Below are positions 1 to 64,000 of a stretch of DNA of 64,000 bases, piece by piece. Positions within the stretch are counted from its first letter, which is position 1, and every line of letters starts with the position of its first letter. A program made the position numbers and the translations under genes. The notes beneath the pieces were generated by a model. The model did not search any database, was not told where the DNA came from, and saw only the letters and a program-made list of their open reading frames with translations. This stretch comes from Phallusia mammillata (lineage: Eukaryota): NCBI GenBank assembly GCA_965637545.1, contig OZ281495.1, forward strand, positions 24,304,001 to 24,368,000, written 5' to 3'.

Positions 1-217
1 TTCCCTTTTAACATAAACGAAGTGAAAGCATACTGAAGTTTCTTGCGCCACTGAGTTACAACAGTATCAAAACACCATTTCTCGTAAATATTGTTCTTTG
101 TGTGGTTTGTGCAAAGGGAATGTTGTTGCACTCAATGATGTAGCTCCCACTAGTGTCAAAAATAAATGCTTGTATCTTCCACTGAAAACGCTGCAGGGAA
201 GGACTTGCCCTCGAATA

Positions 218-650
218 ATAAACAACAGGACAGAAAGTAGGCCGAATGGTTCGAGGCGCCTGACCCATATACAGACATACAAAATCCTGATGGGGATTCG
301 TCCTCGGGATGGTCCTTGGTTCAAACCCCGTAAAAAATTATACATCTAAATTATAAACAGCGGAAAACTGGGCCCAACGGTACAAGACGCCTGATTCTAG
401 ACATTAAAAAAGCCTGATCGGGGATTATCTCCAGGAGCGACCTGGGTTCGAACCCCGTAAAAATGTATACATATAAAATATAAACAGGAGAAAACTGGGC
501 CCAACGATACGCCTGGTTCTAGACATTGACAAAATCCTGATCGGGGATTATCCTCAGGAGTGGCCTGGATTCGAACCCCGTGAAAAAAGATAATAAACAA
601 CAGGGCAGAAACTTGACCGAACCGTCTGAAGTGCGTGACACATTACGAGA
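218..650 (+). repeat. Tandem array of ~115-135-bp diverged tRNA-derived units (about 3.5 copies)
   Basis: Units start ATAAACA at ~218, 352, 480 and 593. The three full units have CCTGAT(C/G)GGGGATT...GGTTC(G/A)AACCCCG (one unit GATTCGAACCCCG; B-box GGTTCGAACCC at 445-455). Unit 1 has an A-box/D-arm-like TAGGCCGAATGGTTCGAGGCGCCTGAC resembling tRNA-Leu/Ser. Confidence 0.75.
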
Positions 651-2516
651 CTTAAAAAATATATTTTTACAATTTTGCTCACACTTTGATCACAAGCAGC
701 AAACACTCGAACCATAGTCTTTCTAAAAGCAAGTTTGAATTTAAACACGAATGTTTTTTGTGCTTACACAACCAAGTACTCAAAAGTTCATTGTGTTTTA
801 AAAATAATAATAAGATCGTTGGAATACACAAGTTGGGAAATGTTTATTTCCAGGTTAAAATCAGTTGATAATATTTTAAAGAACAAATACAGTATATTTC
901 GCTAAAGAAGCATCTCCGGAATCTATAAAGGGCAATAAAAGTGGATTAAATTAGATCGTTGGATTACTGCATTATGTGACGATCTGATTTGGAATTTTGA
1001 TGAATAATAACGACTTTCGCTATGTTAGGCGTATTATACGAACTAAATGATGCTATTCTGGCAGATATGTTGTTTGTACGAACGTTCAAACGTCCTTTTT
1101 TGATGATTAAGTTTGCAACGTGGTACAATGTATGACAACTCATAAACGTTTTATGATTGAACATGGAATTTTTAAAGGATTAAAAAATTCGTCGAACCGC
1201 AAACAATTACTGGATATGGAAATCGCACGGGCTAATCGCAATGTCATGTTATCCATCTTTCCTGTGACACAGAATGCGCGATACAGTGACGTCACGGGCC
1301 ACCCCTCGGGCGCAAGGCCCGTTTGGGATTCGCTGTGACGAGGCTGTAATTTATTCTCGGCAGCATTTTCGTTCGCATGCCGCGTCCGAGGGTTGGTTCT
1401 GTGACTCAGAAAATGAGATGTCAATAATGTGACAGAGCACGTAGGGCAAGTTGATTGGTTTGTGTTGTACATAAAACGCTTGGTTGAATTTGGTTTTGAA
1501 TTATGTCTGCTTTTAACTTTATACCCACTGTTTACATATGTTTTTGATTGACCATACCAACGATATAGAGAATTGTTGAAAATTTCTGTTTGTTTTAAGT
1601 TTAAATTCGCAAAGCATAATGTTTTGCCGTTTCGCGATAACACACATATGACCGTTTGGAGAATGTAATTTCACAATGAATTTGAATCATTTTGTTTGGG
1701 TCGGCCTTTACGCTGGGTTTTCGAATTCTGCTGATATAAAAATACGGTTATCGCAGGCAATGCTCCTGTTACGGGATTTGGTTTCAGTCTAGACTATATC
1801 TCTACTTATTCGCAAGTTATAATAGTGTAAGCTTGCATTGAAAATTTGCGTGTTGGATAGATAATACGATTTTGTAACCTTTCTACAAAAATACAAAGTG
1901 TTTTGAAGATCATGCCATATAAATCAAATGTCAAAGTGAACTATCATTAACATTTCCTAACAACTCACGAGCCCATAAGCGGGAAAATCCTTCAAATTAT
2001 TTCTGAAACGTGATTCAGAATCGGCAAAATTCCCCTTCCGCGAAAACCGCAAACAAACAAATCGTTTTTTTGTTGCAGACTGAATAAAAAAAGTATGGTT
2101 GTGTAAACTACTTGCAAATTGAAGGGGTTCTGTTTAAATTGTACATTGGGGTTATTCTGCAATCCAGCAGTGCGTACTTTTGCAAAGTAAAAAAATAACC
2201 CCGACAAAACTCTGTACAGTGATAACAGCATTTAGTTTGACAGTGATTTAGACATTTTCCAAAATTTTCAATCTCTGACACTTGTTCCTAACCATGGGAA
2301 ATAAGAAACCGTTTTTCTCTGTCGAAAAACAACAGAAATGATAATGAAGGTTTTATGGCGACTGCTTGCGGCATTGAAAAATGTATTCCGGGAATAAGCC
2401 TTGCAAGTGAGTGGTGATAATTGTAACATAACCGAGGCGCAAAACACTGCAATTGACCAAACTCACCTAATAGCGCCTTTGACGTGACCCACAAGGCTAA
2501 CGAATTAATTGGCAAG

Positions 2517-2716
2517 TGACGTCAGTACGTGCGTCACCAGAGCAAAATCTGTACTCGGTTAAGAGTCGGTGATGCTTCGCTGTGGACTTCTTCGTAAAAT
2601 GACGCGCAAGGACTTGTTGCCAACCAATGGCCCCAGGCGACCGATCGGAACCAAACCAACCGATACGATTGTTGTTCTCCAGTCTGTCGCCATACCGCGG
2701 GATTTCAATTATAAAA
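2517..2716 (+). promoter_or_regulatory. Proximal promoter of protease gene 1 (CRE, CCAAT, TATA)
   Basis: TGACGTCA at 2517-2524, CCAAT at ~2625, TATAAAA at 2710-2716, about 145 bp upstream of the ATG at 2858. Confidence 0.55.
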
Positions 2717-2857
2717 GTTTGTAGAGCAAAAAGTTTTGTTAGTGTGCAGGTTTCTTTACTGCTACTGAGCTTAATAAAAAACTGAACAGGTTGAGGAAAC
2801 CATTAGGACTATCGGATTTAGGAAATTTATAGTCTTTCACAAATGCGTGGAAATTAA

Positions 2858-5800
2858 ATGGCGACAATATTAGACAAATGGTAAGGGAAATAAAATTTGT
2901 GCAGTTATTGCAATGTTTCTTCGGTTTATCAATGAAACATATTTCTGCAGGGCCATCTTGGCGTTTCTGGTTTTTATTCTTCATTCTACTATTGTCAAAT
3001 CGCAAGTCCAGCAAGGTTAGGATTCGATTTTTATAATTCAGTAGCTTGTAAAAACAACATAATCATTTTGTTTTTCTGGAAATAATTCCGTTTTTCGTTT
3101 GGTCGGAAATGGCTTATAAGTACTTCTCGGCGTCCCAACAAATTTGGCTTATTTAAGGATTTCACAATTGGTTAACTGTTTATAGGGAAACGCTAAAATG
3201 TATGGGAAACTAATAGCAGTGTATGTTTTGCAGAATGTACGGAGCTGGCATGGTGCGGCCAGTTTAAGCATCTTTGCACACAAGACACCTTCAAGGTACA
3301 GATGCAAAGCGGATGTCCAATCACATGTGGCACCTGTCCATTTACAAAATCCGTGGACCGTAAGTACATTATGCAAGCAACTGGAATTTGATTTTATGTT
3401 ATTTCAAACCCTTGAGAGAGAGACATTTCCTCGTCGTAGATGCCACCTTGCCATTTGCCGCTTAAACCTAATTGTCTCTTTTCAATGTCGTTTTTTCACA
3501 GTCCCCAAATCCATCTTTCTTCTGTTTATTTACTGAGGACGGCAAAATGTGCATAACGAGACGTATATAAAAAACAATAACGTGTTGTTTTCTTTTGAAA
3601 TACCAATCAGCACGATGATAGTAAATTAAATAATAATAACTTAGTTTATAGTGGCTTTTATCAATAGAGTTGTAAAATATTTGCTGCATATGTCCTTAGC
3701 TCGTCTAGATGTACACAACGGTGGGATTCAATTTTTGTCAGTCGGTTCTTTCACAAAAGTTCTGTTATAAAAGTCCATTGACAGTAACCAGTAATGCTAA
3801 CCGGTTCGCTGATCTCATAAAATTGCATGGGATGGTTCAATAGAACCGGTGCGACATGGCTGAATTCCACCACTGGATATACACCATTATACTTTTTTGA
3901 AATTCAATTTCATTGCCTTACAGCCAGGTGTGTAACAAACAACGGTGGATGTCAGCATAAGTGTCAAATCGTCAACGAAACAAAAGAATGCTCGTGTTTT
4001 GCGGGTTTCGAGCTGCAGTTGGACGGGATTTCGTGCAGTGACATTAATGAATGCTCTGGAGACAATCCATGCACTGATATCCAGCATCCCTACTGTGTCA
4101 ACCAGAGAGGCAGCTACTTCTGTTCAAGGGAAAATTGCGCCGTCACACAGGGCTTTTTGAACCGCTACCAAAGTGAAAAGTGCTGTAGGTCATCGCCGAC
4201 AAGTAAGTGTTTCAGGCTGCTTTTAAGAATTGGACAAAATCTGTGAACTGTCTATGACTATTAGGAAGTTTGTAGGAGACAAATAGGACCAAAATCGAGG
4301 ACTTACGTTAAACAATGTTGTTGCAGCGGAATGATTACGATGTAGGTTTCGGGTTGAATTCATTTGAATTTGTTTTAGAGTCAACGACCTCACATTCGCA
4401 TGTTGGTTTAATAAAGTAAATGTACAGACAAGAATCAAAGTATAGTTAAATTTTTCATGTCAGCTGAAAATACAAGAACAAAACCATTGCTGAACATATT
4501 GCTGTACAAAAACGACCATTTCACTTTCGTGCAGGCCTTAAAACAATTTGTTTGTCTTGACACAGATTACACGTGTGGAAGAGACAGATTTACCAATGAT
4601 GATAGGATCGTCGGTGGAGTGAATGCCGTCGCTGGAAGGTGGCCATGGCAGGTATGTGTCCAACCAGTTAATTTAGGCGGCTGATTAGACAAATGTACCG
4701 CCAACAACACGCACTTCTGTGGCAAATAAATTCGATCATTTCATGTTGGCCGTAAAAGTTTGTGTCTCGAGGCTAGTTTGGTGAAATCTGAAGGTTAGGT
4801 TTACGTAGAAATGCTATATTTGCGTTTTAGGGCCTGGGGGTACGCCTTAAACGAAATTAATTTCAGTAACAACCTAACATCATGTGTTTACATGTGCTAG
4901 GGACAGCTGTAAAGGGCTGTTTTCCGATTTAATTTGGTTAATTATAAAAACATACCGACTTTCAGACAACAAATTGCATGTTTGCATGGCACACATGTTC
5001 CAATTTTCGATGAAACCCGTCATAAGCAACTTTGTTTCTATTTCTGTAGGCTTACATCTTAATTGACGGCGGCACGTTGTGTGGAGGAACGTTGATTGAT
5101 GCCAATTGGGTACTAACCGCTGGACATTGCTTTCTGTAAGTGTTAGTTACTAGTGTACCAAGATGTCTGGACAACAGCTCATAACGTAATAAGTTTTCCT
5201 GATCAAAGCAAAAATATACGTCACAAATTGGGTTTGTACAAAAACCGTGTTGTGATTCATACCGGTATTAAAATTGCTTCAGATGCCCGAAAATGAAGAA
5301 ATTAATTTGACATTTAAAAACCGGTTTAAATATCGGATTTGACCCGTTAATTTTACTCAATTACATAAAAAACAAAACATATGCTTATTTTTGGAGAGTG
5401 CGCTACTGTGTAAGCTAGGAGATAATTGTCTTTGTTTATATGCCTATTTGTGGATATATGTGTTATTCGGTGAAGGCATTTCTGGATTTATTTATTTTCT
5501 GCTCACACAGAAAAGCAACTAACCGGTCAGTCATCAAAGTTTCGTTTGGGGTTGTGGAACCAAAAGCGCGGGAGACGCACGTACAAAAACGCGACGGGGT
5601 AGAGGTATGTGGCAAAATCGCATGCTCAGAACTTAAAGTTGTTAAACTTAATTTATGTGCAACAAGTATTTAACGATCACTTTTGCTCCATTGTGTAGGT
5701 TGTTTTCTACCCTGATTGGAAAAGAGAAACATTTCCGTACAACGACGTTGCTCTCATCCGTTTAAGTCATCCCGTAGAATATGGCGAGTTTGCCCATCCC

Positions 5801-8800
5801 GCATGCCTGCCGAATGGGGAAAAACCCACAGTGGGAACACAGTGCTGGGCTGTGGGATACGGGACAGTTGGTACGTATTCAAAATAAATTTTCTACAGAT
5901 AGCTGTAGTCTAACCCAAATTGAGACTACACGTGCTGCATGATTGGACCGAGACTACACATGTGTACGCATTAAGTAAATTGATACGGTAGTTTACTGTG
6001 TCGCAGGAATTAAGTAATTTAAAGCACCCATTAAAGTGGTTTTGTACTGACAGAATACAGAGGCAAAGCCGCCGAATCTCTGCAAGAGGTCGATCTTCCC
6101 GTCGTGAGCTCAAGTACCTGCTCGCCGGTTTACGCTAAGACACAATATCCAGTGGATGAAAACATCATGTTTTGCGCAGGACATAAAAGTGGTGGAAAGG
6201 ACGCTTGTCAGGGTACGTGCACAGTAATAAAGTTATAAGATGTACTGTAATAACTCACTTCCCTAAATTTGCGTATGCCATTAACTGAACATGTGGTAGC
6301 AATAAATATGAATTACTCTTCTAGCAGTTTTTATTATGCTGGAACAGCAATATTCATTTATACATTATTCCTGACAGCAATGGCTTATTAATGGGGTAGC
6401 AATTTTTAAAAATACATAAATTGGTTGAATACAAACGCTTCTTTATAACCAGGGGATTCCGGAGGCGGTTTATTCTGCCAACGTTGCGATTCCTGTCAGT
6501 GGTACGTCGCCGGCATAGTATCATTCGGAAAAGGATGTGCTCGACCAGATGTATATGGGGTTTACACCAACGTTGAGCACTTTGAAAGCTGGATTAGCGA
6601 ACACACGCAAATACCCATCAACAAAAACAAGCGCTGCGGTACACAACCTAGTAAGTTATATACATTTGCCAACCTTTAGATTTTTCAACCTTGCATGTCT
6701 TGAACTATTTTGGCTTCAGAACATTTACCTTAAACCAGTGGTGGGATTCAGCCGGTTCGCACCGGTTCCATAGAACCGTCTCATGAAATTTTATGAGATC
6801 AGCGAACCGGTTAGCATTACTGGTTACTGTCAATTGATTTGTTTGTAACAGAACCGGCTGAAAAATATGACTTTTGTGATAGAACCGGCTGATAAAAAAT
6901 TTGAAGCCCGCCATTGCCTAAAACGCATATAAGTCGTAAGGTCGTTGCCTTGCGGACTCATTGCAGTGTTGAGTTGGACACATTGACCTGACGCATGTGT
7001 TTTGTTTCAAGCCGCCGTCTGGGACTCGTGGAGCAATTGGTCGGACTGTTCGATTACGTGCGGAGGAGGGGCCCAATCACAATCGCGCAGATGTCTGAAT
7101 GGGGAAGTTGGAACTGGGCAGTGTATTGGAAACACAACACGATCTCGGGCATGTGCAAGTGAAGACTGTCCAGGTATAATGAATGTTATTATCTTAAACG
7201 TCGGTTTCTGTTTGTTTTTTGTTAACCAACAGAATAACTTTAATAAAATTCTGAGCCTATGTCGTTTAAATGAGTTTGGTTCTGTGTTACTTGTCCTTTT
7301 ATTAACTTACATATTTGTTTGCTTAGTATGGGGTGACTTCGGGTCGTGGACGAGCTGTAGCACTTCGTGTGGTGGAGGTCAAAGGAATCAAACTCGTCAG
7401 TGTATCGGTGGAACCCCGGGACAAAACGGGTGCGAAGGCAGCGATATTGTCATTGAGAATTGTAACAATCACCCATGTCCTGTGTGGCGACCATGGGGTG
7501 AGTGGTCAAGTTGTCCAGTGACTTGCGGAGGTGGAAAACAGCGCGCAGATCGAACTTGTAACATTGGTGGAGTTCCGGGTTCCTCGTGTTCTGGAAGAGA
7601 CTTCAGGCAACGGGATTGCAACGCGCAAGCCTGTCCGGGTAGGTTTTATTCTCAAGAACACACTTTCTGCGATGTTGATATAAATTGTCTTGCTCGCATT
7701 GGCCTAAAAGCTTCCACCAGGAAAATCCATCCTGGCAGTTAGTGATTGCCGTAATGCAAACCGTATTGTCTGCAAGACGTATGATTAAGACTAAAACCAG
7801 ATACCTCATGTCTGCTGCACCACACTTACACGCAAAATACTCGTTTTAGTTTGAGAAAAATTACCATGGATGTAGAAACTCGCCTGTTTCAATTAAGAAA
7901 AACTTGTGAATCTGTGTTACCAGTAAAAAAACGCCATAAGCTGGATATTTGTTACCGAAACAACCGCTTGCGTGTTAGTTCGTCCTATTTGAAACAAGTC
8001 ATATTTTGAATTGGTATACTTCTTTGGTGTCTAACGAACCTGTAACTTTTGTAATTTAGTATGGAGTGAATTTGGATCGTGGACGAGCTGTAGCGCTTCG
8101 TGTGGTGGAGGCCAAAGGAACCAAACACGTGAGTGCATCAATGGAAATCCTGGTCAAATCGGATGTGAAGGCAGCGATATTGTCATTGAAAATTGTAACG
8201 TTCACCCGTGTCCTGTGTGGCGACCATGGGGCGAGTGGTCAAGTTGTCCAGTAACTTGTGGAGGCGGAAAACAGCGCGCAGAACGAACTTGTAACAATGG
8301 TGGAGTTCCGGGGGCCTCGTGTTCTGGAAGAGACTTTAAACAAAGGAATTGCAACACACAAGCCTGTCCGGGTAAGATATGTTTGATTTTGAAAAGTACT
8401 TTTGTATTAAAAACAGGTGACAGATATAAATTCTATACTTTGATCTACTATTATAATCCCAATTGATTGCATGGCCCGGTTGACGTATTCAATTAACAAC
8501 AGTAACATAGTATATGATTACGCTATATGGTTATGTATTTTTCCAATTTAAACATTGTAAGTGCAAAAAGGCAGAGTGAAAAATTAAAAAATCCTGACAC
8601 GCGGTATTTCCAAAGTCTTTTTCATTAGTTTCTTTTGAAGCAAAAACGTAATATTTAAAAGATGTATAATTCACAATTTCTTTTGTAGTGTGGGGACCGT
8701 GGGAAAACTGGGCAACCTGCACAAAGACATGTGGGGGCGGCAGAACGAGCAGAAGTCGCGAATGTCAACATGGTCAAGCTGGTGATGTTGGTTGTCACTT

Positions 8801-11800
8801 GGGTAGTAATCGACAGGAAAAGGTAAGTTGGGTTTTGTCGTATTATCAAGTCATGCAACAGTACCGCGAGCAGATTGAATTACAGATACAACTACAACAA
8901 AGAATTGTTTGCTTTTGTTGAGCGAAATATGTAAAGTCCAATATATCTAGAAAAAATGCGTTTGGGACTTTACTGCTACCTCTAGAGGTTGAGCTTTTTC
9001 TCATGATTGCGAGAACAACCTGAAAAAATAACATTCTAAAGCTACTAATTTGTTTGAATTTAGTAAGACGGTTAGTATACTTGGAGCGTGGTGGCGTACA
9101 GTAGAACATTGCGTACGCATTATGATACAGGTGTAAACACTATACTTTCACGACAATTTTGTCGTTATTGAACCAACCATTAAAAATGTTAACTTACAGG
9201 ATTGCAACGTGGTAGAATGCGGAACTTGGGACGCCTGGTCACCGTGGAGCCAATGCTCTGTTACGTGTGGTGGTTCGGTGCAAGGGTCAACTCGCCAATG
9301 TGTTGGTGGCACAGCGGGTGAAGGAGGTTGCACTGGAAATGCTGACCGAGAACGCAACTGTCAAACCCAACCCTGTCCATGTACGTTTCAAGGTGTGGGT
9401 TTGTCACACCGAGAATAAGTTTAACATAAAGTGTTGCTTAGCTTGGACAAGATGGACCAGATTTGCCGACTGTCCAGTCACGTGCGGTGGAGGAAACAGA
9501 AGAAGAACGAGGACGTGCGAAAACGGTTCCCCTGGCGATATAGGATGTGAAGGCGAAAGTGAAACGATCATTGTAAGTCGAACAAACCGATTTCGACCAA
9601 AACTTGATATAATATAGGTTTACTTGTGTGATTTAGGTGTGCAACAGCCAGGCTTGTCCAATCTGGACTGACTGGACTCCCTGGCCGGCCTGTAGCCTTT
9701 CATGTGGGAGCGGAACAAGATCTTCTGAGCGAACTTGCAACTTTGGAATACCTGGAGATATAGGATGCGAGGGCTCAGCAACAAGAAGTGAAGACTGCAA
9801 TACTCAAGAATGTCCACGTATGACAAAAGTTTTCAATTATTACTACAGCACAAATATATTTGGTGCTATACCTGTGGTTGTTTCCAGTCCGTATCTTTTG
9901 TTCTGTAGACGTTTCCTAGAGGTGGTTTGAAATCATACGCCAATAAGCCTACACAATTGAAAAGCCGTTTGTTGTAGGATTATCAGTTAGTGATTCCTAT
10001 ACCAACCTGATATGTATGTTTTGCAGGATGGGGTGAGTATGGTCCCTGGAGCGACTGTACCAAGTCGTGCGGCGGTGGAACCACAACAAGATCACGTGAA
10101 TGCATGCACGGGTCGCCTGGTGACATAGGATGTCATTTGGGAACAAGCAGTGAAGAAATGGTAAGCACACAAGCAAGTCGCCGGATTTTACTTTAACCTT
10201 GTCAGTAATCTAAAACTTGACATTTGTACAGGATTGTGAAGTGCAATTGTGCCCCACTTGGTCAGCCTGGTCACCCTGGTCGGATTGTTCCAAAACCTGT
10301 TCAGAAGGCGAGAGATCAAGGTCACGCAGTTGCGAAAACGGTGTATCTGCGGCTGACTGTCCCGGACTAGCAACCGAGTCAGAAACTTGTACAGTTAAAG
10401 ACTGTCCGCGTAAGTGAGACACAGTAGCCTAAAATGTAACACTTGTTAGAATACTATATTTAAACGTTTTGCGTGCAGCCGAGTATTCGAACTGGACGTC
10501 TTGGGGAACTTGTACTAAAACGTGTGGAGGTGGAACGCAGAATCGGATGCGAACTTGTTTACAGTATTGCAGTAAAGACGACGAGCAGTCACGGTCGTGT
10601 AGTGATACACCATGTCCAGGTAAATATTTATTTTGCTTTAAGTCAGAAACGTCTATGTATTAGGTTTGTAAAATTAGTAAAAATAGTGGTCACTTTTAAA
10701 TATGAACACAAAGCACTAAAACTGAAATCAAGTATACGTGAGCCATAATTAAACAATCCTCAACAAGTAAAACGTTATATTTTGTCTTCACAATTTTAAC
10801 CTAAAGTAAAATATAAAATAATCCCTTCATTTGCTACATTTAGTACTGGGACAGTGGACGAACTGGGGCGCGTGTTCAGAAACTTGTGGAGCAGGAACAA
10901 AACAGCGTACGAGAGAATGCACTGGCACTAACAACCCGACTCACTGCCAAGCTGAACTGTCAGAATCGATGGACTGTTTCCCTGCTTGTATGAGCCAATG
11001 GACTGCATACGGTGAATGCTCTCGCACATGTGGTGTGGATGGACAGCAAACTCGCACGCGTACGTGCATATCAAAACTAAATGTAAGTACACAGCTGTAC
11101 AAGCTAAAAACCTGCATTTTATATGCAGTGTAATAAAAGTGTAAAAAAAACTCAAATGCTTAATACCTAAAACAGGTTTACAATTGTTTCAACTCTAAGC
11201 ACAATTAAACGATAGTTTGTTTCCTTGTGCCGTTTGTAAGTATTTGCATTTTCTTTGTGAATGTCAGGACAACTCGGAATGCAGTGGTCCTTTTGAAGAG
11301 ACGAAGTCGTGTGGAGAACCCTGTCCTTCCAGCTGGGGAGCCTGGAGCTCTTGGACTTCATGCTCACATTGTATGGCTAGTTGCTTTTTTCCAATCAGCA
11401 ATGTAAAGTAAAGTTTATCCCACTATTTTTATTAAGCGTGTAACGGAGGTTCAAGAACACGCGCTAGAAGATGTAACGGTGGACCAGTCGGGGTTGGAGG
11501 TTGTGCGCCAGCGACCCGAGCCACAGATACGGGACTTTGCAATCCCACACCATGCCAAGATGAAGGTAGGCCGCTGAGAATTGATATTTGCGTTTAACAC
11601 AATCTCATGCGTGTTAAATTTAACAGTGTGTGTGGATTTATATGCGGGTTGTCAGTCGTGGATTATCACTTTCACCGGCCTTTGCATTAATCCGTTGCCA
11701 TTTACGAAGGAGAACTGCAAAGCAACTTGCAATTTTTGTGGTGAGTCCCAAACTTGTTTGCCAGTCGATCTGTGAAAACAGCAGTGTGATATTTAAAGGC

Positions 11801-14345
11801 CCACCTGGTGCCTGGTCGCAATGGAGTGAATGTACAGAAAGCTGCGAAGGAGGTGTTCAAACCAGGACGAGACTTTGCGCCAACCAATTTGGCTGCAACG
11901 GAGCTCTACACAATACGCGCGCTTGCAACCAACGTCCCTGTGAAGGTCAGTGGAAACAAAGACTAGGACTTAAGCTATAATACAATAGCAATATATTTCA
12001 GTCCGATTAGGCATGTCCCAAAGATACTTCCGAATGGTACTACATATACTAGAGATAATAAAGTTAAGCTCGGTAATGTAATCTTGATTTGAACGAAGTA
12101 TTTTCCTTAAATACTCGTACATCTGTTCGTACTATAATTCTCACCTAAGAAAAGTTAATTTTGCATTGTTTTAGACTAACGCGGCTGTTTGTATGTTGTA
12201 TTATATAAAAAATAGGATAAAGTTTGGTTTTCTCTGCTTTAAATAGTTCTTCGTAAATCACAGGGTTTACCAACTGGAGCCCATGGTCTCAGTGCACAGA
12301 AATTTGCGGCGGTGGAGAGCATAGCAGAAGTCGTACTTGTCCCCCTGCCACCAACTGTCCACCAGATCAACACGGTACAAACACTGTACAGCTAGCAGTT
12401 TGCAACAGTCAAGTTTGCCCTGGGACATGGGCTTCGTGGACAGAATGGAGTGTTTGCAGTAAAACGTGTGGACCTGGCCAGCAAAAGCGAAGTCGACAAT
12501 GCAAAGGAGGTGTTGTGGGACAAGCCGGATGCACCGAACCGCCCGAAGAAACGCAAAACTGCCAAATTGAAGTTTGCCCTGGTTTCTGGGGGGACTGGGT
12601 TCCCGTCGGAAGTTGTTCGGCGTCCTGTGGGCCGGGTACGTCGTCCGAAAGAAGGACATGTATTGGCGGGGTGCCTGGAGGACCAGGGTGTCCCGGACTT
12701 GCCACCCGAGATGTCAATTGCAACTTGGGCGACTGTGTTGTGCAATGGTTGTCATGGAAACCATGGACTACTTGCTCCAAACAATGCGGTGGCGGCGACA
12801 GGACTCGCGTCAGGTAATTTTACGTTGTCCCTTATAATGTAGCTTGGAATGTTTCCATATTGACCTAGCTTTTTTAACGTAAACAGAACATGCGAACATG
12901 GGGCACCAGGCGATGTCGGGTGCGAGGGTTCTGCTGACGAAACCGAACGATGCAATGAGCAGAAGTGCGCGACAGGTACGGTTGCGAGCTTCAAGTCACC
13001 TATTTGTTTACAAAATGCGTTAACGCATATGGTTGTGTTCTTCAGGTCCCTGTGCCGGTACACGCGACTTGGTAGCATGTGGACATCTTGTGGGATATTG
13101 TACTGTGTTGATAGACTATATGCAAGCAAATTGCCAAGAGACATGCTGCAAAGCCAGATATAATATAGGTGAGATAATATAAATATACATTCAATACTGT
13201 GATGAGCCCTGGAGCGTTCATGTAGACTCCCAATTATGGCAAACTTATATGTGAATCATAGTACACCTAGTCATTTAATATACGAGACAGACAACGGTAC
13301 TTGTGATTTGACTTTCCGTAGGCTCGCCACCGAGCCTTTGGTAGAGCGCCAAAGCAGAGTTGCAAGTCGGGCCGAGCTTTTCGGGCCGGGTTCGGGCTTA
13401 GGTATTTGTGAGAAAACGGGCTTAAAACGGGCCTGACTTTACGTTCCGTGTCCGCCATTTTTTCAAATAAAATCACTCAGCTAAGTAACAAGTCTCTGGC
13501 GTTGACCTAATGCCCACCCTACTCTAAAACATATTGTTTACGCCATTGTCTACTATTGTTAATTGTGTTTGTTGTCTTTCTCTTTTTTCTTTCTCATACT
13601 TTGTTGCAAGACTTTCGTGGATAGACCTGTCAATTAAAATTTCGGGCCTAAACGGGCTTCTCAAAAACGTTTCGGGTTCGGGCCGGGCTTCGGGCTTATA
13701 CTTTCGGGTTCGGGCCGGGTTCGGACTCAGATTTTGGGCCCGCTTGCAACTCTGCGCCAAAGGCTTCTGTCATGGGTTCTAATTTAATGGTAGAGATACT
13801 AGGTCGTAAAGGGCACAGTTATTTAAATTACCAGAAAACTGGGGTAGGGTTACGAAACAACTAAGAAGTTTTTTTGATTGTTATATTATTATAAAACCTC
13901 ACCCCAACTCCAATAGCCATAACCTTCATCATTTTCACTCAATTTGCTTTCAAATATTCGCAAACGCTTTTAACGCATCAGTTCTATCAGAAATTAGCAA
14001 ACTTTGGGTGATCTTACCTTAGTAGATTTTCCTAATTCCACCGCAGGCTATATTTTTCTAACCTATGCCTTGACATGTGGAAATGCTTGGGACACTGTCA
14101 TCATTCGGTTGAACGCCTTCAATAGGCCTGTTGTACTATAATAATGTATATAGGAGTGACATACATTTCCTCACTAGTTTTGACATTACATAAGAATTTA
14201 CTTTGTGTTTGCAGGAGTCGGTCAGCCGCCGTGCCAGGATGACCCAGCACAAGCGGCGAACTGCTTCAACTTTGCCAGTTTTTGCCACACTGGTCAAATG
14301 CGGTGGATGGTCACGAGCTGTCGAAAAACATGCCGCTTTTGCTAG
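2858..14345 (+). CDS. Secreted modular trypsin-like serine protease 1: SP-ShKT-EGF-cbEGF-S1 protease-~15 TSP1-ShKT-~5 TSP1-2 ShKT (multi-exon)
   Basis: Phase-consistent GT-AG exons: 2858-2880 (MATILDK), 2951-3015 (signal peptide [13 protein letters not shown]), 3234-3359 (6-Cys ShKT), 3923-4202 (EGF, DINEC EGF), 4566-4651 (DR-IVGG...WPWQ), 5050-5135 (TAGHC), 5699-5869 (NDVAL), 6053-6212 (GKDACQ), 6453-6650 (GDSGG). Then ~20 WxxWxxC..TCGGG..R.R.C TSP1 repeats (7011-12975). Last exon 14215-14345 is an ShKT ending [11 protein letters not shown]. Confidence 0.9.
3716..3875. mobile_element. hAT-type MITE (family A)
   Basis: TIR CAACGGTGGGATTC / GAATTCCACCACTG; 8-bp TSD GATGTACA/GATATACA; reverse-complement homolog at 6736-6916. 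Confidence 0.8.
6736..6916. mobile_element. hAT-type MITE (family A)
   Basis: TIR CAGTGGTGGGATTCA / TGAAGCCCGCCATTG; TSD CCTTAAAC/CCTAAAAC. Confidence 0.8.
13201..14160 (+). mobile_element. Older, diverged copy of the tRNA-containing Penelope-like non-autonomous element, with an inverted 5' segment and two nested insertions
   Basis: 13201-13278 is the reverse complement of the 19431-19540 repeat. 13280-13354, 13763-13784 and 14032-14160 align forward to ~19590-19825. Confidence 0.8.
13355..13754. mobile_element. hAT-type MITE (family B, CGGGCC/CGGGTT-rich subtermini)
   Basis: TIR CAGAGTTGCAAG / CTTGCAACTCTG; perfect 8-bp TSD CGCCAAAG; inserted in the tRNA-like part of the host element. Confidence 0.9.
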
Positions 14346-17300
14346 CCCACACATTTACCTATATCGTCCACAATTGGCAACAATGTCTTTTACTATTTAC
14401 CTTGAGAATATGCGAAAAGTGTTGGCGGCCGCAGAAATTATGCGTTCCAGAATTGTAATTGTAAGTTACCGCAGTTGTAATGTTAAAACACTAGATCTAT
14501 GGTGCGCATTTGTTTATCAGTTTGTATCCATCCGATTAAAGTTGAGCCATCACTGGACGTTGAACAAAATATATTTATGTTTATTTGACATTGGTGCTTG
14601 CTAATACCTATGAGAGTCCTATAGTCAAGAAGGATTTTGAGAAAAGGCATTTTTAGGATTGAGATTATTTTGACAAAGTTTTTATTCAAATTTCCGAGAA
14701 TTAAAAAGTGCAACAAAAAAACGAAGTAAAAAAGGGGCAAAGTGATTGCAATAATTACATTAAAGAGCCGCAATCTTAAATTAGAGCTATTAGTCTTGCA
14801 CGTTTTGCAAAAAGGGTCATTGACGAAAATCTCATTAAACCTCAAAACTTTTCATTCAGAAATTAGGCTATATATTTTTTTCTTTTTTTCCATAAACGCA
14901 GGATCTGACATTTGTGTCAAGCGTTTCGACATTTTATCGTACTTGGGTCGCCTGGGAGCAACAGATTTTTGTTTCTCGTTGATATCATTTAGTAGATTGA
15001 CACAATACAACTTAAACTTCAGTAGACATAAAACAAAGTATTTTTTCATATTAGTTTTGTTCACGTTGTTTAACAGTACATAAAAGGTACATTTTGCCAC
15101 CAAAATCTTCTCCATAATTTTAATTCATATTAAATACAACCAACTACTGGCATATTAAGGCCGAATACCTGTTTAAGTCTACAGAATGTAAAGAATTGGC
15201 AAATAGGCCTACCAGACAGTCTGTGTGAGAAAAACTCTCGCTTCTATCTTGCCTGTTAATAATTCTGAAGCCTAAGCACGAACCGACCCACACTTGCAAC
15301 TCCGCACTAACGTAAGCGTGAGCAGCAAATGCAAAATGGTTTCCTGCCAAATTCAACTAATCTTGCCTGGTACAAGTTGTTTACAAATTTACAAACAAAC
15401 AATTAAGTCTTGAGCAAAGTAGATGACGAACTTCCCACATATACCAACAACGTGACATTGCTGATAGGCGGTTGAATATTTATTGATTGGCACCGTTTTC
15501 TGTTTCTCAATACTTAACTCGTTCGTAGGTTTTAGGGAGAAAAGAAAATATTATAGGGAAAGTACCGAAACGAGTGGGTATTTAGAAGTTGGGTGAAAGT
15601 ATCCTAGTGTTTTTATAAATTTCATTTACAATTTTATAAAGTTTGCGTTGAAACTTAAATGTGCAAACGATTTTGTAGTTCACAGTGTTCACATCCAAAT
15701 AAGCGCATAACATTTGTCAATAAATTTCCCTTTAAAATTGCAAGTGTAACAAAGACCATATATGTGGGTCAAGAATGACTCGTACTTTAATGGGTGTTGC
15801 GTCAAGTTTTGAAATGGAAAAAAAGAATCTGTTTTTCCGACAAATCATTTAAAGTATGACGAATACACATTAAAACAACAAAAAAACATTTTTATCTTCG
15901 GGTAAAGAACATCGGAAATGCTTCCCAAATACGGAAAGTCGTTATAGAGTAAAATCATGCTTTCTGTAAACCCACACAGCCCGGAAGCGTATAATATGTC
16001 ACTCACCCACATGTCCTCATCCGGCAAAATCATTTCACACCAATTACCGAGAACGATTCATGGTGAAGGCACACGGGATAGACTATAAAAAGATGGTGTG
16101 GGCAAGAAGCGAAACAACAAACAAGCGAAATCAATTTTGAACGCCGACCAGTCATCACTGAACCGCCTCGGGCAAGAAAATTGTGCGAGATTATCTTTAC
16201 ATTAAGGTAGCCAACGCGCCGACGAGTTGGTCACATCACAGTTAAAGTGAGGTGAGTGAGAGGCCAGATAGTGTGGTGAGTTCACAGTTTGGTTATTAGC
16301 ACGAAACCTGCAGTGAGTGGAGTATTACCGCATGATATTTGAAGTAATATCCGCTGGGCCGTTAACCGTGCATGTGGAAGGGGTTTGACGCATACGTGAA
16401 CACGCCACGAACGACCTCAACTTCCTGGGCAGATAGGTTATGACGCAACCAGCTAGAGAAAGTGGTTGGCAAATGGTGCTTTTTTATTGCTCTGAGCTGA
16501 ATTCAGTCTTTTGAAAAGCAACTTTAGAGAATGGACGTTATAGTTGCGGACATGCTTAATGTATGCACATTTTCTGGAAATACTAATGCTTTTGTCAACA
16601 ATTACTTAATCACGATCATAAATTGAGCCCCGAAACTCAAAACGCAACTGAATACTTAAAAACGCGTAATGACGTAGTTCAACTTGTCATGTAACACAAC
16701 GTGAAATGCATTGTTGATCATATAGAGACGGACTACTGACAGTGTTTTTAACTCTAAAAACAAATGGATCGCATTGAAAAACAATAAATTTCCAATGATT
16801 CATGAACCCCAATTATAAAATTATTGAATGAAAAAGCGAAAAACAACAAATACGGTTACGACTAAATTGCGAAAATCTTCGCGCCGGCATAAACTCTCGG
16901 ACGGAGCCTAAAGGGGTCGGATCGGATTGCCTTTGTGCGTCAAAATGCACAGGGTTCTGGGAAAAGTCTTCGGTGTGACGTCGTCGCATGATATTGCACA
17001 TAGTTGGAGCGTCCTTCAAAATAGTCTTGATCGTACCGCAGAAAAAAGAAGTAGCTGGTTTCAACGTAATGAGCCTCAAAACATCCTGAAATCAAACAGT
17101 TCGAGCAGAAGTTCTTGTCGTGACAGCGGGGCGATATTACGGACAGCACGCCAATTAATTCAAGGCTGTGTTTATTGACAAGACGCTTAGTGGCTATTAG
17201 GGTATGTCAGAGCGATTTTCAAATTTTCCAAGTTACAATTAAGAATTTTTCGTGATTTAACTCTGCGACGAAAGAGATTATAGGAGCCGGATGCGCAGAT

Positions 17301-18404
17301 TGTTGTGCTCACTCATAACCGACTTGCAATTACGAGACGAGCTTTGGGCAATTAAGCGACAACTACAGGGTTTTTCATCGCTCTCGTTACGTCATTTCGC
17401 GTGGGGTTGGGGATATGAAAGGCCGTTTTGCGTGGTTGTATTTAGGACATTACCGCGTATAAATTGCGGCGATCGTGGCACAATTACCAGTTCGTTGACC
17501 GTGGTGCGCTAAATTACAAATGACCAGATGTTCTATGCTCCAATGTAGTAGGATCGCCAAATCAGCCCTTCAAAGCATAACGTACTTGTCTGTGTCAGGA
17601 GGTTGTTGGAAGTCCGCAGATATCTCATTATAAAGGCGAAAACTTTCTGCAATGGGATTTGTTTAGAAGGAAAGATTTAACAATAGAATAAATCGCGACG
17701 CAAATTAGAGGTTTCACGTTGTATCTGACGCAAATTCACGTATAAAGTACAGGTGGTTTTCTGTGGTATATGTTTAGGTAAATAAGATTTTTTGGCCTGT
17801 GGCAATATTTTTCGGCAAGGTTACGTCCTTTAGTGAGGCATTGATGGAAGAAAAGTTTACAAACTTGATGACGCACGCATAGTTGGCTGTGCAATATCGC
17901 GTCGCAGGCAAATCACTCAGAATCTGTAGGAGGACGGATTGCCCAAGGCGCGGTAAAAACGACATGACGACAACGCGACAACGCGACACTAAGTTTGATG
18001 ACGTAGCGAATTTCGAATCGGATTTGAAAAGGGATTTTTCTGGCCCGTGTTGTAGCTAATTGTTCAACCGCGCCAAAATTAGATGTTTGCCGTCAATGTA
18101 ATTAAAAAATGTCTGGAAAATATCCAAAGTTCAAACGTTTTAAACGCAGCGAAATTCGCGGTGATTCAGTCAGCATGTAGCGACGGCAATAACGTGATGT
18201 CATAGCGGTTCCATTTGGGAAGATCGAAGGAGCTGCGTCACAAAGTTGCATTGCCCCGGGCGAGATTTGTCCATGGTCGCTTCGCGCTGCAAACTGTTGT
18301 TAATATCAGACCGTCTAAGCAGGATTTGTTGTATTTTCCAGTAGTAGATTACAGGCGTCTGCACTGACAGACAACAGAAAACATACACTGATTAGTTAGA
18401 GAAA

Positions 18405-21400
18405 ATGGCGAAGACAAGCCAGCAAATTGTATTGTAAGTATCCAGTTTTAGATTTTGTTTTGCCATGGTGATTCATACATTCAAGCTAAAGCTGCCAGAA
18501 ATTTTAGGGCGTGATAACAGAGATGTTGTTTTTTTGTTTAGATTTTCTATTCTGCTTTTGGGCTTCGTTTCCCAGCGTGCAAGCGGCCAATGTACGGGTG
18601 GTAAGTTTCATTTTTGAATTTTATTTGGCAACAGTTATCTGAACATTTATTAAATGTTAAGACAGTCGACTATTGTTCATCAATCGTACTTATCTTGTAA
18701 TTTTTACCTGCAGGCGGATTGGGATGTAAAGATTGCTATACGTGGTGCAAAGATTACAAACATCTTTGCGACCAATCAATTGTTGGAAAATATTGTTCTA
18801 AGACCTGCGGCACAGCCACCTCGTGTGGAATAGATGGTAAGTGATCAAATGTCATCTAATTAGTACGTTCAACAAAAACGAAAATTCACGAAGCTTAAAA
18901 GATTTTGGGATCTTGTGGGCATGCATCATGCATAAAGCAACAAAACAAAAGGGTTGTGTATGTTGTAGCACAAATGAGCATTTGAACTAAAGGCACCGGT
19001 TCTGCATATAGACTAAACTATGTTTTCAGCATGCGCAAACTGTGAACACAAATGTGTGGTCGACTCAGCTGCAAACACAGCCAAATGCGGTTGCTTTAAC
19101 GGCTATACTCTCGCAAGTGACGGTCATTCTTGCGAAGGTGAGTTACATGACAAATATTACCATTTTCAAAGTTGAAACGTCAAGTAAGCTCAAAGTTCGT
19201 TATGTTCAGATATCAATGAATGCTTGATACCCGACATCTGCAAAAATGTGGAAGGCCAACCAATCAAAAATTGCCTCAATACGAACGGCTCATACAACTG
19301 TCATGCCTGCTCAGGAAGCGATATGAGGGGTTTTTACAAACAGGAGGGTTGTTGTAAAATTACAGGAAGTAAGTGTGATTTCCGTAAATATTTTGCTGTT
19401 TCATATTTCATATGATATGAAGGCGCTATACTTCAATGGGCCTGGCGTACTGTGATTTACATATGAGTGTGCCGTGATCGCTGGTCTGCATAGACGCTTC
19501 AGGGCTGATCCCAGTTATGAATTTATGTTCATCTTAACTGATACTGGTCAATCTGGCGATCCCCTACTACGAAGCTGACATGTGCAGCATACGAGGCAGG
19601 CAACGGTGCTTGTGATTCGACTTTCGGCGGATTCTCCACTGGGCCTGTGTAGCTCAGTTGGTAGAGCGCGAGTCCCGGAAAGACTCCTGTCGTGGGTTCG
19701 AATCCCACCGCAGGCTAGATTTTTCTAGCCTACGCCTTGCCATATGGTGGTGAATGCTTGGTGACCGGCTGATTCGGTATAGCGCCTTCAATGGGCCTGG
19801 CGTACTGTGATTTACATATGAGTGTGCCGTGATCGCTGGTCTGCATAGACGCTTCAGGGCTGATCCCAGTTATGAATTTATGTTCATCTTAACTGGAATC
19901 CATTTATTTTTAATTGATCCTCCATTTGTTTGATTCCTACAACAAATTTTTGTTTGTTTTTTTAAATTTATCAAATGGAAGAAATGCAAAATGCCTGAAT
20001 TTTTTTTCTCCCTCAAATGGTTTTGTACAGAAAATCAACACTATTTAGAACTTGTTGGTTTCAGTTGCATCCCAATAGGTACAGTAAAAATACCTAAACA
20101 GCTATAATATTAGCATTCTAAATTCTAGACTTTGAAAGCTGCGGACAGAGTTCAACGACCGGCCGAATTGTAGGTGGAGAAAACACAGACATTGAAAAAT
20201 GGCCTTGGCAGGTAATGTTCTTACCTACTTTACTCTGTTCAAAATTGTTCTCTAACTTGAAATCGACAACTTGACCTACGTAAATAATTAAACATTGTTA
20301 TGAAGTACACGGTTTTGAATAATCTGAGCAAAAAAATCAGAGCCAATATATTGGTGTAGAACAGGGGTTCTTAACCAGGGGTACATGTACCCCTTGGGGG
20401 TACGAAGCACCAAAGTAGGGGGTACGACAGTCAGTGTGAAATTATGCATTATTTAGGCATATTTGTGAAGAATGCGTAACAAGTTACTTTGTTATGTGTA
20501 GTTGATTTCTGTAAATTTTGTTGAACTTACAAGACTATTTTAATGCATGCATTCAACACGTAAGTTATAAATACACTGAGTTTAATTCCCATTATTGTTT
20601 ACTTCCGTTGGCCATTGTAGACAGGGGGTACGAGAAAATGTCATGAAAGCTCAAGGGGTACAAGCGCTAAAAAGGTTAAGAAACACTGGTGTAGAACATA
20701 ACGACGTTTCGACAAGTGCTATATTGTCATCATCAGGTTATAAGAAAGTTTTATAACTTGTTGATGTCTTATAACCTGATGATGACAATAGCACTTATCG
20801 AAACGTCGTTATGTTCTAAACAAATATACTGGCTCTGATTTTTTTTGCTTACATTGGTATTATAATACCTATATTATAAATGCTTATAAGGTCGAACGTT
20901 TTCAGAAATACATTGTCAGCAACAGCCGTTTTGTGTGCGATTTTTATCAGGGTTTTATGTTTAGGTATACGTTGTGATCAGAAGCCAAGTTTGCGGTGGA
21001 AGCATCATCAACAAAGATTGGATCGTAACTGCCGGTCATTGTGTCGTGTGAGTAAACATTGTTGTGTTGTTGGCCATTTCTGCCAAGTCCATGATTGTAA
21101 GCAATCTTAAATTAAGGAAATCTTATTAAATAACACTACACGTTTCTGGCTTGGAAGGGACCTTGTTTTTGGTGCGAAGTAGTTGAAATTTGTGATGAGT
21201 ATCAGTCATGTTATTCGTTTTTAAAGAGCGCTATGCTATATTTGTATTCAACTTGATAGTCAAATTAAATAATAAAAGGCCCATTTTCGATTTTTAGCGA
21301 CATCGGACAGCAAGATTATCACCTACTGACTGTCGTCGCAGGAGTTACCGAAACTGTCAATCAAACCAGCGTTCACCACCAAACCTGCGATGTTGCTGAG

Positions 21401-24400
21401 GTAATTATCATACTTTTGCCAGCGTATTGGTAAATGTAACCTATTTTATTAGCACTACTGAGACATCAACAACACTCCATGTTTTATATGCGTGTCTTTG
21501 CTAAGGAGAGACGAGTAACGTTTTATGTTTAAACTAGTACAGTCTTAATAATATTAACTTACCTATCATTTTGAAGGCAGATATACCAGTTCATACAAAT
21601 GAGCTTTTTAAAACACAAAAGTCCCCCCAAAAAACTAATCACATAGCAACAGAGTAGCAGAACGAGTCGTTAAAGGTGATTTGTGTTTTGTTCATAAAGA
21701 TCATCCTCCATCCGACCTACACAAACCTGAGAAATGACATTGCTCTCATCCGAGTGTCACAGCGTTTTAACTACGGCACCTATGTAAAACCAATCTGTCT
21801 GCCAAACGGTGAAACACCTAAGCCAGGAGACAGATGTTTTGCTACGGGATACGGAACCACCTGTAAGTTATCGTCATTTACCAGTCGTTATAGGTTAGAC
21901 AGTTTTTAAGGTAATTTTGCTCCTTTTTAGCATATCGAGGAGCACTGGCGGTTCAGCTTCAGGAGGTCATGCTTCCTGTGGTGGACTATGCAACATGTAA
22001 CAAATCTTACAATGGGACAAAATATACAGTTAACCCCAACACCATGATCTGTGCCGGGTATGCGGAAGGCGGAAAAGACGCATGTCAAGGTAAATACAAA
22101 TCAAATATTGGTTTCAAACGCCAAATCATTGCCAGCCACGCACTGTTTTGACTTGAGTTATAAAGCTATATCTGTTTTGCGCCACATTTTGCACATAGTA
22201 AACCAACCACCATACTTTTCATGTGTTGTGTAGAATTTTATTCAATACTGTTCTTTTGTAGGTGACTCTGGTGGACCGTACGTATGCCAACGTTGCAAGA
22301 AATGTGATTGGTACTTGGCTGGAATCACATCGTTCGGCATCGGGTGCGCCGATGCTGGACGCTACGGCGTCTTCACCAACGTTGAGAACTTCGAAAAATG
22401 GATTGAGCAGCAAATTGGATACACAGTTACAAAAAACAATGCGGTCTGCGACGAGTCAAGTAAGTGAAATATATAACAAAGTGATATCCTTAACACACCG
22501 TTTACCAAGAGACCAAAACAGATCATCCGCGCACTTCTCGCACATATGGTGAAAGATGAAATGAAATGTTTTTAGTTAATGGTTCCCTTATCGTTTTTTT
22601 TTTAACCATACCTGTTTCCGCAGCTTGGTCTCCATGGCAAGATTGGTCGGATTGCACAGAATTATGTGACACTGGTTCAAGAACAAGATTCAGGACGTGC
22701 AGTGGTACTAGATGCCGCGGATCCAATGCCGAAACTGAACCCTGCAACACCCACACTTGTTCGGAAGGACGTAAGTTTGATTCGTCATTTATTGTAACTA
22801 CAAGGGTTGTTGAAATTAAATTATCAACGATATGGACTCACAACCACCACACCCCACCTATTTGCCTGTTACTGCAAATACAAGGCTTATCAGTTTATAA
22901 ACAAGTAAATGTTGCTTAGTGGTACCACTCAAATCTTAAACTATTTACAGTACTATTACATACAATAAGTGTTTAACATTTAACATCGCATACAGGTTGG
23001 GAAGATTGGGCACCATGGTCGCAATGCTCACAAACATGTGGCAGCGCAAGTCGAAGCAGATTGAGATCTTGTATTGGCGGAATTGTTGGCCAGCCTGAAT
23101 GCATAGGTTCATCTTCCGAAAGCGAAGTAAGATTCGTTTTCGTATGTCTGGTGTGTTTCTCGAGGAAATTTAACATTGTGTTTTTACAGCTATGTGGACC
23201 TGAGAAATGCCCAAGATGGGGACCTTGGAGTGATTACTCGCCTTGCACGCTTACATGCGGCACCGAGGGCCTCAAATCGCGGAGTAGAGCTTGTGAATAC
23301 GGAACGCCCGGACAAGATGGCTGCAAGGGAGTAACATCAGAAACAAGAGGATGTAACATGAGTGAGTTTCATTATTCTGTATTAACACATCATCAAATGT
23401 TGGCTGGCGTAAACGTTGTGCAGTAGTTTTTAAACAAATAGCCATTATCATTTTTGTGTAGAAACCTGCCCTAGCTGGTCTTCTTACTCATACGAAAAGT
23501 GCAGCGTCACTTGTGGCACCGGAACACAAAAGGGAACTAGAACATGTTTGAATGGAAACGTCGGCGATATTGGATGTGAAGGAAAAACACAACGAACCAA
23601 AAGCTGCACACCAGCTACTTGTCCAAGTACGTTTAACTTTAATCCACCACAGTTCAACTTTGAAAGGCTTGACACAATTGCATCAAATGGCAAAACAAAT
23701 GTATGAAGATTGTTACCTACAAACCAACTAAAATTTCGTGAATGAAATTCAAGATTTTGCCAATTGCCGTTTTGATGTGATTGTTGATTTTTTCGTTGGT
23801 AAGTACGTATTTAGAAAAAAAGAACCAACGGTCAATATATTGTACTCGCGCGGTTGGTGATAATTATTTGTACACAGCGTTAAAGACGAATTTCATTTCA
23901 TAGTTTCTGTTTGCAATATTTTTGGACGAATTTCCTTCAAGTTTTATTGCCCTTAACTTATTTAAATGGTCTTTTCATTAAATGGTGTAGATGAGTGGAC
24001 AAACTGGTCAAAATGCAGCATGACTTGTGGTGGAGGAACTAGAACACGCAGCAGAGGAGCCGAAAGCGAATCAGAGGTAATCTCAAAAAACCCTTAATAC
24101 AAAAATTATAAAAAGTGAATAATCAACCGAACAGGCTCACTTTGCCACAAAATACAAACCATTTGACCTGTTTCAGAACGCGACCGTGTGAGTTGCTGAT
24201 AAAACGTTGGAGACAACGCGGTGTATTTGACTAGCTGTTTTAAAGCACTTACGCGAACACTGTCTTAAACCCATTTCATTTGTTTGAAAAAAAGTTACCA
24301 AAAATCATATAAAAAGAGGTTTTTCTCAGGCATGCGAAACCGGCGAATGTCCACAATGGGGACGATGGGGAATATGGAACGCGTGCTCGAAGACGTGCGG

Positions 24401-26538
24401 AGGTGGAACGCAGCGAAGCGAAAGAGCTTGCGAGAATGGAAACATTGGCGACATCGGCTGCGAAGGAAAATCAGCGAGAACTCGAAAATGTTCAGAAGGT
24501 CTGAACTATCTTTTTAGCCATTTTGTGCGAATGGAGATTTTACCACTTGTTTCTGTACAAATTTGCAGAAAGCTGTCCAGTATGGGGTCCATGGGGTGTG
24601 TGGAATGACTGTTCAAAGACATGTGGAAATGGTACAAGAACGTCTAGCAGGGCCTGCATCAATGGGACTGTTGGTCAAATCGGCTGCACTGGCTCAACGA
24701 CAAAAAGCGAATCTTGCAATGAACGTAAGAAACGGATCACTTGCTTTGTAAAACTCAATTGCCCAATAAACCATAATGTTTACAGAATTGTGTCCGATTT
24801 GGAGCAATTGGTCGAAGTTCGGATCTTGTAATGTCACATGCGGAGGTGGAATTAAGGTTTCGACCAGACAATGCGAGAATGGTAACGTTGGTCAGGATGG
24901 TTGTATTGGCAAAACAAGGCGGACCAGAGTGTGTGCCGAATCGATTTGCCCAGGTAAAGATTAGGATCAAAAGCAAATTAAAAAATGCCCCTAATATACA
25001 TATCGGCGCTAGTACCGTTTTTATCCAGAATAACTGGCAAAAAAACTTGGTGTTTTGGTTTTTAAGTGTTCAGCCAATGGGCGGAATACGGTCCCTGCGA
25101 CGAATCTTGCGGACCAGGCAAAAAAACTCGAACAAGGACCTGCCCGCATGTTGGTCTCTGCCCAGCTGACGAACACGGCGTAGTCCTTAGCCAACAGGCG
25201 GACTGCAATTTGGGAGAATGCCAATGGAACGCGTGGGGTCCTTACGGAGATTGTTCGAAGACTTGCGGAACAGGAGAAAAGACTCGAACTCGGTGAGTCA
25301 AACATTACCAGCAAACGTTCGTCATGACCAACGTGAAACAAAAACGGCATTTAAAAAAGGCCAAAAATTTGACTTGACCTGAATAAAACAAATTTTATGG
25401 GGTATTACGTGAAGTACAGCACTTCGTCTTTTCCTAAGTTTATTTTATTTTTCTCTGGCGGAGACAAGGTTTAAAAAAAATTATTTAACAAAATAATTGT
25501 CATCAACCTACTTGTTTCATTTTAGCGCTAGGTTACTATTCCGGCCGATTTTGGACGTTGGTGACTTCAAATCGGGCCAACTAGTTGAAACCTGATAATT
25601 ATCTCCACGCTGACAAAAACTTTAGCAATTCACAAACGCATTTGAGAAAACAGCCTACCTTTGCATAGTGATATCATGTCTTGGCATACCAGTCAATGTT
25701 TAAACTAATAGTTGGGACTATGAGAATAATTACTGGGCCGATCTCGATATATTTGTAAACAATAAAGAAGAAACACCCTAAATTTATGAAACTCCTGGAC
25801 TGTACATCAACAAGTATAGTAAAAGTTCACTTCTTTGGGCCTGTGAAGCTGCTTCAGTTTTTGCAGTGACATACCTAATCATAATTTTTGCTAATTCACA
25901 GGACCTGTAGTGCCGGCGCCGGAAAGTGCTTTGGATCAAGTGAAAACACAACGTCTTGCACACTCGCGGCATGTCCAGCCGACAAGTGCAGCAACGAAGT
26001 AAACGTGGATACACAAGAAGCGTGTACCTTATATACGAGGGCCGGATATTGCGTTCAGTTTGCGCCTTACATGGCCCTAAACTGCGCCTTGGAATGCTGC
26101 AGAGAGAGAAACGGTAAGAGAGATAGTATTTGATTGGGCACACTTTCTATTCCACGCACTTATTAAAAAACATTTTATATGACCTGAATTAATTATTTCT
26201 TTTTTGGGGTAGACTCCAAAAGGTATATAATTGTAGAGTACAGAATTTTTTAGAGATACGTCCAATACTTGCAAACCCAGTTAGAAAATCTCAACCGTAT
26301 ATATTATGTATACATGATGTCAAAGGCTACCCAACCTACCCTTCAAATCGCAGCGTTTTGCTAGATACAGTTCGCCATCATGACATAGGCTACGTATTCT
26401 ATATTTCCAGGAATCGTCGCACCACAGCCCTGCCTAGACACCGTCCCAAGCGTATGTCTGATTTATATCAACCTTTGTCCGACAAACAACGCTTACATGA
26501 ACTCAAACTGCCGCAAAACATGCAAATTTTGCGAATAG
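18405..26538 (+). CDS. Secreted modular trypsin-like serine protease 2: SP-ShKT-EGF-cbEGF-S1 protease-~10 TSP1-2 ShKT (multi-exon)
   Basis: Exon 1 18405-18433 (MAKTSQQIV), signal peptide exon 18542-18600, ShKT-like CKDCYTWC..CSKTC, EGF exons 19030-19137 and ~19210-19368, 20129-20211 (GR-IVGG..WPWQ), TAGHC (20965-), NDIAL (21700-), GKDACQ/GDSGG (22262-), TSP1 exons 22624-25980. Last exon 26411-26538 ends CRKTCKFCE-TAG; AATAAA at 26880. Confidence 0.9.
19418..19895 (+). mobile_element. Young non-autonomous element with 110-bp perfect direct repeats (period 355 bp), a 14-bp 5' inversion and an internal tRNA-like module (Penelope-like architecture)
   Basis: 19431-19540 is identical to 19786-19895. 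19418-19431 (TGAAGGCGCTATAC) is the reverse complement of 19777-19790. Absent from the equivalent intron of paralog 3. Homologs at 13201-14160 and 31105-31277. Confidence 0.85.
19643..19716 (+). tRNA. tRNA-like cloverleaf (anticodon loop CCGGAAA, nominal GGA) inside a repeat element; probably not a translational tRNA
   Basis: Acceptor GCCTGTG/CGCAGGC, D-arm GCTC-AGTTGGTA-GAGC, anticodon stem GAGTC/GACTC, T-arm GTGGG-TTCGAAT-CCCAC. Intact A and B boxes, T-run immediately downstream. Atypical C33, one extra nt at position 26 and a short variable loop. Confidence 0.6.
20362..20688. mobile_element. hAT/Buster(Charlie)-type MITE
   Basis: TIR CAGGGGTTCTTAACC / GGTTAAGAAACACTG; perfect TSD GTGTAGAA. 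Confidence 0.9.
20697..20742 (-). ncRNA. Minimal type I hammerhead ribozyme (minus-strand copy)
   Basis: Minus strand reads TATAAC-CTGATGA-T-GACAA-TATAGCAC-TTGTC-GAAA-CGTC-GTTATG: core CUGAUGA/GAAA, 5-bp stem II, 6-bp stem I, GUC cleavage triplet, loop-less palindromic ACGU stem III. Confidence 0.75.
20770..20813 (+). ncRNA. Minimal type I hammerhead ribozyme (plus-strand copy)
   Basis: TATAAC-CTGATGA(20776-82)-T-GACAA-TAGCAC-TTATC-GAAA(20800-03)-CGTC-GTTATG; one mismatch in stem II. Confidence 0.7.
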
Positions 26539-28336
26539 TCAACCTGCTTTTTGGGTTTGGTGTTTTGTATCGTCGTTCGGAATTGACATTTACCCGCTCT
26601 CGCAGCATGTTTGCTGCAAACATTTTTGTTCCGACATGAAATTATGTTCTTTATTGTCTCGTTTACCCGCGTTTAACACACAATACAGCCCAGGCACAAA
26701 TACACACAAAAGCGGAAAAATATCAGGCTAAATTGATTTTCGATGATATATATTAGTTTGCGTTTTTTTTTTTGGACGCCGAGCTTTTATCCTTAAAAAT
26801 ACTAATTAAATATCAATGACAATATTGTTTCACCGGCAAAAAATATCTGTGCTTTTATTTTTACCGCCCAAAGCATGTGAATAAACAGTTTTTCAGAGAC
26901 GTTTTGTCTGCTTTGTAGAGAGATTTGAAGACAGTTTTTTAAGCGGCTTGTAAGCTATACGTGGCCCTCGCGCGTCATTGATATTATCCGAAGTTGTAAA
27001 CTGGCCTGAAATTGGAGCTCGAAACCGGCCCAAAGCCAAATCGTTTTTAAGAAGCCCGTTCATGCCCGAAAGTTTGATTGACAGGCCTATACATTAAAGC
27101 AGTGGTTCTTAACCTTTTTATAACGGCCGAACCCCTACGATATTCTTCAGCCTTTGGTCGAACCCCAAAGCTACATCCTAAGTGTTTAACCCATTTTGTT
27201 TGGTGGGTCATAATTAGTTTTTCTTCAAACGTAGTGGCGATAGTTACTGTTTGTCCTTTTTTTAAATCTGACTTAATACAAGTAACTTGTTTCATGATTG
27301 CTTTAATTCCGGAAATTTTTAGCATCTGCACACAAACTTGAAAAAGATGAAGTAATAAGTTTTTGCTGCCAACAAAATTTCGTTGTGTTTCTGCATTCGA
27401 ACAACGCGAACAATGCTCTTTGTTACGTCAAAAAAATAAAATAAAACCTTACTGCAGGGGTACACAACCATTTTGATAAGACGGCCGCATCGCAGAATCT
27501 TATTTCACCAACGGCCTTCCCTGAAGGGGACACATATTGTTTTTGTCTATATTTTTTTTCTTTCTAACGCGGATTTGTTCCCACGTTTTGGTCAAGAAAG
27601 AATGGTTCAAACTTTTTCAAATTTACACACATTATAGATATTGGTCTAAAGATGGTCCATGTGAATTTTGACCCCGTTTGATCCCTCGGTTTACCCACAG
27701 CCCCCAAAACGTGAAGTTTTTAAAACGGCTATACTTGCTAAAGTACTTCATTTAGGAGTTATATGCTTTGTTGTTTGGTGCAATATAAGGTATTTTAAAG
27801 AATTTTGTACCTTAAAAAAATATTTACCCATTTTCTCCCCTTAAAAACACCAAAATATTCGTTTCTGTCTAACGCTGGTTTGTTAAATGCGTTTGGTCAA
27901 AAAAGAGTGCTTTAAATGTATTCAAATTTGCACAGATGTTAGTTATTGTTTCGAATTTGATCCTCCTGAAGTTTGGCCCCAAACGACCCAGAAGTTCACC
28001 CACAGGCCCCCGAAACGAAAAAAAATTAAAACGGCTGTACTGACCCAAGTACATAATCTGAGGGTTTCATGCTTTGTTGGTTGGTGCAATGTAAGCTATT
28101 CTAAAGAATTTTGTAACTTTTTATTGGATTCACCCATGTTTACCCCTTAAACCCCAAAATAATAAGTTTTAGGCCAGAAACACAAGCCCTAATGTGCTGA
28201 AATGTTAAACAATTGTTTGCAGTAGGTTATTTGTTTAGTATTTAAAAATTCGCCTTAATCGGCCAAATAGTTACTTCTACAGCCCATAATATGTGTACAC
28301 TGTCAGTGAGATAGAAGTCTCAAATCTCAAGGTAGT

Positions 28337-28434
28337 AATTCACTTGTTTACGCTTAAGACGGGTGAATACAGCGGGAGTGCTCAGAATTCACTTGTTTAC
28401 GCTTAAGGCGGGTGAATGCAGCGGGAGTGCTCAG
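28337..28434 (+). repeat. Two tandem copies of a ~49-bp unit
   Basis: AATTCACTTGTTTACGCTTAAG(A/G)CGGGTGAAT(A/G)CAGCGGGAGTGCTCAG x2. Confidence 0.85.
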
Positions 28435-28821
28435 CTTGACGCCCGGACGACCGTTTTACGAGACAGTCGTGTTGGTGATTAGAAATCAGCTGTTTTTGCG
28501 CAGCCATGCTATGTCGTTTTATCAAGTTATCAAGCTCATTTTCAGTTTTGGAAAATTGTGTTTAAAAACTGACCTTGAACGACAATATCAAGGTCAAAGC
28601 ATGAGATTAAATTGAAAGTATTTTTCCTGTTCTTATTTACCGTTTTTTTGTAATTATATGACAATAACGATGCAAAAAGAATACGGACAAACCTTTTAAA
28701 GTTGGGTTAAGGCTAAAGTTGGTTAAGTTTTTCCTTAAGAATCTAAAAATAACCAGGATGTTTGTTTACCATAAATCCGCACAAACGGATTTTGCTTGCA
28801 AAAACAATCATATGTGTAGAT

Positions 28822-29139
28822 CAGTGGTTCCCAACCTTTCGTGGACCATGGCCCCCTTAAAGTAACTTTGGGCCTCGTGGCCCCCTTCAAGTTACCATGT
28901 AGGACCTGTGGCCCCCTTTAAATGTAGATAGCAATGTCGCGTTGGAATGCGGTATTGTTTTTGGCCTTAAATATATAGTAAATGAGCGTGATAAACCTCA
29001 CTATAAACAAATAGTATGTGAAATAGTCGATTAAATTCGGGAATAAAGTTAAAGTGAAAATGACTTTTAGTGGGTGTTTCTTGTGAATATACGTCCGTGG
29101 CCCCCCTGGGGGGCCATGGGCCCTGGTTGGGAACCACTG
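28822..29139. mobile_element. hAT/Buster-type MITE
   Basis: TIR CAGTGGTTCCCAACC / GGTTGGGAACCACTG; perfect TSD GTGTAGAT; internal GTGGCCCCC motifs. Confidence 0.92.
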
Positions 29140-30826
29140 GTGTAGATCAAATGATGTGTATCGTAAATTGGTAAATATCTAACAATGATTGTGGCCTATT
29201 TTTACTGTTACCAAATCGCATATGCATATGTGTGGGGACCCATTAGATTATGCTTGCAGAAACAATTATGCTATAAAGTGCCAGGAAAAAGATAGGGACC
29301 CAATGCCAAATATATATCCATTATAAATATAGTAAATGGTATATGTGATACATCGTTAAATATGATGTAGTTTATATAAACTGGCAATATATAGGAAAAC
29401 CACTATTCTAGTTTTTGTTTTAAAATACTTTTTAAATACGGTTTATATCATGTATTAACCATCTAATAGCGCCCAAAAAGCCCAGATTAATTTTTAGCTC
29501 GGTGCACAGATTGTGCTGCACAGCGAGGAGATCAGTCTGAAGTGTTTATGGTGTCATAATATATATTTTGATGCTTGTGGGACCTGTTTTGTTCGCATTG
29601 TTGGCACACAATAGGCGTACAAAACGTCTGACACTAGGTTGGTAATACTCATTTTAGTACCACAAAAACTGTTTAGAGCAGTTTAATACACCCCTGCCTA
29701 AGTTTTAACCTGCCGTTTTAAGCGACTATAGAAGTTGGACAAAAACGAGTATTTGTATTGTACTTCAAAAAGACCTTCGTCGAACCCCTGATTCAGCGTT
29801 GCCGAACACCTGGGGTTCGATCGAACCCCGGTTAAGAACCACTGCATTAAAGCCTCAGAAAAGACCGGCACAATAAGGGTAGTTTGGCAATAGATCAGGT
29901 CCAGCAACTAGCTACTTATCCAGTAAAATTTATTCAAAAAAATACTGACACAGAGTGTAAAACCAACCCGTTTTTTAAAGAAACCTAATCCCGAACCCAG
30001 CACGGAAAGCCCGGTCCGACTTACAACTCTGATCCGGCCCGCTGTGAAAAAAAGTTTGGTGACCCCTGGCCTTTTTTACCTAATTTTACGATTAGCTTTA
30101 ACATTATACCATGATTGCAATGACTACCAACATCTAATGGTCCCGATTTCCCAATGAAGGCACTTGTTCGACCAAATATTAAGACATTTTACTTTGGAAA
30201 CGAATACGCGAAATGCTTAAAACGATAGCCTTTGGAATTGACTTTGAGTCAATGCTGTGCAAAAAAATTAACCACTTTGTTTTAACCAAATTGTAGAAAA
30301 CAACCTTAAAGCTGGTATAGATTACTTTCAGTAAACATAGTAGATTACCAAAATAAAGACCGTTTATCAGAAGCTGCGTCAACTCTAATGCTTTAGCATA
30401 AACCTGGCTTGTTAAAGAAAATATTAGATCTGTTCGTGTACAAGGATTCTTTTTGTCCATGTCGTAGCTGATGGTCGCCCATTCCTGAATTAGACGCTTA
30501 TGTCGGAATATATGCAAAAATGTCGGAATAAATGCAAAGTCGAAACGCAGTAAAAATGTACGGTTATTTAGTTAAAACGCAGTAATATGCACGGTTATTT
30601 AGTCAACTAGTAGCCGCGGGGATAATGTGACGTTCTAGTGATTCTATTTAGGAAGATGGTTGAAACTGCGTCACAAATCTGCGTTGCCTCGGGTGAGCTT
30701 CCTTCCCGGCCGAAAAATGCAAATAATTGGCAATATATATTATCTTAGCAGGATTTGTTATGCGTTGTCGTTGGAGATTGTAGGTGTCCAGTGGATCAGG
30801 AAACATACTCTGATTAATGAGAGAAA

Positions 30827-33800
30827 ATGACACATACAAGTCAACAAAATGTATTGTAAGTATCTATGTAACTTTGTGGCGGCCATTCATATGTTAAACC
30901 TCTTGAAACATTATAGGCATGATTGCAGAGATGTTGTTTTATTTTAATTTAGAGTTTTCTTTCTGCTTTTGGGCTTCGTTTTCCTGCATGCAAGTGGCCA
31001 ATGCCTGCCCGGTAAGTTTCATTTCTCAACACCAACCTGGATATTTGATGATTTGAAAATCGTAAAAAAACCAAAGGCTCTTGTTAAGCATTCCCACTTT
31101 TCATGTATTTTTATAGCCAGTGCATTGCCACATGTGGGGCTTGGTGACGGTCTGGCTCTGCACAACGCCTTCAATAGATCTGACATACTATGATTTGTAT
31201 ATGAGTGTGTCGTGATCGCTGGTCTGCACATGCCCTTCAGGACTGATCCCAGCACTAATTTATTGTTTATGTAACTGATTTCATGTGATGCTTATCTGCA
31301 GGAGAACTGGGATGCAAAGATTGTTATACGTGGTGCAAAGATTACAAATATCTTTGCGACCAAGCGATTGTTGGAAAACATTGTCCTGAGACATGTGGCA
31401 CAGCCAAATCCTGTAGACTCGCCGGTAAGTGGTAAAATTCACGTAATAAGTTAAATAACAAAAAACTGTATATTTCTCTCCGTGAAGAGCTGTTGGTGTA
31501 CAAGGAAATTCAAAATATTTTTTTCCCATTTTTAGGGAAAACTTTGCGGCATAAACGGTAAGGTTTTTTTATGTATGATTTATGCGTTTTCAGAGTGCGC
31601 AAACTGTGAGCAAAAATGTACGGTCAATCCAACTACAAACACTGCCAAATGCGATTGCTTCGAAGGCTATTCTCTCGCAAGTGACGGCCAAACGTGCAAT
31701 GGTGGGTTACATGACGAACATCACCAGTTATAAAATAATGTTATTCAGAATTAATTTCAATTTTTCAAAAATATTTATGTTGAGATATCGATGAATGTTT
31801 GATACCCGGCATCTGCAAAAACGTGGAAGGTAAACCTTTTAAAATATGCCACAATTTCAACGGTTCATACACCTGTTATGCTTGCTGGGAAACAAATATG
31901 AGAAGTTATTACAAGAAAGACGGTTGCTGCAAACTTACAGAAGGTAAGATGAATTCCTCTCAATAATTTCGCTGTTTTATTTGCTTGTGCATACAAGTTA
32001 TGTCATATATTTGTGCGATTTCCTTTTTACTATTTTTTACTGATGGTAGTAATCGAAAATGCCTACAAGAGTGTTCTAACAAAAACCGTTAGGTGGAATA
32101 ACAATTTTGCATAGAACCAGATTCCCTAAGCTGTGGAAGGCCTTCAATACCTCCGAGAGGAGATTACACAAAAATTGGAAAATGGCCTTGGCAGGTAACA
32201 GTAACGTATTTCATGTTTTTAAAACCGATTACAGGCCTGCACAAAGCATATTTTTACAAAAAGCATGGTATATACATGATTGTTATTAAACTATTCGTGT
32301 GAGCAACAGCCATTTTGTTTGCAATGTAAATCAGGCTTTAATATCCCATAGGTGTACGTTGTGGTCAAAAGCCAGGTTTGTGGCGGAAGCATTATCAACG
32401 AAAACTGGATCGTGACTGCTGGTCACTGTGTCGTGTGAGTAAACATTGTTTTGTTGGTACTATTTCTGCACGGTTTAATGTTGTAATAAAAAATAAAGTC
32501 CAATTTGAAATGAAATCAGCCCTACCGTAACAGTTTTCCGGTGATAACTGTTATCTACAGCAATATGATTCAAAACCCAGTGTATAAAACCCTAGGCCAA
32601 ACAGTTGCACTGTACAGCTTGTTTTACCATTTTATCGCTTTTATAACAGTGTTATATTCTCTCACAGGAACCGAAAATGCCAAAAACATTTGGTGAAATA
32701 TAAGCTTATTTTCTGTGAAAATACTTTGTACAGAACGGTTAATTCTGTTTGGCCTAGGTTTTTATACATTTGGTTTTGGATGATGTTGAAACTAAGCAAC
32801 GCTTACTTTTCAGCAAAATTAACTGAAATAAAAAAATTTGACAAAGGGAACTTTTTCGACTCAATGTTCCCAAAAATAAATAATTCGTACAAATAGGGTG
32901 TAGTAGGCTATTCGTCTGCTACCATATTTTAAAAGGCGCTACGCTATTCGTACACAACTTTGTTTTAAACTTCAGTGGCATCGGACAGCAAGACTACCGC
33001 CTATTGACTGTCGTCGCTGGAGTTGGTGAAACTGCCGATCGAACAAGTATTCACCAGCAAACCCGCGATATTGCTGAGGTAATTGTATTTACGCGAACAT
33101 GTTTACCAATATAACTTATTTGGGAGCGAAACAGTTTTTGTAAGTCACACGCCGTTGGCACAATCCTTTATATCAGTGATTCTCAACCTGCATGTGGTAT
33201 GCGTGCGACGGAGCTTTTCAGGTGGTGCGGGAGCCGCTTTCTGCTATACCTAAATCAAGTTAGACCATAAAATGTAACTGAACTAATCCAACTAATCAGT
33301 CCTGGTTTTGGGTAAAACTCGGGTCTTGGACTATCTTTTGGAACTGTTAACTTTGCTGACTTTTAAAATAGGCTGTCCTAGTCAAGAAGAATATGCCTAC
33401 ATATTTTGATCTACCCTTTCAACAGGATTTGGGGGTTACGCAGCTACAAAAAATGCGTCAGGTGGTACGCGATTAGATATGTGTAGCCTACAGCTTTATG
33501 GTTAGGATGGGGGTGGCCTAGGATGGGCCAAGAAAAGCAATCTTGATAAGTTTGAATTACCGTTGTGTTTCAAATATGCAATTAATAGATACTGATCAGC
33601 ATTATCAATTTTTTTGATAAAAATGCAAAAGTGCTTCTAAGAGATGAAGCGTTTCTGGTCGGTGATTACTAGAAAATTACCGACTTTGTTTTGTTTCAAA
33701 AGATTATCCTCCATCCCTCTTACACGAATCAGACGAACGACATAGCCCTCATCCGAGTGTCACGGCGTTTTTACTCCGGCACCTTTGTAAAACCAATCTG

Positions 33801-34579
33801 TCTGCCAAACGGTGAAACACCAATGCCAGAAGACATATGTTTTGCCACGGGATACAGAACCACCTGTAGGTTACCGTCATTTAGTAAACCATGCAGGTAT
33901 GGACCAGCATCTGATTTTCTTTCCTTTCCAGCCTATCGAGGATCACTGGCGGTTCAGCTTCAGGAAGTCATGCTTCCTATGGTGGACCATGCAACATGCA
34001 ATAAATCATATGAGGGAACAATATACACAGTTAATCCCAACACTACGATCTGCGCAGGTTATGAGGAAGGCGGAAAAGACGCGTGTCAAGGTAACCACAA
34101 ACGTCAATGCAAATAGTAGACTATGAACAAATAGCGAATTATCGTCTGCCGTTCTCTGTTTCGATAATCTTTCATGCGGCAGTTAAACTTCTTTTGTGCC
34201 ACATTTGTGGTGCGTTATCATATTTGTTTGTAACTTTGGACCTTTACATTTTCAATTATGGTACAAACACCCAGCAGATGCTTTTTATGTGATTAAGTAA
34301 TAATTTTCTCAGCACTGTTGTTTTGTAGGTGACTCAGGTGGACCGTACGTATGCCAACGTTGCAAGACATGTGATTGGTACTTGGCCGGAATTACATCGT
34401 TCGGTATTGGGTGCACCGACGCTGGACGCTACGGTGTCTTTACCAACGTTGAGTTCTTCGAAAAATGGATCGGGCAACAGATCGGACAAACAGTTACAAA
34501 GAGCAACGCGGTGTGCAACGAGCGAATAAGTAAATCAAAGGGCAAGGTTGGCGTCCTAAACAAGGATGAAATATTTTGA
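30827..34579 (+). CDS. Truncated paralog of protease 2: SP-ShKT-EGF-cbEGF-S1 domain, no TSP1 tail, activation motif deleted (possible pseudoprotease or young pseudogene)
   Basis: Eleven exons homologous to gene 2 with no stop or frameshift seen. TAGHC, NDIAL and GDSGG are intact. Exon 32115-32194 reads PPRGDYTKIGKWPWQ. The last exon reads through the lost donor to TGA at 34577-34579; AATAAA at 34660. Confidence 0.8.
31105..31277 (+). mobile_element. 5'-truncated copy of the tRNA-containing Penelope-like element
   Basis: Aligns to ~19718-19895 and ends at the same TAACTG 3' terminus. Confidence 0.8.
32571..32778. mobile_element. Short MITE-like inverted-repeat element
   Basis: CAAAACCCAGTGTATAAAACCCTAGGCCAAACAG / CTGTTTGGCCTAGGTTTTTATACATTTGGTTTTG; TSD not clear. 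Confidence 0.65.
33174..33478. mobile_element. Partial hAT MITE (left end only)
   Basis: CAGTGATTCTCAACC left TIR and GGTGGTACGC-type subterminal motifs; right TIR not found. Confidence 0.5.
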
Positions 34580-35436
34580 AAACATCACTCTAATGTCACT
34601 GGAAATGTTGTTCCCACAGCGGAAGATTTGTTTCCTATTTTTCCCGCCAAAAATGTGTAAATAAACAGCTTTGCAAAGACCTTTTTCGAGTTTTGTTTTC
34701 TTCAAACTGTTAAAGCTTGTAAGCATGGACATGAAGTACATGTGTCTTTGATTGAAAAGATTGCTTGAAAAACAGCCCGATCGTACCTTAGCAAGGTGTT
34801 TTTGTTTACAAGAGAGCAAACTACTCTGTGCTGGAAGAGTTGAAGATATGTATAATCCACTTTGACTGAATGAAGAACTCCTTCAGTTTTTGTCTTATTA
34901 AACCATGTTTGCAACAACTTGGAAGTTAAAACCTACACTAAAAATAGTTTAATGCGTGCATACAAACCAATCTTTGGTTTCACTAAAACAACACCGTCTT
35001 GGAGCATCACACCTAAAGATAATTCTTGCAGGTGTCCAGCAACTTGGTAATTTGACCATTTGGCAAAATCGATGCAGTGTCAATAAAAGAAACTTGTGTC
35101 ATGTTGCATTAAGGCAAATACCTTTCTTATTCGCAAACAGATAAAATTTGACACAAGGGTGCTGGGAAATAAAAATCATTGGAAATCACTAAAAATCATT
35201 GGCAATAAAAGTGCTACATTAAACTCATTGCAAATGGGCCAAACAGTTTTTTAAGCACAATAGAGGCACATACAAGATGGAACTGATTCCTACATGGAAA
35301 ATGGGAAACAAAGTTGATGAAGTAATCTCACAGCAAAGATATACAATCTTTAATTCACCAAAACAAGCTTTTAAAGCCAACACACACTACTACATTATTG
35401 ACAAAATACATCATATTTATGTAAGTACATCTACAT

Positions 35437-35727
35437 CAGTGGTTCTCAACTGGTGGTCCATGATGACTTTTTGGGTGGTCCACAGGATGCCCACTAAATT
35501 TATTGATAAACTAGAGATGATTGCATTTTACATGTTGAAAGAGTATCAAAATGTTGGCTGTTAATAATTGTATCACACTTCTTGAAAATCGGTTTTAAAG
35601 AATTATGATTCAAGCGCAAATAGTTGTTTTGTAAGCGTACTTCAATCTTGCTCAAAAATGAAATGGTCCACGATATTATTTTTACTGGGCCGGTGGTCCA
35701 TGGCCCGAAACGAGTTGAGAACCACTG
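35437..35727. mobile_element. hAT/Buster-type MITE
   Basis: TIR CAGTGGTTCTCAAC / GTTGAGAACCACTG; perfect TSD ATCTACAT. Confidence 0.92.
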
Positions 35728-36216
35728 ATCTACATCATGAAGTGTTGTACTTAGAACACTATCACTTGTACGTTTGCAAACACCATCTCTTTTTAGAAGC
35801 CAATTCACTCATTTTTCACTAGGAACCTCATTGTTCCACATTTCAGCTGTTTGGATTGATAAAAAAATCCTTGTGGGCATCTAGTCTGGTTTTTCCTGCA
35901 AAAAGTGGAAATTAAAATTATTTTGGACATTAGGGTTTCTCATGAATTATTGCAAAATAACGTGCAACATACACAATTTATCAATTTGCTTAGTTCAGCA
36001 TTTAGATCCAGTTCTTCAATACTAGTTTCCAAATCTCCATTTTCTATGAACATAACAATAGGTGTTACAATCTAGAAGAGTTAATTTGACCATTCAACAT
36101 GAAATCACATGGATGTGATGATCACATTCTTAGCATTTTGGGCAAACCAGTTGGCATTTAAACAATTAATAAGTTTGTCAAGGTAATATTTCAGCCAAAC
36201 ATTTAGAAAACAAAGT

Positions 36217-39200
36217 TTAAGGCTCATTGAGTGAAAGATGCAAAATCCTTTTCAATTTGCCAGCTAATAAAATAGTGAACGAATTTAACGGAACTTTTAT
36301 TTCATAAAAATGTAAAAAAAACATTATGAGTAGTGTACTGTAGATTACTGCCAATAATAGGTAATGTACCAAGATAGTGATGGTTTTCGTCAAGCAGCTG
36401 AGTCAACTCTGCTTCATAGCTTCTGAAAAGGAAAATTAAAATTTTTAAGTTTCAACAAACAAAACAGGTCTACTACAGATTTAACGTAGGTCATGAGCCC
36501 TACTTTACCCAGGCCATTACCTTTCTTGTGAGACTTTCTCCTCAAAACTTTCAACAGGTTCTTCATTAATGGAACTTAGTGATGTGCAACTTGATTCTAT
36601 GATGGATTGAGCAATACCATTCGAAGTGCTGAAAGAAGTGATACTTTATATAAGGGTGATTCTCAGCTTGTTTCAAACTTTTAGGTCATGCCCTGCCAGC
36701 TCAATTAAATGCATATTGTGGACAATTCAATTAAAACACATTTTTTCAAGACATAATTTCAAAAAGACAGCGAATATTTTCATCTGAAGCCTATTTCTGT
36801 CAAATATAATTTCAAGTTTTTCACAAAATATAGTAGACTACTGAAAAAGTCATAATAGACCCCACTTGCGAGCCAGTGCTTTTTGACATCGTATTAGACT
36901 GCAAACCATTTGGCCTAAAAAATTTCAATTGGGAAATGATAATGTACTGCAATATAAAACCAAAACATGGCAATATTTTTGGGAAAAAATACTGTGCTGT
37001 GTCTAATACTAATCAATTTAATGCAGTAAATTTGATAAGAGTATTAATCAAAAGCATTGACAGAAAACAAATAATGAAAACATGCTCCCTTTGACAGTAG
37101 GCAGTACAGAATGTTTAATTTACACAACCTTTTAGCAGTTCTCTGTTTAAATTCATCTTCAAGCATTTTCACAGCTCTTTCAGAAAGTGCGAATAATTCT
37201 TCCACACTTTTACGCTTTTTAATTTCAGTAAAACAACTTCTGAGGATTGATTTTGTAATAGAATGAGTCCATTCTGGAATTTCTTTGATAATTTCTGGTC
37301 TAGTAAAGCAGTTATATAAATATTGGGTAATAAAAACAAATGTGATCTTTTTTACACACGGACAATCTCTTACTTTTGAGTGATTGCATATAGGTAAGTT
37401 GATAAATTTGGTAGCACCATGGTCCATGGTGTGTGTCCAGTTAACATGTTAAGCAAAAAACAAGCAGCAGACCAAACATCACTCCCATAATAATACAACT
37501 CAAACTGAATTACTTCAGGACTCATAAAATGTTCAGTGCCTACAAAGTAACATTTACATTAGGATACATATATTCCCTGATGTAAACAATAATTAGCTTT
37601 CATCCAAGTTTTATTCGTTTCTATTGCATATCATAACTGCCAACATACCTATTGTATAGTACCACACATTTCCACCTCCTACTCAAATATACCTGGCAAC
37701 ATATATTTTGCCAAATTTCCTTCTGTTGGTACACAAATAATTTGCTGCCATACATAAACAAGTTCTTTTGACATAGTGTAACTACTTCCTCCAAGAATCG
37801 TTTGTTACATGGTAATATCTAAGTTATATACCTACCTGTACTCACCTGCAACCATTCTTATCTATAAACTGACAACATTAAATTTGGCTGGATTTACTTT
37901 TTTAATCACACCGGACTAAGGTTTAAGAAACATTTGCATGTTAAAATACACTACATTTACATTTGATCAAAGCACATCCTACCTGCCATCTTTTATTTAC
38001 TACTAACTTGGCTCTTGCATAAGATCTGTTACATCCTAATGATTCAAAACAGTAACAAACGGCGTATTTTTTTGAAACTATTCTAAATTAGGATACCTAA
38101 AACATCGGACTTTTGAATACTTGCCATTTCACTTAATACAATAATCATTTATGCAACAAATTTAACATAACAGGACAGATTTTAAGTTTAAAACAGACAA
38201 ATAACATATAAACTAAACCATCCTAAAATATTTTTTCTTACCAACAATTCCACTAGTCAACTGCACATGATCCGCGTTTTGGGGAATTATGAGTGCCTCA
38301 CCAAAGTCTAACAAAAATGTGTGACTTCTGTCACTTGATAACACCACATTTCTTGGCTTTATATCACAATGGACAATATTTATAGATTTCAAGTACTGGA
38401 GTGCAGACAGAATCTGTTAAAAACAGTTTAACCAAATTACTTTCTATTTGTCTATTCAAGTGTTGTTTTGAATGGCATATACCTGGTTATAATATTTCAT
38501 TGCCCACAACTCGGTGAACAAATGTGGACAATCGTTGCCTCCAGTTAAACCAACTCCCTTCTTGATGAGTCGCGCTATGCTACCTCCAGCTCCAAGGTGC
38601 ATTAAAATGTGTATTCCATGTTCAGTTCGAATTGCCCCATACAATTTTACCTGGTAAACAAAAGTACTCTTGCTGTTAACAGTTTTCTTTAAAAATGTCA
38701 AAATCAAAACAAGACGTACAATGTGTCTATGATCAGTTTTGCATAAAATTTCCAGCTCATTCTTGTTGAACTTATCCAGTTGTATCACTTTTTCTGCAAA
38801 CCTTGAGAAGAGAACAGGTTTACTGTTTTGCATCACTTTTCCGCATGCTTGTGACTTTAAGTACACAACGTGATACAAATTCTTTCTACCTGAAAGGAGA
38901 TCCCCTAGATTCACTTTCAATGTCCACTGCATGATAAACAGTCCCGAACTGACCCACACTGGCATTTCTTCCACTAATGCTTGAGGCTGAGTAGGTATGT
39001 GCTTTATGTTTATCTGTGTCAGAACAAAAATGGTAATGCAAATTTCATTTACCTCTTAGGGATTGGTTTTTTCCATCAACAGACATGTGCAACCGCTTGT
39101 AGAACAGTGGAAAACAATATAATTCCTTGTGATTTAAATGCAGACAACGTTCAAGAATTACCCCCTCTGCTTCAACCACCATAGCTGACATGCTTCTGCA

Positions 39201-40004
39201 AAGGGTTACTTCAAAAGTTTTGGTGCCATCAACATTATGTAAATAGAACTTACTTGCTTCTTTTACGTAGTTTTGCACTCTTTCCTTGGTCCGCCCAATA
39301 TGTTGCAAAACTACATAGCAGTGTTGAACCATTGTATATAACTCTTCCAAAGTAAGGGGCTAATGACCGAAGATTAACTTGAGATTTAGGTCTTAGCAAA
39401 CATTGGAATGGCACTGGAGAAATGAAATCCTGTGATGTCTCTAAAATCTACAAAAAAGATGGTCCACACAAAAGGATAGTAAATGTGAAACAAGCACAAC
39501 TTTTGTGATCATCAAATTGTCACTATTTCAACATAAAAATGCTGGTTGTTACAAAGTAACCCACCACTTGTTCGTTTAATCCAAATACATCAGGTGTGTC
39601 AGCATCAGGCAGTTCACTTCTGCGTGTAATCTGCAAGATAATATTAAAGCACTTGTTGACTTTGACTATGGGAACACTACACGACTACACCAACTGCTTA
39701 AAAATGAATTATACAAGTGTTAATACAATGGTCTTATTTGCACAAGACTGAGTGCAATTCCATTGAATTACAAATGGTTATGTTATTCTGTATAAGTTCT
39801 CGAACCACAAAAAAAGCTTTTGTGATTACTACACTGTTAGCAACAACTATTATCGTGACTTGTGATTTATTCAACATTTTATTTCCGCACAGCAAACGTA
39901 TTTTTTGAAGTCAATCAAATGCTAACCGGGTGCCTTGTTTCTTCATGCTCAACAGGTCGTTTTTTCCTAAACCAAAACTCTGAGCAGTCATCATCAGCTG
40001 CCAT
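36217..40004 (-). CDS. MAP3K14 (NIK)/MAP3K8 (COT/TPL2)-family Ser/Thr kinase (multi-exon; 3' end uncertain)
   Basis: Phase-consistent exons from ATG 40004 (MAADDDCSEFWF). Pre-kinase EGVIL motif (NIK has NEGVLL), then SVGQFGTVY, FAEK, VKLYGA, HCDIKPRN, DFG, GTEHFMSPE, SDVWSAACFLLNMLTGHTPWT, KEIP..KRKSVEEL. The stop is placed tentatively at 36217. Confidence 0.8.
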
Positions 40005-40458
40005 TACTGGAAAGCAATAACCAGAAGCAGTCTAGTTTATACAAACCAACAACAAAACAGGAAGCCCATTTGAGTAATAAGGAACTCAACAATCAATGAC
40101 ACCCATTCACTTTACTTTCCTTATTCTTGTAGTTTGTTGAATGGTTTCGCACAGTCACTCAAGCGTGTCGTAACTTCATACAGTGGGCGTTTTTTCACTT
40201 GTTGCATCCAGTTACTTTGCATCAAGGTGAAAAGTTCGTTGCAGAATTTTCCAAACAAAAAGATCATACAAAGAAAAATGGTACTTGAATTCTGACATAA
40301 AATACGCACGTTTTAAATGTGTTTTATTTGCGCTGTTTTCAAAACAAGGGAAAGCATTTACATATGTCCATTTTTCCTCTATTATCGTTGCCACACACGT
40401 GTTTAAGATAATCCATGCTTCCATGGGTTGCGATGCAACCCCAGGCAAAGCAATGGGA

Positions 40459-41574
40459 TCAAATAATGCCCCACTTCTCTTCAAACGCACCGCACACTTT
40501 GGTGCAAGTTATTGCCGCTGATAGTGGATAGTTGCTTATTGATATCGTTTTTTCCGTGTACGATTCGTCGATCTACAAAACAGCAACAGCGTTGTTCAAA
40601 GAATTTCGACCAAGAATTAGTAACTGTATAAAGTTGCAGCCTACAACTGAGTACTTACTGCTCCATGAGCCATTGCACCTATCACAAAGGCCATCGGTTT
40701 GTCAGGAAGTACAAGATCACGCACATCCACTATTGCATCTGCTGCGAACGATGTACCTATACATACACAGCCAGCGGGAAGGTGCTCAGTGACCGGACCT
40801 TTTATCACCTAACAGTGTTAAATTTTTTGGCTTAAAATACGTGTCAAGTTATTCAACGTTTAGGTTAGGTTACATATGATGCAATATCGTCGGCGTCACA
40901 TGCAAACTGGTCCCACCTTGAGCAATTTAACAGGGGCATCTGATCCACGAACGCTCAGTTTATGCAAAAGTTGGACCATAAGACCACAAAAACGGTCGAA
41001 CGTTCTAGGAATCCTTGTCTGCGGATTAATTTCTATCAAAACGTTTTTGGCAGTGTGTATGTATACCTACAAAAAACACGAGTAAACTTGAAAAAGCTAC
41101 AACAATCACAAACATCAGGTATTTTATGAATCTCACTCTGTTACTTAAGACATAGTATTACAACTAATCTGGACTTACTTGCAATAAACCAGCACGGTTT
41201 AGTGGACTGTCCATTAGCATGAGAAGGCATTGATGAGCAATGTCTGGTCTACATGTTCCAGGATTCCGATTATTCTTTCTCAAAACATTTTTGTGTTTGT
41301 CACAGTTTAGAAGTTCAAACGTTTTTCCAACCTTCAAAAATATTAAACCAAAAACATATTCACACACAAAAAACACAATTTTAGGCAAACAATGAATCTT
41401 ATTGGGATATACAAAGCAAAACTGGCCTACTTTTACTGTTTCCAGTGAAGTATTGGCCAATATCACTATTAATCGCTTGCCAGAGTTGTGGTCTTTTAGG
41501 CTGCGAAGAAGCTTTAAACCCCTTTCTTCTTGTTCACTCTCCTCCTCATCAACCGGTAACCTTCTTTTACCCAT
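40459..41574 (-). CDS. EMG1: rRNA small subunit methyltransferase NEP1/EMG1 (5 exons)
   Basis: [78 protein letters not shown]-terminus [29 protein letters not shown]. Confidence 0.95.
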
Positions 41575-41779
41575 TGTACAAAAACCTACTTATGTTCAAA
41601 ATCTAAATAAAACAGAAAAAATATTGCGCTATATAGCACACAAATATGTAACGGTTCATTGAAATACACAATGTACTATTTTTTTAAATACAAAACACAG
41701 CGAAACGTTGATCACAGGTGTAAAAAAAATAAAAATCACAAATCACACAGTGTGATATGAAATTGACTACCAAATTTAT

Positions 41780-43860
41780 TCAGTGCTTATGAAATGGCCT
41801 TGCACCAGGTATTCTCACAAGAGAATCTGAGCTAAATCTTCGTATCACTCGGCTTGCTGCATCACTTTTTGATTTAGGCGACATTGTTCTTGTTTTTGTG
41901 CTTGTCGGAGTGATGTATCTCACACTTCGCTCCTTCAGGGCCTTGGGTTTGACCGAACTGGGTGGCTGTGCAACTGATGTGGTTGTTCCAACAGTTACCA
42001 AGTTCTTTGAAGGTCTGGTTTTGGTTTTAGAAACTGGAATATCTTCTTGTAAAGGTTGAGCAGGTGATGTTTCACTTTTTGGAACAGTTGCAACTGTTTC
42101 AATGCTGGAACTGCTTTGCAACGGCACAGGTTCAAACTCTGGGAGTTCAAAATTATCAATCAGATCTTGTTCAGTCTACAAAAACATTTTTAAGGCAAGA
42201 TTAAGTATGTAATTAATTATGGGTACTATGCCCCCTTAACTAATCAAACTTGTACCACCTTCAAAAAGTATTTTGTTTACATAAGATAGTGTTTTTTACA
42301 AAAATTAACAAGCATTTGTCATGCCACAATAGCAGTTTTTATACCTTAACCATTGTTTGCAACACATGTGATATCTTCTTTTGAACTGGTGATAAGTCTG
42401 TGTCTAGTTCTTCAAGATTATCCCCTGTATCCTTTCTATTTGGATCAGCATTTTGATCATTAATTTCAGCAATCCTATGTCTATGTTCCTCAGCTACTTC
42501 ATCGAGTCTTGTTACAGAGTGAAGCAGCAAAGTGTTTGTGGTTTGTTTTATGCCCATAGGATCATTTTCTTCACTTTCATCTGGAATACTTTCATCGTCT
42601 GAATCCGTTTCATTAAGCAACTCTTCACCATCCAAAAGTTTCAACAAAGGAAGCCCATCGGTTACAGATTGTCTAAAATATATAGAATGTGGCAAAAGCA
42701 ATTAGGTTTTTGGATTGTCAGTACTGTCAATATGACAAGTTTTTGAGCTACAACCACATCACTTTACCGGTATGATATTCTACACCAGAAAAAAAAAATT
42801 TTTTTTTCAACATAAACCTGCAATAGATATGGGGCTAGTCTAAAATACGCAATCTATGCAATCTATACACAAACTACTAACAAAAACTAACTGAGATGTT
42901 GACGGTTAGGGCTATTAGGGTCAGGGTAAGGGTTTGTAAAGTAAATAACTTTATAATTCAATCTTAGATACTCTTTTGGACCTATTTTTCTTACAAGTGT
43001 GAACATGCGGGACCATATGGTGTTTAGTACCATCCTCAACAAATATGAGAATATTCAGCCCAAAATGGGCATCTAAAATTAAATTATAGCGTAGTTTGCG
43101 TAGATTGCGTATTTTAGAGGAGTCCATAGATATGGGCCACAAAGAACTGTAAAAGCTTTGTTAACAAAAATTTCAAATAATAAAAACAAATGTCCAAACC
43201 TGTATCCAACAGAGTATGTACATTTGTTATTTCTTAGGTTGAGAAAAACCAGACTTTTGGGCAATTGGTCCACATTCAAAACATCTATCAAATTATCACT
43301 CAAATCTAAAAATTGCAAAAGCTCGAGATGAAGCAGGTTTTCAATGCGTTCAATCTGGTTTCCAGCAAGTGTAAGGAACTTTAAACTCGATGCAACCCAT
43401 TCCAAGTTGTTGATTTGTGTAAACAAATTCTAAAAGTATTAATAAATTAGGTGTGCTTATGACATGTTGAAATCAAAACAAAATTATAATCCAGTTAAAA
43501 ACACTAAAGAAGATCAGTTTACAAAAAAATGAAAGCAAAAATAATCTCCTTTTAAACCCTCAACAAAAACTCACAGTTATATATCCCGTCATTGATAACA
43601 CACATAGGCGTAGAGTTTTAAAAAATACCAGGGGTACTCTACGCCAGTGATAACACATAACACTGACTTACATGTTGCAAGTAAAGATTTGTTACTGGTC
43701 CGAGACAATCTAAATTATCTATTATTTCCAGTTCTTCTCGGTCCAATCTGACATGGGTCAAACCCAGTATTTGATCAGCTACATCTATATCCCTTGCATC
43801 TTCAACTTTTTGTTTAACATTTCTGTTTAATATCAGATCAATTGATACAGTTTTTGGCAT
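41780..43860 (-). CDS. LRRC46: Leucine-rich repeat-containing protein 46 (4 coding exons)
   Basis: THVRLDREEL..NLYLQ, LKFLTLAGNQIERIENLLHLELLQFLDLSDNLI..LPKSLVFLNLRNNKCT..GYR..LPLLKLLDG match the LRRC46 pattern. Acidic and low-complexity C-terminus. Exons ~43860-43672, 43429-43200, 42672-42345, 42175-41780. Confidence 0.85.
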
Positions 43861-43938
43861 CTAAAATCCACACAACCAGTTTAATCACACAATATTCCAC
43901 ACTTCTTAGTATTAAATAGCATCGGACTTCACATAAAG

Positions 43939-44370
43939 CACGGGTGTCAAACACGTTACCCGCAGGCCACATACGGCCCTCCAAGAGTTATTGTGCGGGC
44001 TGCGAAATAACTTTTAGAAGTTATGTGTTTTACTCTGGCCCTGTCAGACCAGTGAGTTTACATAATACAATCATTCTCTATTAATGATATTTGCAACGTT
44101 TTAATAGGATGTCTTTAGAATCAGCAATTGCAGTTATATATATGCCATTGTTTTCACACAATGCAATAAAGCACAGTTGATGGTTCTTTCACTCTGCTAC
44201 ACTGTAAATATGTTTGTTATTTATTACCATATTGTTTTTTTAATGTAGTCAATGGCATAAATGAACATTTTACTTTTTTTATGCAACTTTGATGTTGTCA
44301 TGTCACACTGTATTGACTTTCATAAAAGTTTTTTTTTTGGCCCTCAAGCTGTTTGAGTTTGACACCCCTG
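43939..44370. mobile_element. hAT-type MITE
   Basis: TIR CACGGGTGTCAAAC / GTTTGACACCCCTG; TSD ACATAAAG/ATATAAAG. Confidence 0.85.
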
Positions 44371-45036
44371 ATATAAAGTATATTTTAGAATTGCGCAAAA
44401 CGGCACTCAGATTTCAGAGAATATTTGGAACACATTACACAGGCGCCAGGGCCTCCTGACGCCTGACGAGACGACCACAGTCACCATCACCACTCACCAC
44501 ACTATGACATCAACCCTGTGTCTTCGTCGTTTTGACTTAGTTCTAATGTTAGTCCTGTAATTTAGAGACGAACGTAACTCTGTAAAGCCTGTATAGTAGT
44601 CAGTACTCACGTAAACAGGCGACCATGCTACATTTTACGTTTGCTTAGATTTTTTCAATCTCATTGAAATTATTGCTTTAGATGTGAAGTCATGCGTGAC
44701 CGAGGTTTTTTTAATTTTTGTGACGTCGAAGTTGGGGCATCCAGATTCACAAAGATTTTTAAAGAGTTTTTAATACTCCTTGGCGCATCTTACATTTTGC
44801 GCATATAGCCTACACTAAATTCCTTATTTTGGCTTTTACTTTTTTATTGCATTACAATGCCATAGTGATCTTTACTGATGAATTACGTAACGTATAATTT
44901 GCATAGTAAATACGAGCTCTTAATTTAAACAAACTTATAAGAACGGGTTGGCACATTTCTGTCACTTTTAAAGCATTTATGTTCAATTGCAAGAAATATC
45001 TTCTTCTACAAATTCCCAGTACTATTTGATTTAAAC

Positions 45037-45365
45037 CAGTGGTTCCCAAACTGTGGGCCATGGCCCAGTAGTGGGCCACCAAGACATTTTCAATGGGCCA
45101 CAGAGCCATTTGAATAGATTCTACTGTTTTGTAATACTGTAGATATTATGCGCTTTGTTTTGAAAAACGTAATTTTTGCAAAGAATTCTGAATCTTGTAG
45201 CCAAATTTTAGGAGCATGTATCTCATTAAAAATAAATTGCTGGATAATTTCGCCTGTTTTTGAGTTATTTTTTTGTTGGTGCCCAAATTTACAGCACATG
45301 GTGGGCCACGAATCGCTATTAAATAGACATTAGGGCCACAGACCAAAAAAGTTTGGGAACCCCTG
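45037..45365. mobile_element. hAT/Buster-type MITE
   Basis: TIR CAGTGGTTCCCAAACT / AGTTTGGGAACCCCTG; perfect TSD ATTTAAAC. Confidence 0.92.
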
Positions 45366-45391
45366 ATTTAAACTCACCCTGGCAACCTAAC

Positions 45392-45555
45392 TATCGTATT
45401 TACTCGATTGTAAGCCGCCCTCGATTATAAATCACATCATACAAGTTTTGAACCCCAAATGAATAAAAACGTTGGAGTGTAGACATAATATCGGTTTAAA
45501 ATTAAACTGTAAGCGGCCCTCGATTGTAACCCACCCCTGATTATAAGCGGTAGGT
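45392..45555. mobile_element. Possible Tc1/pogo-like transposon end fragment
   Basis: TA-TCGTATTTACTCGATTGTAAGCCGC start with repeated CTCGATT(G/A)TAA subterminal motifs; other end not found. Confidence 0.4.
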
Positions 45556-46578
45556 ATAACCAAAAAATGAAACATTTGTCGTTAGTTGGAGCCACGGAGC
45601 AGTATTTTACAAAATGTGTATCGAGCATTTTCTGCGTTTAGTGAACCCCAATGCAAGACCGCATGGTGAAAAACGTTATGTGGCATTTCCATTGCTGAGA
45701 AAGAATGGTGTGTAAATAAACTAAATGTTTTTAAAAATGCAAGAATGCTGATGTGGACAGCCCACTCAAAAGATGTTAATATAAAGGTCTTCGTTTTGAT
45801 CATGACCAGTGGCGTGAATCTTTTGAAGTACAATTGGGCGTCTAAGTGGAAAAAAGCAATAAAAATGTCGAAATCAGAAATATTCTCCCACTGTTATGAG
45901 CTCTGGTTCACAAAACGTCAGTCTTGTAAATTGACTCACATTGTGTTCATCGCTAGTCTCGTTTTGCCGATAATTGAAGCAGGAACACCAAAGTGATCAT
46001 AGGTTGCCTTCGGCGAATTTGACGTCGTTCGCGCAAGGTCTCTCGACAATATGTAATTGGAACGGTTGGAAGGTATAGGCAGAAGATATAGTGAACAAGT
46101 TTAGCAGACAGTTAATACAGACGTATAGCAAAAAAGTGTAAGTTATGTTCAGATAACGCGGAGTAAAGTGGAAATTTGCTTTCACTTATATGTTCATTTA
46201 TCTTCGAACTGTCAAAAAAGAAAGTGATCGTTGAGAAGAAAACGTCAGTTTGACACATTTTCTTGGACTTTCGCAGCCATATATTTTAAGAATTTTTGTA
46301 GTCTCTTGGAGTTTAGTGATGAAATATTGATCTTCGAACCGTCGTGAATAGCAAGGGAGACGACTAAACTACAATTGTTGATGCAGTAAAGTAAACAATT
46401 AAGAATTAAAGGAAATATCTCGTATTCGATTCAGATGTCGTCGTGGACGGTAGGTTTAAACTTTTCTTGTCAAAACGTGAATTTTTATAGCTGATGTAAG
46501 AAAATACAACATGTTTACGTTTGAGGGTAATTGAATGACACACCCGAAGCCCACGTGACGTGTTTGGCCGGTTTAATA

Positions 46579-46672
46579 CTATAAATACGTAACCTACTTG
46601 GCCTGGGGCGTTTAGCGCAATTTTATATGATGGCGTAGGACATTAACTGCAACAAGTCTAAACACAAGTTTG
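46579..46672 (+). promoter_or_regulatory. Putative TATA promoter and non-coding first exon of the mosaic mucin gene
   Basis: TATAAATA at 46579 followed ~90 nt later by a strong donor TG|GTAAGT at 46672/46673. Confidence 0.45.
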
Positions 46673-47770
46673 GTAAGTTTGTATGCATAGCGAATAAAGA
46701 CTTCGCAATCACCTTGAATGAAAACACAATTTTGACGGAAACACAATTTGACGTCGGGGAAATACACAAACTTTGTTATCCTTCGGGTGATTAAGGTGTT
46801 GGTAATACCACATCAATCAAATGGGTTGGTTCATTTCGCTATACACTATCCATATAATTTCATCACTGTCGGGTGAGAAGTTGGATCGGTATAATTGCCC
46901 TTTTCCGCCATGAAGAGTGAGAATCAGATAATTGGGGGCAAATTACAGTCACTTTATCCGACAAACGTACTCTGAGATCACACAATCGGTGAATGTACTG
47001 TCTTCCACAGATGATGACGGTAATTGGGAGATGGTCGATTTCTCTGCTGATTGGCGCTTTCATCGTTTCAAGTTCCACAGCAGCGAAACGTAAGCGATAT
47101 GGTTCTCTCTTAAAATTGAAACAATTTATTAAATAGTGCAACAACCGACAACGTTCGACACACACTAGTGATGATGATTATCTGTTAGTCTAAACAAATC
47201 GGCTGCACACAATCCTGTAACATTTGTGTAAAGACCACATTTGTATACATAGCCTATGTATGTTAGCATTTAGTTAGCCTAATTACTTTGCTAAACTGCA
47301 GATAAACCATCGAAAAAAAATCTTGTTTAAATCATGCTCATTCATGTCAATAAAAAATATTTACCACACGCTACAAAACGTAGAAAATATTTAATCGAAA
47401 AAAATCTCCTTTACGACGGGAAGACAAGTTAAAGCTTAGAGCAGTAGACCAATGATGATCGTGTCCCTTTTTTGACAATTGAAAATACTAAGAGTCAAAC
47501 CGTCAAGCTATAACAACTCGTTTAACCAATTTGATTCCTTTAGACTTTTCGGGCCCCAAACTAGCCTATTTCAAAATGTATCACAGCGAATCAACAAACA
47601 TTGACAAGCACAATTGACAGTCAATTTTGCATAGTGTTTTCAAGTTCTTTAAAGCTATAAGATTATTTTTCAGTGATATTTTTTTTTAAATTATGTTCTT
47701 TTCTATGTTGAATAGCCACAATGTTTTTATTGCGGGGAAATTCCCTGTTTAAGTTGGTTTTGTTTGCAAA

Positions 47771-50700
47771 ATGCAAACGCTCGCAATTTATTTTGTGATT
47801 TTGCGCTTTGATTCAATCCACTTGTTGAGTATGAATGTGATGTTTGTTGTTTGACCCAAAATATATCTGAAAAGTTGTAAACAATGGGGAAAAATAGGAA
47901 AACTAATTAATAGCTGTAAGTTTATTCTTAGGCCTCTTTATCGCTGTTTGTTTGAAGAGAGTCAGTTGAAAATACAAACGTTTATTTGCTTTTAGCAAAT
48001 GTCCAGGGAACATGTGGAGGAGAAATTATTGGCAGAAATGGAGGTGACATAGCAAGTCCTGGATTTCCTGATTCCAATTATCCCCCGTTGGCCGATTGTC
48101 AATACACAATCACAGCCCCAACCGATAATGTTGTTGTTGTAAGTGACCCAGCAGTAGTTTTTCAAGTCCTAGTTTTAGATATTTTATTTTTTTCAAGTTT
48201 TCTTCAACATATCTTGACCTCGAGCCAGAAGGATCTTTTGCTGAAGGAGAGGCATTGCAATGCTTTGACAAGATTTTAATTTATCGCACTGGCAATCTAA
48301 CTGACACACCGGATACATACTGTGGGAACAGCACAATTTACCCCACAGCAACAACCGGGAACAAGTTAATGTGAGTTTGCATAAAGCATTTATCTCAGTC
48401 ATGTTTCATCTTTGTATTACCTTGTTAACTTTTTTGTATATTTTGTTTCCGCTAAACAAAATCCTATGAAATAACAAGACACATTAGATAACTATTTTTT
48501 AACAACAATGTGTATGGTTTGTTTCAGTTTAATGATATCATGAACTATCTGTAAATCCAGGTAAAACTAAAATATAGTGCTTTCTTTAATATAAAGTGTA
48601 GTTGGGACCTCCAGGTAAGCAAATAAAAAAATATCTCATATTATACCACATTCTCAGTTTGCTTTTAATAGACAAAACATTTTTAGCATTCAACCTCAGG
48701 ATTCACAATATTATTCATTATCTTTTTTTGTTTCTAACTGCAAAACATGTTTCGCAGTGTTCAGTTTCAGAGTGACCAAAATACAGAACATGGTGGATTT
48801 GTTATCAATTGGTATGTTCTTAATCCACTAAATCGCAATCCTGTTTTTAACTGTGATTTTGATGGACCATTAGGATTATGTCCAGGTAGGTGCTTGCTTT
48901 TCTACTGGTTGCATCGGATAAAAAGCTCAATTTTATATTACCAAAATATTATTATTTAAAGGATGGACACAAGGTACTGCTGATGGAACTGACTGGTCCT
49001 TTGGACGTGGTCCAACTCCTTCAAGATCCACTGGTCCAACTGCGGACCACACCACTGGAACTGATGGTTGGTGTTATATGAGTGACTGTTGCACGTGCTT
49101 GTATTTAACATCTTGTGTCTAAAAACTATAGCAGGAAAATATGCATATCTTGAGGCCAGTGGAAAGCAGCGTGGTGCAACAGCTGTTATGTATTCTCCAA
49201 CTTTAATACTAAATGGTATGTTTAATTTATTTCTCAAATATTCCACAGTAAGTCAAAGTCTTCTTAATGCTGTCATCTATTGCAGAACAACCAGCATACT
49301 GTCTTGACATGTGGTACCACAACTCTGGTGAACACCGTGGATCAATTAATGTACTCCGAGTTTTTCAAAATGGTGATGGTTCATATTTACAAATTCTTGA
49401 AAACTTGGATCCTGGTTGGCAAAATGCCAGAGTTCCACTTCCTATCAGTGAACTGCCTATCCAGGTTTGGATGCTAAAAAAAGTTTTGAAAATATTAAAA
49501 TATTTTTGTCCCTTGGCAAATTTTAGGGCAATTAAGTTAATAATTTGCCTAATACTTGATTTACTTGACAAGTATGTGATTTGTACATAATGACATTTTA
49601 TGTGACTGGTCAAAAACCAAACCTTTACTTTTGCATTTTATTTGATAAAGATTGGAATTGAAGCTGTACGTGGAAGGGGTTACAAATCTGATGTTGCAGT
49701 TGATGACATCATGCTGCTTGCTGAAAACTGTGAAGAAAAAAATGCTACCGACTTATATGTATATGAAGGTTTGACATCAACCAATCTATTAAATTTCAGT
49801 TTCATGCAGAAAAAACACACACAAACTTATTTTTGCAGATTGCAGTTTTATCTGTTATGATGGAACATGCAAACCTCAAAACCAAGTTTGTGATGGATTG
49901 CCAGACTGTGATGAGGGAGAGGACGAACTTGATTGTCAAAGTTAGTTTTAGCAGGAACAGCACCTGCTTGGGTTGCTTTTTTCATAACTTTTGTTTTTTG
50001 GGTAAAAAGTAAGCACACAGTATTGTAATACTGAAAGTGACTATACTGAACAACATTTGACCTTTAGACATCATGGTCATTGAAGATCACTATATATATA
50101 ACAATAAAAACTTAATGGTGAAAATAACGTCCAAAACAGACAGCAAAAGCGAAATGCTTTATTTTTTAAACGTTTCAGCAAATGCTCATCCCAAAATAAA
50201 AACCTGAAAATGGAAAATATTTTCTAAGTATCAGAATCAGTCAATATTATTATGTGATGCTGATTCAAATTTTACATTTTTTGGAAGCAACTGCAGGATC
50301 AACCACGACAGAAGCCACCTCTTCTACCCAGATTTCCACAACCATATCTCAAAACTGTGAAGCGAACCTTGTATACATGCCATGTGGTTCAGCTTGTGCT
50401 CACACATGTGCTGATGGTGAGATTGCCCCATTGTGCACATTCAATTGTGTACCGGGGTGTTCTTGTCCTATTGACTTTCCAATCCTTCATGAGGGCAGGT
50501 TAGTACTGAAGTTTCATTATATTTATTAATGTTTCATTATACACTTTGTAAATTTACAATTTTATTTTTACCCTTAGGTGCATCACATATCAGGACTGCC
50601 CCGCAACAGCTCCCCCACAATTGTCAACTATGGTTCCAACAACAACACAAACACAGTCAACTCAAGCCACCACAGGTACAACAATACCCAAACTACTTCT

Positions 50701-53700
50701 TCTGATAAAAGACTGTAACACTTATTTCCAATTCTCAAGAAACTCCAACTACACCACCTGAACCACAATGTCCAGCAAATTTGGTTTTCAACTCATGTGC
50801 CAGCGAATGCAACCACACCTGCCGGGATGGAGACATACCTCCAGCTTGCACCAAACAATGTATACCCCGGTGTGCCTGTCCTGAAGCTCTTCCAATTTAT
50901 TATCAAGAAAGGTACAATACTTAGATTTAAATGGCACCAATAAAATTGCTCTCTTCAATGTTAAATATTTTTCTCCTAGGTGCATTGCTCTTTTGGATTG
51001 TCCTGCCCTAGAAGCTGTAACAGGGATTTCTGTGGATGCACTAACGATAAACAGTGCAAATGTGACTTTCCCAGTGGTTGCCACTGCTAGTTCATTTCGA
51101 ATCATCATTAACCTGGTTTCTAGCTCTTCACTTCTAAAGGAAATCAACTATCCCAATAACAAACCAAATGTTTCTGGGAGTGTTATTATTAAACTCAGCA
51201 ATCTTCTTCCAGGTATTTTTTAATGGTCAAAACCTTCCAATTTTATGATTAATGTAGAAAGTAAAACAAATACCAAGAACATAACATTATTGCGTATTTT
51301 ACAGAAACACAGTACTCTGTTCAAGTCTTCAGTGTGAGAGGAACTGAACAAGTGCCATCAGAAGTGTTTTTGTTTTCCACTTTGCCTTTGCCAACGGAAC
51401 CTCCTTCCACAACTACAGTGCAGCCTACTACTGGTATGAAGCAATGGATTTACACCATATATTTTAAGACTACACAACCATTGATGCACATGTTTTACCA
51501 AAAATGATATTGACAGTTTCTGAGATTTTGAAACTTTTAGCAGAAAAATAAGCTGCCTAAATAAACTTTTACTCTTAATGATAGTTTGCATTTTTTTTTA
51601 ATATGATTTTGTGATTGTGCAGATAAGTTAAAAAAATCTGATCATAAACCTTGATAACAATGGCATGTTTCACAGAAACAATCATATCTACTGCTACTAC
51701 GCTTGCTACAACAACTTCTACTGTAGCCACAACAACAATACTCACCACTACACGAGAAGCAACAACAACGACAGAAACCACCACTGAGGCTGCACCTGTC
51801 AGTTTAGGTAAGACAATGGTGTTTGCCATTGAATGGTATTAACACCATCCCATTGTAAATCATTTTTATAGGTTCCAGCTCTACACCCAAGTGTATACAG
51901 GATCTGCAAACTGCCTTGGAATCTGTTTCTTCTGACCCAAGCATGTTTAACAGGCTTCCGGAGTGCACTAATGATGGCTTGTACAGGTCACAGCAGTGCT
52001 ACACAGATACAAATGAGTGTCACTGTGTGGTAGAAGAAACAGGCCTGGAGATACCAGGGACTAGATTTGTACAAGGCAGTGCAGAACCAATTGACTGTGC
52101 CAGTGAGTAAACACCCACCTTGCGTCATAAAAAATATATCTGGTCTATCAAAATGTGGTGTTTCTGCAGATCTCACCCAATGCCAGCTCCAATTTAAAAA
52201 CACTGCTGTCTTTATTTTTACCAATCCTAACATTGCTGATGGTCCAACTTATCCTGATTGCACTGTGTCAGGACTATATGCCCCCACCCAGTGCAATGGG
52301 CTAACTGGGGTATGCTGGTGTGTCATTCCTGAAACTGGAGCAACAATACCGCAAACAGAAAAAAGCAGTCGCCAATTGCTCGACTGTTCAAGTAAGTGCT
52401 TGTCCTAATTGTTTATCATGAAAAATGGTTTGTCACCTTTTACAAACCTTACGTTGTAATTTTTGTACTTGTAGGTCTTACAAAGTGTCAGGAAAAGTAT
52501 CTGCAAACTGGTCAACAACTTGCTTTGAATCCTGGTGCAGCAAACACCCTAACTTACCCCAATTGCTCAGAAAATGGTTTGTTCGCTAGAAAACAGTGTA
52601 ATGGATTTACAAACCTGTGTCAATGTGTTGTGGAAGAAACTGGTGCAGTTATTCCAGGCACTGAAAAACAAGATGTTAATATTGATTGCTTAGGTGAGTT
52701 TTGCGACTTCTAGTCTATTAAAGTGCACTTAAATTTGTTTTCTAGTTTTACAATTTTAGGCTATTTTTGCTAATGCTAACATTTTGTATTGCAGTCCTAA
52801 CCAAATGTCAAACTGATTGGCATCGCTTGTCACAAATCATTAACACAATTCCTGCCAGTATACCCCATGGACTTGAGTTGCCAGAATGTGATGCAGAAGG
52901 CTACTTTGTTGCTAAACAGTGTGAAAAGGAAACAGACATTTGCTGGTGTGTTGATCCTAAAACAGGAGACATTGTGCCACAATCTGGAAGTGAGCCTGGA
53001 CAAGGAAGCCAAGTGGACTGCTCAGGTATGTTTGATTAATAATTTTGGATACTTAAACTATAACAGCTAATAGGCAACTTATATGTAGATATGTTAACTT
53101 TGGCAGTAGGTCTGTTTTTCTGCTATTTACTTCTTAAGTCAATAACAGAAAAATCATGGTTTTTAAAAATATTCTTTCAAACAAGTGTCAAAACATAAAT
53201 AAAATGATTCGGCCCTTAAGATTAGGTTTAACACTATAGTTTTTATTTTTACAATTTCTACGTTTTTGGCAGGGACCACCACAGCTCCACCAACTTCCAC
53301 TATAGAAAGTACTACCCTTGATACAACCTTACAAGTTACAACTACCTCCCACACAACCACTACTATTTCTACTGTGGCAGAACCTGTAACTACTTCCACA
53401 CCCACCACATTAGAAACTTCAAGTTCCACTCCAGAAACAGATGCAGTTGTTGATGGTACAGGTTTTTACTGTCAATATGGCAACAAAATATGTTTTTTTT
53501 TCTATTAAATAAAGTTTTTTCAAAAGGCTGCTAAAAAAAAAAGTATTACTATAAACTATACCAAGAGATCTTTATTACAAAAAAGTTTTTATTTTTTTGA
53601 TTTTTATTGCCACAAACCATTAACATTGATTCGGGTGTTTGTTTTGGGCAGCTTTATCTTGCTTATCATATAAACCATTTGCAATTAAATTAAAAGTGTC

Positions 53701-56700
53701 AAAAGTTTTTTAAGGCCACTTAAAATCAAATGAATGGTTTGCACCTTTTTAAGATTTTAGATGCCCCTCAAATGTTTTTAAATGAATATATTATGTATTA
53801 TCATTGAGAATAGTCTGATACCACATGTAGCATACATACATACAAATTTCAGAGTCATGTGGACCAGGTAACTTCACTTGTGGTAGTGGCGAATGCATTT
53901 CACTTTTTTACATATGTGATACTCTTCCGGATTGTGAGGACGGGTCTGATGAATCAGAGGAAACTTGTAATAACTTTGCAGGTTTGTTGTAAAGTGAAAA
54001 AAATGGTTTGTCACAGTCAGTCAATAAAGTTATCTTTTTATTTTAGCATGTGATTTGGGGCAGTTTGCCTGCGGGGACAAATGTGTACCATTTACGGCAC
54101 GCTGCAATGGAACACTGGAATGTTTGGATGGCTCAGATGAGCTTAACTGTCAATTGCTTGGTAAATTAATCCTAAATATAATACAAAGAACACTGCTGAA
54201 CCCAATAAAAAAAATCATTGCCTGTAGACCATTGTGTTTTACTATTCATGAAAACGACCTGTTTGTTTCAACTTAGGGGCAGGTCCACCGATTCCGATGG
54301 AAACAACAACATCTTCACAAACAACTACCAGCACAACAGTGCCAACAACCCCGAAACAACAAACTTCTACCACATCACCTACATTTTCTTTTGAAACCAG
54401 CACTGAACAAGCAATTACTTCAGGTACCAATTAAAAATCACTGAAGAATTAAAAATACATACTATAAAATTTTCATGGTGCAATAGGTTGATCAGACTTT
54501 ATAGCAATTGTTTGCAAAAAATTAATAGTGCTTTTTACAAGGTGCTTTTAACTAGTTATGTTTCCAATTAGCTTGTTGTAATTAAATTAACAAAATGTTC
54601 AAAAAAGGAGCGGGAGTATTTTTTTACCAAACCTTTTGTAAATGCCAATTTCTTAAAATTGCCTTTTGTCTTGGAAAAATAATTTGTTACAGATTTTCTT
54701 GAGAATATACTTGGTATGATTTAGTAATAAAATCGCGTTTTTAATCTCAACAACTGATTTTTGGGACTTTAGCATTTATGGGATGCAATGAAAAGTTTCA
54801 AAATACCATGATGATGTTGAATTCAAATCCAAGCCTTTTGGACACACTTCCCTTGTGTGATAACAATGGATTGTATATGCCACAACAATGCAACACAATG
54901 ACAAATATGTGCTGGTGTGTTGTCAAAGAAACTGGTACTATCATTCCAGCAACAGAATTTTCACAGGACAGTGGGTCACAAATAGATTGCTCAAGTACGT
55001 TTTTTAATTATGTTGTTGTTTCACTTAACTAAAGAAAAGTTTATTTTTAAGATTTGTCCGAATGTCAAAAGGAGTTTGAAAAAACAGCAAAGTTCATGTT
55101 CGAAAATCCAGAAATTGCGGATGGACCAAATTTTCCTGATTGTACACCAAATGGTCTTTTTGCACCAAAACAATGTAATGCAATGACTGGTGCATGCTGG
55201 TGCGTCATTCCAGAGACAGGCGACACAATTCCAATCACTGAGTCTTTTGATGGACAAGCTCTTAACTGCTCTGGTATGTTCTTCAACTTTTATTTATTTA
55301 TTTGTGTTGTGTTATCCACTGTTCCAATGTACAACATTTTTGGAAACTTAAAACTTGCTGAAGTGCTTGTGTTTCATTCTCTTTTTCCATTGTTTATCAT
55401 GCACTGTACTAGTCGCATTCAGTGCCATTTACCCTGATGAAGGCAACCTGTATAGGACGTCGAAATAAAAATACGTTTGCCAGAAGAGCTCTATAAACTT
55501 GATATTATGCCTGGCAGCAATAGCTTATATATTAAAACTTGCTGAATGTTTGCATTTTATCAAAAGGGGCACACTTTCCACACTCCTACTTATATTTAAT
55601 CTATTTTGTGGTTCAAACAAACAAACAAAAACAGAAAACTATTCCATTATTTATACAACATTTTTGGTAACTAAAATTATTGTTTTGTTTTTTTCAGATC
55701 TGACCAAATGCCAAGAGCAATATAAAAAGACCGGTCAATTTATTGCTTCAAACCCCACCATACAAGATGGGCCAACATTTCCAAAATGTTCAGCAGATGG
55801 AAATTTTGTGTCAAAACAGTGCAACGGGTTAACAGGTGCATGTTGGTGTGTTCTACAGCAAAGTGGCACTGCTATTCCAGGAACAACCAAACAGGATGGA
55901 TTGAATGTCAACTGTTCAGGTATTTTATTTGATGGTATTTCTAGTTAATATTGCAACTGTTTAAAATCTGCTCTTTTGATTTTAGATCCAGGTTTCTTTC
56001 AATGTATTTGGCCTAACTTGGTCATTTTTTTATTTCAAAGCTCTTTTTGTTTTGTCAATCCCCTCTTTTTTATACGTTTATATGAACAACTCATGGTTTA
56101 ATTTTAGAGCTGACAGCATGCCAACAGCAGTTTGAAGACATAGGAACATTCCTCAGTGAAAATCCAGACCTAATGGATGGTCCAAGTTATCCTGAGTGCA
56201 ATTCCAAGGGTGAATACCTGCCAAAACAATGTGATGGGTTTACTGGTGCTTGTCGCTGTGTTGTGCCTGAAACAGGGGACACACTACCGGGAACTTTGCT
56301 GGATGGGGAAAGTGGTTTTAACTTGAACTGCTCAAGTAAGTAGTGATGTGTGACAAGTGTTTTTGTCAAACTGAACATTGGATAAAATTTGTTTCAATAA
56401 ATGTGTAAGATATTAATGTTTTTAAAAGTACATGAAACTAAACAAAAATGTGATAACTTAATAAAAATATTTGCTCAAAAAAAATTCTTGTCATTTTTAC
56501 AAAAACATCCTTGAATCTTAAGTTTATTATGATTTTCCAGTAAGACAAAAGCCTAAGGCTATTGATCACTGAGTCTGTCTTTATTTAATTTACTTTTTTA
56601 GCAGTTCCTTCGAACAATGTTGCTATTGCAAATGACTAAAACTTAACTAAACATCTTGTTTTTATTCTTTAGCACTTACCAAATGCCAAAATGCATATCT

Positions 56701-59700
56701 CGAAACCAGTCAGTTTATCCACAACAACCCACGCCTTCAAGATGGGCCTGATTTACCAATTTGCACTGATGATGGTTTGTATGCTCCTCGCCAATGCATC
56801 GGATTCACCAATGTCTGTTGGTGTGTTGTTCCTGCAAGTGGGGATCCCATCCCAGGCACTCAAACACCGCCAGGGCTTGGGTTTAACTGCTCAGGTATGT
56901 CAAAGTTAATGCCTAAACCAAACGATTTACTAATCCTTCACAGAAATGTGTTGGCTGGCTTAAATTAGATTGTTACACTGATCAGTTGTAATGTTGAATG
57001 TCCCAAATGCCACTCATACATGCATGACTATAACTCAAATGTATTTGATTTTTTACTTGTGCTTGGGCAGTTTGTGTGAAATTTTTGCAAAAAAGGCTTT
57101 TCTATTACTTAAAGCTTAATCATATTAGACCAATGTGCAAACAAGGCTTACATTTGGCTATAAATTTTTTTAATACCAGTGTTAAGAAAATTGTGCATGA
57201 CATTGCCTGCTCACGGCATTTATTCAAATATTGCATGTTGTATTGATTCGCAGCATAATCAATTCTTTTGTAACTAACAGCGCTAACCATATGCCAGCAA
57301 CTGTACGTGAATGTTGGCAAGTTCAAGTTTGAGAACCCTGAACTTGCCAAGGGCGCTGAATTTCCTGCATGTGCCGACGATGGCATGTTCGTTCCCCGTC
57401 AATGCGAAAGCAATGGCGAATGTCGGTGTGTATTTCCCGAATCGGGAGATGAGATATCGGGCTCTTTAACACCACCCGGTGGTCAGCTTGACTGCTCAGG
57501 TAACGAAGTTTGGTCAACCACCCCGTTTGTGTTTTATATTGTATTTCCACTATTTAAACCCATCGCCATTAAAAACACTAAAAGTAATAAGTATTTCTGC
57601 AAACGTGCACGAATGTTGTTGTGGCACAATATTCCCAGAACGATGTTTGTTGACAATATATACTTCATTACAAATATGACTATTATTTTTGCCCGTTTAG
57701 CCTCTTCGGCGCATCTTTACAGTTAAATGTCAACTTTCTCACGTAAATCGATATGTGATTTTTGTCATAAACAGAGTTTCTTACCCCTGAGCCGCCAGTA
57801 AAATGCGGTGGAGTCTTCCGCATGCAATCCGGCTTTTTTACCTCCCCCAACTATCCGGACACATATGCAATCACTGATGGGTGCGACTATTCAATCATTC
57901 GCAATGACACGGCGCAGTATATTGAGCTGTACATCGACGATATGGAGTAAGTTCATTTACAATGTAATAAAACAGCCCGTCAAATTTCACAGTGTTATCA
58001 ATTTGAATCGGCATTACATGCGCTGTTGTAAGTGGATACACATCCCACACAACTCAAAGTGTAGTCATCGCCTCAGGGCTTGAAGGACTCATATACTCCC
58101 AGGACGCTTGGTCCAACCTCTGATAATGGGTTCACTTTGTCGCCAGCCACCTCATAAAAGTTGATGTATAGCCACAGCACTTGCTGCGTTGCCAAACTCT
58201 ACTGGACACGTTTTTCGAAGGCACTTATTAACCACTTCCACGTAAATGCGACGAAAGAACGCTATTCCAACCGGTGACATTAACATCACATTTTTTTCTG
58301 ATTAGCAAAGCTCCGCATCGCATAGCGGACCACAAGGCAAACCTTATTGGATTTAATTTAATCCGATATTTTCCACTGTCAGTTGTGCTTTGTGTAATCT
58401 GCTAGCTTTAAATACCTACACTGTAAATTTGTTTAGCTTTTTCTTGCTTATTTAGAAATATTTGCTTGCCTGTAAAGGCTAGCGTTCATTTTCAAAGACC
58501 AAACAAAACGGTCTATTCAGCTATAGCAAATCCACATTAAAAGTGTCATAGCAATTTCTTAAATTTTTGTATTTCAACAATCAGGTTGGGAAAAATTGGA
58601 CCCCGTGGGACTTGTATCGAAGATCGCCTTGAGATCATAAGCAGTGAACGAACGTTTTCCTTTTGCCAAGCTTCGCCTCCACAGTTGCAGCTACAGTATG
58701 GCTCTGACGTCACAGCTCGCCTCGTACCTGGCCCACAGCCAAGTGTCTATCGAGGGTTTTCTATTCGCTACAAATTTATGTGTAAGTGCGTTTACTTAGT
58801 ATTCAAAAAGCATTTATCAATTTCCCTAATTTATATCTCATGGCCTAACGCAGTGGTTCTCAACCAGGGCCTATGGCCCCTCAGGGGGGGCACGAGCTGT
58901 GTTCCGGGGGCCCACGGGTGTAGATTCACCAGAAACACCCACTAAAATCCATTTCCTTTTTAACTTTATTCCCTAATTTAATCGATTATTTCACATTCTA
59001 TTTCTCTATATTGAGGTTTTTACGATTACGGATTCTTGTTTATTCTATTCGACCTGTTTAAAGTCAAAATTAGTACCGAATTCCAACAGGAGATTGCCAT
59101 TTACATTTTTAAGGGGGTCACAGGTCCTACAGGGTTACTTTTAGGGGGCCACGAGGTCTAAAAAAGGTTGAGAAACACTGCCCTAACGCAACAGTCATTG
59201 ACCACGAACGTATGCGAATTTTAACACGTATACGTGCGCCGTTGTTTTCCAAGGCGCTTACAAAGTGGTGTTCATAACACTCTATATAAAAGTGATTCAT
59301 CATCCTTTAATATTGGCTGGTAACTGAATGTGCTGACCTTATAGATTGCGACATTCCCGATCAACGATTTTTGAGCACCTCAAATTGTGATTCTACATGT
59401 GACGACCTTGAGCCACCCTGTGTGCGTATTATGGTTGAGAGATGTGTTTGTCCGCCGGAACGATATGTTTTACACGAAGGAAGGTAAGTCAAGCTGGTCT
59501 TGTGTTTAATATTTAAGTTATACGTCCATATACTTCTACCAAGCAGTTAAACTTGTCTAGTGGCATTTACTTCGCTCTACCTCCAAGTAAATCCACACCA
59601 TTTAAGGATAGGGTGTGATCTGTGAACATACAAGTACTTGCGTGGGCTCGCGTATGGCCTTTTGAATTTATGTATTTAGAGGTGAAATGTCATCATTTAC

Positions 59701-62700
59701 ATCATAGTCTTGAACTTCTAAACTAAATATAGCCTTAAACAAAAATAAAAACTTTTTTTGTGGTTCAGGTGTATTACAGCAGCTGAGTGTCCCCAAATAA
59801 AGGTGGAGCAACTAAATTCTACATCATCACAGGTGAGCCAGTACACACATTCTGCGTGTAACTTAAAAAAAGTTTAAATATAGTTTTCCATTGGCAACCA
59901 ACCAGCAAAAGCTGTTTGCTCCTCCATACAATAAACAAATCGTGCCTTTCAGGTTGATCCGACAGTTGTTAGCAGTGATGCTGCTGCACTACAGAAAACA
60001 ACGGGAACCACAGGACCAGATGCGACAATCAGCCAAGAAACCACTACAAATTCAGACACACCAACGTCACCAGACACGACTGCTCCATCAGATGCTTATA
60101 CACAACCAGAATCCACCACACAGCCAGACATTGTTGCCACGCAACCAGAAAGCACGACCACGCAACCACAAACAACTACCCAGCCAGAAACCATCACGCA
60201 ACGAGAAGCAACCACACAACCAGAAACCACCCAAAGAGAAACAACCACTCAAACTGATGCTGCCACTACAGCGGATGCAGTTGTCAAACCAGATACAACT
60301 ACTCAATCAAAAACCACACAATCACAAGATGCTACCGCTGCTTTAGATACAACAGTTGCTCAATATGTGCTGGACATTATTAGCCTTACCGTTATCAATG
60401 TGTCAAGCTCCCGCGGGTGCATTTCACTGAGTGGAAGTCCTGACATCCAAAAGTACTTTTTAGACTTTTACCTCACCGACCAATTGGACACTCCACTCGC
60501 TAATTTTAGCTTTAACCAAAAAGAACTGAGGACTAACTATGAAATGTGTGTGAACCAACTTGCTGAAGGTGAGATCTTGTTGTAGTTTCAAAATTTCCAG
60601 ACTATTTTTACATATTGTGGCGTAGGCTTACGTCAGTATCCCTGATTCACAAGTTTACACAGTCTTGAAATAAACATAAAAATACACCCGTGACGTAAAA
60701 CTACTTCCCTTGTATGATACACGTAAACTTACCACATGACAGCACTTACTAAACACCTATTTCAGGGGTTTCATACACCGTTGTTGCGTGGGGAGGCAGG
60801 GGTTCAGCTATTGGATCTTCTCAAAATACCAGCTTTACAACAACGTCTTCTCAAGGTAAAAATTGGATTTTGAAAATTACTTTATCTTGAGCAGTATTAA
60901 GTTTATTGACCACTTTAGGTACCTCTGCACCGTCTACAGCGACAACCAGCAGTTCAGTGGCCGGTGTTATTGCTGCAGATTCAGCTACTGGCGCAAGCGT
61001 TCCCAACACAACCTCCACATCTGACCAACCCTTCGCTAGTTCATCAATTACCAATACTGAAGCTGCAGTTGCCTCGTTAAACCAAAGTTCCACAACCGAA
61101 AGTGGTTTCTTGTCTGAAAGCACGGTCACTACCAGCAGACCAGCAGATCCTGTAGGTAGATCTGGTGACTTAAATGACAGTACAACATCGACATTCGGAG
61201 AACTTACAACACAACCAACATCAAGTACGGAACAAACAACGCAGGCGGCAAACAACCAACCACCTGTGTCAGAAACGACCGTTGCAGGTGCGTCAACAGA
61301 AACAACGCAGGCGGCAACCAACCAACCATCTGCGACAGAAACGACCAGTACAGTTGCATCAACAGAAACAACGCAGGCGGTAAACAACCAACCATCTGCA
61401 TCAGAAACGACCAGTACAGGTGTACCATCAGAAACAACGCAGGCAGCAACCAACCAACCATCTGTGACAGAAACGACCAGTACAGTTGCATCCACAGAAA
61501 CAACGCAGGCGGCAACCAACCAACCATCTGTAACTGAAACGACCAGTGCAGTTGTATCAACAGAAACAACACAGGCGGTAACCAACCAACCATCTGTGTC
61601 AGAAACGACCAGTACAGTTGCATCCACAGAAACAACGCAGGCGGCAACCAACCAACCATCTGTGTCAGAAACGGCCAGTGTTGCTACATCAGCAGAAACA
61701 ACGCAGGCGGTAACCAACCAACCATCTATAACGGAAACGACCAGTGCAGTTGCATCCACAGAAACAACGCAGGCGGTAACCAACCAAACATCTGTAACTG
61801 AAACGACCAGTGCAGTTGCATCCATAGAACCAACGCAGGCGGCAACCAACCAACCATCTGTAACTGAAACGACCAGTGCAGTTGTATCAACAGAAACAAC
61901 ACAGGCGGCAACCAACCAACCATCTGTGTCAGAAACGGCCAGTGTTGCTACATCAGCAGAAACAACGCAGGCGGTAACCAACCAACCATCTATAACGGAA
62001 ACGACCAGTGCAGTTGCATCCACAGAAACAACGCAGGCGGTAACCAACCAACCATCTGTAACTGAAACGACCAGTGCAGTTGCATCCACAGAAACAACGC
62101 AGGCGGCAACCAACCAACCATCTGTAACGGAAACGACCAGTGCAGTTGCATCAACAGAAACAACACAGGCGGTAACCAACCAACCATCTGTAACGGAAAC
62201 GACCAGTGCAGTTGCATCAACAGAAACAACACAGGCGGTAACCAACCAACCATCTGTAACTGAAACGACCAGTGCAGTTGCATCAACACAAACAACGCAA
62301 GCGATAACCAACCAACCATCTGCAACTGACACGACCAGTGCAGTTGCATCAACAGAAACAACACAGGCGGTAACCAACCAACCATCTGTAACGGAAACGA
62401 CCAGTACAGTTGTATCAACAGAAATAACTCAGGCGGTAACCAACCAACCATCTGTAACAGAAACGACCAGTACAGTTGCATCAACAGAAACAACGCAGGC
62501 GGCAACCAACCAACCATCTGTGACAGAAACGAGTGCGGCAACAGTCCAGACAGAAACAGGCCAACCACTATTAGCTGAAACGAATGGCACTGTTGCATCA
62601 CAAGAAGCCACACAGGCAGTTACACAAACCAGTTCTGGCACTGCATTAGCGACTGAGACCACCCAAGCGCACAGTGTGACCACTTCTGGTGCTATTGTTT

Positions 62701-64000
62701 TTGAAACCCCAGTCCCGACAGAAAATTCTACAGCATCAGTGGTGGAAACTACATCAAGTGAATCAACGCAGTCAGCAACCAACCAGCCATCGGTTTCAGA
62801 AATGACCGGCACCGGGACACAAACTAACCAAACATCCATGGGGGAAATGGCAGGGACCGTTGTATCAACCGAAAGTACCCAAACAGATAGTGTAGCGACA
62901 TCTAGTGCCGTTGCATCGACCGAAACAACACAAACTCTAGTAGTAACATCTGAAAGTTCTGTGCCAACCGAAACCACAAAAGTACCGATTCAGACATCCG
63001 AAACAAGTCAAGCGCAAATATTAACAACACATGATGTGATTTTAAGTACAGATTCAACCCAAACTTCTACATTGACATCTGCAGTTGTTCTCCCAACAGA
63101 AACCAGTCAAGCAACAGTTACCACAACAAATGGAACCATTGCATTGACAGAAACAACAGAGACGACAACGCCAAACACATCTGGTGCAGTTTCTACCGAT
63201 TCCACTCCGTCTCAAGTCACCACAACATCTGGTTCAGTTGCGATTAGTTCTGCATCCGAAACCACTCCAGAATCAGCAACAGCGTCTGGTACAGTTTCGG
63301 ATGCAATGGCTTCCCCAGTCACCACTCAAGCAAATGCACCAATATCAGATGCTGGAGCTTCGGCAGAAACTACTACAGGAAACGCTCCAGCTGTTCCTGG
63401 TAGTACCACATCTACGTCAGTGGTCTCGACAATGGAAACGGCAACTGTAACCCAGCCAGCTCAAACAAGTAATACGGCGACAACATCAGGCGCAACAGAA
63501 CCAGAAACAAGCGCGGTGCAACAGTCAACTGACAGTGCTTCGGCGTCAAGCGGGCCAGTTACTTTACAACAAACAACTGTAACTGCCACTGCAGTGCCCA
63601 CAGCTCCCGCGACTACAGAAGCTCCTCTTAACCTGCAAGTTGAAGTGTTGACAATCGCCAATGGTACTGTTTGCGTGAAAGTAAAGCACGATTCGGTAAG
63701 AAATTGTTGTGCGTTCTCGTTGCATGTTATTCACGATTTGTTAACTTTTAGTCGGCTGACTCCTACCTTATTACCATCGACCAAACAGCAGTTTCGTCAA
63801 ATACTGGATTTTCCCAGAATTTCGGAGAGGTCCCTGCTCATTCTCCGTATACGTATGAATGCTTCTATGACATTTTGTCAGGTACTGTCGTTGTTAGTAA
63901 TACTCACAGTTAATTGCAGACATTACTAAACTCTAAGGTTTTACGCATCGTTCTACTTTTAAGATCAAAACTACGTTGCAACAGTAATACCGAAGAAAGG
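47771..64000 (+). CDS. Large mosaic secreted/mucin-like protein: CUB-MAM-LDLa-2 TIL-FN3-4 TY-2 LDLa-6 TY-CUB-TIL-mucin-FN3-like-mucin repeat (3'-partial; start tentative)
   Basis: CUB ([20 protein letters not shown], 47996-), MAM (CDFD..W..DHT..YAYLEAS..VAVDDI), LDLa ([13 protein letters not shown]), TIL ([16 protein letters not shown]), FN3 ([14 protein letters not shown]). Ten single-exon thyroglobulin type-1 repeats (QC..CWCV..G..I) at 51872-57499, second CUB at 57774-58780, TIL at 59344, and a 2.8-kb Ser/Thr exon at 60920-63696. ATG 47771 ([11 protein letters not shown]) is a best guess. Confidence 0.85.
58851..59180. mobile_element. hAT/Buster-type MITE
   Basis: TIR CAGTGGTTCTCAACC / GGTTGAGAAACACTG; TSD GCCTAACG/CCCTAACG. 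Confidence 0.9.
61228..62535 (+). repeat. Coding VNTR: ~20 x 66-bp (22-aa [22 protein letters not shown]) mucin repeat
   Basis: Directly visible periodicity in both the DNA and the 60906..63929 ORF translation. Confidence 0.95.

What the first reader, a model, noticed from the sequence alone, without database searches (positions are those of the whole stretch)
19418..19895. Non-autonomous Penelope-like element with an internal tRNA module and no hammerhead
Seen: 1.3 tandem units of a 355-bp sequence (110-bp perfect direct repeats), a 14-bp inverted 5' tip, no ORF, no polyA tail, no TG..CA LTR ends and no obvious TSD. Two other copies show a 5' inversion (13201) or a 5' truncation with the same 3' end (31105). 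The repeat is highly structured (GGCGTACT/AGTGTGCC, GTCT/AGAC and CAGTTA/TAACTG stems). Established: partial-tandem or inverted pLTRs are PLE signatures, and metazoan retrozymes are 150-400-nt tandem units processed by hammerheads; SINEs have the tRNA at the 5' end. Here the cloverleaf is in the middle and I find no CUGANGA..GAAA core on either strand. Inference: a possibly undescribed PLE parasite whose multimeric RNA is cut to unit length by host RNase P/RNase Z at the cloverleaf (as with MALAT1 mascRNA), or by an unrecognised ribozyme in the structured repeat.
Basis: partly seen in the sequence, partly recalled or inferred. Interest (0 to 1): 0.85.

Follow-up and report, generated by a model that had tools for sequence, protein, structure and literature searches.

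The report
Penelope-type retroposon carrying a tRNA-like gene
This is one copy of a young, abundant, non-coding jumping element of a sea-squirt genome that carries a tRNA-like gene instead of the usual hammerhead ribozyme and whose insertion scars match the peculiar way Penelope-like retrotransposons copy RNA into DNA, so it is a new variant of a known kind, not a new class.

Summary
Window 19431-19785 is a 355-bp unit. 19786-19895 repeats its first 110 bp perfectly, and 19418-19431 is a 14-bp inverted tip. A tRNA-like gene followed by TTTTT lies inside. There is no ORF of 60 aa or more, no poly(A) and no hammerhead core.

The unit belongs to a family with at least 600-900 young pieces genome-wide. 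I dissected 41 independent insertions:
- 18 have clean 7-13-bp target-site duplications.
- 27 are two-armed, head to head.
- Direct arms reach more than 4 tandem units.
- 62 of 68 outer ends fall at two sites: A (unit 22-36, in a hairpin loop) and B (unit 103-121).
- Two-armed copies pair one A end with one B end in 19 of 27 cases.

This matches the published Penelope-like element (PLE) footprint: internal initiation of reverse transcription at two nearby RNA sites, extension of both DNA strands, and a "tail" at one end.

His specific mechanism, RNase P/Z cutting at the cloverleaf, is not. Copy ends do not cluster at the tRNA borders, and most arms run straight through the tRNA. No autonomous partner sharing a tail was found. 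All 26 sampled PLE copies carry hammerheads.

This scan had already noted the same family elsewhere in this genome (s1-355927, s1-375405).

The parts
19418..19431 (-). 14-nt inverted 5' tip: a miniature inverted arm covering unit 347-355 plus 1-5. Its outer end is at unit 5, which is atypical for the family.
   Evidence: I2, 100% complementary to 19777-19790
19431..19785 (+). One complete 355-bp unit, used as the coordinate reference (unit 1 = 19431).
19786..19895 (+). Partial second unit (unit 1-110). The copy stops at preferred 3' site B.
19444..19473 (+). Hairpin A (GGCGTACT ... AGTGTGCC, unit 14-43). Its 14-nt loop holds preferred end site A (unit about 24-30 = 19454-19460). The hairpin is repeated at 19799-19828.
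   Evidence: 30 of 68 outer ends lie at unit 22-36. Pairing is kept, with a compensatory change, in the diverged copy at 31182-31211.
19533..19551 (+). Preferred end site B (unit 103-121, ...CATCTTAACTGATAC...). The second copy of this site, from 19888, is where this insertion ends.
   Evidence: 32 of 68 outer ends. Genome 24-mer counts fall from 844 (unit 80-103) to 308 (unit 120-143).
19642..19717 (+). tRNA-like gene (unit 212-287). It has consensus-like A box (TAGCTCAGTTGG) and B box (GGTTCGAATCC), a 7-nt anticodon loop CCGGAAA with C in place of U33, and one extra base before the anticodon stem.
   Evidence: ARAGORN; RF00005, 55.3 bits, alignment shown
19709..19734 (+). Hairpin in which the 3' acceptor strand pairs with downstream sequence. 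Its loop is the TTTTT run (19720-19724), a Pol III terminator-like signal 3 nt after the tRNA.
   Evidence: I6. T5 is retained in diverged copies at window 14034-14060 and 31107-31118. The 24-mer across it occurs 610 times.
13172..14150 (+). Older two-armed relative, about 75% identical. The inverted arm at 13172-13267 is unit 109 to 14, with its outer end at site B. The direct arm runs from 13280 to about unit 39. It is interrupted by a 400-bp TIR element (13355-13754) and other inserted DNA.
31107..31278 (+). 5'-truncated relative, 77% identical, unit 289 to 111, ending at site B. It is flanked by the 8-bp TSD TTTCATGT (31099-31106 and 31279-31286).

Best explanation
The locus is one insertion of a young, high-copy, non-coding retroposon family. 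It was most likely copied in trans by the reverse transcriptase/GIY-YIG endonuclease of a Penelope-like element (PLE).

Inferred pathway:
1. RNAs containing one or more 355-nt units are made, probably by read-through of genomic arrays or of host genes. This copy lies in sense orientation in an intron.
2. The PLE protein cuts both strands of the target with a 7-13-bp stagger.
3. It starts reverse transcription inside the RNA, not at its 3' end, at either of two sites about 81 nt apart. Site A is in the loop of hairpin unit 14-43. Site B is at ...CATCTTAACTG, unit about 105-110. Neither start needs homology to the target.
4. Each DNA end can be extended, usually one from A and one from B. This gives head-to-head arms with an 81-nt 'tail' on one side only.
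5. Synthesis runs 5'-ward through unprocessed multimeric RNA and stops at variable points. That produces 5' truncations and partial tandems such as the 1.3-mer seen here.

The internal tRNA-like gene is a captured Pol III unit with its own A box, B box and T5 terminator. It sits where PLEs and retrozymes carry their hammerhead, about 95 nt upstream of the first initiation site. Its role is not shown. The T5 directly behind it, and arms that cross its start, argue that it does not drive SINE-style Pol III transcription of the template.

Shown here: family membership, TSDs, arm architecture, the two end sites, A-B pairing, absence of a hammerhead, and abundant intact PLEs in the genome. Inferred: the identity of the enzyme, internal initiation, and the source of the RNA.
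For: Family size and age:
- 91 matches at 84-100% identity to the window copy (mostly 93-100%).
- 24-mers occur 308-912 times against 0 for controls.

Dissection of 41 independent insertions:
- 18 have exact TSDs of 7-13 bp at the boundaries.
- 27 are two-armed, head to head.
- Direct arms run up to 4.0 units, with variable 5' starts.

The two end sites:
- 62 of 68 outer ends fall in two windows that cover 9.6% of the unit (P = 4e-56).
- A-B pairing occurs in 19 of 27 two-armed copies (permutation p = 3e-4).
- Genome-wide 24-mer coverage rises 308 > 396 > 610 > 904 towards site A and collapses from 844 to 308 across site B.
- No microhomology is visible at the 3' junctions.

Published PLE behaviour:
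[quoted passage not shown] Both strands are cut and extended. Unprocessed multi-copy RNA is the substrate. The sequence between the two start sites is the optional 'tail' (PMC11167929).
- An inverted 5'-truncated copy, and a tail often at one end only, are typical of PLEs (PMC8557442).

PLEs in this genome:
- 878 first-look PLE candidates, many with intact ORFs of 700-1000 aa.
- A genuine PLE at L039 shows the same head-to-head architecture.
Against: - No autonomous element shares a tail with the unit. There is no blastn similarity in 21 PLE 3' regions or in 6 whole PLE loci, apart from independent unit insertions.
- All 26 PLE copies in which a hammerhead was sought have a core downstream of the ORF. 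The unit has none.
- The A-B spacing is 81 nt, against the published 30-40-nt tail.
- In vitro, PAc showed no strand preference between its two start sites (PMC11167929), whereas here A and B pair up.
- There is no RNA end data. Only assembled contigs were available.
- This particular copy has no TSD, and its inverted tip ends at unit 5, at neither A nor B.
- 5' ends are enriched at unit 1-36, and two copies are exactly one unit long (28 to 27, 27 to 26). The simple model explains this only by adding a roadblock or template-switch step.
Confidence: 0.75

Rival explanations
1. Multimeric transcripts are cut by host RNase P and/or RNase Z at the tRNA-like cloverleaf. The cloverleaf would then functionally replace the hammerhead, giving unit-length or circular RNAs that serve as the propagating form.
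For: - The tRNA-like module is a good cloverleaf (55.3 bits).
- It sits about 95 nt upstream of initiation site A. PLE hammerheads lie a comparable distance upstream of the PLE 3' end or start site: about 63 nt at L039 and about 90 nt in PAc.
- A few 5'-type ends lie near its borders: 213 twice, 208, 211, 287, 291, 293, and 289 in the copy at window 31107.
- Exactly one-unit copies exist (L073, L076).
- In PLEs, hammerhead cleavage also leaves no trace in inserted copies. Missing breakpoints are therefore weak evidence against a processing role.
Against: - The borders are not significantly enriched among 64 5'-type ends (p 0.14 and 0.18).
- No 3' end lies at a tRNA border.
- Most arms carry the tRNA uninterrupted, and no copy lacks exactly the tRNA.
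- No transcript contig joins 19641 to 19718.
- RNase P/Z products carry 5'-phosphate and 3'-OH ends. These are not the substrates of the RtcB ligase that circularises retrozyme RNA (established biochemistry, with PMC7229834).
- The one-unit copies break at site A, not at the tRNA.
Confidence: 0.12
2. An unrecognised self-cleaving or protein-assisted RNA motif at hairpin A cuts multimers at unit 26/27. This gives 355-nt monomers, linear or circular, so that A is both a 3' and a 5' RNA end.
For: - 5'-type ends are enriched at unit 27-36 (6 against 1.8 expected, p 0.009).
- Copies L073 (28 to 27) and L076 (27 to 26) are exactly one unit long.
- Hairpin A keeps its pairing through a compensatory change.
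- Only 17 of 69 exact unit 1-24 words on contig 1 continue into unit 37-60.
Against: - No Rfam ribozyme family matches at E up to 10.
- The fold is not more stable than shuffled sequence.
- Internal initiation in a stem-loop is already documented for a PLE and explains the 3' ends without any cleavage.
- Site B has no matching 5'-end hotspot.
- The 5' excess at 27-36 can come from a reverse transcriptase stopping at a protein or primer bound at the upstream A site. L078 shows this pattern: its inverted arm ends at 29 and its direct arm starts at 30.
Confidence: 0.06
3. An ordinary tRNA-derived SINE, transcribed by Pol III from the tRNA promoter and mobilised by a LINE. Twin priming would explain the inversions.
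For: - The A and B boxes are intact.
- TSDs and 5' truncation are also LINE features.
- L1-type twin priming produces 5' inversions (established knowledge).
Against: - The tRNA is internal. 5' ends do not cluster at it.
- TTTTT lies 3 nt behind the tRNA.
- Arms run through the tRNA start and through several units.
- There is no poly(A) or microsatellite tail.
- There are two alternative 3' ends 81 nt apart, and 27 of 41 copies are two-armed with A-B pairing.
Confidence: 0.04
4. A miniature LTR element (TRIM) of the Helenus/TRIMp3 kind, with the 110-bp repeats acting as LTRs.
For: Direct repeats flank an internal part in this copy. Helenus elements carry tRNA-like sequences (PMC10886601).
Against: - The repeat length is set only by where each copy starts and stops. 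Other copies have 0.2 to 4 units.
- The tRNA lies outside the repeat.
- There are no TG..CA ends and no PBS/PPT architecture.
- TSDs are 7-13 bp and variable, not 4-5 bp.
Confidence: 0.01

Closest known systems
Penelope-like elements, in particular the biochemically studied Poseidon element PAc of Anolis (PMC11167929), and the general PLE insertion anatomy (PMC8557442)
   Same: - Partial tandems (pseudo-LTRs).
- An adjacent inverted 5'-truncated arm.
- Two alternative 3' ends, with the extra 'tail' usually on one side only.
- Initiation in a stem-loop, without homology to the target.
- Variable TSDs.
- No poly(A).
   Different: - No RT/GIY-YIG ORF.
- No hammerhead.
- The tail is 81 nt rather than 30-40 nt.
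- It carries a tRNA-like Pol III gene.
- No sequence similarity to any of the 27 PLE loci sampled.
Metazoan non-LTR retrozymes (PMC7229834; bioRxiv 10.64898/2026.07.22.740005)
   Same: - Non-coding units of 150-400 nt in tandem.
- Dispersed, with long and variable TSDs.
- Thought to depend on PLEs.
- Hammerhead retrozyme families coexist in this genome (scan notes; hammerhead cores at window 20736 and 55434).
   Different: - The defining type I hammerhead is absent.
- A tRNA-like gene sits in the corresponding position.
- No evidence of circular RNA (contigs only).
Non-autonomous Chlamys elements such as MRC1 of Chlamydomonas, and the hammerhead-less Naiad PLEs (PMC8557442)
   Same: They show that PLE-type mobility does not need a canonical hammerhead. 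They also show that non-coding derivatives form pLTRs and multicopy head-to-tail insertions.
   Different: Those derivatives share 3' ends with autonomous families, and no such partner was found here. No tRNA module is reported in them.
TRIMp3 elements: Helenus (tRNA-like in LTRs), Cassandra and Ajax (5S-like) (PMC10886601)
   Same: A small-RNA gene with Pol III promoter features is carried inside a non-autonomous retroelement that is not a SINE.
   Different: Those are LTR elements with PBS/PPT, 4-5-bp TSDs and integrase-type insertion. This element is target-primed and PLE-like.
tRNA-derived SINEs
   Same: A tRNA-related module with A and B boxes; short, non-coding and high in copy number.
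   Different: - The module is internal, not a 5' head.
- It is followed at once by T5.
- There is no LINE-type tail.
- Copies are multimeric and two-armed.
MALAT1/mascRNA-type tRNA-like processing signals (from general knowledge, not tested here)
   Same: A cloverleaf embedded in a longer transcript could recruit RNase P/Z.
   Different: Nothing here shows processing. The copy ends do not map to the cloverleaf.

Membership tests
PLE-dependent (non-autonomous Penelope-like) retroelement | Partial or full head-to-tail tandems (pseudo-LTR structure) | tested here: met
   The window copy is 1.3 units. Other copies have up to 4.0 units in one arm.
PLE-dependent (non-autonomous Penelope-like) retroelement | An inverted 5'-truncated copy adjacent to the direct copy | tested here: met
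   27 of 41 insertions are two-armed. The same architecture is seen in a genuine PLE at L039.
PLE-dependent (non-autonomous Penelope-like) retroelement | Two alternative 3' ends or an optional 'tail', usually at one end only; initiation not homologous to the target | tested here: met
   62 of 68 ends are at site A or B. A-B pairing occurs in 19 of 27 two-armed copies. No junction microhomology is visible. The spacing is 81 nt rather than 30-40 nt.
PLE-dependent (non-autonomous Penelope-like) retroelement | Target-site duplications of variable length | tested here: met
   18 of 41 have exact TSDs of 7-13 bp. The window copy itself has none.
PLE-dependent (non-autonomous Penelope-like) retroelement | Sequence shared with an autonomous PLE (3' region or pLTR) | tested here: inconclusive
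   No similarity was found to 21 PLE 3' regions or to 6 whole PLE loci. Only a sample of the 878 candidates could be fetched.
PLE-dependent (non-autonomous Penelope-like) retroelement | Hammerhead ribozyme in the pLTR (canonical PLE clades) | tested here: not met
   No core with up to 1 mismatch on either strand, while the control was found. All 26 PLE copies checked have one. Naiad PLEs also lack it (PMC8557442), so this feature is not universal.
Metazoan non-LTR retrozyme | A type I hammerhead in each tandem unit | tested here: not met
   The Rfam negative is uninformative, because Rfam misses the control.
Metazoan non-LTR retrozyme | Unit-length circular RNA | not testable with these tools
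   Only assembled contigs were available, with no read ends.
tRNA-derived SINE | A tRNA-related head at the 5' end, from which Pol III transcribes the whole element | tested here: not met
   The tRNA is at unit 212-287 and is followed by T5. 5' ends at 203-213 number 4 against 2.0 expected. Arms cross the tRNA start.
tRNA-derived SINE | A LINE-derived or A-rich/microsatellite 3' tail | tested here: not met
   The ends are ...CATCTTAACTG or ...GTACTGTGAT, with no A-run.
TRIM / Helenus (LTR type) | Fixed LTRs, PBS and PPT, 4-5-bp TSD | tested here: not met
   The unit number varies and TSDs are 7-13 bp. The tRNA lies outside the repeated part.
tRNA gene (Rfam RF00005) | A cloverleaf scoring above the gathering threshold, with A and B boxes and a downstream T-run | tested here: met
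   55.3 bits against 29. T5 lies at 19720-19724.
tRNA gene (Rfam RF00005) | A canonical anticodon loop (U33) and an isotype-consistent shape | tested here: not met
   The loop is CCGGAAA, with C33. ARAGORN's 'Ser(GGA)' label conflicts with the short variable arm. It is therefore tRNA-like, and probably not a decoding tRNA.

The most novel reading that the evidence does not exclude
The tRNA-like gene is a functional substitute for the hammerhead of PLEs and retrozymes. Host RNase P/RNase Z, rather than a ribozyme, would process multimeric element RNA, or Pol III/TFIIIC would keep the copies active. That would make this a retrozyme-like lineage that has outsourced RNA cleavage to the tRNA-maturation machinery. 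A second, milder novelty is that the strict pairing of one A end with one B end looks like the in vivo footprint of a dimeric PLE complex that uses one initiation site per DNA strand.
Probability: 0.13. Interest if true: 0.8.

Novelty: new variant of a known kind. Interest (0 to 1): 0.5.

Why it matters
The role of the hammerhead in Penelope-like elements and animal retrozymes is unresolved. In vitro it is dispensable for insertion (PMC11167929). Here a highly successful family shows the full PLE insertion footprint but carries a tRNA-like Pol III gene where the hammerhead normally sits. That gives a natural comparison for asking what this module does: RNA processing, transcription, or chromatin access.

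The family also gives in vivo support, from dozens of TSD-flanked young insertions, for internal two-site initiation and for extension of both DNA strands by PLE enzymes. It adds one observation not reported in vitro: the two start sites are used in pairs, one per end.

On the practical side, such elements inflate tRNA gene predictions and produce palindromic structures prone to misassembly in tunicate genomes.

Tried and rejected
- Rfam scan of the locus at E up to 10: only the tRNA matched. I then found that Rfam also misses a genuine minimal PLE hammerhead. I therefore replaced it with a core-motif scan that has a positive control. My first version, with a helix-II filter, failed on the control and was dropped.
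- Tandem Repeats Finder does not report the 1.3-mer.
- Partner search: GIY-YIG Pfam hits and a 705-aa PLE ORF were used to collect PLE loci and 21 downstream regions. None shares sequence with the unit. L043 and L053 only hold independent diverged unit copies. L042 only holds a 68%-identical tRNA-arm-like stretch.
- RNA evidence: the runs found are assembled contigs only. They show that the family is present in spliced-transcript assemblies on both strands, and that no contig skips the tRNA. They give no ends, strand or abundance.
- Thermodynamic structure: z-scores are not significant.
- Pol III/SINE model: rejected because T5 lies behind the tRNA and because arms longer than a Pol III unit cross the tRNA start.
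- 24-mer step at the tRNA 5' border (396 against 765). It looked at first like a 5'-end hotspot. The coordinates show it is largely due to variant families that share the tRNA module but lack unit about 190-210 (the L043 type), and to mismatches. It is not used as evidence.
The insertion sample therefore stayed at 41.
- Literature: no paper in the searched library describes a PLE-type element with a tRNA-like gene.
Full report
**1. What is at the locus**

- A 355-bp unit lies at 19431-19785.
- A perfect 110-bp repeat of its start lies at 19786-19895.
- A 14-nt tip at 19418-19431 is the exact reverse complement of 19777-19790.
- ARAGORN and Rfam (RF00005, 55.3 bits against a gathering score of 29) find a tRNA-like cloverleaf at 19642/3-19716/7.
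- The cloverleaf has consensus-like A and B boxes. Its anticodon loop, CCGGAAA, is non-canonical, with C at position 33.
- A TTTTT run lies 3 nt downstream. It forms the loop of a hairpin that re-uses the 3' acceptor strand (I6).
- The largest ORF is 59 aa.
- There is no poly(A), no TG..CA ends and, for this copy, no target-site duplication (TSD).
- A spliced transcript contig joins 19368 to 20131. The element therefore lies in sense orientation inside an intron of a gene whose flanking exons read (by eye) as EGF-like and trypsin-like.

**2. It is a family, not a local duplication**

The window is G000:C2:24304001-24368000 of a 240-Mb assembly with eight large contigs, which earlier scan notes call a sea squirt.
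- The 478-bp query gives 91 scored matches, mostly 93-100% identical, out of 5138 first-look candidates.
- Exact-or-one-mismatch 24-mers from the unit occur as follows, against 0 for reversed controls:

| Unit position | Count |
|---|---|
| 1-24 | 904 |
| 37-60 | 912 |
| 80-103 | 844 |
| 120-143 | 308 |
| 188-211 | 396 |
| 214-237 | 765 |
| 283-306 | 610 |

They are older relatives, 75-77% identical.
  - One is a two-armed copy at about 13172-14150 with nested insertions.
  - The other is a 5'-truncated copy at 31107-31278 with the 8-bp TSD TTTCATGT.

**3. Anatomy of 41 independent insertions**

I used 21 loci from the similarity search, which is biased towards long copies. I added 20 loci taken in chromosomal order from the 24-mer list, which is much less biased.
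- Eighteen have exact TSDs of 7-13 bp at the boundaries.
- Direct arms start at variable unit positions and contain up to 4.0 units.
- Twenty-seven insertions are two-armed, head to head. Both outer boundaries are then 3'-type ends.
- Of 68 outer ends, 30 lie at unit 22-36 (site A, mode 26) and 32 at unit 103-121 (site B, mode 106-109). Only 6 lie elsewhere. These two windows cover 9.6% of the unit (P = 4e-56).
- Site A lies in the 14-nt loop of the hairpin GGCGTACT...AGTGTGCC.
- Two-armed insertions combine one A end with one B end in 19 of 27 cases (permutation p = 3e-4).
- No microhomology between the element and the flank is visible at the junctions.
- The 24-mer profile gives the same picture genome-wide. 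Coverage rises towards A and collapses by 64% across B.
- On contig 1, only 17 of 69 exact unit 1-24 words continue into unit 37-60. The control interval gives 26 of 60 (p 0.04).

**4. Which machinery**

These features are not those of LINE/SINE, LTR/TRIM or DIRS insertion. They match what is published for Penelope-like elements (PLEs).
- Craig et al. describe partial tandems, an adjacent inverted 5'-truncated copy, and a short 'tail' often present at one end only (PMC8557442).
- Frangieh et al. worked with purified PAc protein (PMC11167929). They showed the following:
  - Both DNA strands are cut and extended.
  - The sequence between the two sites is the genomic 'tail'.
  - Unprocessed multi-copy RNA is the dominant substrate.
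  - The hammerhead is dispensable for insertion.
- The family here reproduces each point in vivo, with an 81-nt tail.
- The genome is rich in PLEs: 878 first-look candidates, many with intact ORFs of 700-1000 aa, including a tandem array on contig 8.
- A genuine PLE at L039 (RT plus GIY-YIG) shows the same head-to-head shape.
- I could not find the partner. None of 21 PLE 3' regions or 6 whole PLE loci shares sequence with the unit.

**5. Hammerhead**

- Rfam finds no ribozyme in the unit at E up to 10. It also misses the minimal hammerhead of the L039 PLE, so that negative is worthless.
- A core scan for CUGANGA, then 6-60 nt, then GAAA finds the control. It also finds a core downstream of the ORF in all 26 PLE copies examined, from two RT clades that are only 26% identical.
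- The same scan finds nothing in the circularly extended unit with up to one mismatch on either strand.
- The element is therefore not a retrozyme by definition, although it behaves like one.

**6.

If RNase P/Z cut the template at the cloverleaf, copy ends should pile up at unit 212/213 or 286/287. They do not.
- No 3' end lies there.
- Among 64 5'-type ends, unit 203-213 holds 4 against 2.0 expected (p 0.14). Unit 286-293 holds 3 against 1.4 expected (p 0.18).
- Most arms contain the tRNA intact.
- No genomic copy and no transcript contig lacks exactly the tRNA.

A SINE-style Pol III origin of the template is also unlikely.
- T5 follows the tRNA by 3 nt.
- Many A-primed arms are longer than the 177 nt that such a transcript could supply. 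They cross the tRNA start without a break.

What can be said positively:
- The A and B boxes and T5 are kept in the young family, where the 24-mer across T5 occurs 610 times.
- T5 persists in three of four diverged lineages.
- The tRNA 5' half (765 occurrences) is more widespread than the 24-mer just upstream (396). Variant families share the module but lack unit about 190-210.
- The module sits about 95 nt upstream of site A. This is comparable to the hammerhead-to-end distance in PLEs.

A role analogous to the hammerhead therefore remains possible. PLE hammerhead cleavage likewise leaves no trace in inserted copies. But nothing here demonstrates such a role.

**7. Loose ends**

- 5'-type ends are enriched at unit 1-36 (16 against 6.5 expected, p 5e-4), and specifically at 27-36 (6 against 1.8, p 0.009).
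- Two copies are exactly one unit long (28 to 27, 27 to 26). A third runs from 120 to 114.
- This could mean cleavage or circularity at site A. It could also be a reverse transcriptase halted by protein or primer bound at the next upstream A site. L078 has an inverted arm ending at 29 and a direct arm starting at 30. I favour the roadblock but cannot test it.
- The claim that the repeat is 'highly structured' is not borne out. Folding z-scores are -1.17 and -0.75.
- Only hairpin A keeps its pairing in a diverged copy, including a G-C to A-U double change.

**8. Novelty**

- The searched literature describes four related things:
  - hammerhead retrozymes as PLE derivatives (PMC7229834; bioRxiv 10.64898/2026.07.22.740005);
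  - non-autonomous Chlamys elements;
  - hammerhead-less Naiads (PMC8557442);
  - tRNA-like genes inside LTR-type TRIMs (PMC10886601).
- It does not describe a PLE-type element carrying a tRNA-like gene in place of the hammerhead.
- Other agents of this scan had already reached the PLE-style reading for this family on other DNA of the same genome (s1-355927, s1-375405). My tests agree with theirs. They add the two-site statistics, the A-B pairing, the link to internal initiation and the negative test of the tRNA borders.
- Verdict: a real feature and a new variant of a known kind. His specific processing mechanism is unsupported.

The window copy served as the reference throughout.

Noticed in passing
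L039:2318-7400 (G000:C4, about 7517300-7522400): A head-to-head pair of PLE copies, one with an intact 705-aa RT plus GIY-YIG ORF. It is inserted inside a tandem array of tRNA-Leu and tRNA-Met genes with a period of about 487 bp. Both arms end at the same 3' sequence, about 63 nt after a minimal hammerhead.
   Followed up: partly
G000:C8:5582776-5602118 (coordinates only): At least five PLE ORF copies with identical scores. Four lie in the same orientation at an exact 3300-bp spacing, with open frames of 942 aa. This is a tandem array of apparently intact PLEs.
   Followed up: no
window 20736 (- strand) and 55434 (+ strand): Hammerhead cores, CTGATGA...GAAA with a 3-5-bp helix II. The first lies in the next intron, inside the region another note of this scan (s1-554147) calls back-to-back minimal hammerheads. 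The second resembles cores seen near PLEs in L042 and L043.
   Followed up: no
window 13355-13754: A 400-bp element with terminal inverted repeats (CAGAGTTGCAAG...) and an 8-bp TSD, CGCCAAAG. It is nested inside the tRNA-like module of the old family copy and looks like a hAT-type MITE.
   Followed up: no
L039:7299-7332 and the window locus: Rfam 15 covariance models do not detect the minimal PLE-type hammerhead even at E = 10 on a 500-nt query. A blank Rfam result therefore says nothing about PLE hammerheads in this genome.
   Followed up: yes
genome-wide 24-mer counts; L043:7900-8250: The 5' half of the tRNA-like module occurs 765 times, while the 24-mer immediately upstream occurs 396 times. 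At least one variant family (the L043 type) has the module but lacks unit about 190-210, and has also lost the T arm. The tRNA module thus seems to be shared among several related families.
   Followed up: partly
window 19300-19368 and 20131 onward: A transcript contig (run X5) joins 19368 to 20131. The element is therefore intronic, in sense orientation, in a gene whose exons read (by eye) as EGF-like and trypsin-like (IVGGENT...).
   Followed up: partly
Read laying loose ends at window 19687: In three of the four runs laid (X1, X8, X13), contigs carry the element's T-arm sequence preceded by a different D/anticodon region (...GGTAGAGCGCCTGCCCCGGG...). This is another tRNA or tRNA-like family with the same 3' half, and may be a clue to the source tRNA.
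   Followed up: no

Follow-up and report, generated by a model that had tools for sequence, protein, structure and literature searches.

A transcribed tandem paralog of a trypsin-like gene in a sea squirt retains its catalytic triad and lacks the Ile16 activation motif

In trypsin-like serine proteases, packing of the Ile16 N-terminus and its pairing with Asp194 shift the zymogen approximately a million-fold towards the active form, the packing contributing 4–5 kcal/mol of stabilisation and thereby outweighing the salt bridge, which contributes 2–3 kcal/mol (PMC13194640). Human PRSS23 has been described as a secreted S1 domain with an intact His/Asp/Ser triad in which this Ile16–Asp194 switch has been dismantled; it has no activity and has kept a function (PMC13194640). 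It has lost the acid at position 194 and carries Gln at its N-terminus, and it is an old protein with no close active relative (PMC13194640). In the enzymes known to do without Ile16 insertion, position 194 still carries an acid and an internal Lys or Arg takes over: single-chain tPA pairs Lys156 with Asp194 and C2a pairs Glu194 with an Arg, both in the presence of a catalytic triad (PMC13194640). An engineered, zymogen-locked matriptase, in which the triad is intact and activation is blocked, may keep its function and has been reported to work in vivo (PMC5452369). Arthropod masquerade-type homologs are non-catalytic trypsin-fold proteins that act alongside active relatives; in these the catalytic Ser is replaced (GDGGGP) and clip domains are present (PMC1761132). 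Our literature search, outside of which many subscription papers fell, found no account of the tunicate ShK-EGF-trypsin-TSP1 family considered here or of switch loss in tunicates; on the C2a salt bridge it brought nothing further than PMC13194640, and on zymogen-locked, non-catalytic proteases it turned up an unrelated paper.

The window analysed is a stretch of 64,000 nucleotides from the 240 Mb genome of Phallusia mammillata, and it carries three genes with trypsin domains, all on the + strand (Table 1). Genes 1 and 2 share a signal-ShK-EGF-EGF-trypsin arrangement and continue into many TSP1 repeats along with ShK-like modules. In gene 2 the tail after the protease comprises approximately 10 TSP1 repeats, with two modules of the ShK-like kind, as found by motif scan rather than by Pfam, and the 3' part of gene 1 was read from a motif scan only. 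Gene 3 is a tandem duplicate of gene 2, to which it is 84% identical and sister with a support of 100 in a quick tree. Its product is predicted to consist of a signal-like N-terminus, ShK, EGF, Ca-EGF and trypsin domains and a short tail, where the signal peptide was called by eye and secretion is read from the N-terminus. When Pfam was run exon by exon, FXa_inhibition and Trypsin matched above the curated cut-off and ShK, cEGF and EGF_CA matched below it; the Trypsin model (PF00089) exceeds the cut-off in four exons, and this, together with solved trypsin-fold relatives, identifies an S1A trypsin fold. The ShK-EGF-EGF head, a family-specific Cys pair and the position in the tree place gene 3 within the tunicate ShK-EGF-trypsin-TSP1 family and, as far as tested, it does not appear to belong to the PRSS23 gene family. 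The closest named homologs found by protein search come from Clavelina lepadiformis and Styela clava, the best being 52–63% identical, and no other species yielded a gene 3 ortholog in these searches. Two C. lepadiformis proteins (XP_076803120.1 and XP_076802578.1) share with gene 3 the domain order and the extra Cys pair after Ser195, and the wider ShK-EGF-EGF-trypsin-(TSP1)n-ShK family includes tail-less or short-tailed members, as gene 3 is; unlike gene 3, these relatives keep Arg-Val/Ile-x-Gly-Gly and Gly142.

Table 1. Features of the three trypsin-domain genes, in positions of the window
Feature	Position	Strand	Description
Gene 1	2858..~14345	+	older canonical paralog; architecture as gene 2, longer TSP1 tail
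Gene 2	18405..26538	+	canonical paralog; N-terminal part as gene 3; gene-2-type spliced contigs
Gene 2 activation-site exon	20129-20211	+	83 nt
Gene 2 Arg-Ile-Val-Gly-Gly	20164-20178	+	activation motif present; Gly142 also present
Gene 3	30827..34579	+	11 coding exons, 438 aa, open frame
Gene 3 exons 1-6	30827-30855, 30953-31011, 31302-31424, 31594-31701, 31785-31943, 32115-32194	+
Gene 3 exons 7-11	32352-32434, 32976-33078, 33703-33865, 33932-34090, 34329-34579	+
Gene 3 activation-site exon	32115..32194	+	80 nt, AG/GT borders, without Ile16-Val17-Gly18
Gene 3 Cys1	32132..32134	+	predicted partner Cys122 (33799-33801); would tether the activation segment
Gene 3 Arg-Gly-Asp	32156..32164	+	residues 174-176; former P1 Arg, Gly19 and an Asp in place of the Glu of gene 2
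Gene 3 His57	32424..32426	+	intact
Gene 3 Asp102	33739..33741	+	intact
Gene 3 Arg142	33856..33858	+	AGA, GGA in gene 2; near-invariant Gly elsewhere
Gene 3 Asp189	34078..34080	+	intact; trypsin-type specificity pocket
Gene 3 Asp194-Ser195	34331..34336	+	intact (Ser195 at 34334-6)
Gene 3 lost donor and read-through	34527..34579	+	frame enters former intron, stop at 34577-34579; contigs read through
Gene 3 3' end	34636..34685	+	AATAAA at 34660-34665; contigs terminate at 34669-34680

From the Cys1 codon to the end of the activation-site exon there are 63 nt in gene 3 versus 72 nt in gene 2, a net loss of 9 nt, and ahead of Cys1 gene 3 has two extra codons. As is established for S1A proteases, Cys1 is predicted to pair with Cys122. 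A single 9-nt gap placed at the Ile-Val-Gly codons gives 45 of 63 matches, which is the best of the in-frame placements (the others give 44); three out-of-frame alternatives also give 45, and a gap split as 1+1+7 scores 50 of 63, above any single gap. The in-frame reading is favoured by a homolog (P0004) that has Ile-Pro-Pro-Arg just before its IVGG. The net loss of codons is certain, and the mutational path is uncertain. The first-pass annotation had described a precise 9-nt deletion separating CGQSSTTGR-IVG in gene 2 from CGRPSIPPR in gene 3, together with an intact triad, a change of GYG to GYR and a new RGD; both exons translate as it gave them, the three triad codons, the AGA codon and the RGD at the activation site were all located, and a net three codons have indeed been lost, but the deletion cannot be called precise, since four placements of a single gap tie. 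A six-frame scan found no hidden alternative exon with Ile-Val-Gly-Gly in gene 3, and all splice joints use the 80-nt exon. Gene 3 as encoded has no Ile16 or Val16 N-terminus to be freed by cleavage, a feature of active S1A proteases. A 22-nt exon-like stretch near 31537–31558 is skipped by the splice joints.

Eight of the 24 listed public sequencing runs were compared with gene 3. All 10 introns are spliced at GT..AG in public contigs, and the 80-nt exon, for which confirmation in reads and cDNA had been proposed at the outset, is crossed by spliced contigs wherever a run covers it, namely in six of the seven runs showing splicing (X6, X7, X8, X10, X11 and X13, drawn from three studies); X18 shows splicing without coverage of this exon. 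The match in X11 has 0 differences and 0 gaps, and in the other five runs the exon was read from record lengths and joint sides. The runs carry no RNA label and transcription rests on the spliced joints, which are read as transcript splicing because the DNA run X4 lacks joints of this kind and only two matches exist in the genome. The frame was assembled across contigs, no single one of which spans all of it. It contains no stop and no frameshift, its 20 splice sites are intact, and no coding indel was found among the indel rows listed for the eight runs, such that the classical signs of a pseudogene (stop, frameshift, broken splicing) are absent. An assembly or sequencing error was ruled out by the presence of the short exon in spliced contigs from six runs and three studies. 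Gene-2-type spliced contigs, compared by eye, are found in X8, X10 and X13, which are three of the four runs of one batch. The run X18, labelled organism B, has the alleles of X6 and represents no diverged species.

A further difference lies downstream of the protease. Homology between the two genes spans every exon up to 22468 in gene 2 and 34534 in gene 3 and then breaks, leaving the TSP1/ShK tail of gene 2 (about 22468–26856) with no gene 3 counterpart. It resumes at the 3' end, where 26856–26905 of gene 2 matches the 3' end of gene 3 at 80%, and it follows that the whole gene was duplicated and that approximately 4.3 kb carrying the TSP1/ShK tail was then deleted, with the poly(A) region kept. 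This tail loss and the genome-wide recurrence of switch loss set out below were both absent from the first-pass annotation.

The third change is the substitution of Arg for Gly at position 142, which aligns with the GWG-motif glycine of the solved TMPRSS2 structure. It was read from the genomic sequence, where the codon lies 10 nt from the exon end. In urokinase Gly142 contacts Asp194 (PMC5805342), and a search of the literature for the effects of Gly142 substitution returned nothing usable. In contrast to PRSS23, gene 3 keeps Asp194, has the Ile16 side deleted and Arg142 added, and is adjoined by its canonical paralog. It shares with single-chain tPA and C2a an acid at 194, the triad and the lack of Ile16 insertion, but has Gln at position 156 in place of the tPA-type Lys, leaving Arg142, at the position that contacts 194 in urokinase, as a candidate substitute cation. 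Gly193 is also kept. In zymogen-locked matriptase the P1 Arg is reportedly the residue that was changed and the Ile/Val16 segment is intact, whereas gene 3 keeps the P1 Arg and has lost the inserting residues; unlike the masquerade-type homologs, it retains Ser195 and has no clip domain.

The gene has been constrained as a coding sequence for most of its history. Compared with gene 2, dN/dS is 0.27 (95% CI 0.19–0.37) over 419 codons and 0.18 (0.10–0.29) in the protease domain, with dS at 0.45–0.52 in these comparisons; both values are well below 1, and both are averages that take in the period preceding the lesions as well as the one following them. With all changes assigned to the gene-3 branch, and an equal split of dS assumed, dN/dS on that branch is still no more than 0.44. 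Purifying selection has acted for the greater part of the period after the duplication. Absence of expression with a dN/dS near 1 had been named beforehand as the mark of a pseudogene; what is seen is a spliced gene with values of 0.18–0.27. Only one of the 38 protease differences falls in the 58 columns that are conserved across 21 family members, versus 9.5 expected (P=0.0003), and this one is Gly142Arg. In a quick tree the protease branch of gene 3 (0.17) is three times that of gene 2 (0.054), and the polarised changes number 14 in gene 3 and 7 in gene 2 (P=0.19). The gene 3 polymorphisms among the rows listed comprise eight replacement and two silent changes, close to the neutral site ratio of 78% (P=0.19 against divergence); six exon-11 differences in X4 were excluded as cross-mapping from gene 2, whose letter is present at five of the six. 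As much as about 16% of the branch leading to gene 3 could, on these data, have been neutral.

To place these changes, a homolog set was assembled of 426 trypsin domains, drawn from 217 fetched proteins together with the three genes of the window. Gly142 is present in 293 of the 297 non-window domains whose triad is intact and whose N-terminus can be read, and Arg in 0 of 297. Across this larger set, loss of the motif and loss of Gly142 show no association (P=0.38), and among 33 other family domains there is none in which the triad is intact and the motif missing. Within the genome, 50 of 75 other trypsin matches were examined, using a query that favours genes with Ser195, and the 53 trypsin genes examined include at least four further triad-intact genes without the activation motif, all read from genomic exons only. 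L003 has Glu142 and Glu194; L011 and L012 have Arg142, Glu194 and probably Met193, and have lost Asp189 and Gly193; L048 has Gly142 and Asn194. Three of the four are thus also without Gly142, and Gly142 is retained in 44 of 45 genome genes whose motif is canonical or nearly so, the tally leaving out L025, L027 and L033. The single exception, L028, carries Asp142; it was rejected as a switch-less gene on account of a canonical motif in its upstream exon. Counted by lineage and uncorrected for kinship, the link between motif loss and Gly142 loss in the genome has P=0.0009. Two of the switch-less lineages have branches about 1.8 changes per site in length, and a protein search for orthologs of L011 and L003, which yielded only 3 and 4 candidates, found none. 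Since gene 3 is sister to the canonical gene 2, its motif loss is independent of that in the other four. Annotation by catalytic triad would label gene 3 an active protease, and loss of the switch with the triad kept may be a common and under-counted route.

Our preferred reading, in which we place about even confidence, is that gene 3 encodes a zymogen-locked pseudoprotease, PRSS23-like in its mode but with Asp194 kept. It fits in that the protease carries two lesions at conserved places and both fall on the activation machinery. A cut after the retained Arg would expose Gly19, which is too short and has no hydrophobic side chain for the Ile16 pocket; from established S1A biochemistry, in the absence of Gly19–Asp194 pairing the S1 pocket and the oxyanion hole would stay unformed. 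Arg142, in a loop touching Asp194, may act as a second lock or may be a change that was tolerated after the switch had been lost. With a ShK-EGF-EGF head and a protease surface in common with gene 2, the product would go on binding the activator, inhibitor or substrate of gene 2, and without the TSP1 tail it would be a small, diffusible competitor. It is likely to be secreted and to serve gene 2 as a non-catalytic partner or as a decoy. Against this reading, the triad, Asp189 and Asp194 have all been kept, and a pure decoy needs none of them. The kind of protein envisaged, a triad-intact pseudoprotease without a switch, is already known from PRSS23. The zymogen-locked part of the earlier inference accords with a gene that is transcribed, has a low dN/dS and carries both of its conserved-site lesions in the activation machinery; the adhesion function attached to it fares less well, as discussed below. 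Gene 3 represents a young natural protease disabled or rewired at its activation switch beside a near-identical canonical parent, and the pair offers a clean test both of pseudoprotease birth and of an internal Arg replacing the Ile16 N-terminus.

Other readings of the same changes have been weighed. Gene 3 may long have been a short, active paralog that lost its motif recently and is now a transcribed copy drifting towards a pseudogene, which we regard as possible though rather unlikely. The changes in motif, Gly142 and tail are all losses, and the long branch, the neutral ratio of listed polymorphisms, the room for a neutral period, the failure to find a gene 3 ortholog and the identity of X18 are each consistent with such drift. 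A drifting copy is harder to square with the open frame, the good splice sites, the retained poly(A) region and the same short exon in all covering runs: three separate lesions and a 6-nt length change have accumulated, yet no null mutation has. Moreover, four other genes are in the same triad-intact, switch-less state, two of the lineages being long-branched, which argues that the state can persist. It is also conceivable, but unlikely, that gene 3 encodes an enzyme that needs no cleavage, its active site being ordered by an Arg142–Asp194 pair or by a cofactor or substrate. Such an enzyme would make sense of the retained Asp194, Asp189, Gly193 and triad and of a sole conserved-column change that puts a cation beside Asp194, and it would have precedents in the internal Lys or Arg of the known Ile16-insertion exceptions and in the activity of zymogen-locked matriptase in vivo; L011 and L012 have independently arrived at Arg142 with Glu194, with His/Asp/Ser kept on a very long branch. 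Those two genes, however, have lost Asp189 and Gly193, and neither L003, with Glu142, nor L048, with Asn194, could form the pair. Arg142 is found in none of the 297 triad-intact domains and requires only a single-base change from Gly, position 156 is Gln and not Lys, and Ile16 packing stabilises the active form more than the salt bridge does. Substitutions at this glycine inactivate clotting factor IX. The broader proposition, that sea squirts repeatedly make single-chain trypsins by dropping the Ile16 segment and pairing Arg142 with the acid at 194 (in gene 3 and, independently, in L011/L012), we consider distinctly unlikely; if true, Arg142 would be a third solution beside Lys156 of tPA and the Glu194–Arg pair of C2a, with gene 3 as the young case.

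The last alternative concerns the RGD, which spans the former cleavage bond. That gene 3 might have turned a dead protease into an integrin-binding adhesin or opsonin, with the former activation loop displaying the motif until cleavage switches it off, seems to us very improbable. The activation segment must be accessible to an activating protease, and an RGD carried on it would share that exposure; the activating cut itself would destroy the motif. A crayfish protease homolog is described as a cell-adhesion protein in a work cited in PMC1761132, and it is reported to have an RGD. Ascidian endocytosis has been reviewed as involving integrins and RGD-containing molecules (PMC5465252). The gain was nevertheless a cheap one, since the P1 Arg and Gly19 were already there and only the conservative change of Glu to Asp is new, and the motif is absent from L003, L011, L012 and L048. 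Gene 3 has, in addition, dispensed with the roughly 10 TSP1 repeats that form the adhesive part of gene 2. These points do not bear out the gained adhesion function that had been suggested, and the RGD is likely to be a by-product at the deletion scar. Of 425 other trypsin-domain sequences, 21 contain an RGD at some point and none has one at the place it occupies in gene 3; of 264 canonical domains, 11 have Asp and 57 have Glu as the residue after the GG motif.

Trypsin genes that retain the catalytic His, Asp and Ser residues and lack the activation switch are also found elsewhere in the Phallusia mammillata genome, where four such loci (L003, L011, L012 and L048) were read from genomic exons. 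The activation motif is absent from L003, which carries Glu142 and Glu194, is missing Asp189 and falls on a long branch in a quick tree. L011 and L012 have no P1 Arg and carry Arg142, Glu194 and probably Met193; the Gly142Arg change in this pair has an origin separate from that in gene 3, the duplicate of gene 2 that lacks the activation motif. L048 has likewise lost the motif and bears Asn194, yet keeps Gly142, whilst at L028 Asp142 is found alongside the canonical motif.

Features in the window and trypsin-gene loci elsewhere in the genome (G000; C2 is contig OZ281495.1)
Feature	Position	Strand or placement	Description
Insertion	window 19431-19895	within gene-2 intron	direct repeats flanking tRNA-Ser-like gene
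Nested inverted repeats	window 20330-20845	within gene-2 intron	fold-back element enclosing second element
L003	G000:C2:24375600-24385550	past window end by 13-17 kb	ShK-EGF-trypsin gene, same cluster as genes 1-3
L011 + L012	G000:C2, 26.53 and 26.59 Mb	- strand	two members of ShK-EGF-trypsin family
L028	G000:C6:2037500-2044700	- strand	trypsin gene with canonical IIGG motif
L048	G000:C1:10597100-10604300	- strand	trypsin gene, triad retained

Within the tandem genes themselves, a common allele at the final base of exon 5 of gene 3 (window 31943; Glu160Lys) was found in the sequencing runs X6, X8 and X13, and splicing is the same with this allele. Gene 2 carries an extra, likely unpaired Cys at residue 244 (21298-21400), in place of the Arg found in gene 3 and in the majority of homologs. 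In gene 1 (about 7330-8350), the consecutive TSP1 exons at 7485 and 8218 are near-identical, the product of a recent internal duplication.

The gene-2 intron insertion comprises two identical 110-nt direct repeats, spaced 355 nt, with the tRNA-Ser-like gene between them at 19642-19717, and a decayed fragment of the repeat is present in a gene 3 intron (31107-31279). The fold-back element has arms at 20330-20363 and 20812-20845 and an inner segment at 20689-20821, with the second element nested at 20352-20698.

Between the protease genes and L003 lies a large multi-exon gene (about 49250-64000, + strand), in which, by eye, cysteine-rich exons resemble TIL and thyroglobulin-type inhibitor modules, other exons appear CUB-like and MAM-like, and a single exon of about 3 kb looks Thr/Ser-rich and mucin-like.
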